Part shown: positions 1 through 64,000 of the stretch, piece by piece
How positions within the stretch are numbered: position 1 is the stretch's first letter
Layout: each line of letters starts with the position of its first letter
Origin: Obrimoposthia wandeli
Lineage: Eukaryota
Direction of reading: 5' to 3'
Assembly: GCA_977020255.1 (NCBI GenBank)
Contig: CDROCS010002056.1
Span: forward strand, 124,001 to 188,000
DNA: 64,000 bases
Position numbers and translations under genes: made by a program
The notes under the pieces: generated by a model
Databases searched by the model: none
What the model was told of the DNA's origin: nothing
What the model saw: the letters and a program-made list of their open reading frames with translations, nothing else

Positions 1-981
1 TTCTATCAATTTCCCACTTTAGCAAAATACATTTTGAATTGCCCACCAAAAATATTTATTTATTATTTTCACAAGAACACAATCAATATTATTTGTGTGA
101 ATTTTGCACTTGTTTCTTCGAAACGAGTAGTTCGATCCGTTCTTAACATACTTGATGTAAGATTCTCTGTAAAGTCGTTAAACCATTCTTAAATATCATT
201 CAAATATTTAATAAAAACTAAAAATACCTTAATATCAGCTAAAACCTAATAATTCACCGATTTCGGTTATATTAGTTTACCTTTGAAAAGTATATAAATA
301 TCTCATTTCATAAATACCTAAATTTAATTAATTTAAATATAAAAATAATTAAAATAATTACCGATTTTAAAATGTATAGCCCGCGAGGCGCCATTACCCA
401 CCTGGAAATTTCAATTTACCCACTACTGGGGAATTACTCCCAGGTTAAGAAACGATAATCTAGTTTATCATTTTACTTCGACACACATTTCCTTTTTAGT
501 GGTGCAAATATATTCAGAGTGAAATAATATTTTCTTGATAGTTTTGTCACATCATTTGTGGCCTTCAGAAATATTTCTGACGGTTGGATTTTTTAAAAAT
601 CAAAGAGATATTCCTATATTGAATCATTTCCTTTGGGCGGTCTTTCAATATTTTAAATTTAATATAAAAAGTAATTTAAAAGTGATGTGATATTACATCT
701 TGATTACTAACAGCAGCATTCATAAGTTTAGGATTAAATTCATCAGTTCAAAATAAGTCCATAGTATGTCCACCGATATATGTGATTTAACACCAAGTTT
801 GACAAAGCTATTAGGCGTTGCATTTATTGAAACGAGCCAAACATTGGAAATAGTTGAAAACTTTACAAAATGTGTGCAGTATAATTTGTTTGTAATAGCT
901 TGTTTATTTGGTCTGAAAAATTGAGTTATTTGGAATTTCTTCCGTGTTCGTTTATTACAAAGACTGCTTGACCGTGAACAG

Positions 982-1397
982 GAGGTGCAGCCGAGGAGGG
1001 CGCAGACTCGGCAGCTGGTAGGAATGATCTTCTGCGACAGATTGTGGAGGCAGGCGGCCTAGTGGGAGCGAAACTGAAGCCGAGTTCTGGTGAAGAAGGC
1101 GCCTCCACCGCTGCAGGAGCGAGCAAATCGCGTCGTCATAGAGATGAGACGGCTCAAGATGTCCCAGTGAACATGTTGGAGGATCTTCAGAAGCGACTAA
1201 AGATGCGCCGCATGGGAATGGTGGGCAACCGGAAGCGGGAGGAGGGTGACGAGGAGTTATCTACTCAGAATGGTGGAGCTGGTGGAACAGGCAATGAAGC
1301 ATTCACAGGCGTCTTCAAGCGAATGTCGGACATGATCCCCCATGTGAGGAAGTCACGTGGGGATGTCGATAACGAAAATGAATGGAGCGATGACTGA
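982..1397 (+). CDS. WASHC1: Terminal coding exon of WASH complex subunit 1 (VCA domain)
   Basis: CAG acceptor at 979-981, then GRNDLLRQIVEAGGLVGAKLKP (WH2-like), MLEDLQKRLKMRRMGMVG and FKRMSDMIP (central region) and acidic tail DNENEWSDD-stop; matches my recollection of the WASH1 C-terminus; AATAAA at ~1467. Confidence 0.8.
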
Positions 1398-1869
1398 GAC
1401 TAGAATTTTCCTTTCCGCCACCTTTGAGGATTCGATGATTATTCCTTCTTTTTGATTCAGATTTTAATAAATTAACTTTGTATTTTACCTCGGTTGGTGT
1501 TATGAGAAATCTATGTGAATAATATTACTCATTTCATCTAAGTAAATTAATATTATAACTAATCAGGGATGGAAGACTTTTAGCTAAAGTGGATAATTTT
1601 ATGTTATGAATATGTTTAATCATAAGGTTTCTGAATCTACGTGGTTTGACACATCGTCGTTACGCCATTCAAATCTAGGGCGTCCTGGCCGGATCTCACT
1701 ATTTTACCCATCAATCCTGGGACATCCTGGCTAATCGTTGGCTGGAAATCGCATTGGTACAACAAATGAGTATAGACTTAAGTATAGCTTTTAAAATGCA
1801 CCCTTAATCATGGTTTTCGTTTAAAAGTTATAATGTCGAAACAAAAAAGAGAATAGACATAATCTCGTA

Positions 1870-2100
1870 ACAAAGCAGAATTCCACTTTTCTGTATATAA
1901 TTTTTAGATGCTTCTTATGTCTTGGTGAAATCTTTCGCCATGTTCAACACCGATGTCACAAAGGTGAGAATGTAAATAATGAAGTTTTGTGGATGTCCTG
2001 CTGCCAAGTATAATGTTTGAATATATTAATAATCAGCTCCGTAATTTTCCATCTTATTGCCGAAATGTTTGCAATGGTATTTTCTCTCGCAACATCTTTT
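1870..2100 (-). pseudogene. Degenerate DNA transposase C-terminus, Chapaev3/CMC-like
   Basis: Minus-strand frames give GNKMENY..., TKLHYLHSH, LCDIGVEHGERFHQDIRSI*KLYTEKWNSALLRDY, with stops and frameshifts; family name from recalled motif similarity. Confidence 0.65.
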
Positions 2101-2550
2101 TTATTGCAGGCTCGATAAATATTCCAGATTTTCATTAAATAGTTTAAGAAACATGTAAGAAACACTTCTGTAATATTCGCCTTGGAAAGTTTACAACGAA
2201 AATATCAATTGATCAAAAATCTATTTTTAGAAATAGTATAAGATATCAGCTAATTCAAGCAAGAAAAATTATGAATTGTAAAATTTTGTCTATGGCTATT
2301 TATAGTAACTTATCTCCTTGCCATAAATCAAAAAACCGGACCGAAGACAACCGCTCTGTACAACAGCGGAAAATACCAGACTGCTAGCTGTATGTTCACG
2401 CAATTTATGGCCGATAACGAGATGAATTCCCGGCCGAAAATTGCGTGGTCCGATCTGAGCGACTTCCTCCAAAAAGTTTTATTTTTTGACAAATCTTATA
2501 TTTGATTTCGCGGTAAATATTTATTGCGAAATAGAAGATAAGACTTCTTC

Positions 2551-2606
2551 GATCGCCTGATGAGTCCATAAGGACGAAACTGCCAAAAATGCTGGTCGTC
2601 GCGGTC
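2551..2606 (+). ncRNA. Type I hammerhead ribozyme
   Basis: Core CTGATGA 2557-2563; stem II GTCC/GGAC with ATAA loop 2564-2575; GAAA 2576-2579; stem III 2579-2585/2593-2599 (one U-C mismatch, one G-U); GTC cleavage triplet 2598-2600; stem I GATCGC 2551-2556 / GCGGTC 2601-2606. Confidence 0.85.
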
Positions 2607-3685
2607 TCTTTGAAACTCGCCGCTCAATCGTGGGAATTTTTGAAATAATTGAAATTCTAATTAGCCAATTAATATTAATTGGATTTTTATTAATTATTTT
2701 TTAAACTAAAATTTAAACATTCACATTCTCGAGCTTGATGTAATGACTACTTCAAATCATTCCCAACAAATCTACCTATATATACAAATAAATCAAATTA
2801 ACTAGTTTTTAAAATTACATGTAAGAAAATCATGGCTGAACATGAAGGATGTAACGAAGTTTACAAGACAACGCCGCAAATCGGATGATTCTGAATATAT
2901 AGGTAGATTTTTCTGAGTTATGTAACTAAATTTCTTAAATCACAGTTTCAACAAAACATTCACCATCATATAGGTTCATCTAATATCAAATAATTACAGT
3001 ATACACATTTTAGCACTCTGTATCAATATTAAAATAATTGATTTTGCATCGAACTTCTTATATCACATTTATGTTTAAAATCCCCTCGAAAAATGCTTTT
3101 TATATCTTAGACGAAAAATATTGATTCAGAATTCATTGGAGTTTTATGGACACTTATTTTTTCATTTTGATTAAATAAAAAGATTTGAATATGTAGCAAA
3201 CCCTAAACTTTTACAAATACCATACTTATTTAAAAACGCTATTATCGAGAAAATTTACATTTTGATTCATACATCAAATTTTTTAATAAAAGTTTGATAT
3301 AAAATAATTTATACATTTTTAAATAAAGGTGAGGGGGAATTCCGAGTAGCTATCAAGATATTCAGAAATCATATATTGGTTTAAATGTATGGATTAAAAT
3401 AATTTAAATTGTTTTGTTAAAATTTATAAACTTTCTAGTGATTAAAATTTTTCGTTTCTTTTTCATCCACGTTATTTTAAAGTCAAAATGAAGAAAATTA
3501 TTGTTAGATAATATACACTATGGAAATATCTATGAATCTATTAAATAATATTAAAAAATTATTAAAAAACCATTTAAAATTATATTGATATAAAATTTAT
3601 CCCCATCATCCGATTCAAAGAAATAAAAGTGAAAAATAAACAAATTTGAAAATAAGTGATAGTAAAAGATGCTGCCGCTTGTTTA

Positions 3686-6600
3686 TTACCACATCCTTAG
3701 ATTTTCGCTTTCATCGAGATACTCCATCTCTTCGTAGTCATCTTCAGGAGGAACGTAGAAGTACAAGTTCGCCTCAGACTTGGTGGAGTAATTTCTGGAC
3801 AAGAAATTATATTTTGAAAGTTAAATAAAGATTTAAACTTAAGATTTAGAAGTTCAAATATATCTTTATTTCGTTTCGTTGAAGTTTTAAGAAAGTTTCA
3901 AAGAAAAAATAACATTAAAAGCTATTGGTTTCAATACATAATTTGCAGATATTCGGCTCGTCACGAAACCAATGTCTATACATTGTCTAAACCAATGTTC
4001 TTTACGAATCTCATAAAAATAAATTATTTGTGAGTAAATTTTATACCTCAGTAGGCGGATGTGTCCGGTCTAATCCACCGCCTTCCCCCTGGGGGTCTAC
4101 TACTGTCCTTTAAAACCGCGCATGTGTGTGAAGTGAAATTTTGAAAAAAATATTGTTTTTTTGTTGTTGAAAAAGCAACAAACGGGGGGAGTGTGGTGCC
4201 GCCGCCACAACGCACCCTTCGGGGCGACCACAATTCAAGCCCTCCAGTGCGATGCCGTCTCACGTCAGCTTTAGCATGAGGAGGAGAAACTGAAGAAAGC
4301 TCCGCGGAAGAGGAAGGCTACGACTTCTTCGTCGGAGCCATCAACATCGGCACCTCCTCCCAAAAAGTTGCGGCAACAACTGCCAAAACCTCGGAGAAGG
4401 CCAATAGCTACACAGCAACCGGTGCAGCCGAAAAAGAAGCCAGGGCAAACAAATAAGTATAAGGAGCCAATGCCGCTTACTGCTATACCACACAGTCAGA
4501 GGGATATCAATGAGAATGATCCCAATGATGACTTTGTGAAGTGTTTTAGAAACCATATAATTTATAAAAAATATAAATATAAAAAGAAATGCGAAGAAAG
4601 GAGATTTAAGAAAGACGGTCCTCAATCAAAATTTGTATGCTGCTGTCGCGATCGAGTGGAATCGTCGGGTGGAGATTCAAGACAGGCGGCTAGCAGAACG
4701 ACGTCGTGTCGTGGAGTGGAACAAGAAAATCGAAATAGAAAAAAGGAAGGTGGAGGAAAAAAGAAGTAACGGAGGATGTTCGGCGAGCAGCAAGAAAGCG
4801 AATCCTCCAGATTAAACCGGAAGAGGGTCCTTCCACAAAAAAATTCATTTTATTGATTACTTTGTCTTTATTCATTATGTTATAAAATTGTCTAAATATA
4901 AAATTGTCTAAATACTACCTCGTTATTTTAATAAATTTTTGATCCTGGACGGGAATAGGAAGGTTGAATTGGAAAAAAAGAAACTGGATGAAAAACGAAG
5001 AGTGGAGATGGAGGACAATCGCCGAGCTGCAAGAAAGAGAATCCTCCAGATTAAACCTGAATAGAGTCTTTCTTCAAAAGAATAAATATTTGAAAATTAT
5101 ATTTCTTTTGATTTTATGGATTTTTAATAATCTTCTTGTTATATTTTAAATATTTTACATAACTTTACTAAATATAAACAATTTTATATATAATGTTTTT
5201 TATTATATGGATGATAAAATAAATTGGAACAAATTATAAATTAAATTATCTCCAGATTTAAAGGGAGATTATAAAAAAAATTATTTCTCAAAAAATGTTA
5301 CTCATGAAATTGTTGCAGATAAAATATGTAATTTACTTTCAAAATATTTAGGTAGGTTTACATTTAATATAATTTATTTTAATATTCATAGGAGAATGGA
5401 AAATATGTACCAATCTTAACGAGAAAAATGAATCCTGAGTACTTTGTAATTTTAATAACTTTTTGATTAATGGGTTTTTATTTTTATTCGTTATAAACAA
5501 AGGGATTTGCTACATATTTAGGTAATTATGCAAGAATATAATATAGACTTTGATTAACAAAAATGGAGATTATATTATAAAAGAATAATGTATTATGGAT
5601 ATATGCGACGTTTTTCATCCTTTGCATTTCATATTTCATGTAGATATCCCGTTTAGGATATAGATTATAAGAAAAAATTTACTAATTTATATCTAACTAA
5701 TTATTTTCATTTATTTAAATGGAAAGAAAGACATAAGGCTTTTTGTGAAATATGTATTTTCAATACAATTAAATCTAATTTTGATATTGAAAATGGAATT
5801 TTTTATGTTTTAGATAAAATGGATTGCAAAAAGTATGACTTTAAAAAAATATTTTCCAAAATTGAAATTGAATACCTTAAATATTTCACGTGATCATGTA
5901 TTAAAATTTCCAGGCTTGATGTGATTGGCGGCGTTTTTATATATAAGAGCTGGCTAAATACATAGCAATTGCCAGTCTCTAATTGTAGTTTTATATTTAT
6001 TTATTATATATTTTATATTCTATTCCACATCAGCTGCGATTCCTCAACATCAACAGCACCAACATTTAATATAAGTAGTTGTCTTCCAATTCAATTAGGG
6101 GGAGGTTTGTCAGCAACAGTAGGAAAAAAGAGGTGAAGCCAATTTCTTAATAAGGTACCACCAAAGAAACGTAGGGAAAGCGGTCCTACTATAAAGTATC
6201 ACTTAAATCATAAATATGTTATAGTTAAGGTGCCATTAGGAAATAACATTTTATTAAACGTAGGTGTAGATTCAAATATTGAAAGTCTTTTAAAATCAAA
6301 AATGACTAAATTAGGACAGGTTAAGGTTCAATTTAGCGCAACAGTGCAGTTTAAAAATGTCAATGAATAATCTAAAACTTGGGTAATTTTACATAAAGCA
6401 ACTGTTTTCTATGATAATAAAGAAGTTCAATCTCAAAAACCCACACATTTCGTAAGCTTTAGATTCTGCAATCCATTCTTTGCGAGTTGCAGCCGTTTTA
6501 TTATAATCAATGGTTGCCAAATTGGTATTTTGAGTATCAGTACTATAATTCAATAGACTTTCAATCAAAGCTTTATGAGCATATGAAGAATTTCCACCTT

Positions 6601-9600
6601 CAATTTCGATATTATTAAGAGTAACAATGGCATTACTAAATAAAGAATTAAAGAGATAATTTACAGGTGTTACATCGCAATTTTCCGCTAATTTAGTACC
6701 ATCTCGATTTAATACTTTTATTTGAACATAAAGCAAAGTATCATTCAAATCTAAATACTCACTATTGGAACCATTAATATTAAATTCTAAATCGGTTAAA
6801 GTGGTCCCTGAAACTGAGTTAACTAGAAATATTTCTTCAAAGGAAGCATTATCTACAACTACTTGTGGAAGAGGTTTATCAAAGATACACAATTCAGTTT
6901 TGGCGCAACTCATTTTGCAAATATTGTTCCTTCAACTTTCATACGTTTGTTTATATTAATTTTTTGATTCTTTTTACGTTTAAATTTACTACTTTCTTGG
7001 CTTTCATTTGATTTACCTTTTCTAATCAAATCAGCAAAGTCAGGTAAAACATTATCAAGTTCATTAAGTTCATTACGCTTCTTAAAAGTTGGTATTAGTT
7101 TATTATCCTTAGATGAAAGATAGTACTTTCCTAACTTTGATATAAATTGTCCAAGTCTCTTCAAAAGAAGACAGGGAAATCTACCTAATGTTCTAAGCCA
7201 GCCGTATCCATATTGTTTATCAACAAAATTTGGTAATTCTCCACCTTGTTGGCTTTGACAATAAGCTTCAATTATTCTGATCAAAATTTTTAATAAATGG
7301 AGTAGAGCTAATTTTAGAAATTCGAACATATACGTTGTTCTTATATTTAGCTTTTTAATATTTTCTTTTTTATTCCTGTCTATCCAAATATCCATAGAGA
7401 TTTTATTATTAACATCAACAGGTCTCATTCCCTTGAGACGTCTATGTTCAGAGTGATTATATGCATGTATTATTTTAAGTAAAACTTGGATCCATTTTTT
7501 ATTTCCTTTTTTTGTGAAATACATTTTTATTCGATCTCTTAAAGTACGATTAAATATTTCTACTACTGCTGCTTTGTCCTGTGAAAACACAGAGTAGTTA
7601 TTTATATTATTTTGTTTAAATATGGATTGAACTTGCTTATTATAAAATTCTTTTCCTAAATCAGTTTGCACATTTTGTGGAATGTCCTCTTTTAATATTT
7701 CTTTAATGGCTTCAAGCATAGCTATTGGAATTGCACGAGCAAACCTGCTAAATACATCAATACATGTTAAAATATATCGATATCCCTTATTAATGGAAGA
7801 ATATGGGATCATCTCCATCAAATCCATTTGCCATAAATTATTAGGGCCGCTGGTTTTGTAAGCTCTAGTTGGAAACCTTCTTCTCATCGGCTTGTTCAGA
7901 CTGTAGGCTAACTAGTCGCTCAGCCATTTCTGCGTTTTCTTGTAATTTTGTTCTTTTTGCTAATTTTGAAACTCCTGTGTAGCCAATTGGATCTTTTAGA
8001 TTGAACCATATCTTCTCCATTACAACAATTTGAATAGAAATAAAATTTAAATTTAGGTAAAGGGTTAGCACCCATATATTTAGGTGATTTTTAAATAATT
8101 GTTATATAATACTACTGATAATTGAAGCAACTGAAATAACAGCCCCTATGAAACCACCATTCTGATTAAGAATAATATTTCGTTTCCTTTTTTTACTTTT
8201 TACATTAGCAATATCTAGAAGAGTTTTTCTATATTTCTTTAATACATTTTTTCGTTTTCCAATTTTTATTCGACCTAAAACTATATTATACAAAACTTCA
8301 AATAAATGATCTACAACAAAAGATGGAAATGCTTTAAGAATACTCATTCTCTTATGAGAAGAGGCTTTGACTAAAGCTTGAAAATAGGGTATGCTTCTTT
8401 GTATTTTCTTCATTTAAAAAAAGTTCAATTTTAATATTGTTTATATTCGAAGCCATTTAAGTTTTTTTTTATTTCTAACTACAGATTTGATTAATTTTTT
8501 CACTTCTTTTTTCTTAATGATTCTTTTTTTTGATTTCTTAGATTTTACTTTACGTTTTACTATCAACTTTGTAAAAGGCATTGCGAATTTATTTTTTATA
8601 ATTGTTCTCTATTTGTTTATAAACAGTTACTCCCTTAGAATTAAATATGTCTGTTAAAACACGTAAATCATCTGGGCAAGCTTGTGTAAAGTCAATAAAT
8701 ATATACCCATGTGCTTGTTTAGCAGCAACATGGAATCAATCAACTAGAAAGTTCTTATTTTGGGGAAATGCGTGTCTGGCTACGAAATCTACAATTGTTT
8801 GATCTCTAGGATTTTTAAATAAAACTAAGTAATGTACATTAATATTTCTTGTTCTATGATGACATTTTTGGTGAAAAAGATTTTGAGTGATAAATATAAC
8901 TGTTTAGGATCGACTCTTATTAATGCAATTAAAGTAAATGCATATTTGATTAATTAATTAGAGTCGATCAAATAATCAATACTGTCTGAGACTGCTTGGC
9001 CGTCAATGATGACAAAAGGATTATTTAAATGTATTGCCAAGGATTTAAGATCAATAGTTTTTGAAATTATCACAAATCAAAGTCAAAGTTTTTAAGAAAT
9101 GATGCTTCTCTTGTATTACATTCCGATGTCCGATGAAACAATGGTAGCAGAGCGTAAACAAAGACTCATTCAAGATGATAATAATGAATTTGATACAGCT
9201 TCTATGGTATTGGAGAAATACTCTGATGTTACGTTGATGGATCACTTGGGAGAAACAATATTAAATTTCTAACTTAGAAAAAGCAGACTTACCTTCCGAA
9301 GAATATAATACATCAGAAAATAGTTTAGTAAAATGTCCAGATAAAACAATACATGGATTTGAAGACGGAGACGTTGTTAGATTTAATGAAGTTAAAGGTT
9401 GTGGTGGCCCCTTAAAATGTAAATTGCCCCAAAGTAGTGATATTTGTTCAAAATTAATTAAAATATTTTTGTTAAAATTAAATAAAAAATCTTGTTCCTA
9501 TAGTTCCTTTGCTCTAGAACAACCAGGCGATAAGCGGCGGTTCTAGAGAATAGGGACACAAAATAAAAAACAGTAAAAACATCCTCCTCATTCTTATATT

Positions 9601-12600
9601 TTGATTGTTGGGGATAGAGTCCGACTTATGGAACATACGATGTGTATTAAAGCTAGAGATGAACAGTAAAAGGTAAAATATATAGGGGTGGACGTGATAG
9701 AGGATGTAAAGAGCGGGGGCCTAAGATAGGAACAGTTTTGGGTTCAGAGGCAAGGGTAGAGGTTAGAGGAGAATGATTTGGTAGAGAAATGGATCAGATC
9801 AGAGTAATGTTTAAATTGCTAGGGGGAATGAAGAAAGAAAAGGTAGAGGAAACAGGAACAAAATTTTCAGAATTAATACTAAGATTAGTAAGTCAACAAG
9901 AAAAGGGTGAAGTGTTGAAAGCACTAAATAAAGTGCACTATAAGAAGAGAGAAGTGAGGGAGATATTAAGAGCGTTGCCACGAATTATTATAAAAAAGAA
10001 ACATCTAAGAAATAAATTACTAAAGAAAGCGAATGCGGCACGAAGGCTAGGACAGGAAACGGAGGAACAAGAAGATTTCAAGATGCAGATAAATTGAGCT
10101 ATAAAGGATGTCTGGATAATGGGAAGCGAGAACATCATCAGACATGTAAAACAGAAGATAGATGCAGTCATAAAAGGAGAGAGTTTTAAAATAAAAAAAG
10201 TTTTTTATCCCGATGGGATCTTAGATCAATGTCTGATTTCAGAAGGTTTGAAAGTGGAAGTGATTAAAACATTGGTAGGATGTATAGAAAAGGATGATGC
10301 AGAGTCTATCGCAGCGACATAATTATTTGATGAGGAGCTAGACTGGGATAGTTGCGCCGGAGATGGCAAAATAAATACTTCGTGGTCAGAGATAATAGTT
10401 GAATTAAGTAAAAACTATTCAGGTGGTATAGCCAGTAGGGAGGTAGAAAAACGGTTAAAATTAAAGGAGGGGGCATTTTGGCTACAGAGAGAAGGGAAAA
10501 AAGTACATAAGGAAGATATAATTTATAGTAATGACAAGATATACGTCATGCCACGCCTAAAAGGAGGGTCTGAAATTGAAGAAAAGTAACTAACCAGGTG
10601 TGACTTCAATATTGCGATAACAATTTCTTGCTGGAAGATGATAAGAAAAAAAAGAGAAGTAGAAAATCTATGAAGAGATGTATAGGTCATTAACAGAAAT
10701 CTATGAGAAAAAGATAGAGACGGCGTTTCAAGAGGATGACAGCAGAAAAGAAGAAAGATGGGTTAGCGAACAGAAGAAGATGGAAAACAAATTCGACGAA
10801 ATACAAGGAAAAGTATGAGAAAGGACAGACACGAAGCAAGGTAAGCTCTATGATAAGATAGGACAAGGAAACAAAGGAGTAAGTCAGTTGAAGAAAATTC
10901 AGCTCCCAATTTTTAGAGAAGTACAAAAGTACGAAAACTGGCGAGCTATATTTAACAGAGTGATCAACCAGTCAACGGTGGAACAAATAGAGAAAATGCT
11001 GCATCTACTGCAATATGTGGACGGAGAACAATTAAGGTTAATTGATAGCTTGGCAGAAAGCTATGATGAAACGCTGAAGATATTGTCATTAAGATACGGA
11101 GGGACGGACAGGAATTATACACAGTTGATGGAAAAAGTGGAAAAGTTCAGGTTAATAAGGTGGAACAACTATCGGGATTTTGATATGTATAGCCAACTAT
11201 TACAAGAAGTAACCGTACGAGCACGAGCACTAGGAAAATAGGAAGAATTAGGGGGAAGTTTTCTATGAGAAAAATTGCTACAGAAACTACCAATGTTAGG
11301 AAGAGTAGCATGGTTAGAATGGTTACAAGCAGGAGATAGAGAAAAGAGTATAAGATCTTTAGAAGGATGGATACAACAAAAGGCCGAAAGTTGGCGAATA
11401 GCCGAGGAAATAACGAGTTGCAGCAGAGAAGCACCAAAATATAAAAATAGTGAAAGAGCAAAAACCTTAGGTAAAGGTAGCGGTAAAGCAAAAGGATATA
11501 AATATGTCTGGACAATTTCAAAGGAGAGGGAGAGAGATAAAGTGTCTAAGGTGTAAGAAGGAGCATTACACAGTCACATGTGAAGAATTGGAGAGATTAT
11601 CCGTATCAGAGAGACGCTGGTGGGTTGAAAAGAAAAGTGTATGTAGAAATTGTCTACGAAATAATCATTACGTAAAACAATGCAAGGTGGATAAGTTGTG
11701 TAAAATGAGGAATTGCATCGAAAAACACCATAGGATATTGCATGTGGATGAAGAGCGTAGTAATCAGACGTGCCCACAATCCTACTTCACAAGAGGGACA
11801 AGAGAATAAACTACATTCTTGGCGTTAAGAAAAGTACCGGTTATGGTACGGCATAGAGGCCAAGAATTGGTGGTCAACGCCTTGTTAGATGATGTCAACA
11901 CACGCTCATATATTAGTAAGGATTTGTTACGAACGCTAAGAGTGTCAGGACAAAAACAAAATATTCGGGTGGGGGTTATTGGAGGAAACGATGGACTGTG
12001 CTGAAGTTAACATAGAATTACACACACGAGATATCATTTGGTGAAGACCGCATGTTAATACAACCTATAGATAAAAATATATATAGTTTTAAAGTATGTT
12101 ACTAAAAATGGAATATGAGTAATCGATGAGTCATACCCCCTGGGGTATGACTCATAATGTCTCTGTCCTGAAAGACGCACATCTCCCTACTTGATCTGTG
12201 TCTTTCAGGACAAAGCCCTCTCGGGGGTATGACTCTTAGGATGAGTCCTCGATGGCGTCATAGGATGAGTCATCGTGACCTCAGATGACCTTGACCCCAG
12301 TAGGCTTTGTTCCAGAAGTGCCACATCTACCTACTTAAGTCTTTTGTGCGTTACGACATTTCTAGGTGAATGCACGAATGACCATAAATTTTTCCTTGAG
12401 CTCCATTCTAAACAATGTCTCAACAAAATTGGTACAGTAAATCAAATGATTATGGGAGCGTTGAATGAAACTACGGTTAACTATAGGATTACTTAAAGAA
12501 ACAAAGTTTTCGTTTTAAAGCAAATGAATAAGAATTAAGTATTAAAATTATGTCGACTAGTAGAGACATAGTTGAGACATTTCCTGGTGATATGGGTTCT

Positions 12601-15600
12601 GAATCTATATGAATATCGATAAAAAAAACGTCCGGATTTTGATTAATTAAATTTAAATATAAATTTAAAATTACCTTTGTGACTGCTGATTTTGTGATGT
12701 CCCCATGAATCTCTGATTGTTTGGTTGTCCATTATTTGGCATTTGTGCTGCATCGTATGAAGTTTTTAAGATAAAACTAAGATTTTTGTTGTTGGTATAT
12801 TAACAGAGTTGAAAATTTGCATTCACTCGCTAACTAAATATATTTACTGTTTACATTCATAATAAGAATGCATTGTGCAAAACGTATATAGATATAGAGC
12901 CGGTTTGAGGCTTAAGAAAGTCACTGGGCTAAAATAATTTTGGAACCAGTCAATACCTATCATATCTATTTTGTCTAGAAAAAAGTTATAAATGTTACGT
13001 GCTTTATTAGTGTTAAATATGAAATATTTCAACTAAAGTTTTCATGATTTTAGTACTAAATTAATTTATTTCATTAGTCATTTTCTATTTTTATACAAAA
13101 GATTTTTAGAATGTATTTTGTACTATTATCCACCAAACAAAAAAACTTAATTTCAAACTTGTCAGGTTTTAAAGGTATATATTGTTTGAAAAGGCATCTG
13201 TATTGTTCGTCAATTGTAGGATATTCGTTTGTAGCTGTTTATATATTTCTGGAATCATATTCCATTTATCCTGCTTAGTTTTGAAATCCCGAGAACTTCT
13301 TTTATCAAATCTAATATTACATGTTACTTGGGATAAACTCTCGTTTTTGATCTTCTGTCCAAATAGTGCCATTTTTATAGGTAAGATCCATCGAATCAGA
13401 TTGAACATCATCTTCCGTTTCTGATAGATTCTTCATCTTCACCACAAATACTTTCATAATTTGCTACATCACACTTGTCTGTTGTATAATTTTCACTTTA
13501 ATCACTATTATATTCTTCTTCAATTATATTCATTTAAAATTGCTTAAATATATACTAATATATAGATTATAATATATCAGAAATTACCCCTACAGGTATA
13601 TTTCTTTGCTGAGTAAAAATTAACTTATGGAATGGAATTATACTAATATAATATATATTATTTTCTAAAAGATGTTACAAATATTTAGTCTCATACATAT
13701 ATTTAGCCTCATACATATATTATTAAAACAACTACATGGTTAAAAAGAGTACAGATGGGTCGATTCAACCCAGATGTTCCTTTTAGTGTTAAGATGGCGA
13801 CTATAAAGTTTATCACTCGAAGTTGATAAAGTGAATGAAATCGTTCTGCTGCATATTTTCAGAGACATTGGCTTTACTCAAGCCATTTTTCTCTCTCTGA
13901 TCCCTTTCAATTAAAATTTTATGCAGTCTGAGCAGTAATACAAACTGGTATTCACATCGTTTTCCGAACTAAAATATTATGAATTCAGCTGTCTAATTTA
14001 TGTTAAAAGTATAAAGTAGGTTTTACATACTACTTTCATATGTCAGTAATATGATTAACTAATTTAATTTATTGTAACTAAAATCTTTCTGTATCACTGT
14101 GTTTTATTTTGTATTAATAATACATTTAAATTGTTACTCCTTCTTAAATTCATTCTATTCATATTAATATTACTGTACATTAACTCGCTAAGTTATTATA
14201 TCATACGAATTACGAGTTAACTGATTGACGTGTCAAATGATTAACGTATTTTTTTAAATTTTTGCGTGGGGATTTTATAAAATGTTAAATATTGACGAGT
14301 TATCGAAGTCTACGGTATTTTAAAAAATATATATTTGAGAAATATTATTGAAACCAAAAATTTCCTAACATTAGTCAAAGAAGTTATAAAATTATTTGAT
14401 GAAATTAAAACATGCTTTAACTTTTTAGAATCCACTGCTACCAATTATGAACATTTACTTAAAAACACACCAACTTTTAACACGTTATATACTAATTTAT
14501 TGGCATTACGTATAATCTTTTTAATGATGTTTTTCTTGAATTAGTATGTTTACATATAAAGTGTACATATAATGTTTGTTTTTAATTTTGATTTTAAATA
14601 GGCCTGAGCTCTAAAAGGTTAGAAATGGTTAATTGTAATGTTTTTTTAAAAAAGATTGTAGATATCTTATTAGAATGAGGTAGTGTTGTTGCGTAATAAA
14701 ATTCAAAATGCTTTTTTAATATAATTATTTTAATATTTTATGGTGTTCAAAATATATGTTGATACATTATGCAAATTATTAAATAATTTCAATACATTAT
14801 GAAATATTAAATTAATTTTGATATATTATAAGCTTTGTATTAGCTTTTAATCAGCTATTTAATGATATTATATATTTTCTTTAATAACTAATAGTTACAA
14901 ATTTCTTTAACCTAAATATACATATAAATCTAAGAAAAATAACAGGAGTAAAATCCAAACTGTGCACCTTTGATTATTAATACAATCAATTTTATAATAA
15001 AGTTTTGAATAAGATACCAATGAGAAATTTTGAACTAAACGACCAATTTAATTGTTAAAATGCACTCAAAAAGTAAAAATTTCAAACTAAATGATTTTGA
15101 AAGAATTTTTTGCTACAATTTTGCATATGTGTTTCATTAAAAATATGTATTATTGAGTTTATTTTGAGTATTGAATTATTATTCTTGTTTTTAGAAACAA
15201 ATATTAAAAATTTCAAAATGGTGTATGTTCAAACTAAATTTATGTTTAACCTATATCAAATCAATTTTGAAAATAAAATATATAATTTAAAATACTTCAA
15301 ACATAAAACGAGGCACAAGATTCATCGTCAATTTAATATTATTAACCCATAAAATTGAAGTGTTTTAGATTGAAGGATATCGCTGGGTTACTCCCTGTAA
15401 ATATAATAGAATATTATATATGCACATTGAAATGTTTGTAGATGTAAAATAATTTCGTATTTTTTATAATGGGAATTTACATTTCTGTGCGACACCATTC
15501 ACTAAAGATATCGTTGTTAACTAAGTCATTTAAATTATCTATGACCCATAGTTTTAGTTATTTATTTGAATGACACCAACAATTATTTTTTCAACAAACA

Positions 15601-18600
15601 AAAAGTTATGATAATTAGAAAAGACGGCGACGGCATTTAAATTTTGATGTTTATATCAACTAATACTTTACTAATATATATTGTTCTGAAATAATAAAAA
15701 AAAACATTTAGTAACTATGAAGTACTTAATTCTTTTGATATATTATGGGGTAATTAAATTTAAGTAAAAGAAAATTACTAAAAATATTAAATTATCTAGC
15801 TTTACAATGAAAATGTCCTAAAAGATTTTAAAAAACAAAAAATTTCACAATTTTTTTGTAAATTTTTTTTGAATGATCAAAATTTCAAAATTATCAAGTA
15901 ATGGAAATTATAAATTTTAGAAATCTGATAAATATCTTCTTACTCTGCTGTGTATAACTCCATTTGTAGTTAGACGAGCCTCTTCTATAGTTATTGTTTC
16001 TACCTCTATCACGTATTGGAAAACGGCGTTGATCTCTCGGGTAAAAGACACTGGAGCCACTAAACTGCTGCTGTTGTTGTTGGGGTTGAGTCTGGACAGT
16101 CCTCTGAATCAGTAAACTATCTACCATTTATGTTTTCTTCATAGGTTTGAAGAAATAAATAGTTTGCCAAAATATATTTAAATTAGATTGTTTATTATAA
16201 ATAACTTATAAATATGATCAACATGATTTTCACATTGATTCAAGTTAATATATTTTTTTATTAAACTGTGGTACCTTGATTTGGAAGTGCAAAATTAAGA
16301 AGTACACAAATACATATTTTTCAGAGCCTGACTTATTATTTAAGTAGAAAATAAGCAAATTACACTAATTAAAATTTCATAAAAAAGAAAAGTTTGCGTC
16401 ATTTTTGAAATTTGAGTTTTTGTTGTTGCAGTTTTTATATACAATTATGCTAAATTTAAAAATGCAGCTATTTTATTCACAAATAGATGGAGTTTATATT
16501 TCTTCTACTTTTTAGTATTTCTTTAGCATCTGGGACGTGTACAAATTATGCAAATATATCCTCAGGTAAAGAGTCTGGTGCTTTTTGCTCTTTAAAAAAG
16601 AAACGTGTTGAAAGTCTCCGTCAATGGAGCAACAAAACAAAAGAATGTCTAGCATTTAGTACTCCAATAATCTGGAGAGAAGAATGTTATTCAACTACGG
16701 ACTGTTACTTCTGTATGAGAAGTCTCATGTTATTATTTCAAAATAATTTTAAACATTTTATGAGTAATTACGAATTCATAAAAAAATCTTATTCCTATTT
16801 TCACAACTAATCAAGTGATCAAAGATAGAAGACTTCATGGCCATCCTCGCGTACCAATGACAATCTTTAAAAGTAAGATATGGGAAGAACTTTATCCTCA
16901 CATAGTTTTCAAAAATGTTGCCAATTATGCTAAATTTAAAAATGCAGCTATTTTATTCACAAATAGATGGAGTTTATATTTCTTCTACTTTTTAGTATTT
17001 CTTTAGCATCTGGGACGTGTACAAATTATGCAAATATATCCTCAGGTAAAGAGTCTGGTGCTTTTTAAAAAAGAAACGTGTTGAAAGTCTCCGTCAATGG
17101 AGCAACAAAACAAAAGAATGTCTAGCATTTAGTACTCCAATAATCTGGAGAGAAGAATGTTATTCAACTACGGACTGTTACTTCTGTATGAGAAGTCTCA
17201 TGTTATTATTTCAAAATAATTTTAAACATTTTATGAGTAATTACGAATTCATAAAAAAATCTTATTCCTATTTTCACAACTAATCAAGTGATCAAAGATA
17301 GAAGACTTCATGGCCATCCTCGCGTACCAATGACAATCTTTAAAAGTAAGATATGGGAAGAACTTTATCCTCACATAGTTTTCAAAAATGTTGCAGTTTT
17401 TATATACAATTATGCTAAATTTAAAAATGCAGCTATTTTATTCACAAATAGATGGAGTTTATATTTCTTCTACTTTTTAGTATTTCTTTAGCATCTGGGA
17501 CGTGTACAAATTATGCAAATATATCCTCAGGTAAAGAGTCTGGTGCTTTTTGCTCTTTAAAAAAGAAACGTGTTGAAAGTCTCCGTCAATGGAGCAACAA
17601 AACAAAAGAATGTCTAGCATTTAGTACTCCAATAATCTGGAGAGAAGAATGTTATTCAACTACGGACTGTTACTTCTGTATGAGAAGTCTCATGTTATTA
17701 TTTCAAAATAATTTTAAACATTTTATGAGTAATTACGAATTCATAAAAAAATCTTATTCCTATTTTCACAACTAATCAAGTGATCAAAGATAGAAGACTT
17801 CATGGCCATCCTCGCGTACCAATGACAATCTTTAAAAGTAAGATATGGGAAGAACTTTATCCTCACATAGTTTTCAAATAATTTCAGAAATGCACCCACG
17901 AAATTTCACTCAACACACATGTACGGTTTTAAAGGACAGTGATAGCCCCCCTCACGAGTGCAAATGACGACACAGAGGACTATCTTTTTGAGAGATTATA
18001 ACAGCGATAAGGTGACGATTACGACAAATAGGTAATTACTAATATATGTCCACACTGCAACTTGTATGGGCCAAACATTTCGGAATGGTAGAGAACTTTT
18101 ATAGGCTATCCTGAAAAGTATGTTTTATATAATGTTAATTTTTTCGATTTTAAAGAAAATACCAAGATTAAAAATTTTGCAAAAAGAAGCATACAATCAA
18201 ATATAACAATGATTACTTTATGTAAGCAGATTTCGAAATTACTCTGTTTATAGATATTTTTTGTTATTTTCGAAATATATCAGGTATTATGGATCCATGC
18301 ATATTTACAGTATTGTTTGTATTAAACCCATTTTAAATGTAAAAAAGATATAGTTTTCGTAGGAAAGTTAAATGTTATGTTATGCAATAATGATGATGAT
18401 GACGATGATATTTGTGATTATGACGGTGATATTTATAGCAGAGCCTGAAATACAGATGAAAAATGATATTTTGTTAACGAATAATAGGAATTGATGTTGA
18501 ATGATTTACGATTATCGAAAGTGAAATAAATAATCAATTCTACAAGTCTTCTTGTCTAATCATCTCATATTCCCTCAAACAAGATCGGCGTAATATATTA

Positions 18601-20297
18601 AATGGAGATCAGGGACAAATATATCAAATGTATGCAATATCATTATTATTTATTTGAGATTCACTTACTAATCATGCGAATAATACATTAATCTAAATGA
18701 ACCAACGTTAATATTTGTTAGTTCAAAGTCTATTAAAACTGATTTACATCAATTTCCTTATTCAATTTAAAAGTCTAAAATTAAAAAAAAAATTAACTAT
18801 GAAGTATTTAATCATTTTTATACATTATTGGGTAATTCAATTTACATTTTAGTAAAAGAAAATTGTTAAGCAAATTAAATTAACTAACTTTGAAATGGAA
18901 ATGCATTAAAATATTTTAATAACAAAAAATTCACAAGCATTTATTATATTGGTTATAATTTTAACTCGAAAAAAGAAATAAATAAGTATATATATATGTT
19001 AAAATAATTGATATGGAAGCAATAATTTTAATATAATACAAGGGAAGTTATCGAAGTGGAATACATAAATCTTCTTCATATTTAAAATTTTCTAAAAACT
19101 AATTGTCCGAATAATTTTAAAATATTAACTCCCCAAAAGCAATATTAAAAATATAAATAAAATTAAAAAAGTATGTAACATTGTTTAAATGCTAGGAGTG
19201 TCATAAATTTATGTATTTAAAAATAATGTTAAAATGAAAATAAATCTACTTAATAAAGTTATTTTGATGTTAATTAAAGTCAAGTTGAAATAATTATAAA
19301 GAAATACTTATTGGATAATTAAAATTGATAATTAATTGAAGTCTTAAAAATGGGGTTTCATTTGTTATAATTTTAACTTGAATAAGTATATAAATACATT
19401 TTAAAATATTGGATAGGTGAACAAAAATTTAACCAACCAAATTATTATAAAATAGAAAAGTAAATTTTAATATTTTATAAAAATCTTTTGTCCACGTTCA
19501 ATAATTTTCCATATCAGTTGGAAACAACAACAAAAACGATGTGCCGATACAAACTCAACTGAACCGATTTATTACAAGCGTTATAGTTAAACATATTACG
19601 TATTTTGAACGATGCCTACCCTACAACACACATAACATTGAAGCTGATAGCTGTATCTTGTTAGATATTCAGAAATATATTCAGAACATGAAGATGGTTA
19701 ACAAATTAATTAATCCATCGTAGGATAAAGAGTCCCAACACTCCTTAATTTTATGGAAATTTATAGCCCAATAATCAAGCTAACAAATATATTAAACATG
19801 TTTGTAATCATTGAAAGATAAATGTTTTTATTTATTTCAGATAAACAACTCAACAAAGAGCTATTATCATATCTCCTTAATTTTATGGAAATTTATAGCC
19901 CAATAATCAAGCTAACAAATATATTAAACATGTTTGTAATCATTGAAAGCAATAATTTGTAATCACTCTTAATTTGAAAAATAAATAATATTATTCTGTG
20001 TCATGAAATTACTGAAATTTACTTTATCATTCCTCATTTGTAAACAAAATTTATTAACAAATGTGTACAGCGCGTCTCGTAGTGAAAAAAATAATTAATT
20101 ACGCACTGAACCGCCACGATAACCCGACTGCCAATTTGGGAATCGTTGTGATTGCTGCCTTCGTCCTGGATTGTCGTATTTATGAATGTTATCAGCACCA
20201 GCTTCAGAAGCTACTTTGGAGACGGGGTACATGTTGCGGTTGTAGAATGTTCTGCTTCCAAGGCGGCCTGGCTTGAACCGAAACTCATTTCTTCTAG
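3686..20297 (-). CDS. Host gene, Q/N/R/G-rich uncharacterised protein (partial model; exons ~20297-20103, ~16120 or 16103-15944, 12747-12675, 3794-3686)
   Basis: GC-richer open segments flanked by AG/GT; phases join 1-1-2 if the 16120 and 12747 acceptors are used; last exon RNYSTKSEANLYFYVPPEDDYEEMEYLDESENLRMW-TAA; the acceptor of the 16 kb exon is ambiguous and the 5' end was not found. Confidence 0.5.
5528..5885 (+). pseudogene. Maverick DnaQ-like exonuclease relic
   Basis: MQEYNIDFD..NGDYIIKE*CIMDI..HFIFH..TNLYLTNYFHLFKW..IFYVLD aligns by eye to ORF 41653-42162 (IDFEAF..FVIKELCIID..HYVF..NRYLIKHYHRL..IFYVLD); frameshifted. Confidence 0.55.
6030..6370 (+). pseudogene. Probable N-terminal relic of Maverick pPolB
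   Basis: Follows an ATTGG + TATATAAG promoter-like motif (~5924-5947); encodes IQLGGGL and VKVQFSATVQFK; assignment is by context. Confidence 0.35.
6389..6913 (-). pseudogene. Maverick major capsid protein, N-terminal fragment
   Basis: MSCAKTELCIFDKP..QVVVD.ASFEEIF..LEFNINGSN.YLDLND, closely matching 43831-42602; truncated. Confidence 0.85.
6910..7265 (-). pseudogene. C-terminal part of the Maverick gene that precedes MCP (QxGG/QxGxG basic amphipathic protein), fused by deletion to integrase
   Basis: YCQSQQGG..KQYGYGWLRTLGRF..LGKYYL..KRMKVEGTIFAK; last residues match KRLKLGGTIFK preceding MCP in copy B. Confidence 0.5.
7290..8020 (-). pseudogene. Maverick retroviral-like integrase, frameshifted and truncated
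   Basis: MEKIWF..WQMDLMEM..TCIDVFSRFA..QTDLGKEF..VEIFNRTL; homologous to 44373-45401. Confidence 0.9.
8102..8413 (-). CDS. Maverick small basic protein with C-terminal QNGG-FIG amphipathic helix (PW/cupiennin-like)
   Basis: Homologous to 45499-45921 (SIPYFQAL/SIAYFNSL; QNGGFIG/QSGGFLG). Confidence 0.65.
   Translation of the reverse strand: MKKIQRSIPYFQALVKASSHKRMSILKAFPSFVVDHLFEVLYNIVLGRIKIGKRKNVLKKYRKTLLDIANVKSKKRKRNIILNQNGGFIGAVISVASIISSII
8589..8905 (-). pseudogene. Maverick A32/FtsK-like packaging ATPase, C-terminal relic
   Basis: TVIFITQNLFHQ..NVHYLVLFKNPRDQT..HGYIFIDFTQ, with an internal stop. Confidence 0.85.
9060..9155 (+). mobile_element. End of an LTR plus primer-binding site
   Basis: ..GATGAAACA followed by TGGTAGCAGAGCGT (9142-9155), an initiator-tRNA-Met-like PBS resembling that at 52825. 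Confidence 0.5.
9301..9399 (+). pseudogene. Fragment resembling the FCCH domain of ubiquitin-activating enzyme E1 (UBA1-like)
   Basis: ENSLVKCPDKTIHGFEDGDVVRFNEVKG versus recalled UBA1 [26 protein letters not shown]; only ~30 aa. Confidence 0.55.
9400..12005 (+). mobile_element. Degenerate BEL/Pao LTR retrotransposon 5' portion (putative LTR, gag, protease)
   Basis: DUF1759-like gag (YENWRAIF..LHLLQYV..LSLRYG, 10888-11241), triple Zn knuckle (CLRCKKEH..CRNCLRNNH..C..C..HH, 11504-11809), protease-like VVNALLDDVNTRSYIS (11819-12004); LTR limits uncertain (TG at 9400). Confidence 0.85.
12120..12335. mobile_element. Isolated right-hand Maverick TIR (copy D)
   Basis: Last 33 nt are identical to the copy B terminus (..CTTTGTTCCAGAAGTGCCACATCTACCTACT); shares the GTCCTGAAAGAC hairpin (12158-12215); extra 14-bp-stem hairpin at 12126-12155. 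Confidence 0.85.
13158..13792 (-). mobile_element. Degenerate piggyBac transposon fragment
   Basis: RFDKRSSRDF..DK and TIDEQ.RCLFKQYIPLKPDK motifs; TTAA-CAC terminus at 13792-13786 with GGGTTGAATCGACCC subterminal palindrome. Confidence 0.65.
16424..17878 (+). repeat. Near-identical tandem triplication of a ~492-bp unit derived from a Chapaev3-like transposase N-terminus
   Basis: Units 16424-16915, 16916-17388 (12- and 7-nt deletions), 17389-17878; encode ESLRQWS..LAFSTPIIWREE..DCYFC. Confidence 0.9.
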
Positions 20298-22114
20298 CTA
20301 AGAGTGCAAAAGTCAAAAGCATTATTTACACCCAAAATATGATTTTGATAGATCAATAGTTATCAATAACCAAAAATTAATCAAATTTCGTTGTCTGCCC
20401 TTATTTTATGTGGCGAAACACATTGATTTTAATTACTAGATCGTATTTTGAAGAGTGTAGGAAAATGAAATAAAATCAATCGTTATCAGACGTTTCGTAT
20501 TCAACTTTTATTAACCAATCGCTTTTTTCCTCCAACAAATACCCAACAGCATTCCATGAACGATTCGACAGAAAAGTATACAACTCTTCGACTATAACAG
20601 ACTTTTCGGTATGATGAAAATAAAGTCCATGAATATGTTCCACTCTAAATTATTTAGCTGTTAAGGATAATCTCCAAACTACAACGTTAAAGCCGAAGTT
20701 AGTTCTAAAACTGGAGACTAAATTCGTAATGACGCTGAGGAAAGTGGAATATGATTTTTCTTTTTCACCTCCTTTCAGAAATACGGCGTATGCATCATTA
20801 ATTATGCTTCAACGGTATTTTGAAGCAATGGAATTAAGTGACTAAAACTATTTTTGCTAAATTAAGTATGATTGACAGCGATATTCAAGATTTTGCTTTA
20901 CTCATCCTGAAATCACTGAATATTCTTTAATTTAATGTAGTTAAAATATTTTATTTAAATTTCATTGTACAATCACTATAGCGAACATTTGAAATCCATT
21001 ATAAAGAGCTTTTACTTTATATACCATCAACTATTACTTTTATTAACATAATACAGAATATACTTTTTGGAATACGTTTGTTTTCATGCTTAACGTTTTC
21101 ATTATTAGTTTAATTTGAAATTATCCTGATTATATCTTTCCCAGGGTGCAGATTAGATGTGACAAACTGTGCTCTGTTTTCCACCGTCTTTATAGAAAAC
21201 AAATCATTATAGTTCAAATGTAGAAAATATTAAAGAGTTTTAGAGCTGGAGGTCATTTGACACAATCAGGGACTACTGAATATTTTTAATTAACTTATAT
21301 TTATCATAATAATATTATCTATTTACTTTGAACATTAATAGTTACTTACGAAATGTGTTTCTAATCCAGTCTGTCGATTGGTGATACGAATTCATCTTCT
21401 ATAAATATAAATTGTAAAAATATGTATAAAATATAACTTTTTCCTTCTTTTCTTTTTCAATCATGGTAAATCTACATATATATATATATATTACATTATT
21501 TTATGCTTAAGTATACAAACCTCTCATTTAACGTAATATTTGACCCCGATGACAAATAAAATTTAAAATACATTTTATTTTGGAAATTAAGATTTTTTTT
21601 AAATGCGATTTTTGTTGAATTGTAATGTTTGACTGTTGAACTAGAAATAATTTAATTTTTTTTCTCCGTTTAAAATATGTTTGAATTTTGAAATAAAATG
21701 ATTTTAAACTGAAAGATTTAAACAAGAAGACTTTTTAATATAAGTTAAGTGATTATTATTAATTTTGAAATAAATTAATGCGTTTATTAATTTTGAACAA
21801 AATTATGTAAGCTAAAAACAAAAATGTACAAAACAATTTGTGTCAAAAATATTTGAAAAACATTTACCAGTCAGACAAACTTTAGATATTTGAACATTTT
21901 AACGCATGGTAACAAATTAACTTGATTAAAGCTGATACACAATATATTGTGAACTGATGCAACAAGAAGATTCAAACCAAGACTTCAATTAATATAATCG
22001 TATTACTCTTATATCATACCGATTTTTCCATTGGTTGACAGGTGTTAAATGCTGTTCATTTCTTATAAAATATGTTATGACAATAATTGCTATTGTGGTC
22101 GAATATAGTCAATA

Positions 22115-25100
22115 ATGTCTGACTTGAAATCATCATGGAACGGAATGGACTTTTATCATTCTTCTCGAATTTCTTCTGCATCAAGTGAATCTGATCATAG
22201 TTTGGATACCAGTCGATCTAGAAATTCAAATTTAGGTAGAAACATTTTTATGTACATTTAAAGAAAATTATTAAGAAAAATAAAATTATAAATACCTTTT
22301 TCAAGTTATAAGCATAAATAATTTTTAAACTAGAGTCAATATTTTGAGGCCTTTTTAAATTTTTAACAATGAAATATTTTTTATAACATTTTATAGACTT
22401 TCAAGAATTAGTCAATTTTACTTTTTAATATAATGTTAAAATGTAAGATTTTGTTTGATTCGACAGTAAAGTAAAAGCACGACCAGAGACAAAGTTTTTC
22501 TTCCACTATTCATGATTTATATAATATATCAGTAAAATTATAATCTATACCAAAATACTAACTTATTTATGTGGCTTGTAAACGATAAAAATTAGACAAA
22601 TACATTTTATTAAAGTAGTAAGGTATTATTGTTGATATTTCAAAAGTGAATTTTACTATTGGAAAAAATTATGCAGTATGGGATTCTAAACTTTTTTTAA
22701 TGACTTCTAAAAATCTTGCAAATTCCATATTATAAATCACCTATTTACAAATACTTACTTTGTTAGGTTATTGATTAATTAAATAAAACCTCATACAACT
22801 GTTAACAGGATAAAATATCCTTGAAAATTTGCTCAGGATATTTGTAAAAACGATCATGTTTATTATGAAGCAAATGTTAACCGATGAAAGATATTTTAGT
22901 TTATATTCATTATTTTTACAACCGTAAGTAAGTGAAAAGGATTATTTTTAATTATGTATTTCAAAAGTACTATGTGAATTACATTTATAAACAGTATTAT
23001 AGCAATTTCAAAGAATAATTTATAATATATTAAATAATTTATTTTTAGCGTTAGAGTTAAATTTAAAATAACATTAAAATAATAAATATTTAAATAACTA
23101 TCCTTAAAAAATTTAAAACAAATAAATAACAATTACTTAAGTTATGCATAAAGTTTATACCAAAATACTTATTAAAATGTTATGTAGTTCCCTACAATAA
23201 AGAATAATAATTTTAAAATATTAATTTATTTTATGTAAAATTCACCTTTTTACGAATAATTTTTTAAAGAAAGACCTTACCTCAAAATCTGAACTACACA
23301 TAAATTAGTAATGAAATATAGATTTATTCCATGTATGCTCGAAAGTTTTTCAACTTTCGTATTAAGAAAGATCCACAAAAATGTGATTTTTGTTAATTAA
23401 AATGTTAATTAATTAAACTTTAAAGAAGAACATCATTTAAAAGTATAAATTATTTTCTATTGAAAAATGTACGGCTCATCAAGATCGCATCTTTGGGTAT
23501 AAAAGTTCTATAGTATAAGAAGTACATAAAACTTTGCAATACTAACAGCCAGACACACCTATTAACGTAGGTCCCGATAGAATTTATGTGCGCAAATTAT
23601 CTTTATATTCAAACCCTATTTAGATAAAACTAATCTAAATCTAAAGCCCTGACAGGAAGACTCGGGCATTACATCGGAATAGAAAAGATATAAAAAACTT
23701 GACTTTTGGGAAATTAAATCATAATAAATTTACTGTGACAACGTGACTGACCTCCTCCTACGAATATTACAGGTCCTTATTTATTTTTATTTTATTTCTG
23801 TTTTAAATTTTGAAGTGTTCATCATCGCCGTCGTCACTTTTTTATGTTAAAGTTTTAAAATATTAAAATATTTTTAATGAACTCCCACAATTGTTGGCCC
23901 CTGTCATTTGTATTATACTGTTATTATTCACCAGTTTTGATGACATTAATAAAGTAATATTTAAAATGTTGATTATTTTTCTTTAAGCCCTATACTAGAA
24001 AACAAATTTTCGTAATAAAATGACTGAAAAAAAGTGTTAATTATTCTTTTATTCACTATAACAAAAATCTTTTTACAATATTCTTCAAATTGCAAAACTT
24101 TCAACACTATTACAAAATCACAAATCTTCATTACACACTTCAAGAATCTCATCATGTCTGGTCTGTTATTCATACACCCATGTGCATACAAATAAAGCAC
24201 TAAAGTACATTAATCTGCATAGGCTTCTCATTAGACCATTTAAATTAATTGCTGATTAAGCATATTTGCTTAAAAACTCACCAAGCTATCAACTAAGCAA
24301 AAAAACTGTCAGACTCAAACCCTTGCGTTACCAATTTCAAACCACAATAAAACAGTTCATCTATCACGATCAATTGGTCTTATCATATCCTTCTCTTCCA
24401 CAAACACTTTATCTTTTCTGGTGAAACCATCTTCATCAAAACATAGCTAGATAATTCTTCCTAACGGTCATTATCCATATTATTTCTTTTATCCAGAATC
24501 ATTATTTTATAATTAAATTTCAATTTGCTCCTTCTCCTTCAACACATTGTTTTATTTAAATTGATCCCTATTTACTTGAATCATGCAATACATTTTTCTA
24601 TTTTAAGTTATATTTTTTAAAATGAACACCCGCATAACAAGGTTTACTTTTTATATTTCCAGAATATAGTTAACCTGTTTAAGATTTGCATTTGAAACTA
24701 GATACCTTTCAACTTTGAAACTACAAAGGGTAGGCCTTCCATACATGTCCTATACCTTTAAGAACTCACGAACTAGAGGCTTCTTTAAAAAGTGATACAC
24801 TCTCGTCTTAAATATTCTTTTATTCATTATCATCAAAACTTAGATAAATCAAAAACAATAAAATTACACAACTACTTCAATCAAACTTGTCTGGTTATTA
24901 TATAGCTTAGAAAACAAAAGCTACTTAAAGTGTATTATGATTTGTCAACCTCTCATTAGCCAGTTTGAATTCATTGCTGATTAATTGGAATACTGATTAT
25001 AGCTTAGTGTAAATGTATGTCAATAATTCCGATTCTTCAAAATTAATTTTTTATCACAGGACTTAGTGGAGTACAAATATTAAAAAAGGGAAAATTTTAA

Positions 25101-28088
25101 ATTGCTATAAATTGCTCTTTTTATTTTTATTATTTCTATAATATTGATGAAGCAGATCTAAAATTTGATAATATATTCATGTAAACAAATTTATTTTTCT
25201 AAGATTATATATAGAAGACTACTTTTCGTTACTGGAAGCGTAAATATTTTGTACTTTTTCTTACTCTTTCGAATAATAAAAACAAACAAATATACGTATG
25301 ATTTAATGTCATTCTATAATAACAGCACAACTACAACATATGAAATATAATAATATTTTCAGTCTTCCAATTCAGTTTAGTCCGCTAATTATTTCTAAGT
25401 TGTATCATATTTTTGCAACCTTTCATAATGTCTTCCGAAGAAAGTTTCATTTTTATAATTTCTATAGATATTGGTTTGATATGAATTCATAGATATTATA
25501 GAATGACAATAGATCATATGTTTAATTGTTTGTTCTTACTCTTTTTAAAGAGTAAGTATAGTTCGCGAATTGTTCCCACATTGTATGATATTTTTTGGAA
25601 GTTTTCATAAAATTTCATGGGATTTGAATAAATAAAAAATTACACTTCTGAAATTCCTGGCCCACCCTCGGATTAATATATGTCATTGTATAGAAAAGTG
25701 GTACTTTTCTAATTTCAGAAAAATAATCGTTTTTGTTATTATAAATTATTTAAATATAACTTTACTGTTTAAATATTATTCTTTTAATAAATAATTATTA
25801 TAAAATTACAAAAAACAACATTATCATTTCATAAATATATAAATTTACACAGATGATATCGAAAATAGTGTGGTTGTTATAATAACGAAATATCATCATT
25901 TAATTCTTCATATCTTAACTTTAACTTGTTATTGTTTCGTGTAATAACTCATTTGTTCAAATTTCCATGAAACTATACACGAAACACACGTTCTACCCTT
26001 CAAAGTCGGCGAAATTAATTATAATTGAAGACTAACTTGCAAAATATGTCGGTTAATTCGATGTGTAATTTATAACTAAAATTCTAAAATGAAATGCAGA
26101 ATAGTACTTTATATTATATAAACTAAATTCAGAAACATTTATTATATATCTATTTTATAACTTCCATAAATAATTTCAAATGTTAAAAAATTTAATTTTG
26201 AATCACGAGAATTTAAAAAATCTTGTAATTAATATAGTTTGGAAAATCAAATATTATAAAATCAATTTTCCATGATTAATATTTAAAATAAATAATTAAA
26301 AGAGTAAAATAACTTTAATTTATGCGAAAATATAAATATACTCTGTCTATCTACTCAATATAAACTTCAGCATTATTTATTTTATCAAATAAACTTATAG
26401 CTTTTTAGACATGTATTTAGATTTTTATTTTATTATTTGGTCATTTGTTGAGATTATTTAAATATCGTCAGTTATATGACGCAAATTTGAACCTTTTAAC
26501 TTTGAATCAGTTTGTTGTCGATTTAGAGTTTAAGGATAAATGTTCAAGTCTATGTAATCTCAACGATTTCTATTAGAGCAAATCTGAATTCTAAGTTAAT
26601 TTTGTCAATCATTCTCTGAGAAATTTAGATTTTACTGGTTGACCGACAATTCACAGATGAATGAATAAAATTGATTAAATATATGTTTAAATCACATAGT
26701 ATGAAATTTTATTAGTTTATATTTAATATTTTAATATTTAATTTACATTATTTGTTAATTTTCCAGTTTTGATACAGCTAAAATGATAAACAAATCGTTT
26801 TAGAAGATAATAATTTATTAGCATTTTGTTAAGCTACAATTAGCAAACTACTGCAACAGCTACTTAAAAGCTAATTGTTTCAATTGTCTATCAATCTTCG
26901 TGTATAGTCTTTTGTCACAGCTGATTTGCTGGTAACGTTTTGTGGAGCTCTTTGTTATATACTGTTGTCAGAAAGAGACAGAGAGAACTTATTTTGAGAT
27001 AACGACGCGATGTAGTTGTCATGCTATTTTCTGTACTCTCTAAACACAGTTTCTAGCTTCATTTAGGCTTCATATTTCATAAATAAATCACATTTAAATT
27101 CAGACTTATTGATACCGAAGATGTTAATTACCCTTTCTTAGCGGTAGTTTTGTAAGTAGTTAATATATTAATTTATGATTAAATACTGCTAATATTTTGT
27201 ATTAAACTCCCTAATGTTATAATACCACAATTTTACAATATCTGTTAATAATATACCCATTTTATAAAGTTTAGTTGGACATGAAATTATAAAAATGCTG
27301 TTAGAGTTGATTAACCTTAAATTATGGTTGCTTAAGTTGCATAATAATTGTCTGATAACCCCATATTCCAGAGGTTTATGCCATTTCAAATTTTTAACAC
27401 AAATTTCAACAAATATTTACGCTTGTTTCACAATTATTTAAAGTTATTAGAATGCTTTCCTAAAAATCTTTTACATGAAATCTCTAATTAAACACTTAAA
27501 TTTCAATATCATGGCCGTCTCATAGATCGCAGGAATATGTTGTCACCTTCAAACTAGAGTTAAGAAATACGATCAGAGTATTGAAGATATATTTAAGAGG
27601 AGGAAATCAAGAATAATAATCAATCAGATGAATGCTAGGAATATGTTTAATAAAAATACAAGCTAGAAGAAGGTGCAATTTAGTGATACACACATTTGGA
27701 GCATATAAAGAAGTATATGAAATCCGAGAATATTATGAAAATGTAGAGGAAAAGTTCAACAATTTGCTACCAATAGCTATTGACTTCTAGGAAGAAGAAA
27801 AAAGGGAGTGGGATAGAGATCCAGTCAAAAATCAAAAGATTACATGATAATATTTGTCGTCACAAATAAAACGTTCCGGAATAAAAATTTAAAGTCAAAG
27901 GGCATCTGTGAGATCAACTTGGAAAGCGAATTTGGCGCATTGGTTGGAAATATGGTGGGTGATAAGACAAACAATCTTTTTCATCTGTGTTTGGATTTGG
28001 TATGTGATCCTCTAAAGTAGATTGAAAAGCTTAGATTTTCCGTAGATGCAATTTCTGTGAGATGTGTATTGCAAATAGAAGATGAAAA

Positions 28089-28123
<35 letters not shown>

Positions 28124-31100
28124 ATGCGTCATGTAATGCCTTCTGGTTAGTAACTTTGATAAAGTAAAGGGATGAAAATAAAGTAAGACTGGTTGGCTAC
28201 GTGCAGAGTATCCAGATTAGATAAATAAGTATTCCATTATTCGATTTAACCGTAACTTAAGAAGAACTGCCACTGACACGGGTATTTACACATGCATATG
28301 AAGGATGGCACGAATAGAGTGGCATGAGTGCTATTTGTGGGGTTTGTTCTTTAGTTGATTGAGTGCTTGTGGTTGTTGAAGTGGGTTTGATGATCATATT
28401 TGACCAAGGTGAGAGCATGTTGTGACTGTATTTTAAGTTACTAAGTTTCATTATAGTTTTTAATTAGTTTGATTGATTTAATGTTTTTTTCTGTTTGTAG
28501 ATAAGTACCTGACCTATCGCTTGAAGTATGACAAAAGTCACATTTATTCTGACAACTTCAAAACTGATCATCGACCAGGTTCAAGAATGGTACTTTTAGA
28601 TTGAATTGTCTGTGTGTTACAATCTATCTTAGGATGTTGGGTCTAGAATGTCTGATTTCCATGCATCCATGTTTAGCGGCAAAGATCCTGATGGAATACC
28701 TCCAAAGGTGGGTACTATTTTTAGGTAGAAAATTTGTCGAGAAGTTTAAACTATTTTTTATAATAATAGCTGATATTGTACAAATAATTATGAAAAGATA
28801 ATATTATAGCATATTGTGTAATGTTTAATATTTATTTTAAAAAAACTAGTTTTTTGCACGCGAACATATTCAGAGATGATAAAAATAGTTCAAATGACAT
28901 ATGATGACATTTGCATTTGCTTAAATATTATTTTTGCAGAATTTATTACATTCAAGTGACCTAGAAATTGAAATAAGTCATTTTATATAATAAAATTGTG
29001 TTTTTGTACGATAATAAGTTTTAAAGCATCCTTATTTAAATTGGTAATTTTATTGATATAATAATTCAATGAAAGCTTTTTATACACTAGGGGTTCTCAA
29101 ACTGTTTTAGCTGCGGAACACTTTGGTATTATTATTTTAAAAAATAATTAAAAAATTCTTAAAACCGTAAAGTGAACAATAAAAATAAAACTTATTTATA
29201 TTGAAAAATGAATAAAAAATTGAAAGTTTAACTAAGGAAGTATTTATGTAGTTATAGTGGGCCTATGCCCTGGTAGGTAGAGACAAGTAACCTTCATGGC
29301 AATTTTTGTAAATTTATTTTTTTTAATTTTGGCTCGCAGAAGCCCTGATTTTGTTTATGGAACCATTTTTGGGAACTCCTGGTATACACTTTGGCAAATG
29401 GTGGACGAGGATTGCAAATATCAGGAAATGGAACAATCATACTACCGACACAGTAGTCATATTCATAAATTTCAAAAATTATTTGGCAGAAAACATGAGT
29501 CTCGACAATCTGAGAAGAAGCGTCTGATATCACTAGAGTTCGATATTGATCACAAAACACCCTGAACTTGGTCAATAGTCAATCTTTAAGGGTTCAAACA
29601 AAATTAAAACAAAATTCTCCAAATTTTTAAAAGCAATTCCTAAAATTTGTTCATTTAAATTTAAAATTTTTTTTGGCCCTAAAATTAAAAAGTATTTTAT
29701 TTACTTGTACATAATTTTGGTTCAAAAAATTTGTACATAAAAACGTTAGTCTCAAATTTCTCCCCAAATGTTCACCAACTTTTTTTTACATTTTAAACTA
29801 CTTTTTTGTGAGTAAAAATAGTTTATGAAAATTTATTAAATTAAAATCTTAAGAATTTCTAGAAAAATACAAATACACACAACTTGCAAATAATTGCAAT
29901 ATGGTTTCAAAATTTTACCTAAATTTATTTGTAAATAGAAAGGTTTTTGTAAATTTATTAAATCAAATCCGAAAAATTCAAAACAAAGGCATATATTGCA
30001 CAAAACTTGCAAATAGTTGCACAAAGTTGCAATGTGATTTTAAAAAAATTTTATTTGTCTGTAGAAAAACTTTTGTAAATTTTTAAAATCTAAATCTCAG
30101 AAATTCATCAGAATTCAAAGTTGTAATTTAGGGATTGTATTCATCTCGTTTCATCAAACAAACTTACACTCTCTCTTTTGATAGGATATAATATTTATAC
30201 TTGTAAGATTAGTTACTAAATATTATTGAGATAATGTTAGATTTGGTATGTGGTGTTTTTTATCATATCTTTTTATGATCTAAGAACTAAGATAAAACGT
30301 TTTCAGTTAGGTGTTGGGCAAAGGCGAAAACAATCAAAAATGAAACCAGAAAAGACGTTGAACTTAGAGTCAAAGGCTGCTAAGCTGAATGATTTCTTCA
30401 AAAAAATTCAAAACGTGATATATTAATTTAGATAAAATCCAATATTCTTCATCAGAAGAGGATACAAATACCACTTTGATTGCCTCAAAATAATAATACG
30501 ATGACGTTGGAACCATTGAGATGTTACGAGACGGTTCATCTGACACATATCTCACTACAAATCACACCCTACCTGCAAATCCTCTTGATACATCTACTAC
30601 AAATGTTAAACTAATTTCTGAAATTGAAAGTTTAGTGGGCCATAATGATAATTGCAAAATGATTCAGTCTTATCTACAGTGCATCTTCTCTGTACCAGGG
30701 TCATATTCTGAAATGTTATTGATTACAATTTGATTGCTTAATTATTCTTTTTAACTACTAAATTATAAAATCTAAAAAGGTTTTATTTATATATTTATTT
30801 ATTTTTGAGTAATGTTTTTTAACTCTGTTGAGTTTAGACTAAAATTCGTAATGATATTTGAATGCAAAATATCCGTTAGTTATGTTTATTTAAATTATAA
30901 TTATCTATATTATTGATAATATAACTTATAATAGCAGGGTTCCTAATTGAATGCTCGGAATTGAATGAAATTTTTCACATAGATAGATAATCGTAAAATA
31001 TCCTACTCACCCAAAGCTTTTCCGAGAGAGCTCAAAATAAGTCTTTTACACAAAAGAATCACTAAAATTGCTAGATTTATTTGATTGAAAATAGTACATA

Positions 31101-34100
31101 ATGCTAATTATTTTAATTCAATAATTTATAAATATGTAATTTAGTTTGTAAATTAAAAATTCTAATAAAAGGATAAAAAATAACATGGTTATATCATTTA
31201 TAATTAAATATATATAACAAGAGAAGATTCCCAACTAGAGAAGATTACCTCTGAATATTAAAATAATCATGTTTAAATAAAAAGTAAATATTTATCATTC
31301 ATAAGTAAATATTTGCAAAAAAAACTAGGAAATTTTGAACTTATCAATTAAATTAATTATGTTTAAATGTTCTTACATCGTCAAAATCTGAAACAGTACG
31401 GGATTTGAAAGTTTGTTTACATGTAGGTTTTACTAATATTTAAGCTATACTATTTTTTCCTGCTAAATTTAGTTTAAGTTAATAATATTAATTCTTTATA
31501 ATTATTTTGAGGTTCGTATTCTTTTTTGTATTATTTATTTATTTAACAAATAATATAACTTTCAAAATGTTAATTCTTTGTTTACCCTAAATCACATTAT
31601 ACCTATTTAAAATAACTTCAATAAACATATAATTTGAAATATTACAATTTAAAATAATATTTTAATTTTATAATTCTTTTTCTTTTAATATGTTTTAACA
31701 ACTTTTAAACATAGATTCGTAAATTTAACATTTTAACCAATAAAATTAATTTGAATTAGGTTGAAGGGTTCATTTTGAGAATATTCCCTTGTAAATATTT
31801 TTGGCTTATATTTTATGTAGATGACATTTAAAAGAGAAAATCTCTGTCTGAATTCAAAAATGATCATATATTCAAAAGATAATTTATAATAGTTATCTTT
31901 TTTAAACTAAAGAAACTCATTTGAATATTTAAAATATAATTTTCATTTTATTATTTCAATTGCTAATGAAATTTATGGCTAGGTACTTTTATTATTTACG
32001 TCATATTTTATTTTTTTATTTGAATTTAGGAAAAGTATAAATAAATTTGTAATATTACAGTATGAATTTTAAAACCAAAATAATAATCATATGTAAAGAT
32101 AATTTCATAATATAAATTATTGTATATTATTTAATTATTTATATTGAATTTAGGACAATTTTTAAGAATATTAATATTTACTTATCATATTTATTATATT
32201 TTAATATGATAAATTTATTTTAAATTTTTTCCCGAAAATATTAGAATTTCTTACTTATCAATTATATTACTTTACTAATAGCCTTACTGAAATTCATTTT
32301 AAAATTGTAATATTTTCGATAAAAAAACAAATTAATTTAACATTTTACTTGTGTTTTTTAACATTCTTCTTGTACATTCTTATTTCCAGCCCTCACAGAA
32401 AAACGTTAGGGGAGTCATATATTTTTCACTTATCTAAATATACAAAATTTACTCTAATTTCGAGCATGCAAGTCTGTAGCTTTCCACTGTGAAAATATAT
32501 ACAACTTAAAAACGTTTTGTATGAATATTTCAATAGAAATAAATGTAATTGTAAAGAAAATAATTAAAAAACTTAATTTAGGTTTGTAACATTCAATAAT
32601 TTTGTAATCGTTACATTCAAAATAATTATAACTAATTTCAGAAGAAAGGCGAAGAATGTCTTAAATGTTTGCTGAAATTCAAACACACAAAGTGTCAATC
32701 GGTAATGACTTTTTCATTCAACACCACATTAATATATTATGCTTCTGTTTTCATTTTAGCACAAGTACATCCGGGTCGGGGGTGGTTACCGTCATGGATA
32801 TTACTATGTTCAGATGCTGTTGGAGAACCTGGAGCTGCAAAGACAGAAGGAAGAGATGTTGCAAAAAAGACTGGAAGCAATTGCAGAAGGAAGTAAGTAC
32901 TAATAGTTATCAAATGTACAATTGAAATATGTTTTGATTCGTCTAGTTTTAGTTTGGAAACAATGAAGACTGCGTAAATTTAAATATTTATCCTAAATAG
33001 TAAAACATTTTGAGTTCATTAAACATTTTGCTTAATTTTTATTTTAAAAAATTGTACTTCAATATCATATTTAAAAAATAATTATGTAAAAAAAATTTTG
33101 TTTGATGTTTGCATTTTAAACAAAAATTGTTTAAATAAATTAATAAAATTAATGAAAATTTTGCGAAAATTTAAATATTTGTAAAAAAAGTAGTAAAGTC
33201 TTTTGATTTTTTATTAAACATTTTTGCTTAATATTTATTTTAAATAATGTTACTTTAATATATTTTTTTTAAAACCTGTTAAATTAAAATTTGTTTAACT
33301 TTAACAAAAACTAACAAATTAAATTGACATAAATTTAAAAATTTTATATATTTCTTTTACAAGTACTTTTATTTTTCACCAGGACCTCTTAATTTTATTA
33401 AACAAACTTGTTTAATTAAATTAATAAAAAAATTGCATAAATTTAAATCTTTATTAAAAATAAATATTAATAAATTATTTTTTTTTTCCATATAATTATT
33501 TTTAATTATCGTTCTTTAATATTTAAAAAAAAATCCGTTAAATTAAAATTTGTTTAACTTTAATAAATACTAACAATTTAATTTGGCACAACTTTAAATT
33601 AAAAAATATTATTATTTTGGAAATTACAAGTATTTTTTTTTTATCAGGATACCTTAACTTATGCATATTCATAAGGGTATGGTTGAACTCAATTTTGATA
33701 GACAAATACAACAATGTAATAAAATTATCAAGTTTGTTCCAAATTTGACCTTTAACTTGTGGACGACCATAAAAGCTTTACATGAATAAACTCAATATTT
33801 TGTCAATCTAAAACATCTACTTAAAACTTTGAAATTCCAACTTTTTTTACCCCTTCATATATGGTCAACCATACCTTTATGGATGCTTTCGCCTTCTAAA
33901 TATGATTCCAACATGTACTAAAATATTGATATTTTAAACTTGATTTTGTCTGTAGCCCGACCCCTTCATCTATGGACGACCACAACCCTTTAGATGTGAT
34001 GGCCAACCATAGTTGACCTCAACTATACCTTCAAACCTTGAAGTCATAACTGAACAGACCCTTTCATCTATGGACGACCACAACCCCTTGGGTATATTGG

Positions 34101-37100
34101 TCGACAATAGAGGGTCACGACTATACCTTAAAATCCTCATAACCTTTCTCAGCCAGACACTTATGGTGTGGCAAATCACCCTTGTGAGATTGTGTATGCA
34201 CACAAGGGGGAGGATATCAAGTGGCCTAGATTCCATCCTTCCACAACATTAACTACAAATAAAACAAAATCTAATATTTTTGTATTTGTTCTTATTTTAC
34301 AAGGGAAGACCCATCTCCTTTTAAGTTGTTAAATTTTAAATGTATAGTTTCTCCAAAAATTATAATATAATATTTAAACTTTTACATATTCAACTTCTAA
34401 ATTAAAAAAATCTAACAAACTATCATATCGAATCGGAAAGTCTAATATAAACTATTTAGAATACATACTTTTTTATTATTTTATGGACGAAATAATTACT
34501 ATTATCTATTGAGATTTTTCAACTACTTACTGTCCATTGTTATACTTTATTAATCAATCTTCTTTATTACAATGGAGTTTAAACAATGATGGTACTACTA
34601 ACTGCTGACAGAAAATAGGAAACTTTCTTTCTTGAATATGTATAGAACTTTTATAACAATTAAAATTTGATTTATTTATTTTAAATTTCTATAGTTAATT
34701 ACATTGAACTTCAAGACAGAAGACCCAATGTTTGTTATAGCGAATCTCCAACGAGATTCAAACTACATATTTTACAACACATAAAAGAAAAAAGTAAAAC
34801 ATTATGCAAACAAATTTATTAAACATCAAAATAATAAATATTGTTATGTTGAGTAAAGTGGAATGTTGCCTATTTGTTTTATGTATATTCTTGGAGTAGA
34901 AAACACCCGCAACCTACATTAACTATTAATGTAGCATCCCTGTAGCCGAACTAATGATGTATTAGCAGTCTTTCGGCATCAGTAAGGGTTGTTGTAGTTT
35001 GCTGATTATTCTAGAGTTACCGAATCAAGAATATCTTTTAGGTGACGCAGGTATTCGAAGATATTTTAGAAATTAGTACAGCAATAAAGTGTTGTTACGT
35101 TAATATCCAGCATTTATTACATAATCTTTAAAAATGATTAAAAATATTGTTACACAATAATTAAAAAAGTTCTTGACAGAAAAATAGAAGATAACAGTCA
35201 TTCATTTTCATAAAATAATAATATTATGTTATGTCATGACCCTGAAAAATTTTTATTAATTTGAAAAATTATAGAATAACAAATTTAATATTTTTAAAAA
35301 TATTTAAATATTCCTGTTAAATAAGGTGTTCCTCTTTTAATCATTATAATTTATCCCAATATTAATGATTTTTTAAATTTATAAGTTTTTTAAATTAAAG
35401 TAATAATGAAAAGCCTATATACTTATAAAATGTAATTGAAATACTTTAATTTTGGTATATACTAATCCTTGATTATTTCAGATTCTCGCGCAATCAAGAC
35501 GTACATAAGAACAAAGAGTGGTCGTCTGATAGAGAAGATAGTCTATATGAATGAGGAAGACTACAAGGCATTCCTGGATGCAATTGCTAGAGGTGAAGAC
35601 CCCTCAAAGATTCTGGAAAATTACTTGAGCAAGGATGATATGAAGAATCTCGACTCTTACGACAAAGACGAGCAGGTGGCAGTCAAAACTTATGTTCGTA
35701 CAAAGAGCGGGCGACTGATTGAAAAGATTGTTTACGTTTCGAAGAAAGACTTTGAAGCTATGCAGAAAGGAGAAATTGATGCGAATGAATTTATGCGCCG
35801 GAAACTGGGACTAAAGAGCGGTGAGAAATTGGAGGGTTGGAAAGAGTCAAAGATGCGAAAAGTGATGATGAAAGTTAGAACGAAGAGTGGTCGAATAATC
35901 GAAAAAGAGGTGATGATTTCTGAGGAGGACTATCAAAAACTGCAGGCTGGAGGCAATCTGGACGAGATTATGAGCAAATATATGAAGCCAGAGCCAGGAA
36001 CGAAGTTGCTGGGTTGGGAAAAGAAAAAGAAACCAGGAATGAAGGTGGTCAAAACCTGGGTGCGCACAAAAAGTGGGAGATTGGTAGAAAAAACCATTAT
36101 GATGACTGAAGAAGAGTATGCAGATTTTGTAAAGGGTGGACAAAATCCCGATTTTTTGAAGAAATACTTGAATTTGAAAGAAGGAGAAACAATTGACAGA
36201 TGGGAGAAGAAATCAACAGTTTATGAAGGTTCTGATGATGAAAAAATCCAAAAAGGTATGACTTCATTAATTAAAAAAATATATTTTCAATTTTTTAAAT
36301 GTTTTGGTTAAAACATTTCGAATTCACAAAGTTGAAATACATTTTGAGTACAAAGACTTATTTAGTTTAAGTTAATTTCATAACTGTAAATATTAATTAT
36401 AGGAGAATTTATTTCAGGTAAAAATATTCCTGATTTTTAATATATTTTTAAATTTATTTATTTATTCTCAAACAAGTTGGTTGACAAAATATTTCCTCCC
36501 TAATTCCATTATTTTATTTATTTGTTTGTTTAAGTTAATATTGTAACATACGTTGCGCTATTTTTAAATTGAAATGATTAATTACTCTTAATTACCTAAT
36601 TAACCATTTCTTCACCATTATTTATACCTCCTAGATTTTTGGGAGATTATAGATTTTTTCAAATTTATATTACATCAATGTTACTTCATTAAGTGGTTTT
36701 ATTTTCTTTATGAAACTTTTGTGTTTTAAATATGTTTGTTAATCTGTTAATTTTATGAAAAAATGTTAATTTTGGTCGACATTTAATCAATCAAATCGAT
36801 TTAAATAAAAAATACAAATGTATTCGCTAAGCCTACGGTTAATAATTAACAATAATCGAGACTTCGGACCAACTGTTGTAATTATTATACTCTTTTTTTC
36901 ATTTTTTAATTTCAATACTATTTGCCTAAAACATAATAGAAACATTAAATTATTATAAAAGCCTTAGTTTTTTTATTTTTATATCTTTTATGCAGTTATG
37001 TTACAGAGCTAATATTTTTGAGAATATTTTCGATTTTCACTTTGATCATTTATTTTTTAATTGTTTACATCAAAGCAAATAAGCAAATTTCATGAATGCC

Positions 37101-40100
37101 AATATAAGGGAATTCATCCATTTAAAGAAATTATTGTCTTAAGTCTTTACAGGATAAATTTATGACAAAACAGTATTACTCATGATAATTAATTGCTGAT
37201 TAAGAAAATTGACTTAATAAGCAATAAATTTAAATGGGTCAATCAGACCGTATTTCTGTTTGTACATTACGGTACCTTGTTTTATGTGATTATGTTCACG
37301 TTGTTGTGAGGCTATACATATCCAGTGGTTAATATGAATTAAAAGTGGGATTGTAAGTTTAAAGACTAGACAGGATATATGAATGAGAGAAATTGTAGCA
37401 TCACAATGTATTGGAGAATTCTGAAAGATGTAACATAATACACTATTGAGAAAGCAAATATAGGTTTAATGAGTTAGTAGCAAGGATCTAAATAATATTA
37501 ACACGACTTAGAAGAAGATATGACTCAAGAAGCAGTTATATATATACCAGACAATGCTACAAAAAGTTACCACGAATATTAGTCTAATATTTTTGGAGTA
37601 GAAACGAAAAGAAAGATTGGGAGATTCTATTGAAACATTGCTGAAATATGCCCAGCAATTTACAAAAGATTTAGAAACGCAGATGAAATAGCACTAAGGA
37701 TGGATAGTAATATTAATAAACCAATTAAAGTTTATTCTAACATAAGCTAAGCCAATGTGGTGGACTAAAAAGCAGTTGATAGGGACAGCAAACATCAAAT
37801 TGGAAGAAAGTATTTACAAAATTGTACAAGAGAACGTTACAGTGATCAGTGCAGTGCGTATAAGAAATGGTTTGTGGCAGACCAATGGAAAAAAGTAAAT
37901 GACAAAAAGTTGCCTAATAAATGTTTACAGAAATGTCATTAAAATGCAAAAGAAGCATCAAGACAGTATATGAAGACATATTAGTCCGATTGACCTGATC
38001 CATTTGCAAGTTCAACTAAAAATGATGGTGAATTCGTGAGTAGGTAGATGTGGCACTTCTGGAACAAAGCCCCCCCTGAGGACAAAATTTTTTCAAGGTC
38101 AAGTTGAGGACAAAAAATGTAGGTCAAGTTAAGGTCACGGTGAGGTCAAGATGTAGGTCATGACCTCATGAGGTCATGACCCCCCTATGCTCAGGAAAAA
38201 TGTCTTTGTCCTGAAAGACACACATCAAGTAGGGGGATGTGTGTCTTTCAGGACAAAGACATTTTGAGCATACCCCCCCCTTGAGCACAGTTTAAGGTCA
38301 CGGTGAGGACATGACCTCATGAAGTCAACTTAAGGTCACGGTGCGGACAAGATGTAGGTCATGAGGTCAAGTTAAGGTCAATGTACTTTAAGGTCATTAC
38401 GTCATGAGGACAATGTACTTTAAGGTCAAGTTAAGGTCATGATGAGGACAATGTACTTTAAGGTCAACTTAAGGTCATGACGTCATGAGGACAACTTAAG
38501 GTCACGGTGAGGTCAAAAAGATTTTATTTTTAGTAACATTCTTTAAATCTATATATCTTTTTATCTAAAGACTGTATTAACACCAATTCAACAAAATACA
38601 TCTAGTGTGTGTGTGTGTTTTATAATTTAAATTAAATTATCTACTTATAAAATAAAGTATTATATAATTTGATAAATTTATTTAAACTAAATTAAATTAA
38701 ACTATCTACTTATAAAATAAAGTATTATATAATTTGATAATCATGTTTAAACGTTCCTATATCTATCTAACAAAGACAGTCACGTACTGCATCTATATTG
38801 CAAAAGCCTGCAAATTTATGTAAATAAAGACAAGTATTTCAAACACATATATTCCTTAAAATCACAAAGGAGAATAAAAATATGTACAACACATATAAAA
38901 AGTTTATACAACCTCGTCCAGGTATAAAAAGTGACCATAGGCGACTGAACGGTTTTTCTCCACCCACTTGCGCTTATCATCACTACTACTTAAGGCAATT
39001 TTACTTAACCTTACAGTGAAAAGTTGATGATTTAGCGAGCTTATACGTTGTTGTTGTACACGCTCGCTAACGCCACTCTCATATACGGCTAAGTAATTAG
39101 AGTGCCTAATACTCGTCTGTCGGAGACTAATACCTTTCGCTCTCATCTGAGATTCACCTTCTGTAGTCTCTAGGCTATATGATTTTGGTCGTAGAAAAAT
39201 CCCTTGCCTATAACTAAATAATCCCTTACTCTCATCTTTAAATTTTCCTATCGCTGTATTAAGCGTCGTATAAAGCGGATGGGATTTTGGAAATTTCGAG
39301 ATATCCAACAGTCCATCAGCAATCATAGCAGGTAACAGTGATTCTTGAACATTGACATTATTACACTTCAAGAAAAAGCTATCAGTGTCACCCGCTATAA
39401 TTCTAATGTCGCAGTTAAATTGAACTCGATATTTCTCCAACTGCTCATATTGTAGATCATACATACGAAGTTTGCTTAAATCTAATACCGCCTGGCCCAT
39501 GTAACTAGGACGATCCAAAACAATATTTTCCTTATCCAGTAAAACTGCAATAAGATCCGTATCGATTTCGATTGTCCTACGAAAGTGGGCTTTACTGCAA
39601 TAGGTAACCAGCTTCTGTGGAGTATTACAAATCCGGAAATTAATTCTTTTCATTAGATTCTCAATGAGTTTTCAAAATAAAGAATTCACCTTCAGTTTAT
39701 AATAATCCCGCTCGAAATCTGTTGTAGCCGCAGCTCTTTTGAGAGAATTATCCTCAATATATTTTGAAAAAACATTAGTTTGTTCAAACTGTATTGCTCT
39801 ATATACAAAATCTACCTTAGCACCAAGTCTAACGTACATTTGTAGTAATCTAGAATGCACAACATAATGTTTCTTAGGGTAATGCGTTAATAACAATTTT
39901 TCAGTCTTACACCCTGGTGGACGCTGTTTAATGGGAGCAAGGGGAAGATCGTCGAATTTATTATGAAGCTCGAAGGGAATGGATAAATCTATTTCCAATA
40001 AATGAGCGAAGCGACTACAGGATAAATCTACTGATTTTAAACTGGAAATAATATTCCCCAACTCTAACCGATCAGTCACCCAGGAAAAGTTACCACAAGG

Positions 40101-43100
40101 TAAAAACTGGGACATAGCCCACCCGTACAAATTATTTAAATCAATGTACAAAAGTTCTGTACCATTGATGGCGTCAACGCGGTGTTCATTAACAAATGTC
40201 ATACCCCCGCGAATCCCAGACCGGAAGAGTCGGTACATTTCTGGATCCTGTATTAGCTCGACTCGCACAAAGGGAGCAGAAGAAGAAGCCGGACGAAGCA
40301 GGGATTTGAAAGCACTCGCGAAAGTCAGTCCTGGAAATAAAAATATTTATTAAAATCATTGTGAAAATCATTGTGAAAATCATTACTTTGAAAATCATCT
40401 ATCTAACAAAGACAGTCTCGCATCTATATTGCAAATACTTGCATCTTTATGCAATCAATAGTAACAAGTACTACATTTATTCTTATACATGTATATATAT
40501 ATGTGTTAGTGTCTAAAATTAGAAAAAGTTAGTAAAATACAAACCAGGGATGGAGAAGAAATTGAGTGGCTCCAATCCATCGTCAGCAATGGCCTTGGTC
40601 CGGAATGCTGTAAACACGTCTGCTAGAAGGTAGACGTCCATCTTCATATAGACCAGCATATAGTCCCAGAGCGATGAGTAGTCGCTCTGAGTCCAGACCA
40701 TCTTCGCCATTTCATATTGTGCTGGCTTGATCTTCTCATCCCACTTTGGCGGTAAGCTGGTGATTGCGCGAAGAGCAGTCTCTGATACTGCCATATCGTA
40801 TGGGAAGATTCCCTTGGCGCTCACCAGATGTTGCGGGAAGACCGAATGTGTAAGAGGAGTCACACCCAGGTTTTCCACAAGTTTTTCTAAGCTGCTGTTC
40901 AAAAATTGAAGGGAATCGATGAAACGTATACAGACTCCTCCAATATACACCATCATAGCCTGGAATTTCTCTGTTGATTGAGGTATAACAGATACATTCC
41001 AGTCGGGAAAATTGCATAGTGCGTGCTTCAATATATGGAGCATGTCATAACCCATAAGATTATGAAAAATGACGGGAAAAGATCGATTGATTCTCCTTGA
41101 TAAGTTGCATTTCGTATGCGCTGCTCCCAGGTATTCGCCAGTCATGTGATCGTGATCTCGAACTTTGTTTGCGAGTTTCTTCTTACACAGGTAACAGATT
41201 CTTGCTGCATTGAAACTCGATACCTGTTCCTGTGTGAGTTGTCGCATCACCTCGATCGCATGCTTCTTGTACCATGGGAGAACAACCTCTTTCGCCAAGT
41301 CCTCTAATTTTTGCAAAAAGGATACCACACAAGATTCCCCGGTAAAGACCGAGTAATCATGTGTATACCCTCTCGTGGCTGCAACGGGAGACATGAGCAT
41401 ACCGGCCGAGATTGGAAGTTGAATCTGATGGTGGATTCCATGTGGCGGCAGCACAGCCTCAAAGTCCGCGTAAACAGCAAAAGGCGGAGAAATCGTTTTT
41501 GAAAAGTCCTTAAACTCAATATGCTTCTCTGTAGGCATTGAATAAATAATTTGTTGATTGATGCTTGCTTATATACTATTTTCGAGCTAGTATTAAGCCA
41601 ATCAGATTCATTCATTATTTAAACCAACCAGATTAATTTAAAACAGAATAGTTTACTGACAGATGTGAGTAGTTGAATTTTCATTAATATTTAAATAATC
41701 CAAACTAGCTGCAAAGCATTTCTTGTATGCACAATGCTCGCCATGTTTAATATATGGACAATTGATATTTGATGGATTTAATTGTTTTAATGTTTTCGAG
41801 TAATTTATCACTCTAAATTCAGGAAAATATTTATTGATTGTCTTTATTTTAGCTCCATTATTTTCATCCAAAACATAGAAAATTGATTTGGATACATCAC
41901 AACAACGTTTTATTTCCTCAGTTATTTCTTGTATCTTGAAATAACTATTACCATCAACTAGTTTTAGTCGATGGTAATGCTTAATGAGATATCTATTTAT
42001 TTTTCTTGATTTTCTATTCATCATGTCCCATATGGGTTGCATTTTAAAAACATAATGTTTAGGATAGAAGATTGCATCCACATCTATTATACATAGTTCT
42101 TTTATTACAAATTCAGTATTATTATCAATAAAAGCTTCAAAATCAATAAAATAAACAGACATTTTTATAGCAATAATTTTATTTGATATTGTTTATATCT
42201 ATTGTTTATGCTTTAACCAAAGCAGAGAGAGTTGTCCACATGACTGTGTTAAAACATTTTGATAATGTTTCTTACTAAAATGTACTTTCTTTCCAGAATC
42301 AAGTACTGTAGATACTAATTTAGAAGGGTAATATATCCCAAAGGGGTCAAAAACAAAGATTTCATTTTCTTTAACATGTATTGCAATCCAATGTTCACCA
42401 CGCAAATTAGATGAATGTGTATTGATTACATATCCACCTAGTCGAGTCAAAGACTGATCAAGGCTGTAGACTCCATTGAAACACGTACCGAGTAGTTTTC
42501 TTCCGCTTTTTGTTATCTCGTCCGAACTAGAATATATATTAATTAATAAATTCAAACTGACTTACTTCATTTATATATCTTCTTTATTGTTTTCATTCTG
42601 TTTATACTAGTACTGTTCCTCCCTTGGTAATTTGAACCTCAGAATCGAATACTCCATAGATTATAATATTAGTAGGGTGTTCAAGTGCTTTTGAAAACTT
42701 GATTTCTACTTTCAAATTTACCTGTTTAGGGATTTGAGCTTGATTAATATCGAAATCAGGAGAGAGAACAAATGTGAACAGTGTATACTTGTCCTTGAAA
42801 TCAGTCATTGAAATTCCAATATTAGCATCCTTATCCAAATGACCAAGATTTCTAATTAAAGATTGCACATAAGAAAACACATAATCATCGTTTTCAAAGT
42901 CATTCGTATAAGATTCTTGATAATCAATATTTCGTGCAAGTTTAATTGAACTCACATTCATGTGTCCAAATTGAGAAACCTCATTTTTAGACTCACCTCC
43001 ATAGGTAGACGTGTTTTGGAAAGCAATTAAAACAAAGTTTGGAAGTTGCATATCACCAAAAATCTGATCCTTGTAATAAGATAGTGCTCCCGTAGGGATA

Positions 43101-46100
43101 GCGTGAGAAACAAGATTAGTTTTTCTAATAGGATAACATGCATTTTGCTTCTCCAACCCCATTCGATGTGCAACAAGTACAGATGGTTCCACCTTTACTC
43201 GTCGAACCAGCAGTTTTGCTTCCGTAATCTCAATTGCGGTTTTAATAGTATCAGCGCAAACAACACTAAAACCTACTGGATTTCTTTTCATTCGAATATG
43301 TGCACTTACACCGGGTAAAATATACTTTGGTTGCTTAAAGAAATCCAAATGGAGACTCCCACAAAGTGACAATACTTTAGACTTTGCAATCGAAGCAATT
43401 CTTCTTTTTTCATCATTGTCAAACCCAATTGCATCAAGATTAATCAATTTCGTATCATTACCGTAATTCAACAATGTTTCAATCATTGCTTTATGACTGT
43501 AACTAGTATTATTTCCCTCAACTTTCACATTATTGAGACTGAGAATCACATCCTTGAAAAGAGTATGCAACATGTAATTAGCTGATTTGATATCCATACC
43601 ATCATCCAAATCACCTCCACCTTCCTTTGTAACTTTCAATTTAACGAGAAATCAACTATCATTCAAATCAAGATATTGAGTATTGGATCCATTAATATTG
43701 AATTCTAAATCCGGAGAAGATGTCCCGTTAACCGTATTTGTTGGAAATATTTCTTCAAAACTAGCACTATCAACCACAACCTGAGGTATAGGTTTATCGA
43801 ATATACACAATTCAGTTTTAGCACAACTCATTACTTAAAAATTGTTCCACCTAGTTTCAAACGTTTGAGTGAACGTACATCCTCTTGATTATAATGATGC
43901 ATCTTTAACTTTAATGTCGGTAAATCATATTTTTGATTTGGTAATTCCGATTCATAAAACATACTTTCAATAGGAGCTTCTTTCATACCGTATCTTAATG
44001 CTAAACTTTTATTATCAATTTCTAAATTGAAAGCTTGTCCCGTAGTGCGAGTTATACAAATTTTGTTTTCGCCGCTAAGGTAAATAACATATTTACTATT
44101 AATTGGAGTTAAATACTTGACGAAAAATTCTCCATGTTTCATTTTCACACCAGCTTCAACTTCAGTTTTTATTCTTTTCTCCGCAACATAATCTATAATT
44201 GACCCTCCTTTAATGGATAGAGGAGAGTAATTGAAAGAAAATTCCGTCAGAGCAGCTTCCCAATGCCCAGGTAAATTGATTGAGCTTTGATAATCAATAC
44301 TAAAACTATTAGCAGTATTATTCGGCTGAGTTAATGGTGAACCATTACTTGGTAATACAACATACATTGAGTTCATTCTATTTGAGAAGCTAATATCCAA
44401 CTAGGTTCAGTATATCCATGCCACTTAACATGATATTGTTTATGCTTTCCTCTACCTTTTGTCTCTAAAATTTCTTGGATTCTATATACATTTGATTTCT
44501 CAGGCAAGACTTGTAATTCCTCATGATAAAATTTACCCGTGATTACATTATTGGTTTCATCCTCAATGAAATACATTACCGGCATACGTTTATTATCAAT
44601 TTTAGTTATACGAAATACTTCATCGCTCCAATTCTCTTTGAAATTCTTTATAAAAGGAGTAGTACTAATTTGAGAAATACGTACATAATCACCAACTTTA
44701 TACTTGGGTTTCCGCGCAACTTGACTTTGGTTACGGCGTTGCCAAATTTCCATAGCATTCTCATCTGTAACATCAACGGGTCTCTTTCGGTCTAATGATG
44801 AGTGTTGACTATGATTGTATGCATGTATTATTTGAGGTAAAACAGTAACCCAGGACTTATTTCCCTGCTTTGTGAAATACGTTTTCAAACGATCTCTCAA
44901 TGTTCGATTAAAACGTTCAACTAAAGCGGCTTTATATTGGGAAAATACTGAGTAATGATTAATATTATGTTTTTTCAATAGTGTTTCAACATGTTTATTA
45001 TAAAACTCCTTTCCACTATCCGTTTGGAAATTTCTTGGTTTTATTTCTTTAATCAAAAGCTTCATTGCGGTTAAAACATCGGTACCAGACTTAGACTTTA
45101 ATGGAATAGCTCGCGCGAATCTGCTAAAGACATCAACACAAGTTAAAATATATCGATATCCGTCGTTAATACTCGCATACGGAATCATTTCCATCAAATC
45201 TGCTTGCCATAAATCATTCGGGCCGCTCGTTTTGTATGATCTCGTTGGGAACCGACGTCTCATTGGTTTGTTTAAGCTGTAAGATAATTGATTTCTCAAC
45301 CACGCCTGAGTTTCCTGCTTTGTCTTCTTTGACTCTTTTGCTAATTTTGAAACCCCTGTGTAACCAACGGGATGACTTGGATCGAACCATATTTTCTCCA
45401 TTGCAGCAAGACGATTTGATTTTTAAATTGAATTTAGGAATAGATGGAAGTGATCCCATATATAAATTCATATTATTGATTCGAATTTATGTTTATAATC
45501 ATCGGTTTATTAGTCTACTAGCAAGTGCACTAACTATTGAGCTAATAATTGGTACGAGAAATCCTAAAAATCCACCACTTTGCTTATAAAGCAACTTACG
45601 TTTACCGATTCGTGTTTTGGCATGAAACAAAGCAAGTAGAGGTTTCTTATGCCGATTCAGGTTAGCCTTGACAATTATTTTACCAGAAACTATTTTCTGT
45701 ATCATATTAAGTAAATCATCAATTACAAAAGTAGGGAATGATTTAAGAATAGCTGGGCGGCGAATAGCAGGTGCACGCATGAGAGAATTGAAATAGGCAA
45801 TACTCCTAGATTTCTTAACAACAGTTCTTTTCGATTTTTGAGCAACCATTTTCCTTGCACTTAAAACTGATTTAATCAATTTTTTAACTTCGGGTTTAAC
45901 AGTTTCCTTTTTAAAATTCATCTTCTCAAAACTGGTTTCTTTGTTTGTTTATAGACGGTTATTCCCGATGGATTGAATACATCAGTTCTAACTCTAAAGT
46001 CATCGGGACAATCTTGAGTAAAATCAATAAAAATGTATCCATGAGGAATAGTAGTTGCATCTTGAAATGAATCAATTAAAAACTTTCTATTATTCGGGTA

Positions 46101-49100
46101 AGCTTGTCTTGAAACAAATTCAACAACCGTCTGATCACGTGGATTCTTGAAGAGAACAAGGTAATGTACATTTAAATTACGAGTTCTATGGTTCCCTCCT
46201 TGATGAAATAGATTTTGTGTGATGAAAATAACAGTTACTTACCGATGTCGAGCTATTTTAGTGAATAAATTATTGAGATCACTCTCTTTATTTACTTCTT
46301 GATATAAATCATCAATAACAATAACATCATGTCGTTGTAATCGCTCAGACCAATTATCATCGAATCCATTAATGACTTTTATATTTTTGATTTTCTTAAA
46401 CTCTTTACTGGTTAAACCAGCTTCTCCATCTCCTCCCTGATGCATGTATATTTTATTAAACTTAAAACTAAAGTATTTATTATTTTGCAGTAATTTACAT
46501 ACAAAGTGTGTTTTCCCACTACCACTAGGACCTACAATCTGAAAAACTGAATTATTTTTTAAGTTCATATTAAAAATATTAGATTATCGGGATAATGTTT
46601 ATAAGACAAAACTATTTAAAATATTTTATTACGAAACATCCAGCAACAAACAATAAAAAACTCTTCTCGTAGAAAAAGCTCCTTTTCTCTTCTTTGTTTG
46701 CGAGTTTCTTCTGATTGTATCCCTGAATGAGAAGATTGACTGCCTTGTCGTGCACCATTCTTCTTACGTGCTCCTCCAGGGGTAGATTTGAGACATCAAT
46801 GAGTTGTAGGACATCTGGTTGTATGACATTCTTCGAGATGAAGACACTAAAGACACTGACTAATAAAGACACTAAAGACACTGACTAATAAAGACACTGA
46901 TTAAAGATACAGACGAATAAAATTTACACATGATAACGATTAAAAATACGTATTTGATGAAGCATAGCTTCATTAGGAGCAGCAATAGTCCGTTTAGCTT
47001 TAACAAGATTCGAAGCAGCAGTAACACCAATCGAATGAGATAAAAATGCAATAACAATGCAAGCAGCATGTAAACTACCATAATGACTACATACTAAAAT
47101 ATTACCACCATTTTCGATAGTTTCTTTAATTATATTATTAGTCTGTTTATAATACTTCATTATTGTTTCTCCTAATTTTGAGTTTACAAAGACAGAAGTA
47201 TATTTTAATTTCTTATAAGATATTTTATCCAGTATAGATGTATTGATTACATGAGTGAAATTGGAATTCAAAAGATTAGTTTCATCAAACCCATCTCGAT
47301 AATTACCAATATATAATTGATTTACTAAAATCTCACTCATCGCTGTTTTGTTTAACTTTTCTACATTAAGTTGAGTAAATCTAGCACTAAACAAACTATC
47401 AAAATGATGGGTCATGTGGTTCATTTCCATACTCGAAGCATGAGCTATTATGGGTTCCATAAAAGCCAAAGCATTTAAAAAATCTATCCGTCTCTTATCT
47501 TCAATAATTGGATCTATAATAATTTCTTCTTCTATCGTCACTTCATCAATAGTTTCTTCTCTTCTTATAACTGTTGTTATTGTTGCTGGTGGTGATGATG
47601 TTACTGATGATGTTGCTGGCGATGATGTTGTTGGCGATGATATTGCTGGTAGTGATGATGTTGCTGGCGATGATGTTGTTGGCGATGATATTGCTGGTAG
47701 TGATGATGTTGCTGGCAATGATGTTGCTTCTGGTGCTGAATTGATTTTCTCCATTTTATCAATTCCGAGTCAATTTAGTCTTATATATTAAACAAGGTTA
47801 GATTTCATTGGAGCATCAGTTTCATCATATGATTTGATTGGAGTATTATTCAATCTTTCCATTGTACTTAACATCTCATGTAAATGTAGTTGATGACGTA
47901 ACCTAAAGAGTTAAATAAACTACATATAAATATTACTCATGATTATTTTTCCTAATTAAAGCATTGAGAATAACTGAAGCAAGATCTTTTAATGCATCCT
48001 GAACCTCTTTACATTCAATAATTTCATCCATTTTATGATAAAGCAAATCAAATATTGTTTATAACCCATGAAAAATCTATTTTTAGACCACAACTATTTG
48101 CAACATTACAACGTTTGCAACTATTTGCAAGTAATGACATGTGATGTCTTTGTCTTAGTATAAACAATATTTTGATAATGATTTTATTGAAAATGGATAA
48201 TCAAAATAATCAAAATAATGAAAGTAGAGCTAGTACATACATAGGTTCCGGTAGTAATTTATATTCTAATATGAATTATAATAGAAATAATCAGAGAGAA
48301 CATATTAATCCATTAAGTCAAACAATAACAAGTCCTACGCGCGTAACCGAAGAACGTGAACCCTTTAAGGATATGACTAATACTAGACGATAAAGAAGAA
48401 TATTAACCAATTGAGACTAATCGATTTTCATAAACAAGAATATCGACCAATTAGAATCGAGCTTTAGAGGATAAACAATTGAATATTTCAATTTATAATT
48501 GTCAATATGAATTTCGAAAAGCTATATCAACCTATGCATACATATTATGGATATGAGATGCACTTTTTGAAGAAAGCTCATAACTATAATTTTATTTTTC
48601 CTGTCAACATCGAGCCGCTTAAATTTGATTTTGAAATATCAAATTTGACTTCTGTGGATAAAGAGAGAATCAATATTCTCTTGACTCAATTCGGAATCAA
48701 CTATGTGCTTCAGGAAAACAAATTCGTAATCAAAGGATCAACTGCCACTTTCAAGCATGAGAATGGAACAATATTCGATGGACCTCCTCCTAAGCTAGAA
48801 TGGATTCTCTCAATCAGAATTCAAGGTTGCAAGATCGGGCCCAGTGGATTTGAAACTCCGATATGGAAAATAATTGATGCTGTTAGAGTTGACTAATAAA
48901 TATTTGTGTCTTTATTTGTATTATTTTATATATATAAACAATAGTGATACTTTAATATTTATTATGAAAATGACTAAAAAACCTACTAAATCATTAAAGA
49001 CTAAGGTTAAAAAGACTATGAGTAAAAAGACTATGAGTAAAAAGAAAATCATGGAGGGTTTGGGTATTCATATGATGGCAGCAAATCTTTTAGGTAGATG

Positions 49101-49370
49101 GTTTGGCGGAGTTGATAAAAAAGCTATAAAGCACAAAAAGAATGTGGATTATTTGAGAGGTATACAAAATCAGAAACGAGTGCAAAAAGGAGATGGTATA
49201 CAAAAAGGGGATGGTATGCTTGATATTTTTGTAAAATTAGATAAACTTACAAAAGCATTTGAAAAGGATCCTAGTGCCTATCTTGGTCCAAAACTAAACA
49301 TTTTAGCAAACCAACCAAAAACTTTGTAATTACATTGCAATATAGATGCAGAGTGTCTTTGTTAGACACT

Positions 49371-49412
<42 letters not shown>

Positions 49413-52400
49413 AATAAATGTTACTATTGATTACATAAAGATGCAAGTATTTGCAATATAGCTGCAGTACGTGACTGTCTTTGTTAAACATAGGAACGTT
49501 TAAACATGATTAACAAATTATATAATACTTTATTTTATAAGTAGATAGTTTAATTTAATTTAGTTTAAATAAATTTATCAAATTATATAATACTTTATTT
49601 TATAAGTAGATAATTTAATTTAAATTATAAAACACACACACACACTAGATGTATTTTGTTGAATTGGTGTTAATACAGTCTTTAGATAAAAATATATATA
49701 GATTTAAAGAATGTTACAAAAAATAGAATCTTTTTGAACTCACCGTGACCTTAAGTTGTCCTCATGACGTCATGACCTTAAGTTGACCTTAAAGTACATT
49801 GTCCTCATCATGAGCTTAACTTGACCTTAAAGTACATTGTCCTCATGACGTCATGACCTTAAGTTGACCTTAAAGTACATTGACCTTAACTTGACCTCAT
49901 GACCTACATCTTGTCCGCACCGTGACCTTAAGTTGACCTCATGAGGTCATGTCCTCACCGTGACCTTAAACTGTGCTCAAGGGGGGGGGTATGCTCAAAA
50001 TGTCTTTGTCCTGAAAGACACACATCCCCCTACTTGATGTGTGTCTTTCAGGACAAAGACATTTTTCCTGAGCATAGGGGGGGTCATGACCTCATGAGGT
50101 CATGACCTACATCTTGACCTCACCGTGACCTTAACTTGACCTACATTTTTTGTCCTCAACTTGACCTTAAAAAATTTTGTCCTCAGGGGGGGGGCTTTGT
50201 TCCAGAAGTGCCACATCTACCTACTTTCGTGAACAATTCTGGTGATAATTTATAAAGGAGACAATACAATAAAAATGAATGCCTTATTGTATGAAGTCTG
50301 CATCACAAGTTATATTAGTTAGGCTGTTAGATTAGTTGAGATTCGACGGAATTTAAAGTAATATCTAAATCGGAGAACTTGGGAAAATATTGAAAGAAAT
50401 GGTATGTAAAAAGGTATATATATATTTATATATCAGAAAAAGTGACAAAGCGTGGCAGGTAACTCTTGAGTAGGCAAGTTGACGTTTATGTCGATTAGGG
50501 TATCGAGTTCCACACCATTGCCGATGAGGTCTAGCTCTTTTAAGCTTTTGAACTCATAGAGGTATTCGAGTGTATTCAAGACAGTACTCGTTGACATTGA
50601 TGCTAGGTATTCGTTATAACCAAAATCTACTGTATACGATTTGTGTTAAATCAAAACATGTAGTTTATAAGAAAATTTCAGTTTTTAAAATTATATCAAT
50701 TGATTAATGAACACAACTCAGGTTATATTCAATATCCAACATCAATAACAATCACTTCAATTGTTTTGCTTGTCGTAGATAAGCAACAATAAGTTACTGT
50801 ATATATATATTGATATCAGAGTTTTGTTCCACATTGTTGATAAATGTTACCTTCAAATTTGAGAAAGATCAGGGTAAGCCCTTCAATAAGTCACAGTATG
50901 TTAGAAACTCATAAGTTGGAGACTAGATTAACTAGTGAAACAATGCTGAAGCCAATATAGGGAATATTTAGTATTTAAAATATTAAATTTGATTGAAAAA
51001 AACTGACTTCATATTTAGAAAGTTTCCATTGTAGATTAGGGAAAACTAGGCGATAAATATACATAAACCGGTATTTTTATTTAGCTAAACTAGGAAAGCG
51101 GTATGTTGACAAAGACGGGAATGAGTACGAAGTCGTGGTAGATCCTCTAACTGGTAAGAAATATAAAAGGTGGGCACTATAGATTTCTTGAAAATTATCT
51201 TAAAACAATAAATCGAATTTTCATGACATTTTCCATTTTTTAGAATTCTACAAAAAGCAGATGGTCTTCCTCCAAAGTTCAGAACCAAAAGTGGAAGAGT
51301 AATAACTGAGAAAGACATACAGAAAAGGAAAAACCTCAAACAAGGAAAAAGGAATGAAGACAGCAATAGTGACTTCAGGTTTGTCTGATGATAATTTATT
51401 TTGATGTTGTGTTTATTAAAAAAACATCTGATATTTGACATTTCCATCTCGAGTATCCTTTATAAATATTCTATAACTTTAAAATAAAATGTTTAAACAA
51501 ATTAGACAATTAGTATACCGTCAAATATCGGCCTAATGTTTTCCCTAAACTGTATTCAAATCCAGGAAGAGCTTACTCCTCCAAATGAGTGCTTGCTTAT
51601 CGGACAATCTCATTTATATGACAAATGTCAAGGCTTGAAGTAGTATATTTTATAAATTTTATTATTATTGCTAAAAATATAATTAATAATTTTCTAAATA
51701 GTTTTATTCATGAATTATTTTAAATCATTCAGTTATTCAGTAAAATTTCTCCCACGCACCTATACATATGGGTATGGTAGGTCTTATGCAGCATACCTGG
51801 TTTAGTTCCGTGTCAGATTTAATTCAGCTTCCATCTATGTCTTCATGGGATGGCACCGCCCGGGTTGGTTCCTGTGCAACGTTGCTGGTATTGATGTTGA
51901 ACTCATTCCATCTAGAGAAGTTATATTACAATAAAAAATCTAAATATGATCTCGAGTTTATCTTTGCTATTCGTTTGATGGCTGGGTGGTTTCTTTCGAC
52001 TATTTCATTTTCTTTGAGTCGGTAAGCACAACGTAAAGTTTTTTCATATCTCATTTCAAACAGACATTTCAAACAATTTCTGATGGAAAACGTAAGCCAT
52101 TCTCCATTAACAGTTTAATCACAGGTCCTCTTTATCTGAATAATTCGTCAATAATCAAAGAATTCCATACGAAAATATTTCTTGACATACAGTCAATCAA
52201 TTTCTTTTCGTAATAAGTTATGTTGATTTCTAGTTATGACTATTTAAAAAAAATATTTATGTGTTTCAATTTTGATTTAGGATATATATATATATATATA
52301 AATTGTCTCCCATAAAATTGAGACTATTGTCGATCCAATTTGTCAGAATCCTAGACGACAATCAATGCATTTAGAAAAGCAAGTGGATGAAATGATTGAA

Positions 52401-55400
52401 AGTTTACTCAAAGTATATGTAATAAGGCGTTGTGAAAGTCCTTGGAACTCGCCCTTAGTCATTGTGAAGAAGTCAGACAATGTATGTTGACTACTTCAGT
52501 TTTAATCTCTTACTCTATCTTTGATAAAAGCAGCAGTCAGCTCATCTTTACTAACATTGTTTTCCATCATGGCCCCAACGAGTTTTCTAACTCTAATGAT
52601 GAACGCTGAGAAACGTTTTCCTTCAGACATGAGATCGGATGTTTTAGAATTGTGTGCGTGTGACAAAGAAGTGAGTTTTTTGTTTTAAAGAATGAATTTA
52701 AAAAATAGTGTGAAAAATTTGAATTGTTGTGAAAGAAAAAAAAACAGCGTGTGTGAGTTTTTATTTAATAAAAATAGTTGGAGTCATTTTTGTGTTTTAT
52801 TTCGACGATGGACACAGACACAATTGATAGCAGAGCGTGGTTGCGGGTTATCCGAAAAGACAAAAACCCCACTCCTTATAATCAAGAAATTATTAAAGTC
52901 GTGGAAGACAACCACGTTAAAAACAACTTGATTGTTTAGTGGATGACAACCACTTTAAAAAATAAAATGATTTCACCGTGGAAATGGAAAACCATGTTTA
53001 AAAACCTAGTTGGCCATTCGTTGTGGAAATGGAAAACCATGTTAAAAAACCTAGATATGCAATTATCGTGGAAAGGGTAAACCATGTAAAAAAACCATTA
53101 TAAATTGACATAAGGTCTGTTGACGTAGATATAGAACGGCGAAAAATATATGTGAGAGTCTTAGGTTGGGGAGAAAAGGAGGGCAATCTGGAGATATGTG
53201 AAGATGTCACATATGACGAGCTGTTAAAGCAGATAAGCGTGAAATGGAGAATCAAGAAAAATCAGTTCTAGCTACAGTTCAATGAAGTGGGAATGAAGCA
53301 GGTAGATGCTAGAAGACCGAAGAAATTCTGTAAAATAAACAGAATTAGGCAAGAAACTATGATCCATATCAAGTTACGAATGCGGGTACGGTCAAGTGAC
53401 GAGGAGTTAAGTTAGAAGATGCACGGTTAGATAATATTAGCAAAATACGGTTGGGTGAAGTGGTTGATTATCAGAAAGATACATCAGTCCAAGAAATATG
53501 CGGCCAGAGTAAGCCACATACCGAGGGAAATAAGTCGGGAGATGTGGATTGAAAAGGCTAGAGTGGTAATACGAGATTATCAGATTAAATGTTTTGAATC
53601 TAAACGACGGAGTGGGTAAGGGACAGTTGTAAAAATGGCACCATTGCCTAGATTTAGATTTTTACCGCCACTTCGAGCATTTGATAAAGTGGGCTTGGAT
53701 TTTGCGGGACTTTATTTACAAAACAGGGAAGAAGACGTGTTCGAAATAAACGATACTTATGTTTAGAAAATATACAAAGGGTATTCTGCAGCCTCGTTCA
53801 ATCAAAGTCTAAAACGGTCGGTGCATCTAGAGAAGGCTTGGAATTTAGTCTCGGACGGGTTTATAAGGGCTTTAAAGAGATTTATGGAAAGACGGGGTAG
53901 GCCGCAATTGACGAATACAGTATGAGAAAGCAGTTGGAACGAGAAGAGATTCGTTGGATATTTAATTCACCAGCCCCGTCACACTTTGGGGGAGTGTTTG
54001 AAAATTTGATCTAGAGCACTAAGAAAGCGATTGGGATGGTATTGATAAATGCTGATATAAATGATGAAGAGCTGATGACGGTACTAGTGAAAGTTGAGGA
54101 ACTGTTGGACTTTCGACCAATCACTTTTCAGTCAGCAGATAGCAAGGAAGAATTACCGTTAAGATGAAAAGATTTCATGGTGAGTGGAAGAGAAGAATGT
54201 TTGGGGAATGAGACGACATTAACGGGGTGCGGAAGACTCAGGCATCGGTGGTGTAGAATACAAGAGATCGTTAGTCATGTGTGGAATTTATGGATGAGTG
54301 AGATGATACCCACCTGGATTAGGAAAAGTAAGTGGAAACGAAAAGAAAGACCGTTGAGGGAGGGACAACTTGTGTGGGTATTAGACAAGGAGTATGAGCA
54401 GGGAGTATGACCTGTCGGGAGAATAGAGGAATTAAGAGCGAATAAGGAAGCAGAAGTCAGGAATGGGGTGTAGTAAATGTAGGAGGGAAAGAGTGTGTGA
54501 AACCGGTAGTAAAGATGGAGGTGAAAGCAAGTGAACAGAATATGTTGATAAACCAGGGAATCGGGTTTTATCAAAGGAAGGGGAATGTTCAGACATGAGA
54601 TCATATGTTTTAGAGTTGTGTGCGTGTGTTAACATAATAATGTTAAAAGAAGTGATAAAAAATTAGTTTTTTGTTTTAAAGAATGAATTGAAAAGATAGC
54701 GTGAAAGTTTTGGATTGTTGTGAAAAATCCCAGCGTGTGTGAGATTTTATTTAATAAAAATTGTTAGGGTCATTTTTGTGTTTTATTTCGACGATGGACG
54801 CAGAAACATATTTCTTTTCTAAAAAAATTTCCAAACCATTTTAAACTTTAATTTCTGAATTTATCGCTTCACTGGCATCTTTATATAATAATGCAGCTTT
54901 ATCAGACAACAGCAAATAAAATGCTCTCCCAATATTAATCTCATTAGCATTGACTCACTCTTCTATATCTTTTAACCATTTTCACTTTCTTTGAACTCGT
55001 TCTATCATATCTTCTTATGTTGTACTGAAATATCATTCTAGTCTCTTGAAAAGATTTTTCTTTGCTTGATTTCCCGTCACTACATTTATTTCGGCGTTGC
55101 TGCTAGTTATGTTTTCTATCGTAGACATAATTCAAGAGTTAGAATCCACAAACATAATATATATTTATACATGAATATTATAAACAAATATTACCGGTAA
55201 GATATTTCCGGTTTCTGATAACATAACTAAATATTACAAAAGCGGTTGTTTCCAGCTTAATATTTTTTTGATAAAAAATGGTTGTAAGATCAATTTCAAG
55301 GTGATGTTTTCTATAATTGTTAAGTTTGTCTGAGTCACTCACACTTACAGCATTTATGATAGATAGGTTTTTTCATTCTCTTGGAACTCGAGTAAGCACA

Positions 55401-57731
55401 TCAGATCGTTGTCCTCCAGATTTTATTAAGCTCACAAAGTTTAGATTCAGTTCATCACGTAACTGGTTTATAATCCCGAGTCTTTGCTTGAACGAGGCTG
55501 CAGAATACCCTTTGTATATTTTCTAAACTGATGATATCTGTCTTCGGCATCACTTCTAAACATTCCATGACATCGATACTTTTGAAGGCTGCAAGCTTGT
55601 GGATACATGTTACATTGCATTTGAAAACAAGCCGCATGACAAAATATGAATATTAAAACAAACCCTAGTTCACACATATATCATTGTAAAATTGGAATTG
55701 AAATTAATTAAATATTTCCTCAAAATGTAATGTTTTAGTGTAACATAATGTAAAACATAATAGTCTAAGCTTAAGACAATTAATAATTTCTAGACAATAT
55801 TTTTCAGGTTTATATAAGCATATTAGATACGCTTTGATTAACATACAAATAACATAGATAATTATTTAATCAAGATTCCTATAATTTAAGATGAATATAT
55901 CGATTGTTTCTTTAAATTAAATGTATAAAGTATTTTTATCCCAAATTATTTTATTGCAGATTTAAAGGGGAAAAAATCTCAATTTTCTTTAAATCATTTC
56001 AAAGAATCATTATTTAAACATGGTATTTTCCTCTTTAAACTTTGATAAAGAAACAATTGAAATGTTAATTTTTAGAGGGGAAGTTAAATATAAACACTAT
56101 TAATTGATGTTTCTAGGATATAAGTAATTAATTGTATTGATATTCAAGAAGCATTTGGTATTGGCTGTGATTAAATCCAAAGTAATCTAATATTATGGTT
56201 ATTTATGAACTGTGAATACAATGATGACAAATTAAAAACAACAATGCATTAATTATTGTTATTGAACGAATTTGTTAACTTGGTTAAACTGTATCACTTA
56301 TCGTATAAAATCTAGTTCCTCAATCTTTCACTTGTATTTGAAATCCCTATAAACCATATCCGATTAAACGGGATAAGCTTTATAATTTTTCGTATTGTTC
56401 ATGTTTTTGAATTTGCTTAAACCGGATTAAGATTTTTAAAGTATAAATGAATATAGTATAAATTAAAAGTTTCAAAAATAAATAATGAAATATTTATGAA
56501 TCTTATGACATTAAAAAGAAATATAATCGGTTTAAGATTAGAACTATTTTCTAACAATTTTTTCAACATTTCATATTTAAGAACATTTTTAAAGACATGA
56601 ATAATCTATCTGACATATATCATTTGAAAATATAATTCAGAATGTCTAAGAGAAACACGTTTCAATTGAGTTGAATAAGAAATTTTAAATTTTTGAGTAC
56701 ATCAAATCAAGCCCAAACATGACAAAAACCATATTTGATATAAGAAAACAACGAGATGTAATGAAATCCAAATGTTCGTATACATCCATAAACTCTATTT
56801 GTAAACAATTTCCAGATTACAACTACAAAGACATTAATAAATGTCTGGTAGATTGGTTTCGACCACATCGTGATAATTATGTTGCAGACGTTCAAGTGGC
56901 TTTGTTTTGGATGTGCAACAACCGGAAGAGTCATAATCACTTGATACGACTGAAGAAGACAATAACATTGTTGAATGTATGTGTCAGCGTTTGGTGTTTC
57001 AGACAATGATATTAGCAAACAAAATTTTACAGCACATCCTAAATATAGTGAATTTAATATTTTCCCAACTGAAGAGTTGACAAATTTCTCATATAAATTC
57101 GTCAAATGTCTTAATAAAACCTTTGTCTATTTTTTTGCACACGTCAATACTTTTGTAAAGTAAATGCATATCGGCCCTTCAAATTATTGGAATTTGTCGC
57201 ACAAAGTTTTTACCAAGTATTTTTAAAATAATTAAAATTTTATTATTCAACGTATCCATGGTAGTGAACAAAGCTGAAATAAAGTGACAAAGTGTATTCT
57301 ACTAAAGCAAATGAAAAATTTATAGTTCTAAGCTCAGTATTTCCCGGTAAATAATTGATGCATCGAAGCCGGATTGAGCCTAACAAGAGCAAGAGTGTAG
57401 CTAGTGGAAGACCAGCAGAGACGCTGACCTGGTTAAGGGTATCGCGCTCGACCTTGTTTCTGCGGACTCTAGAAGACAGAGCCCTTGCAGTGATGCGCTG
57501 CGGCTGTTACTGCCGGTGTTCACAGTTCTGTTTGTTGCACTCGTGCAGCTACAAGTCCTATGTGAGCGCTGGCGGAACGCGACACGTCAAGAGACGCAGA
57601 AAGAATGCAGATGGCACTCGTGGAGATAGTGAGAGCTATCACAGCAGTCAGGACGAAACCGGACAGACCAGACGCAGACAACGACGCCGGGAGAGAAAAC
57701 ACGGGGCTGACAGTGTCCACTCGTACTACAG
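22115..57731 (+). CDS. Host gene, uncharacterised protein with RTKSGR repeats and Ser/Arg-rich C-terminal part (partial; exons 22115-22235, 28501-28589, 28633-28707, 32760-32892, 35482-36255, 36403-36417, 51094-51169, 51244-51378, 57549-57731)
   Basis: All nine exons are AG/GT-bounded (ATG for the first) and join in phase (1,0,0,1,1,1,2,2) into one open frame; no stop found in the window. Confidence 0.75.
33950..34140. repeat. Degenerate ~100-bp tandem repeat with core CCCTTCATCTATGGACGACCACAACCC
   Basis: Two close copies near 33960 and 34060, weaker partial copies near 33760 and 33850; intronic. Confidence 0.6.
37830..38032 (+). pseudogene. BEL/Pao gag Zn-knuckle relic (left flank of the Maverick B insertion)
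   Basis: YSDQCSAY..KKLPNKCLQKCH, degenerate; continues after the element as a protease relic. Confidence 0.5.
38039..38760 (+). repeat. Left TIR of Maverick B
   Basis: Reverse complement of 49490-50225 apart from a few substitutions and one 11-nt unit indel; weaker similarity extends to ~38820. Confidence 0.95.
38904..41538 (-). pseudogene. pPolB: Protein-primed family B DNA polymerase; exons 41538-40545 and 40330-38904; one premature TGA at 39672-39674; N-terminus missing
   Basis: VYADFE, FHNLMGYD, YMKMDV exonuclease motifs; DHDHMTG..H..CN endonuclease-VII-like insert; YIDLNNLYGWAM, KLKVNSLF*K and AGDTDS polymerase motifs; spliced length 2421 nt. Confidence 0.93.
41653..42162 (-). CDS. DnaQ/DEDD-like 3'-5' exonuclease of Mavericks
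   Basis: N-terminal YFIDFEAF..FVIKEL, HYVFK, HRL..DG, and a C-terminal C..H..CA..C cluster. Confidence 0.7.
   Translation of the reverse strand: MSVYFIDFEAFIDNNTEFVIKELCIIDVDAIFYPKHYVFKMQPIWDMMNRKSRKINRYLIKHYHRLKLVDGNSYFKIQEITEEIKRCCDVSKSIFYVLDENNGAKIKTINKYFPEFRVINYSKTLKQLNPSNINCPYIKHGEHCAYKKCFAASLDYLNINENSTTHICQ
42199..42555 (-). CDS. Adenain-like cysteine protease
   Basis: GEHW (His), FDPFG (Asp), Q....SCG (Gln/Cys) in the expected order. Confidence 0.9.
   Translation of the reverse strand: MNLLINIYSSSDEITKSGRKLLGTCFNGVYSLDQSLTRLGGYVINTHSSNLRGEHWIAIHVKENEIFVFDPFGIYYPSKLVSTVLDSGKKVHFSKKHYQNVLTQSCGQLSLLWLKHKQ
42602..43831 (-). pseudogene. Major capsid protein (double jelly-roll), one premature TGA at 43652-43654
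   Basis: 409-codon frame from the ATG at 43831; matches the copy A MCP N-terminus (DS*FL versus DTLLY); LHLDFFKQPKYILPGV motif. Confidence 0.88.
43831..44400 (-). pseudogene. Minor capsid protein (penton) N-terminal half fused by deletion to the tail of the gene preceding MCP
   Basis: MYVVLPSN..NNTANSF..INLPGHWEAALTEF; ends KRLKLGGTIFK, like the different gene that precedes MCP in copy A. Confidence 0.7.
44373..45401 (-). CDS. Retroviral-like DDE integrase with C-terminal chromodomain-like region, intact
   Basis: WQADL (D), TDSGKEF (D), VERFNRTL (E); YRIQEIL..YHVKWHGY..SWI at the C-terminus. Confidence 0.95.
   Translation of the reverse strand: MEKIWFDPSHPVGYTGVSKLAKESKKTKQETQAWLRNQLSYSLNKPMRRRFPTRSYKTSGPNDLWQADLMEMIPYASINDGYRYILTCVDVFSRFARAIPLKSKSGTDVLTAMKLLIKEIKPRNFQTDSGKEFYNKHVETLLKKHNINHYSVFSQYKAALVERFNRTLRDRLKTYFTKQGNKSWVTVLPQIIHAYNHSQHSSLDRKRPVDVTDENAMEIWQRRNQSQVARKPKYKVGDYVRISQISTTPFIKNFKENWSDEVFRITKIDNKRMPVMYFIEDETNNVITGKFYHEELQVLPEKSNVYRIQEILETKGRGKHKQYHVKWHGYTEPSWILASQIE
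45499..45921 (-). CDS. Small basic Maverick protein with QSGG-FLG amphipathic C-terminus (PW/cupiennin-like)
   Basis: K/R-rich body, ends KQSGGFLGFLVPIISSIVSALASRLINR; ATGA overlap with the ATPase stop. Confidence 0.7.
   Translation of the reverse strand: MNFKKETVKPEVKKLIKSVLSARKMVAQKSKRTVVKKSRSIAYFNSLMRAPAIRRPAILKSFPTFVIDDLLNMIQKIVSGKIIVKANLNRHKKPLLALFHAKTRIGKRKLLYKQSGGFLGFLVPIISSIVSALASRLINR
45918..46568 (-). pseudogene. A32/FtsK-like packaging ATPase, one premature TAA at 46239-46241
   Basis: Walker A GPSGSGKT, Walker B VIVIDD; the same frame continues VTVIFITQNLF..LFKNPRD..HGYIFID to TGA at 45918. Confidence 0.92.
46612..46881 (-). CDS. Small Maverick accessory protein with hydrophobic C-terminus
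   Basis: FISKNV..LID..LPLEEHVRRM..GYNQKK..KRSFF.EKSF is conserved in copy C (~62657-62937); the N-terminus differs between copies. Confidence 0.6.
   Translation of the reverse strand: MSLVSLLVSVFSVFISKNVIQPDVLQLIDVSNLPLEEHVRRMVHDKAVNLLIQGYNQKKLANKEEKRSFFYEKSFLLFVAGCFVIKYFK
46924..47754 (-). CDS. S/T/P-rich repeat N-terminus plus dual-specificity-phosphatase-fold domain lacking catalytic residues (pseudophosphatase)
   Basis: SEILVNQLYIGN, FTHVINTS, NGGNILVCSHYGSLHAACIVIAFL, VKAKR..APNEAMLHQI; HCxxGxxR is replaced by CSHYGSLH. Confidence 0.85.
   Translation of the reverse strand: MEKINSAPEATSLPATSSLPAISSPTTSSPATSSLPAISSPTTSSPATSSVTSSPPATITTVIRREETIDEVTIEEEIIIDPIIEDKRRIDFLNALAFMEPIIAHASSMEMNHMTHHFDSLFSARFTQLNVEKLNKTAMSEILVNQLYIGNYRDGFDETNLLNSNFTHVINTSILDKISYKKLKYTSVFVNSKLGETIMKYYKQTNNIIKETIENGGNILVCSHYGSLHAACIVIAFLSHSIGVTAASNLVKAKRTIAAPNEAMLHQIRIFNRYHV
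47788..48031 (-). CDS. Putative 69-aa Maverick protein split by a 34-nt GT-AG intron (47936-47903)
   Basis: Removing GTAATA..TTTAG joins two segments into one open frame, MDEII..SNLV; acceptor context is conserved in copy C at ~63960. Confidence 0.45.
48193..48393 (+). CDS. Small Asn-rich Maverick ORF
   Basis: ATG-initiated 66-aa ORF, first of the divergently oriented right-arm ORFs; no recognisable motif. Confidence 0.35.
   Translation: MDNQNNQNNESRASTYIGSGSNLYSNMNYNRNNQREHINPLSQTITSPTRVTEEREPFKDMTNTRR
48507..48896 (+). CDS. Maverick accessory protein, possible OB-fold ssDNA-binding protein
   Basis: 129-aa ATG ORF with a beta-rich alternating pattern (LSIRIQGCKI..PIWKIIDAVRV); function inferred. 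Confidence 0.55.
   Translation: MNFEKLYQPMHTYYGYEMHFLKKAHNYNFIFPVNIEPLKFDFEISNLTSVDKERINILLTQFGINYVLQENKFVIKGSTATFKHENGTIFDGPPPKLEWILSIRIQGCKIGPSGFETPIWKIIDAVRVD
48964..49329 (+). CDS. Lys-rich basic Maverick protein with repeated QKGDG motifs (candidate core protein)
   Basis: KKTMSKKTMSKKK, MEGLG, VQKGDG, IQKGDG; first plausible ATG at 48964. Confidence 0.6.
   Translation: MKMTKKPTKSLKTKVKKTMSKKTMSKKKIMEGLGIHMMAANLLGRWFGGVDKKAIKHKKNVDYLRGIQNQKRVQKGDGIQKGDGMLDIFVKLDKLTKAFEKDPSAYLGPKLNILANQPKTL
49490..50225 (-). repeat. Right TIR of Maverick B
   Basis: Inverted copy of 38039-38760; weaker similarity extends inward to ~49435. Confidence 0.95.
50232..50325 (+). pseudogene. BEL/Pao protease relic (right flank of the Maverick B insertion)
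   Basis: TILVIIYKGDNTIKMNALLYEVCITSYIS resembles KVPVMVRHRGQELVVNALLDDVNTRSYIS at 11819-12004. Confidence 0.55.
51770..52200 (-). pseudogene. Gypsy-like integrase fragment
   Basis: Frameshifted EIVERNHPAIKRIAK and flanking residues resembling the integrase E-motif region. Confidence 0.45.
52300..52495 (+). pseudogene. Gypsy-like reverse transcriptase N-terminal fragment
   Basis: PICQNPRR..QVDEMIESLLKVYVIRRCESPWNSPLVIVKKSD. Confidence 0.75.
52622..54808 (+). mobile_element. Internally deleted BEL/Pao LTR retrotransposon with both LTRs
   Basis: LTRs ~52622-52822 and 54586-54808 (TG..CA); PBS TGATAGCAGAGCGTGGTT at 52825; polypurine tract before 54586; integrase relics (MAPLP..VGLDFAG, AVHLE..RRGRP, HFGGVFE) and a DUF5641-like tail. 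Confidence 0.85.
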
Positions 57732-57847
57732 GTTGGCACTGTTTTTCTACAGAGCACAGATTGTAAATGTATTTATTGTAATTTTCATTATTTCTAACGA
57801 TTTAATTATTTTATAAATATAGGCAGTTTAATATTTATCTCCTTTGC

Positions 57848-57849
<2 letters not shown>

Positions 57850-57910
<61 letters not shown>
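57850..57910. repeat. (TA)n microsatellite
   Basis: About 30 TA units; shorter runs at ~28090-28120 and 49376-49410. Confidence 0.95.
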
Positions 57911-57917
<7 letters not shown>

Positions 57918-59170
57918 TGAATTTAATTAAAAGCAATCCGAACATTTACAAAGTCTCATTAATGAAAAAAGATTTTGATCTGAATTTTATATTACAACAT
58001 TTAAAATAAATTTCACTTCAAATATTTTTCATTTAATTTAAAGTTATTCTTAAGTGTTGAATTGTTTTTAAAAAAAGTAATTACATTTTAATAACTATTG
58101 ATTCAATGTCTACAAAAAATAAATAATTTAATTATATAATTAAATTATAATATAGTAGGTATAATATGTGTGACTTCTGGCACAAAACCACCCCCCTCCG
58201 GGGGGTCTGAGTAATGTCTTTGTGGTAAAAATCTGTGACTCATCGATGACTCATTACGTGATCTCATGAAGTCAAGGTCGCTCTTGAATGTGGTTCTTTG
58301 AGGTGGTTCTTTAAGATAAGTCTTTGAGATGGTTCTTTGAGGTGGTTCTTTGAAGTAGTTTTTTAAGGTAGTTTTTTGAGGTGGTTCTTTAATATGGTTA
58401 TTCGAAGGGGGTTCTTACAAAGTTAACCTTCAAGGTTCTAAAACCTTCAAAAATACATTTTTTCTACTTTTTAAAGTTATATATGATAGGCTTGGTCTGA
58501 CCTTGGTTAGATCTTCGAGGGTTAGACCTTCAAAGATCAAAATAATCAACAAAAAAAAATTTCCAAAAAGTCAAAAATATATTTTTAAAATAATTTTTGT
58601 TTAAATTTTCAAAAAATGTTCAAAATTCAAAAATTTTTAAAAACTTTGAATATTTATATTTTTTTACTTTGTATTAATAAACAATATGAGATTATCTCAT
58701 TGTTAATGATGATATTACCATATGTTTATTGTTTGTATATGTACATGTAACGATAAGATCTCAGCTAACTTTTGTATTCATCCTAATCTCGATTGTATAT
58801 GTATATGTATTTATATATTTAAGTAATGATGAGATCTCAAACAACTGTTATATGTCAAGTGCTGTGTTAAAGTGAAGAGTTAAGCATCACTAGCATATGT
58901 GCATAAGTGTATTCATCAATGAAGTAACATCTGGTTTATCTTAATTAGATTTTATCAGCAGCTGTCATGTTCAAGTGATCTGTTTATATTTAACGACAGC
59001 TGCTATTTTGATTAATTATTAATAATAAAAATTGTAAATGATTTTTTTAAATTAATTTTACTTCAAAAAACTTCAAAATTTTTTTTACTTCATATTTTTA
59101 AAACATATATTTCTTAAAATCACAAAGGAGAGCGAGAAATGGAGAGTAAAAATATATACACATAAAAAGA

Positions 59171-61940
59171 TCATATAATTTCGCCCTAATATAAAAAGTG
59201 TCCATAGGCAACTGATCGATTTTTAGTAATCTACTTGCGTTTATCATCACTACTGCTTAAGACAATTTTAATTAACCTTTCAGTAAAATGTAGATGATTT
59301 AAGAAGCTTATACGTTGTTGTTGTACACGCTCGTTACAATCAGTCTCATAGATGGCTAAGTAATTAGAATGTCTACCTTTAGCTCTCATTTGAGATTCCC
59401 CTTCTGTAGTCTAAGCTATATGATTTTGTCGTAGAAAAATACCCTGCCTATAACTAATAAATCCCTTGCTCTCGTATTTAAATTTTCTAATCGCTGTATT
59501 AACCGTTGTATAAAGCGGATTGGTTTTTGGAAATTTTGAGGTATCCAACAGTCCATCAGCATTCATAGTCGGTAACAGTGATTCTTGAACATTTACATTA
59601 TTACACTTCAAGAAAAAACTATCAGTGTCCCCTGCTCTAATTTTAATATCACAGTTAAATTGAGCTCGATATTTATCCAACTGTATATATTGTAGCTCAT
59701 ACATACGAAGTTTGCTTAAATCTAATACTACCTGACCTATATAACTAGGACGATCCAAAACAATATTTTCTTTATTCAGTAGAACTGCTATAAGGTTCGA
59801 ATCGATTTCAATTGTTCTACGAAAGGGGGCTTTATTGCAATAGGTTACCAGCTTCTGTGGAATATTACAAATCCAAAGAATAAATATTTTCATTAGATTC
59901 TCAATGTGTTTTCTAAATAAAGAATTCACCCTTAGTTTATAATAATCTTGCTCGAAATCTGTTGTAGCTGCAGTTCTTTTAAGATAATTTTATACAAAAT
60001 ATACCTTAGCACCAAGTCTAACTTACATTTGCAGCAATCTAGAATGTACAACATATTGTTTCTTAGGGTAATAATTTTTCAGTCTTACACCCTGGTGAAC
60101 GCTGTTTAATTGGAGCAAGGGGGAGATCGTCAAATTTATTATGTAGCTTATTGGGTATAAATAAATCTATTTCCAATAAATCCACTGATTTTTAACTAGA
60201 AATAATATTCCCCAACTCTAATCGATCAGTTACCCAGGAAAAGTTATCACAAGGCAAAAGCTGGGACATCGCCCACCTGTATAAGTTATTTACACCTATA
60301 TACAAAAGTTCGGTACCGTTGACAACATCCACCTTGTGTTCGTTCACGAAGGTCATACCCCCTTGAATTCCGGACCGAAAGAGACGATACATATTCAGAT
60401 CCTGGATGAGCTCCACTTGTATAGAAAAAGCAGCAGCATAGGTATCAGTATCAGCATCCGCCCGAAGCAGTGACTTGAAGACCGATGCAAAAGTTAGTTA
60501 TGTAAAGAGAAATATAGATAAAAATATCAATAAAACATTTACTAAAATCATTACTTAGTAAATATTTACTTATCATTACTTATTAAAAATTAGTAAAATA
60601 TAAAGATTCAAACCAGGTATGGAGAAGAAATTTAGTGATTCCAGCCCGTCGTCTGCAATAGCCTTGATCCGGAATTCTGTAAAAAAACATCGGCTAACAG
60701 TTATATGTCCATCTTCATGTATACCAGCATATAATCCCAGTGCGATTTGCAAACACTCTGAGTCCAGACCTTCTTCGCCATCTCATACTGTGCTGGTTTA
60801 ATCTTCTTGCTTTAAATCGGTGGTAAGCTAATGATAGCACGGAGAACAGTCTCTGATACTGCCATATCGTATGGAAAGATCCCCTAGGCGCTCACCAGAT
60901 GTTGAGGGAAGACATAATGTGTTAGAGGAGTAACACCAAGGTTTTCAACAAGTTTCTCAAGCCCGCTATTCAAAAAATTCAATGAATCTATAAAGCGAAT
61001 AGAGACTCATTCAATATGCACCATCATATCCTAAAATCTCTCTGTTGATTGAGGTTTCACATAGACACTCCAGTGCAGAAATTAAATCAACGTTTGTTTC
61101 CGTATGTGGTGCACATCATAACCCATCAAATTGTGAAAAATGACGGGAAAAGAGCGATTCACTCTCCTTGATAAGTTGCATTTCGAATGCGCAGCTCCGA
61201 GGTACTCTTCAGTCATGTGATCATGGTTGTGAACTTTATTCACTAGCTTCTTCTTACACAAGTATCAGATTCTCGCAGCATTGAAACTCGATACCTGATC
61301 TAGTGTAAATGATCGTATAACTTCGATGGCTTGATTTATACCAATGGAGTACAACTTCTTTCGCCAACTCCTCTAACTTATGCAAAAAGAATACTACACA
61401 ATATTCTCCTTTAAAAAGCGAGTAATCGTGTGTTTACCCTGTTGTGACTGCAACGAGAGACATGCGCATACCAGCTGAGATTGGTAACTGGATCTGATGA
61501 TGAATTCCATGTGGTGGTAACACAGCCTCAAAGACGGAGAAATTGTTTTGGAAAAGTCCTTAAACTCAATATGCTTCTCTGTAAGCATTGAATAAAGTGT
61601 TGAATGTTCCAAATTCATCCTACAGAGTGGAACGTGCTTGACGTAACTTATCGGTCTCCGGAACCCATGGAGACACTTATGGCACCAAGTACACTGGATA
61701 CGATTAGATACACCTCTCTTCCTATAATTAAGTAGCCTATTTAGTTTAGGAATAGCGACATAATTAGAATTATCATTATTTTCTAAACGGAAAAGAATAA
61801 TTTGCGTAGCGTCCACATATGGATTTGTAAAGATATCTCAATCCGTTTGTACATTAGAAAACCTTTTTAATGTAAATACGTTGATTGAGATAGATGGGTT
61901 CTTTCTCTCAAATCGCAGTATATTATATAGACGCATCGGC
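59171..61940 (-). pseudogene. pPolB: pPolB relic of copy C, multiple frameshifts, retains more N-terminus than copy B
   Basis: AGDTDSFF, NNLYRWAM, CHKCLHGF..HVPLC; intron donor at the same codon as in copy B (~60614). Confidence 0.9.
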
Positions 61941-62374
61941 ATCTCATCCTTTTCAAAAACTAATCAAAAACTATATCTCAATATATTGATTAACGCACTG
62001 AAGATTAGTATGAAATACTTCGCGAAAAAGCACAGCTAAGATGCTGTATAGAAAACAAAAGTGTTAGAGTTCTGCACATTGATTACGCAATGTGAGAGCG
62101 CTAACTCGGATGGGGTAGGTATATAACTACTCACCTGGAGATAGTTCATTGTTGTTGTTTTAGTCACAACAAACGAAATCTACAGGAAGCGGGTCACTAC
62201 CCAATTACTGACACTCTGTGAGTAATTCTCAATTTTCTTGTTGATGGCATCTACTCCTGCATCTATAAATCCATAGTAGTATATAGTGTCGGTAATAACT
62301 CAAAGCGACAATGAGACCTCCCTGGGGGATTTGTAACTTTGAGTTAGAACCAAAATTATAGGCTTTAAAATATG

Positions 62375-62598
62375 TCAGACCAATTATCATAAATCCATTA
62401 ATGACTTTTATATTTTTTTATTTTCTTAAACTCTTTACTGGTTAAACCTGCTTCTCCATCGCCTCCCGGATGCCAATAAATCTTATTAAACTTAAAAGTA
62501 AAGTATTTCTTATTTTGCAGTAACTTACATAAAAAATGAGTTTTCCCACTACCTCTAGAACCTACAATTTGAAAAACTGAATTATTTTTAAAGTTCAT
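62375..62598 (-). pseudogene. Packaging ATPase N-terminal relic of copy C
   Basis: MNFKNNSVFQIVGSRGSGKTHF, truncated. Confidence 0.85.
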
Positions 62599-63075
62599 AT
62601 TAAAAATATTAGATTTTTGGAAAAATGTTTATAAGACAAAGTTACTTAAAATATTTTATTTAAATACATCAACCAAAAAACTATAAAAACTCTTCTCCCA
62701 GAAAAAGCTTCTTTTCATCGCGTACTCTTCTTTCTTCGCATACTCTTCTTTCTTTTGATTGTACCCCAGAATGAGACGATCGAGTGCTTTGTTGGGAATC
62801 ATTCTTCTTACGTGCTCCTCCAGCGGTAGATCTGTTGCATCAATGAGTCTTTAAACATCTTCTTCTAAAACGTTTTTCGAGATGAAGCTCTTCGCTGCTT
62901 TATCAACATCTTGTTTGAAATATTTGGGAGTAGACATAATAATAAAGTAAGATTAAAAAGTATTATGTTTATATACTATACAACTAAAATTTTATTGACT
63001 GCTGATTAACAAAGACACTGACTAATAAAGATAATAACTAACAAAGACATTGATGAATAAAATTGACATATGATA

Positions 63076-63806
63076 TTAATTAAAAATACGTATTTGATTA
63101 AGTATAGCTTCATTCGGAGAAGCTATAGACAGTTTAGCTTTAACAAGATTAGAAGCAGCAGTAACACCCACTGAAGGGGATAAAAATTTAATAACAATGC
63201 AAGCAGCATGTAAACTACCATAATGACCACATACTAAAATCTTACCACCATTTTTGATAGTTTCATTTATTATTTTATTAATCAGTTTATAATATTTCAT
63301 TATTGTTTCTCCTAATTTTGAGTTTACAAACACAGAAGTATACTTTAATTTTTTATAAGATATCTTATTCACTATAGATGTATTGATTACATGAGTGAAT
63401 TCGGATTTCAGAAGTTCAGTTTCATCAAAAGCATCTCGATAATTACCCATATATAATTGATTTACTAAAATCTCACTCATTTTTGTTTTGTTTAAATTTT
63501 CTACATTAAGTTGAGTAAATCTAGCACTAAACAAACTATCAGAAAGATGGGTCATATGGTTCATTTCCATACTGGAAGCATGAGCTATTATGGGTTCCAT
63601 AAAAGCCAAAGCATTTAAAAAATCTAATCGTTTCCTATCTTCTTCAATAATTGTCTTCTGAAAATTAACTTCTTCTATCTTCACTTCATCAATAGTTTCT
63701 TCTCTTCTCATCGCTGTTGGTGATGTTGTTGCTGGTGAATTTGCTGCTGGTATGCCATTGCTGATGGTTATGTTGTTGCTGCTGATGTATCATTAAATTT
63801 CTCCAT
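63076..63806 (-). pseudogene. Pseudophosphatase of copy C (DSP-fold domain open, N-terminal repeat region disrupted)
   Basis: ILVCGHYGSLHAACIV; highly similar to 46924-47754 across the domain. Confidence 0.8.
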
Positions 63807-64000
63807 ATTTCAATTCAGAGTTGAAAGTTTTACTCTTAAGAGTAAATCATTGGAGTATCAGTTTCATCATAATTCTATTCGCATGATTTGATTGGATTAT
63901 TTTTCAACTTTTCCAGTTTACTTTTCCATTTTATGATAATATATAGTTGATGATGTAACCTAAATAATGAGTTAAATAAAGTAGTAATAAACATTATTCA

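Follow-up and report, generated by a model that had tools for sequence, protein, structure and literature searches.

The window (the whole 64-kb stretch of DNA analysed here) contains a Maverick whose left terminal inverted repeat (TIR) is crowded with AGGTCA hexamers, which raises the question of which proteins would read these motifs and what the element would gain from them. The preliminary description proposed a helically phased array of nuclear-receptor elements acting as a hormone- or retinoid-responsive switch. Here, the array is compared with its counterparts in other copies and families and with the receptors of the host. The papers given by identifier are cited from those parts of their text that were available.

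Element anatomy

The Maverick carrying the array is 12.2 kb in length and is bounded by a 6-bp target-site duplication (TTCGTG on both sides), as is usual for Mavericks; its long TIRs of about 780 nt have the characteristic AG...CT ends (AGTAGG...CCTACT). With TIRs, target duplication, polymerase, integrase and capsid all found (Table 1), the earlier assignment of the repeat to a Maverick TIR is borne out. The polymerase B of this copy shows PF03175 in two ORFs (E values of 9e-12 and 1e-10). The integrase has at least 118 genomic copies with 97–100% identity. The capsid protein (331 residues in this copy versus 409 in another) was identified by an ESM Atlas score of 0.96 to PF21738 clusters, a direct Pfam match being absent. 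The P-loop ORF probably encodes the packaging ATPase, and the 169-residue ORF has homologues in other families (41–45% identical) and a weak Maelstrom-like lead (score 0.87). A PF00770 search of the genome for an adenain-type protease, run without a positive control, gave no match. Since the plus-strand ORF pair reads towards one end and the minus-strand block towards the other, both TIR arrays are located 3' of every gene. The element ORFs that were scanned contain no nuclear-receptor or bZIP domain protein and, except for one TBP repeat, no sequence-specific DNA-binding domain, which argues against reading of the array by an element-encoded protein, the outcome that the preliminary description had named as refuting its proposal.

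The terminal core is the column class with the highest conservation, has 3,322 exact 24-nt matches genome-wide and is likely to be the replication and integration end of this family (family A). Other Mavericks (Polintons) share the core genes (polymerase, integrase, ATPase and capsids), with IAP cargo also known, and have TIRs of 46–1,447 bp, 6-bp target duplications and AG-type end motifs (PMC8097293, PMC8502044); in the available text of these papers, the TIRs are described by 6-bp end motifs only, with no internal factor-binding arrays.

Table 1. Coordinates of features in the window (positions in nt).
Feature	Position	Strand	Remarks
Sister-lineage TIR within the window	12105–12335	−	Terminus and dyad as in family A; 2 AGGTCA and 3 exact AP-1 sites replace the long array
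Target-site duplication TTCGTG, left copy	38033–38038	+	Right copy at 50226–50231
Left TIR	38039–38821	+	About 780 nt; starts with AGTAGG
Terminal core	38039–38070	+	Fixed; common to all family-A lineages
Array 1	38077–38176	+	8 AGG(T/A)CA half-sites; AGGTCATGACCT palindrome inside
Central dyad	38186–38272	.	87 nt; splits the motifs into two arrays; not mentioned in the preliminary description
Array 2	38293–38515	+	16 AGG(T/A)CA half-sites and CRE-type words
Inner part of TIR	38516–38821	+	AT-rich; contains a 65-nt duplication
Protein-primed DNA polymerase B	38904–41538	−	Three ORFs (38904–39653, 39672–40238, 40519–41538); broken here
Conserved ORF	41653–42162	−	169 residues; no assigned function
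Double jelly-roll major capsid protein	42602–43597	−
rve integrase	44373–45401	−	342 residues; open; PF00665, E value 5e-14
P-loop ATPase ORF	46239–46568	−	Weak Pox_A32 match, E value 0.006
Dual-specificity phosphatase	46924–47754	−	Accessory gene
Two ORFs	48507–49329	+	129 and 150 residues; directed towards right TIR
Right TIR	49433–50225	−	Mirrored arrays; two CREs; no TCAAGGTCA

Composition, spacing and constraint of the arrays

The motif counts of the preliminary description are exact: the segment 38090–38515 contains 18 AGGTCA and two TGACCT hexamers, with six AGGTCA-N5-AGGTCA repeats (DR5) starting at 38121, 38132, 38364, 38423, 38461 and 38499. The DR2 (38356), the palindrome (38155), TCAAGGTCA (38093) and the CRE (38478) are also where they had been placed, and seven AGGACA hexamers occur additionally within 38060–38520. 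In 2000 dinucleotide shuffles of 38090–38515, the hexamers averaged 0.72 with a maximum of 4 and DR5 never appeared; the hexamer density in the remainder of the window is 0.24 per kb. The mirroring in the right TIR was confirmed, including one additional 11-nt unit (49863–49873). Octamers of the form T(A/G)AGG(T/A)CA make up 20 of the 25 half-sites of this TIR.

Helical phasing of the whole array had to be abandoned. The steps are mixed (11, 16, 12, 18 and 14 nt) and present no single helical face. Array 1 has successive steps of 17, 11, 14, 11, 11, 12 and 16 nt, and array 2 has steps of 11, 16, 8 and 12 nt, with the order and number of units varying among copies. Steps of 11 nt account for 12 of 26 over both arrays (degenerate half-sites included), and the phasing extends between neighbours only. 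Single-face phasing is ruled out by a 10.5-nt phase coherence at the level of chance (R of 0.35 with n = 8 and 0.08 with n = 16); p < 0.05 was reached in three of 61 TIRs. The arrays instead follow a step grid of ∼5.4 nt. If single-stranded, the central dyad would fold into a hairpin whose stem has 37 bp and whose loop has 9 nt (z of −9.4). Its arms match the subterminal 25 nt at 17 of 25 positions (ungapped test, equalled in 0 of 500 shuffles), whereas a gapped alignment of the terminus with the dyad is not significant (score 26–27, with shuffles up to 33). The dyad is missing or replaced in many copies, and its core pattern was matched in 32 of 98 termini.

Across family-A TIRs, DR5 is the leading direct-repeat spacing, as the preliminary description would have it, with 401 of 1181 steps (DR1 0, DR3 2, DR2 10 and DR4 12), and DR4, the preferred dimer spacing of vertebrate TR–RXR, is not favoured. 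AGGTCA repeats spaced by 5 or 2, the form of RAR–RXR elements, are present: all 27 nearest TIRs have DR5 and two of them DR2, and among the 98 sampled TIRs, 61 have DR5 and six DR2. DR2 is too rare to be a design feature of this copy. The same applies to the proposed NR5A/ERR site, as TCAAGGTCA at 38093 is private to this TIR, missing from the right TIR and from all 27 nearest others; the word itself is seen elsewhere, with different surroundings, in 25 of the 98 sampled termini. The word read as IR1 is imperfect, and a perfect IR1 of the EcR/FXR type is absent from all 125 TIRs (27 near and 98 sampled), in a host with no clear EcR. Each of the 27 near TIRs has the IR0 palindrome and a CRE; among the 98 sampled TIRs, the palindrome occurs in 52. 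T(A/G)AGG(T/A)CA accounts for 70% of the 1291 sampled half-sites; these octamers, the palindrome and three host genes with a TR signature agree with a TR-type extended half-site. With 357 of 1291, TAAGGTCA is the most frequent octamer; AGGACA makes up about one third of the half-sites, and the most frequent context is TG before the hexamer (489 cases).

The arrays consist of words of 6–18 nt that are gained by duplication, lost and reordered from copy to copy; unit skips inside arrays were also seen in two contig sets from sequencing runs. Fourteen distinct 5-nt spacers are recurrent, and some spacers are degenerate hexamers (AGTCA and AGTTA), which is what slippage would yield. Constraint was assessed in 98 family termini on 43 contigs, with T/A at hexamer position 4 counted as free. 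Rare one-base variants are equally common in hexamers (22.2 per 1000 sites) and spacers (20.4), so that the expectation of hexamers more conserved than spacers across copies fails for rare mutations; it stands for lineage-wide variants. Variant words on at least five contigs comprise five spacer types (54 occurrences) versus no hexamer type (Fisher p = 0.004), and at three contigs nine versus six types (p = 0.04), both p values being optimistic since the T/A position is free, the copies are related by descent and one unit swap is counted several times. By alignment, common alleles occupy 23 of 127 spacer columns versus three of 118 hexamer columns. CRE-type 10-nt words show little variation. 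The common-variant counts bear out the remark that the hexamer is retained while spacers vary, and the family-A hexamer looks to be under selection because the lineage-wide variants sit in spacers.

Related lineages and host receptors

In other lineages, AP-1, CRE or E2F-type words occupy the array slots. The core proteins of the sister lineages are 81–90% identical where measured, and 18 distinct sister termini contain 2–12 AP-1 sites and 0–7 AGGTCA each, the AP-1 sites being spaced by 11 nt (46 times) or 12 nt (28 times) with A/T flanks. E2F-type TTT(G/C)CGCGAAA is found in 22 of 98 termini. These AP-1 and E2F-type arrays, and the array of a second family, went unmentioned in the preliminary description. 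The 6.9-kb integrase of the window was considered as a partner of the AP-1-type TIR at 12335; this pairing was rejected, as the integrase belongs to family C with its terminus at 4050.

Family B (polymerase 51–54% identical) has 1–12 RGGTCA per TIR in 17 of 17 termini (shuffle mean below 0.5), and its whole repeat unit copies subterminal sequence (30 of 30). Family C, with 15,725 termini in the genome, is a second Maverick family with an array of this kind, inverted and inside one end. On 13 contigs, 22 family-C arrays were found; 18 of them sit 326–640 nt inward of a family-C terminus with hexamers facing outwards; CCAAT lies on the inner side in 20 and a TATA box in 18, and a family-A terminus lies upstream in none of the 22. 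The inverted array has ∼2,500 genomic matches, and DR5 recurs in it with a new spacer. Natural copies carry the array in both orientations and positions, as would suit a putative enhancer that is independent of both. The array is dispensable in family C, since 26 of 30 ends have none, and its hexamers there show three recurrent degenerations versus three in spacers. Both families include DR0 and GGGTCA forms.

The host encodes nuclear receptors predicted to be able to bind, as the preliminary description had presumed. The host is likely a flatworm; its 57 zf-C4 DNA-binding-domain matches, scored exon by exon in an assembly that may be incomplete, look flatworm-like and include three TR-like and two RXR-like genes, together with domains that we take to be COUP-like, TR2/4-like and NR5A-like; no clear RAR or EcR is among them. 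One fragment with RAR as its top match was rejected as an RAR: it scores 43 bits versus 41–42 for NR4A, EcR and TR, with about half of its residues identical, and a TR N-terminal signature is present on the same contig. Flatworms are reported to lack RAR, EcR, ROR and E75 (PMC8363021), and thyroid hormones reportedly do not activate flatworm TRs (PMC7827873). Receptor identity is not given by spacer length (PMC6555819, PMC2045677): the Schistosoma TR has no spacing specificity, and Schistosoma TRα and RXR1 bind the half-site, DR0–DR5 and the same palindrome (PMC2045677). TRβ ChIP peaks yield TGAGGTCA and AGGnCA (PMC3928038).

Function of the arrays

We consider it reasonably probable (about 0.6) that the TIR arrays constitute an enhancer-type region, with predicted binding of T(A/G)AGG(T/A)CA by TR-like, RXR-like or orphan receptors and with no need for retinoid or ecdysone. 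As in viral homotypic enhancers, host motifs are clustered, repeated and under constraint. Slippage or unequal exchange would generate array variants, selection on transposing lineages would retain variants able to recruit host factors, and the arrays would determine the cells or states in which the inner TATA-type gene promoters fire. They would act at a distance because all genes read towards the TIRs, and the bound receptors may either activate or repress. Against an enhancer stands the placement of the family-A arrays at the extreme ends, 3' of all genes, where origins lie. A movable enhancer nevertheless fits better than an origin, because motif classes swap and the family-C array is inverted, internal and beside CCAAT and TATA.

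The same placement suggests that the arrays might serve the DNA ends, with bound host NR2C/NR2F receptors or an element protein pairing the ends and aiding protein-primed initiation or recombination. The arrays are terminal and mirrored, the dyad hairpin is strong, and the copying of subterminal sequence by dyad arms and family-B units points to end-processing. COUP-like and TR2/4-like host domains, if our labels are correct, would supply the proteins; in ALT cells, telomeres are bridged by COUP-TFII and TR4, both of which bind GGGTCA repeats (PMC6785246). We nonetheless regard this reading as unlikely: the family-C array is inverted, internal and adjoins a promoter, most family-C ends have no array, the dyad core is present in a minority of termini, sister lineages substitute AP-1 or E2F-type words, and the scanned ORFs offer a TBP repeat as their one sequence-specific domain. 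It can coexist with an enhancer, since the hrs of baculoviruses combine the roles of origin and enhancer (PMC13513840). Quite improbable is a nearly neutral minisatellite, in which slippage on a 5–6-nt word and concerted evolution produce an incidental likeness to motifs. Frequent gain and loss of units, the 5.4-nt grid, the degenerate-hexamer spacers and the recurrent decay of family-C hexamers are in its favor, and gene conversion would most often repair the most repeated word; yet four textbook motif classes (nuclear-receptor half-site, AP-1, CRE and E2F-type) are arrayed in one TIR family, unrelated words share 11-nt steps, the hexamer persists in very different contexts in three families, and the inverted array has reached thousands of matches in family C.

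In a ligand-triggered switch, the kind of reading that the preliminary description favored, the element would be turned on by RAR–RXR bound to DR5 or by a host lipid acting through an RXR, a TR or an HR96-type receptor. Such a switch has become very improbable. The lead of DR5 and its recurrence with a new spacer in family C, the widespread palindrome and the RXR-like and TR-like genes accord with it, and human cytomegalovirus (HCMV) uses DR5 elements in this way (PMC7690695). A retinoid or ecdysone switch is unlikely, however, because no clear RAR or EcR was found in the host survey, in line with their reported absence from flatworms (PMC8363021); thyroid hormones are reported not to activate flatworm TRs (PMC7827873), spacing makes no difference to the Schistosoma TR (PMC2045677), and of the sites named earlier, that for NR5A is private, DR2 is rare and IR1 is imperfect. 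Least probable of all, with very little chance of being correct, is a mainly bZIP (CREB/ATF/AP-1) enhancer in which AGGTCA stems from variant CREs of the TGAGGTCA type and nuclear receptors are uninvolved. A single step separates the words TGAGGTCA, TGACGTCA and TGAGTCA, so that bZIP proteins alone could read part of the array; the frequent TG context, the CRE in every near TIR, the existence of pure AP-1 lineages and the little-varying CRE-type words agree with this. However, TAAGGTCA leads the octamers, the AGGACA third of the half-sites has no GTCA half-site, and families B and C have DR0 and GGGTCA forms, which do not constitute sites for bZIP proteins.

An enhancer-type region at the element ends has partial counterparts in known systems. 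The adenovirus left end carries ATF and E2F sites. This end (ITR and packaging/enhancer region) is a strong cis-regulatory element in a relative of Mavericks, a virus with linear DNA and protein-primed replication, but has few sites in a fixed layout upstream of E1A, with no tandem expansion or motif-class swapping in the text available (bioRxiv 10.1101/2025.07.20.665756). The HCMV major immediate-early enhancer, linked to latency and reactivation, combines nuclear-receptor elements (two DR5, and DR1) with five CREs in 19-bp repeats and AP-1 sites, but is a single upstream enhancer-promoter that uses liganded RAR–RXR (PMC7690695); the Maverick, an integrating element, carries ∼25 half-sites in each of its TIRs, with the genes 5' of them; its host has no clear RAR, and its motif class differs between lineages. 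Baculovirus hrs share repeat arrays, palindromes, CRE/TRE sites, variable unit number and enhancer plus origin function, with potency following motif number; they differ in being dispersed in a circular genome rather than terminal, with ∼72-bp units and a palindrome bound by viral IE1, and nuclear-receptor arrays are not reported in the portion consulted (PMC13513840). GGGTCA variant telomere repeats of ALT cells also place dense RGGTCA, bindable and bridgeable by orphan receptors, at DNA ends, but have a 6-nt period and no AP-1, CRE or E2F-type admixture in the account available, and lie in the telomeres of cancer cells rather than in a mobile element (PMC6785246). Alu-borne DR2 retinoic-acid elements show a mobile element spreading receptor sites genome-wide, although with one element each in a host with RAR (PMC1785376), whereas the arrays here look selected for the element's own use.

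The integrase has 1,257 homologues in other hosts (best 68%); among viral contigs, one related locus was found and then none. No motif cluster was present in 58 metagenome loci (at most three hexamers per 400 nt), which have no recognisable TIR either. The literature searched, which covered few subscription papers and neither the founding 2006–2007 Maverick papers nor Repbase, does not describe factor-binding arrays within the TIRs of Mavericks; within that scope, this agrees with the preliminary description, to which no such case was known. Maverick virions in animals had not yet been seen according to the available text of PMC8097293.

The TIR has a grammar that can be read, its thousands of copies supply natural variants, its hexamer shows signs of selection, and the module has passed naturally to another family; this points to candidate host factors and to conditions (wounding, proliferation and receptor state) under which element RNA may be sought. 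The host genome contains 26,459 perfect DR5, versus 209 for the reversed control, and receptor sites in the tens of thousands have been distributed over it by the element family. A bolder and doubtful extension of the enhancer reading is that Maverick ends are exchangeable enhancer cassettes, retuned by competing lineages to different host signals and moving between families, whose spread might have seeded more than 26,000 perfect DR5 that titrate or redirect TR, RXR and COUP receptors. Nuclear-receptor arrays would then serve a developmental or latency state, AP-1/CRE arrays wounding, and E2F-type arrays dividing stem cells. If true, this would provide an initial model, at the cis-regulatory level, of the conditions that switch on a Maverick in an animal.

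The element and its terminal repeats

The 12.2-kb element ends at 50225, with its left terminal inverted repeat (TIR) at 38039–38821 and a target duplication TTCGTG, and the genes listed for it in the table, from the broken polymerase to the phosphatase, identify it as a Maverick. Near 48 kb lies a centre from which all ORFs run outward, which places both TIR arrays 3' of the genes. A TATAAACA-type word stands a short way upstream of most ORFs (nine exact copies in the element) and is a candidate conserved Maverick gene promoter; similar words also occur in the metagenome relatives L243 and L246. A conserved 169-aa ORF (41653–42162, minus strand), present in other families at 41–45%, has acidic N-terminal motifs and gives a weak Maelstrom-domain lead (score 0.87, below the reliable range). 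In three other stretches (L370, L380 and L384) an upstream ATG is followed, just before the long polymerase frame, by a short GT...AG stretch that looks like a small intron. Elsewhere, the window holds a more diverged relative (59093–64000; DNA 77–87% identical over the polymerase, ATPase and phosphatase regions) and a 473-nt unit in three tandem copies of 96% identity (16424–17878).

The TIR comprises, in order, a fixed terminal core, array 1 (eight AGG(T/A)CA half-sites), an 87-nt dyad (38186–38272; z = −9.4), array 2, with CRE-type words as well as 16 half-sites, and, innermost, an AT-rich part. The counts and coordinates of the preliminary description are all correct: 18 AGGTCA, two TGACCT, six DR5 pairs (direct repeats with a 5-nt spacer), one DR2, the palindrome, TCAAGGTCA and CRE in the left TIR, and a mirrored array with one extra 11-nt unit in the right TIR. 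In 2000 dinucleotide shuffles the hexamers numbered at most four and DR5 never appeared. With 3,322 exact 24-nt termini in the genome and at least 118 integrases at 97–100% identity, this family (family A) is large and young.

Coordinates of features in the window and in two other stretches (L379, L385)
Feature	Location	Strand	Basis or state
Polymerase, protein-primed	window element		broken
rve integrase	window element		open
P-loop ATPase	window element
Double jelly-roll capsid protein	window element
Dual-specificity phosphatase	window element
TATAAACA before several ORFs	46603, 45953, 45497, 42197	−	sequence match
TATAAACA before ORF	48159	+	sequence match
Family C copy	window 4050 onwards	+	terminus match
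Family C integrase	window 6910–7887	−	window copy
TBP-like gene	L379:2632–2979	+	PF00352
TBP-like gene	L385:2842–3189	−	PF00352
IAP-type accessory gene, in pieces	L379:1376–1870	+	BIR, RING
IAP-type accessory gene, in pieces	L385:3455–4186	−	BIR, RING

Spacing, constraint and motif exchange in family A

Two samples, both from this one genome, were compared. The first holds 27 TIRs, drawn from the 28 nearest others after one without the exact terminus was dropped; the second holds 98 termini, namely the first 100 by contig order minus two that were already in the comparison. At least three AGG(T/A)CA occur in 85 of the 98 termini and at least ten in 61, with a one-way orientation (863 forward, 149 reverse), and copies differ by whole words gained, lost or reordered. 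The octamer T(A/G)AGG(T/A)CA recurs as the unit (20 of 25 sites in the window TIR, 70% of 1291 sampled). The 1181 steps from one half-site to the next include 401 of 11 nt (DR5, which is favoured among the direct repeats and has 14 spacers that recur), 258 of 16 nt, 69 of 12 nt, 54 of 18 nt, 51 of 14 nt, 20 of 6 nt, 12 of 10 nt, ten of 8 nt, two of 9 nt and none of 7 nt. The array had been described as helically phased; it does not present one face, as the 16-nt steps place half-sites on the opposite side of the helix, coherence at 10.5 nt does not exceed chance (3/61 TIRs) and the grid is about 5.4 nt. Palindrome, CRE and DR5 each recur in 27/27 near TIRs. Only the left window TIR has the NR5A word at 38093 (0/27 near TIRs), DR2 is rare (2/27 and 6/98) and no perfect IR1 was found in either sample.

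Mutations after insertion should fall evenly on all sites, and variants carried by transposing lineages have passed a filter. Rare variants are indeed alike in hexamer and spacer (22.2 and 20.4 per 1000 sites), and lineage-borne ones sit in spacers: taking position 4 (T/A) as free, and in copies of common ancestry, five spacer types and no hexamer type occur on at least five of 43 contigs (p = 0.004), and nine spacer types and six hexamer types at a three-contig threshold (p = 0.04). In an alignment anchored on the window copy, common alleles occupy 23/127 spacer columns versus 3/118 hexamer columns. This comparison of copies indicates constraint on the hexamer in family-A arrays, as the preliminary description had anticipated; the commonest word could also be favoured by conversion among units.

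At 12105–12335 in the window, a TIR with the same terminus and dyad carries AP-1 sites. Of 30 related loci, 20 contain a terminus (18 distinct), with 2–12 AP-1 sites, spaced 11 or 12 nt apart and flanked as ATGA(C/G)TCAT, and 0–7 AGGTCA; some of the 18 have AP-1 only. Core proteins of AP-1-type elements, where measured, are 81–90% identical to those of the window element. At least two AP-1 sites occur in 27/98 termini, and TTT(G/C)CGCGAAA, which we take to be E2F sites, in 22/98; in the latter lineage most core proteins are 97–99% identical to the window element's. Judged across these copies, the motif class of family-A arrays is exchangeable.

Other families and accessory genes

Family B, with a polymerase 51–54% identical to that of family A, has tandem TIR units containing GGGTCA, to which some copies add AGGTCA; RGGTCA occurs 1–12 times in each of 17/17 termini (from 20 stretches). 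Inverted, the unit matches the subterminal 30 nt exactly (stretches L328–L347), which would let each end fold back in several registers. Close to the terminus there is a second dyad. With 15,725 exact termini, family C outnumbers the other Maverick families found; its integrase shows about 70% identity at the DNA level, and its TIRs are short, with no array in 26/30 ends. In a subset, an inverted AGGTCA/AP-1 array lies 326–640 nt inside one end, adjoining CCAAT boxes, a TATA box and an ORF that reads inward. These arrays have new spacers and no AGGACA, and in 22 of them the contrast between hexamer and spacer is weaker than in family A (three recurrent variants each in hexamer and spacer). Shared words suggest that the array passed to family C from a family-A lineage, a direction that we infer; one family-C word has 2,514 matches in the genome. 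Perfect DR5 numbers 26,459 genome-wide versus 209 for a reversed control, the first 100 listed having mostly spacers known from these elements. Many family-C termini are paired only about 165–175 nt apart (L402/L403, L413/L414, L419/L420 and L423/L424) and are MITE-like derivatives.

Pfam searches covered 18 ORFs of the window and 12 of fuller copies or family C, and gave no nuclear-receptor or bZIP domain; an array binder encoded by the element itself may lie among several unassigned small ORFs. In fuller copies there is a TBP-like gene whose 116-aa product contains one TBP repeat (E = 6e-13); at least 150 copies of it are open, at 97–100% identity, and the window copy lacks it in the interval 47754–48507. 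Beside it stands an IAP gene, likewise missing from the window copy; adintoviruses are known to carry IAP cargo. The half TBP borne by these Mavericks could act as the element's own promoter factor or as a decoy. Our literature search found no paper pairing a TBP repeat with Mavericks, and 'TBP' is named in the legend to a figure on related viruses (PMC8502044). Some elements are large mirror images that hold one gene block twice, the second time inverted, with a terminus at either end (L368/L369, G000:C66:147000-166520); the same observation covers pairs of TBP-like matches that lie on opposite strands with about 8 kb between them.

Host receptors and the proposed role of the arrays

The zf-C4 search of the genome gave 57 matches, all examined; TR is the best-scoring class for one (78 bits) and RXR for another (85 bits), and two host genes are RXR-like. 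We take further zf-C4 domains to be COUP, HNF4, TR2/4, NR4A, NR5A, TLL, PNR and HR96. The TR N-terminal signature (as in PMC2045677) occurs in three host genes, and two-domain receptors lie on four contigs, one with the CEACK P-box of PMC1810520. The array words had been tied to RAR–RXR, TR and EcR-type receptors: TR-like and RXR-like genes are present, and no clear RAR or EcR is found among the 57 matches. The one fragment with RAR as its top match (43 bits) is not a clear RAR, three other classes scoring 41–42 and its contig carrying the TR signature. This set, from a host that is probably a flatworm, agrees with the free-living flatworm table in PMC8363021, where RAR, EcR, ROR and E75 are reported missing. 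Schistosoma TRα, as monomer or homodimer, binds the half-site, DR0–DR5 and the palindrome present in the TIR, and RXR1 also binds half-site, DR0–DR5 and palindrome (PMC2045677); human TRβ peaks yield TGAGGTCA and AGGnCA with AP-1/CREB sites nearby (PMC3928038), and a receptor is not identifiable from spacer length alone (PMC6555819).

Alongside the structure, turnover, constraint and motif-class exchange that the compared copies demonstrate, and the second setting beside a promoter, we favour, at a probability of about 60%, a reading in which host factors would bind the array words and the arrays would act as enhancer-type regions on inner promoters. The main rival, that the arrays serve the DNA ends, is unlikely; their terminal position, the dyad and family-B units as copies of subterminal sequence, and the bridging of ALT telomeres by receptors (PMC6785246) speak for it, and by analogy with baculovirus hrs it can coexist with an enhancer role. 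A neutral minisatellite is very improbable. The hormone- or retinoid-responsive switch of the preliminary description is very improbable, set next to the receptor complement and the report that thyroid hormones do not activate flatworm TRs (PMC7827873). A pure bZIP reading is the least credible.

Viral enhancers with repeated host sites are already known: the HCMV enhancer (PMC7690695), baculovirus hrs (PMC13513840) and the adenovirus left end (bioRxiv 2025.07.20.665756). On Mavericks, the passages of PMC8097293 and PMC8502044 consulted go no further than end motifs and gene content, and our literature searches gave no report of a factor-binding array in Maverick TIRs. Under the enhancer-type reading, Maverick lineages may be tuned to different host states: to receptor state, to stress through AP-1 and CRE, and to the cell cycle through E2F-type words.

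Follow-up and report, generated by a model that had tools for sequence, protein, structure and literature searches.

The core genes of vertebrate and nematode Mavericks are usually described as intronless. For vertebrates, the accessible text of PMC8097293, citing Kapitonov and Jurka 2006, describes intact elements as lacking introns and treats the 'introns' of gene models as decay, and for nematodes the accessible text of Widen et al. (bioRxiv 10.1101/2022.07.12.499685) places introns in cargo genes while the core genes are intronless; the initial annotation of the DNA studied here had described the group in the same way. Spliceosomal-type introns inside integrated elements are known from dinoflagellate Maverick-like elements, where, in the accessible part of the report, introners are mobile and have mostly entered after integration, and where the intactness of the elements is unclear (Gozashti and Corbett-Detig, 10.1101/2025.03.18.643946, PMC12166617). 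CACTA-type cut-and-paste transposons are also replicated as DNA and have a key enzyme gene that is split into exons, but they carry no polymerase or capsid genes, and in the part of the source available their exon-intron structure is treated as well known (PMC4158355). A report of a spliceosomal intron in the protein-primed DNA polymerase (pPolB) of an animal Maverick was not found in the literature covered, outside which lie subscription papers, Repbase and supplements, nor in the accessible portions of PMC5718144, PMC11296320, PMC12220804, PMC11244446, 10.1101/2024.03.25.586562, 10.1101/2023.08.22.554363, PMC10175614, and PMC5803895.

Here, we analyze a stretch of 64,000 nucleotides from Obrimoposthia wandeli (the window), which contains a Maverick, element B, with candidate genes for an ATPase, a protease and a double-jelly-roll capsid protein in addition to the terminal repeats, the 6-bp duplication, the pPolB gene and the rve integrase gene that it has in common with the vertebrate and nematode elements (polintovirus, adintovirus-type; accessible text of the sources above). 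Unlike in those elements, an intron common to its copies splits pPolB, so that the description of the core genes as intronless, which is not a formal criterion, does not hold for element B. In contrast to the dinoflagellate case, as far as its accessible text goes, there is a single intron inherited within a family, the exons have been under selection, the host is an animal, and there is no sign of an introner family. Judged from two broken copies, the interruption is very probably an ordinary, constitutive major-class spliceosomal intron, with host transcription and splicing yielding the pPolB mRNA. To the known cases the present analysis adds the argument from selection, an intronic block derived from the element itself, and a site apparently shared with distant lineages.

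Element B, its relatives in the window and the host gene

The coordinates of the features are collected in Table 1. Element B has the ends (AGT..ACT), the long terminal inverted repeats (~790 bp, 95.5% to 50225-49431 over 800 columns), and the 6-bp target-site duplication of a Maverick/Polinton. It encodes a retroviral-like integrase (PF00665, rve, at 44373-45422, E 5e-14) and a protein-primed DNA polymerase B, recognizable by PF03175 (DNA_pol_B_2) above the cutoff in both exons (E 1.2e-10 upstream, E 1.1e-12 downstream) although the gene is broken in this copy. Matches below the cutoff were obtained for PF02945 in the upstream exon (E 8e-4), for P-loop proteins including Pox_A32 (E 0.006), and for the adenain-type Peptidase_C5 (E 0.0017); a PDB sequence search with a piece of the downstream exon gave no match. 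A double-jelly-roll capsid protein is probably encoded as well, which we treat as a lead only: the candidate has no Pfam match, its top Atlas match (0.96) is a cluster in which 65% of the members carry PF21738, and its Atlas recognition of 2150 lies below 2300.

Table 1. Positions in the window of element B, its polymerase intron and related features.
Feature	Position	Strand	Remarks
Maverick/Polinton element B, 12.2 kb	38039..50225		lies in a host gene on the plus strand, in an intron of 14.8 kb (36256-51084)
Left 6-bp target-site duplication, TTCGTG	38033..38038	plus	repeated at 50226-50231
Left terminal inverted repeat	38039..38823	plus	inner end is the pPolB 3' flank
Right terminal inverted repeat	49431..50225	minus	
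pPolB upstream exon, copy B	40545..41546	minus	endonuclease VII-like insert and exonuclease part
Intron in pPolB	40544..40331	minus	214 nt, phase-1 GT-AG, within the conserved ..IPG/LT.. linker
~120-nt block in the intron	40396..40516	minus	~79% identical to right subterminal region; absent from copy C
12-nt tandem repeat, 2.8 copies	40352..40384	minus	in the intron's older 3' part
pPolB downstream exon, polymerase domain	38904..40330	minus	in-frame stop 39672-39674
Likely source of the intronic block	49362..49486	plus	3' flank of ORF 48874-49329, into right terminal repeat; AATAAA at 49413
Copy C pPolB	59195..62269	minus	decayed (stops, frameshifts); part of N-terminal region kept
Homologous intron, decayed copy C	60500..60613	minus	114 nt; donor GT retained, decayed acceptor, without the subterminal block
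Donor of a host intron, with the hexamer GTTTGT of the Maverick intron, for comparison	51379..51384	plus	in-frame junction to exon at 57549
Short-motif sites	46841-46904, 63007-63052, 49335-49366, 48380-48900		

Copy B is a dead copy, its pPolB being a pseudogene with an in-frame stop codon and a missing N-terminus, and its ATPase and capsid frames are interrupted too. Of the genomic depth within the stop codon, about 99% differs from copy B, so the stop is private to this copy, and a changed genetic code is thereby ruled out. According to tblastn with full-length relatives, ~330 N-terminal residues are absent, of which copy C retains a part in decayed form; their loss may be a private deletion or may mark a non-autonomous subfamily. 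At 41546 (region 41546-41650) the contigs of other copies diverge from the window, with letters like those upstream in copy C.

Copy C is more decayed than copy B, is without the genes that separate pPolB from the ATPase, and has only the outer ~40 nt of its left end (58154-58460) in common with the terminal repeat of B. A third and more diverged Maverick, copy A (~6389-12335, the right end at ~12335), is ~70% identical to B in the integrase and neighboring genes, and no pPolB match for it was found in the window. Both B and C carry a dual-specificity phosphatase-like gene (PF00782; 46924-47769 and 63076-63789), which in copy B contains a Ser/Thr/Pro-rich repeat. The plus-strand ORF 48874-49329 at the right end of element B encodes a Lys-rich, basic protein with repeated QKGDG and no Pfam match, which may be a DNA-binding core protein of the polintovirus type. 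Motifs of the types TGTCTTT(G/A)TTAG and TTAGTC recur between the element's genes and in the intronic block; one 16-mer of this kind, with 3 mismatches allowed, has 7 matches vs. 0.88 expected, and these motifs are possibly transcription signals. Elsewhere in the window, at 16424-17878, lies a near-identical tandem repeat with a unit of ~480 nt and about three units.

The host gene (32640-57732, plus strand), which has element B in one of its introns, has six exons in this stretch, encodes RTKSGR repeats, and is uncharacterised. It is conserved in spiralians; its 43 listed relatives, where named, belong to molluscs, nemerteans, flatworms, a bryozoan, and an annelid, which points to a spiralian invertebrate as the probable host. 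An Atlas search with a host exon gave no usable match.

The interruption of pPolB

A 214-nt, phase-1 intron with a GTTTGT donor, whose removal joins FFSIPG to LTFASAFK, had been proposed for copy B, and the reading frame, the base composition and the contiguity of homologs all confirm it. From its start at GTTTGT to its end at TTTTATTTCCAG, the insert has a GC content of 0.24, vs. 0.45, 0.40, and 0.38 in three flanking coding stretches, and all three of its frames contain stops. The glycine codon is split after its first base, the upstream frame ending ...NFFSIP and the downstream one beginning LTFASAFK..., and among 27 frame-keeping GT/GC..AG pairs nearby this pair alone costs no coding residue on either side. 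The GT donor, the AG acceptor, the host-like pyrimidine tract and the precise removal, which leaves a conserved and selected frame, are those of a U2 intron; for the branch point there are loose candidates only, TTAAT and TGAT, at 22-28 nt from the acceptor. The donors of five in-frame junctions of the host gene are GTAATG, GTAAGT, GTATGA, GTGGGC, and GTTTGT, and the acceptors are mostly T-rich or pyrimidine-rich, a style that the pPolB insert fits. As judged from the sequence, the insert is very probably a spliceosomal intron, and the support for its splicing can be called strong but indirect.

The contiguity of relatives across the junction was assessed in several sets. Of 120 longer homologs, 93 can be aligned through the junction and show no indel of more than 15 residues, a count that includes P0033, whose alignment is spurious and scores low. 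In another 21 there is a small indel close to the junction, and the remaining six do not span it. Database proteins that reach the site mostly continue in clear homology (159 of 173 and 119 of 132). The 101 fetched loci, a number that includes five contigs twice, comprise 91 that span the site and 10 that do not. None of the 91 spanning loci has an insertion at the site; four database proteins end intron-like at the same glycine. Since the locus scans keep the best matches (the best 80 of 492 in one scan), they favor uninterrupted genes. Of seven close loci that are near full length, six match in a single frame, and the N-terminal part of the seventh (L023) is split into three pieces. The proto-splice motif, MAG/G, arises frequently from Pro-Gly and Lys/Gln-Gly codons, but CAG/G stands at the site in only two of 12 close loci.

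An origin as a mobile intron inserted into the polymerase, either an introner or a self-splicing group I or group II intron, might be considered given the introners of dinoflagellate Maverick-like elements (bioRxiv 10.1101/2025.03.18.643946, accessible text) and given that the CCTGG of the donor site and the CCAGG of the acceptor site could be a worn duplication. It is highly improbable: neither sequence nor fold is that of a group I or II ribozyme, with nothing matching in Rfam even at E values of up to 1 and a predicted folding no better than that of shuffled sequences (z +1.49), and the insert's matches in the window are the element's own ends and one AT-rich match of 40 nt, with none in the 101 loci. 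The specific proposal that the intron arose by target-site duplication from the CCTGG/CCAGG pair is not supported by copy C.

The long open frame on either side of the insert would also fit a split gene with two protein products, the polymerase half having its own start or being reached by recoding, with no splicing. This reading is extremely unlikely, because the two frames meet precisely at the GT and the AG, at the cost of no residue and without an extra one, and because the stretch from the acceptor to the first Met has kept its amino acids through synonymous codon changes. In the downstream frame, which is preceded closely by a stop, the acceptor lies at codon 6 and the first Met at codon 37; in the first 12 codons after the acceptor, 11 amino acids are kept between copies B and C, seven of them through changed codons. 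Conservation ahead of any Met indicates that these codons were read from an upstream start, across the insert.

Copy C, selection and the presence of the intron in the family

The initial annotation had placed an intron at the same codon in two diverged copies, B and C, which is borne out. The copy C intron is indeed shorter and its acceptor decayed, with the donor GT at 60613 instead of ~60614 and a length of 114 instead of ~115 nt; the statement that it is largely different was wrong, since both of its ends align to the intron of B. The first 28 nt and the last ~67 nt of the B intron are alignable to that of C (z 4.8 and 5.8, respectively; 0 of 500 shuffles each), and a unit related to the 12-nt repeat of the B intron occurs in the C intron as well. 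The two introns are homologous, with the ~120-nt block as the difference between them.

The block matches the right subterminal region with 79% identity (blastn E 4e-27, z 17.6) and resembles the pPolB 3' flank less well, while the C intron matches neither the right subterminal block (z -0.4) nor the pPolB 3' flank. It contains an (AT)n run and an AATAAA at 40481-40476, so that the AATAAA of the presumed source, a gene 3' flank, is retained in sense orientation within the intron. In the simplest history, an intron of ~100 nt would predate the split of B and C, and the B lineage would then have copied a piece of its own end into it; alternatively, the block may have been lost from copy C.

Both exons were under purifying selection between B and C. 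For the upstream exon, dS is 0.84 and dN 0.105 (dN/dS 0.13, 314 codons), and for the downstream exon dS is 0.47 and dN 0.095 (dN/dS 0.20, 424 codons, Fisher p 3e-23), low dN values that persist despite the decay of both copies, which should push dN up. The family as a whole was followed through genomic depth in four runs from one sample, possibly the source of the window, whose fragmented contigs were aligned over 37000-43000. Depth (X1) in bins of the element is 105,846-384,239 compared to 47-111 in the host flank, a difference of about three orders of magnitude that is not to be read as a copy number. At 40344, inside the intron and outside the repeated block, it is 131,354, vs. 37,786-298,049 at the listed places in the exons. 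None of the 15 joints listed, of 603, skips the intron or its block, and some joints are not counted in X1. The intron is therefore present in the bulk of the genomic copies of the family.

This bears on the idea that the insert is an inactivating one, confined to dead or non-autonomous copies, with GT..AG at its ends by chance and intronless copies supplying the polymerase. Both copies in the window are pseudogenes, that of C without an AG acceptor, and part of the insert is duplicated element DNA, all of which speaks in its favor. However, the shared insert predates the split of B and C, after which dS reached 0.4-0.8 with dN at ~0.1 on both sides of it, and the insert has exon-like depth, with no intronless joint among those listed, which makes such an origin very unlikely. 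The earlier claim that this lineage needs host splicing to express pPolB gains indirect support from the selection on the downstream exon, the host-like signals, and the presence of the intron throughout the family.

That the intron is regulated, with the poly(A) signal of the block or weakened splicing switching between a short N-terminal product (terminal protein, TP, plus exonuclease) and full pPolB, is unlikely too. The block lies in sense, is a copy of the 3' flank of a terminal gene, and has its AATAAA ~40 nt past the read-through stop; the joints listed include none that deletes it; and in the accessible text of PMC11161782, which describes a TP-vOTU-EXO-PALM layout, TP and polymerase are separate genes in adenoviruses and one coral polinton. 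On the other hand, the window contains 2.3-2.7 AATAAA hexamers per kb and 0.43 would be expected in the intron from its composition, both the block and the hexamer are missing from the C intron, and PGL is all that the read-through peptides of the two copies have in common. The suggestion of the initial annotation that the intron is a possible control point is unsupported, the GTTTGT donor being found in a host intron of the window as well.

For the preferred reading, a constitutively spliced intron, the following course of events can be envisaged. An ancestor of this Maverick family would have gained the intron at the glycine of the 'PG' linker, which connects the exonuclease part to the polymerase part, and the family would have inherited it since. 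Polintons replicate as DNA, without a reverse-transcription step, so the intron would be copied along with the element. The ~120-nt block would have entered later, copied within the element. In functional copies, host RNA polymerase II would transcribe the gene within the nucleus, and splicing would be constitutive. With an intron inherited in its replication enzyme, the lineage would depend on nuclear expression through the host spliceosome, which bears on the question of a nuclear transposon or virus lifestyle vs. that of a cytoplasmic, virophage-like parasite. Surveys based on ORFs score such insertions as decay, and intact invertebrate Mavericks would consequently be undercounted. The high-copy family also offers many copies in which selection on splice sites can be measured.

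The linker glycine in distant polymerases

In a set of 377 database proteins, 122 are truncated, with their ends within residues 598-795 of the reference; seven of these end at 623-624 (Poisson p 3e-4), the position of the intron. Four proteins, P0281, P0350, P0380, and P0369, end in PG-KY.., PG-KF.., PG-KF.., and PG-N, respectively, with tails of AT-rich codons which may represent read-through of a phase-1 GTAAG or GTAAT/C donor. Three of the seven ends have no tail, and one of these has a cluster mate that reads through. P0178, P0285, P0313, and P0167, whose ends lie on the site or directly beside it and carry no tail, were not accepted as intron-like (it is the cluster mate of P0178 that reads through). 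An accumulation of protein ends around residues 669-670 was also discounted, since it probably reflects a variable loop. Viral-contig scans with P0281, P0350, and P0380 found no relatives.

In a quick tree of 64 rows and 198 columns (75 rows had been chosen, and 11 from which the stretch could not be extracted were dropped), the five rows that break at site 623, including the window protein, require at least three changes, and a single clade for them is rejected (AU test, p-AU 1e-21). P0281 is the nearest to the window protein in this tree, and its break and the window intron may be of common origin. Judged from protein ends only, the site seems to be interrupted in distant relatives. It is rather likely that the linker glycine is a recurrent intron site at which separate Polinton lineages have gained introns in parallel, probably several times, and parallel gain would be more economical than many losses. 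The joint proposition, that such parallel gains took place and that a captured gene 3' end acts as an intronic poly(A) switch in this lineage, is improbable, the switch being the unlikely part. If distant polymerases are interrupted at this glycine and at a second one, pPolB would offer a compact test case for the parallel gain of introns, its ancestral state being intronless.

The second of these breaks is at residues 653-654, the glycine of G/IRGG, where six proteins end (P0329, P0337, P0341, P0368, P0390, and P0408), equivalent to the GIRGG codons near 40215 in the window. It includes an aphid Polinton-type pPolB (the P0341 cluster), for whose break no literature report was found. The raw aphid ORFs end in FEQGM and an AT-rich tail, like the pattern of a phase-1 intron, whereas the Aphis glycines model KAE9542307.1 of the same cluster, an automatic annotation seen as protein only, reads through as FEQGIRGG. 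The difference between raw ORF ends and a gene model that reads through serves as a control for the tail signature. The aphid break differs from the window site in lying at the glycine of G/IRGG, 30 residues downstream. Two ORFs have an in-frame insert of seven residues at G/IRGG.

Follow-up and report, generated by a model that had tools for sequence, protein, structure and literature searches.

A candidate pseudophosphatase under purifying selection in a Maverick/Polinton family of Obrimoposthia wandeli

The window analyzed here (64,000 nucleotides of contig CDROCS010002056.1, assembly GCA_977020255.1) contains a Maverick/Polinton element that carries a dual-specificity phosphatase (DUSP) domain from which all six active-site residues have been lost. 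Judged from its sequence, the protein is a family-wide candidate pseudophosphatase that is under moderate selection, that has active-looking counterparts in sister elements and that is not of the STYX type, since the arginine retained by STYX proteins is missing. The original prediction of a Maverick-borne dead DUSP under purifying selection is supported at this level. We consider it about an even bet that this selected pseudophosphatase works as a binding module that contacts a host regulator without using phosphate.

The gene lies in element B, for which the following features were annotated:

38039..50225, minus strand, Maverick/Polinton element B, 12.2 kb, with ends AG...CT
38033-38038 and 50226-50231, 6-bp target duplication of element B
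38039..38823, left terminal inverted repeat of element B, with 95.5% identity to the right repeat
49431..50225, right terminal inverted repeat of element B
45918..46568, minus strand, packaging-type ATPase, directly downstream of the pseudophosphatase gene and split by an in-frame stop in element B
45499..45921, minus strand, basic protein that weakly resembles adenovirus protein X, at a score under the Pfam cut-off
44373..45401, minus strand, intact rve integrase with a weak chromodomain match
42602..44376, minus strand, genes for a putative minor and a putative major capsid protein, truncated or split in element B and without Pfam match
38904..41546, minus strand, B-family DNA polymerase of the protein-primed type, broken into three or more pieces

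Mavericks have AG...CT ends and are flanked by a 6-bp target duplication. With a B-family polymerase, an rve integrase, an ATPase, long terminal inverted repeats and a target duplication present, element B is a Maverick/Polinton. Its ATPase, which is conserved in relatives, gave P-loop matches and a weak Pox_A32 match below the cut-off. The capsid labels for 42602..44376 are our assumption from gene order; in relatives two conserved genes occupy the expected capsid place. No adenain-like protease was detected among the 12 ORFs of element B scanned, a set without shorter or broken frames. The pseudophosphatase gene is co-oriented with the core genes and is located upstream of the ATPase gene, with only a short unassigned frame between them. 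A location outside the element was rejected since the gene falls within the element ends defined by the inverted repeats and the target duplication. Two further elements are present in the window. Element C, which extends from about 59100 to the window end and is internally deleted, carries the same gene in the same place, and element A is a remnant (about 6400-12200) without the pseudophosphatase gene. The type of element points to an animal as the probable host, and a search with a host exon at 35547-36311 gave 36 relatives.

The two gene copies have the following parts:

46924..47754, minus strand, pseudophosphatase gene copy B, 276 codons uninterrupted from start to stop, identified by the ORF list, Pfam DSPc and PDB sequence and fold matches
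47569..47754, minus strand, S/T/P/A-rich N-terminal tail of copy B, in which 48 of 62 residues are S, T, P or A, with five SP sites; differs between the copies
47605-47726, 48-nt tandem repeat in the copy B tail, 2.5 copies
47341..47502, minus strand, conserved extension preceding the DSPc domain, codons 85-138, a long helix predicted with middling confidence
46939..47316, minus strand, DUSP (DSPc) domain of copy B, codons 147-272
47065..47091, minus strand, degenerate P-loop of copy B, codons 222-230, in which the signature His, Cys, Ser, Arg and Ser are replaced and the central Gly is retained
47173..47199, minus strand, general-acid loop of copy B, codons 186-194, without Asp or Glu
63076..63806, minus strand, copy C, with an open domain (211-codon ORF from 63711, i.e. 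63076-63711) and a frameshift in the 5' low-complexity part

The DSP-like domain proposed for both copies was recovered by Pfam. In copy B, DSPc (PF00782) covers residues 147-272 and model positions 1-131 of 133 with 46.6 bits, and copy C scores 41 bits, the cut-off being 33.5. DSPc was the only domain Pfam found in the copy B protein, which means that there is no CH2/KIM domain. The domain had been described as open in both copies, and this holds; in copy C the frame is uninterrupted from codon 63 to codon 272, but there is damage outside the domain, where the start codon matching that of B is out of frame and the stop comes four codons before the end of B. The S/T/P-rich tail is variable as described, but the duplication in it has a period of 48 nt (2.5 copies) and not of 45 nt. 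The tail varies freely (dN/dS of 1.25 between B and C for codons 60-89, on 30 codons), and the fold core and the 50-residue extension are kept. Within the extension 44 of 49 residues are the same in B and C; it had no family match, and an Atlas search with residues 85-143 gave no usable match.

The catalytic motif reads VCSHYGSLHA in copy B and VCGHYGSLHA in copy C; gap-free alignments with DUSP19 and with 150 relatives from the database set the register. Among these 150 listed relatives HCxxGxxR is present in 139, and the aligned columns hold Cys in 146 and Arg in 149. The CX5R signature is absent from B and C, and an alternative register that would restore it was rejected since neither register contains one. 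The pocket Ser and Arg columns correspond to Leu228 and His229. The general-acid loop (TSVFVNSKL, codons 186-194) is free of acidic residues, and the Asp column aligns to Ser192. Thus, neither B nor C keeps any of six active-site positions (Cys, Arg, Asp, His and two Ser). Outside the active site, 19 positions are conserved in 80% or more of 86 reference DUSPs, one of them owing to a start-Met artefact. Of these 19, copy B keeps 15 (Fisher p 0.001) and copy C keeps 13; at a 90% conservation threshold B keeps 9 of 12 (p 0.009). None of the 86 reference DUSPs has lost two of Asp, Cys and Arg. These data agree with the replacement of the catalytic Cys by Ser (B) or Gly (C), the Arg-to-His exchange and the loss of the general-acid Asp that had been read from the sequence before. 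As catalysis by the DUSP fold needs Cys, Arg and Asp, which the available part of PMC4802042 names as the catalytic residues of MKP7, catalytic activity of the B/C protein is very unlikely.

When compared by sequence with solved structures, copy B was closest to DUSP19, DUSP22, DUSP15 and DUSP10, and STYX scored below all four. AlphaFold with an 88-row alignment gave a pLDDT of 84.7, but 86 of the 88 rows were canonical DUSPs and folding without alignment dropped the pLDDT to 33; we therefore use the predicted structure as supporting evidence only. In Foldseek this predicted model superimposed on DUSP22 with an rmsd of 1.7 A over 141 columns. DUSP19 and DUSP22 are the best matches in sequence and fold, but they share only 24-28% identity with copy B (Foldseek) and they keep the catalytic signature. 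A homodimer prediction scored 0.24 against a mark of 0.32. An HMMER search of 1.84 billion representatives returned 895 matches at E <=0.001, seven at 1e-10 and none at 1e-30, and the 150 best of the 895 were 23-38% identical to B. A word-based search with residues 85-276 found no homologue among 149 candidates. Scans of viral contigs with the B domain, the L020 DUSP (see below) or the integrase alignment gave no match, and with a single integrase as query one distant locus was recovered, which has no DUSP.

Starting from an integrase alignment of element B with 38 of 120 listed homologues, we retrieved 58 metagenome loci, many of which show the gene order of B; the ATPase is 72-88% identical between B and its closest relatives. 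A DUSP profile matched two of 59 loci (L020 and L011), both of which belong to the 11 loci where over 1 kb precedes the ATPase gene. The L020 DUSP (171 residues, cluster of 6 members) has HCAMGISRS and the acid. In L011 the motif reads HCALGVSRS and the acid is likewise present, but a short AT-rich insert, which may be an intron, splits the gene. The left end of L011 is a bacterial-type gene fragment. Both DUSP genes share the strand of the ATPase gene, precede it by 1.2-2.7 kb and probably lie within the elements. L020 and L011 are 58-62% (integrase) and 72-81% (ATPase) identical to B, and in the integrase tree they fall into its clade, yet they are not its nearest rows. Other cargo in the same region comprises TRAF and RING (L020, where the DUSP is two genes from TRAF), RING (L005), E2 (L008) and TBP (L008, L010, L038), and cargo turns over fast in this Maverick clade.

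The intact DUSPs and the dead protein share the clade, the strand and a position upstream of the ATPase gene. The L020 protein aligns almost without gaps (3 gap positions in 156 columns), and the alignment runs into the N-terminal extension. In contrast, the identity is only 22%, the intact proteins keep HCxxGxSRS and the acid, they lack the S/T/P tail, and trees do not join them to B and C. By score L020 lies no nearer to B than the database matches do: in a set chosen for likeness to B, L020 ranked 151st of 152 against B, and with L020 as query B came 146th. Trees of 58 rows (quick tree only) and of 25 rows placed the dead and intact pairs in an open fork, and one clade of dead and intact Maverick DUSPs was not rejected (p-AU 0.35). 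The stem of the dead pair amounts to 1.4-2.8 changes per site, with the frame still open. When the segment before the first strand was compared with both intact proteins, C and B ranked 1st and 2nd of 88 with 30-residue windows, which were tried second, and 3rd and 5th of 98 with shorter ones; single comparisons gave ranks from 5th to 30th of 99. The last part of the B extension resembles the extension of the intact Maverick DUSPs. A single capture followed by loss of catalysis, which would link the dead and the intact Maverick DUSPs, is plausible on these comparisons and we lean toward it.

The gene neighborhood also bears on whether the dead DUSP might be a structural or assembly protein of the particle that binds a core or capsid protein, as the baculovirus PTP binds ORF1629. 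The gene shares its strand with the ATPase, protein-X-like and putative capsid genes and immediately precedes this group, and according to the accessible portion of PMC3320614 the PTP of BmNPV is a virion protein whose phenotype is independent of its activity. However, nine of the 11 relatives in which the stretch upstream of the ATPase gene exceeds 1 kb show no DUSP there, although several of these contigs end early, and element A has none. With a DUSP found in only two of these 11 relatives and none in element A, the gene is dispensable for the clade. Moreover, the slot holds host-derived regulators in relatives, and we consider a role in the particle unlikely.

To follow the gene beyond the window, we used four sequencing runs (X1-X4) that contain it, all of which come from one sample, possibly the source of the window. 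Between 3,021 and 9,566 contig pieces per run matched 705 bases in every identity band down to 80%, copies less than 80% alike being outside the counts. This shows that the gene forms a large repeat family in the organism, although the method yields no copy number. The Gly codon at the catalytic position makes up 95-99% of the depth across the four runs; at codon 223 the Gly letter accounts for 163,515 of 165,203 in X1 and for 364,543 of 366,917 in X2. The Ser of copy B is private to that copy. Three more diverged X2 contigs (agreement 0.74) also have Cys-Gly at this place, which is a loose end read by hand translation. In 40 of 55 variant rows, which is the part examined, no variant of at least 5% was seen at codons 222, 224-230 or 186-194. 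An explanation of the dead motif as decay of two copies was rejected with Gly at about 99% of the family read depth. Canonical HCxxGxxR in intact relatives, which had been named as a point against the original prediction, was found only in distant ones (22% identity), and within the family itself the dead motif is close to fixation. The canonical relatives thus argue for an active forerunner and not for decay after insertion.

For 186 codons compared between B and C, dN was 0.080 and dS 0.170, and the resulting dN/dS of 0.47 (bootstrap 0.26-0.91) reached 1 or more in 1.15% of 2000 bootstraps. A ratio near 1, which would have spoken against a maintained protein, was not obtained, although the upper bound comes close to it. 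Common variants in codons 85-276 comprised 14 synonymous and 21 non-synonymous changes and no stops (40 of 55 rows). Set against a neutral synonymous share of 0.21-0.27, these 35 variants correspond to a dN/dS of 0.41-0.57 (P 0.009-0.07, a range that depends on the assumed transition bias, with multi-variant codons classed approximately). The two tests share sites. Seven one-base deletions, mostly in single-base runs, reached up to 14% in X1, X3 and X4 and were almost absent from X2; they are probably sequencing errors. Selection on the pseudophosphatase is weaker than on the polymerase, for which dN/dS was 0.12-0.24 at higher dS, and neutral change after insertion probably inflates the ratio of the pseudophosphatase more than that of the polymerase. 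In element C the polymerase has accumulated 13 stops and 7 frameshifting gaps over 723 codons, and the DUSP domain none over 210 codons. Taken together, the fixation and selection data indicate that the family spread only after the dead motif had become almost fixed. The dN/dS value, the variant counts and the selective pattern of loss show that the protein is under moderate purifying selection and is kept, not a pseudogene.

The same numbers leave some room for a hitchhiking remnant that lost its function shortly before the expansion and now evolves under relaxed selection. The upper bound of dN/dS (0.91), the 21 non-synonymous changes among 35 common variants, the fast cargo turnover and the state of copy C, which is broken at both ends and whose whole ORF shows no clear lesion deficit against the polymerase rate (P 0.05-0.19, not significant), fit such a scenario. 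However, the loss is concentrated on the six active-site positions while the fold residues stay, and this pattern disfavors a remnant since it needs time under selection after the loss. In addition, no stop occurs in the 40 variant rows, the seven deletions are almost missing from X2, and those differences between B and C that are common to the family comprise 8 synonymous and 8 non-synonymous changes. We rate hitchhiking as quite unlikely.

The original prediction had gone on to suggest a phospho-substrate trap of the STYX type or a decoy for ERK, JNK or p38. There is some likeness to STYX (PDB 2r0b), which is a stand-alone atypical DUSP fold without CH2 domain (rmsd 1.7 A, rank 18), and most copies here have the Cys-to-Gly change that is the STYX change in the available part of PMC8622459. 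Loop length and the central Gly are retained, so that backbone amides could hold an anion, and the domain is basic (pI 9.3). The five SP sites of the tail and the position of the L020 DUSP two genes from TRAF would also suit a trap or decoy. On the other hand, the motifs of STYX, MK-STYX and STYXL2 retain Gly, Ile, Ser and Arg, and STYX-domain proteins keep the pocket Ser and Arg (PMC8269279, as far as its accessible text goes), whereas B and C have lost Arg, Asp, His and both Ser, with His in place of Arg and the acid gone. STYX is one residue away from activity (accessible parts of PMC8622459 and PMC10211241), which copy B is not. Its identity to B is 22%, no closer than that of DUSP19 or DUSP22, and unlike STYX, B sits on a mobile element. 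Docking of the MKP type needs a CH2/KIM domain or an FXF motif (excerpts of PMC8622459 and PMC4802042). The CH2/KIM domain is absent by Pfam, and FXF is missing from the expected start of helix 5, where B has PNEAML and C has PNEAIL. In the register assumed from the conserved PN, EAML stands where MKP7 has FNFL, and the F285D exchange abolishes JNK1 binding in MKP7 (PMC4802042, in part). The trap is not supported in view of the lost Arg, nor the decoy in view of the missing docking elements, and we regard either function as clearly unlikely.

A rebuilt pocket, with a metal or redox site made up of Cys222, His224, His229 and Cys232 or with a shifted Cys as nucleophile, appears very improbable. 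The four residues are the same in B and C and show no non-synonymous variant in 40 of 55 rows, and migrated catalytic residues are known in pseudoenzymes, the examples in the accessible part of PMC10211241 being kinases. However, neither register offers a CX5R, and Cys222 takes the position of the signature His, which is buried. A wider form of this idea, namely an entirely rebuilt phosphate-independent or metal pocket (Cys-Gly-His-Tyr-Gly-Ser-Leu-His-x-x-Cys) with the enzyme and its descendant in one virus clade, is doubtful. If true, this pseudophosphatase would differ in kind from STYX, and the transition from enzyme to pseudoenzyme could be traced in a virus, where it would have helped the element to spread in its host. 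Domestication of one or more copies for the host is hardly credible. It is favored by the absence of lesions from codons 63-272 of copy C (3.7-5.4 predicted from the polymerase rate, P 0.005-0.02), a range picked after the lesions had been seen. Against it, constraint is visible in variants common to many copies, and copy C is broken at both ends with a non-significant whole-ORF test.

For the binding module favored here, we propose that this Maverick lineage acquired an atypical DUSP gene by capture, placed in the variable cargo region that precedes the packaging ATPase. In the branch multiplying in this host, the enzyme would then have lost its whole active site and stayed a folded protein. 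The DUSP fold together with the helical extension would bind a host signaling or ubiquitin-pathway protein without requiring phosphate, and the bound partner would be held or displaced while the element replicates. We infer the descent from canonical DUSPs, the expression, the lack of activity and any partner, and the choice of a host target draws solely on the cargo neighborhood of the relatives (TRAF, RING, E2, TBP). We counted in favor of this proposal that the fold is kept, that six active-site residues are lost, that this loss is near-fixed, that purifying selection acts and that canonical DUSPs occur in the same slot. The PTP of BmNPV offers a precedent for a captured phosphatase that is required for its protein rather than for its catalysis (PMC3320614). 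Counted against it were a structure model that leans on canonical rows, trees that do not join dead and intact DUSPs, selection weaker than on the polymerase, a DUSP in only two of 11 relatives, and the origin of all four runs from one sample.

Viral DUSPs, pseudophosphatases and host-derived Maverick cargo are each already known. Bracoviruses have inactive PTPs. The PTP of BmNPV and the DUSPs of poxviruses and giant viruses are likewise phosphatase folds captured by DNA viruses, and the BmNPV protein works as a binding and structural protein, but it is still an active enzyme (PMC3320614, accessible portion). Copy B is at most 26% identical to all 50 listed viral models, none of which is named as a Polinton protein. 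Cargo described for Mavericks and adintoviruses includes Bcl2, IAP and Oncoid genes (available part of PMC8502044), kinases and proteases in nematode Mavericks (as cited in the accessible text of PMC11131425) and PP1-binding proteins in adintoviruses (excerpts of the supplement of PMC11071296). No DUSP or pseudophosphatase was named as Maverick cargo in the searchable texts and supplements. The word phosphatase is absent from the main texts of PMC8502044, PMC11131425 (and its preprint) and PMC6431247, from the preprints 10.1101/2024.03.25.586562, 10.64898/2026.06.19.733378 and 10.1101/2023.08.22.554363, and from the accessible parts of the supplements of PMC8502044 and PMC11131425. In the accessible part of file 2 of PMC11071296, its seven occurrences comprise a single megavirus protein, three names of endonuclease families and three PP1-binding proteins of adintoviruses; of the 34 occurrences of dusp, 30 belong to anellovirus proteins.

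DUSPs, both intact and apparently fully disarmed, now join the Maverick cargo next to TRAF, RING, E2 and TBP, which suggests that Mavericks may adjust host signaling as large DNA viruses do. L020 and copy B could serve as a matched pair for studying the path from enzyme to pseudoenzyme. The STYX proteins of animals are less altered than the dead form, and any partner should reveal a mode of binding without a phosphate pocket.

The decoy had also been paired with AP-1/CRE motifs in the terminal inverted repeats. The repeats of element B contain three exact CRE sites but no exact AP-1 site, which further weakens the decoy. AP-1 sites occur in other places, including three at the end of a third element.

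When we compared the two copies of the pseudophosphatase gene carried by the Maverick elements B and C, we obtained a dS of 0.17, whereas the corresponding values for the polymerase ranged between 0.39 and 0.82 (element C region 59093-63800). Judged from the sequences, this inequality is a hint that subfamilies have exchanged modules or that the element is composite. Within the element C region, a stretch of about 780 bases (61597-62374) matches nothing else in the window. A TATATAA box is located at 47781-47787 (-), about 30 bases ahead of the start codon of copy B, and inspection by eye did not reveal an evident box of this kind ahead of the matching start codon of copy C.

In related Mavericks, which were fetched from metagenomes via the integrase alignment of element B, the following cargo genes were found:

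L020, 1545-2732 and 2867-3328: full-length TRAF-like gene and RING protein, upstream of the ATPase
L005, 1710-2171: RING protein, upstream of the ATPase
L008, 222-719: E2 enzyme, upstream of the ATPase
L008, 2420-2869: TBP-like gene
L010, 2175-2621: TBP-like gene
L038, 2106-2591: TBP-like gene

The three TBP-like genes share their cargo region with the TRAF, RING and E2 genes of related Mavericks, and frames resembling TBP-like genes can also be seen in L005 and L007. In element A, a third Maverick remnant, the cargo position is occupied by a fragment (9265-9546, +) matching the FCCH domain profile of the ubiquitin-activating enzyme E1 (30.2 bits, cut-off 29.5). Near the right end of this element there is a gag remnant (10819-11809, +), which we presume to be Pao/BEL-like from a weak DUF1759 match.

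Element B also carries a 129-residue ORF (48507-48896, +) without any Pfam match. Relatives are present in L008, L010 and L038 (26-32% identity), and by sequence comparison this ORF is a predicted gene recurring in the Maverick clade of element B. The terminal repeats of B (38039-38823 and 49431-50225, 1.6 kb) contain 40 AGGTCA/TGACCT hexamers, the motif of the nuclear-receptor half-site, compared with 15 in the remaining 62 kb of the window; internal sub-repeats alone may explain this abundance.

A probable host exon at 35547-36311 (+) contains a repeated RTKSGR unit. A homologue search yielded 36 relatives (40-60% identity) but no family assignment for it. Finally, a 470-490 bp unit containing a Cys-rich 107-codon frame is tandemly repeated in near-identical copies at 16424-17878; either the unit was duplicated recently or the repetition is an artefact of the assembly.
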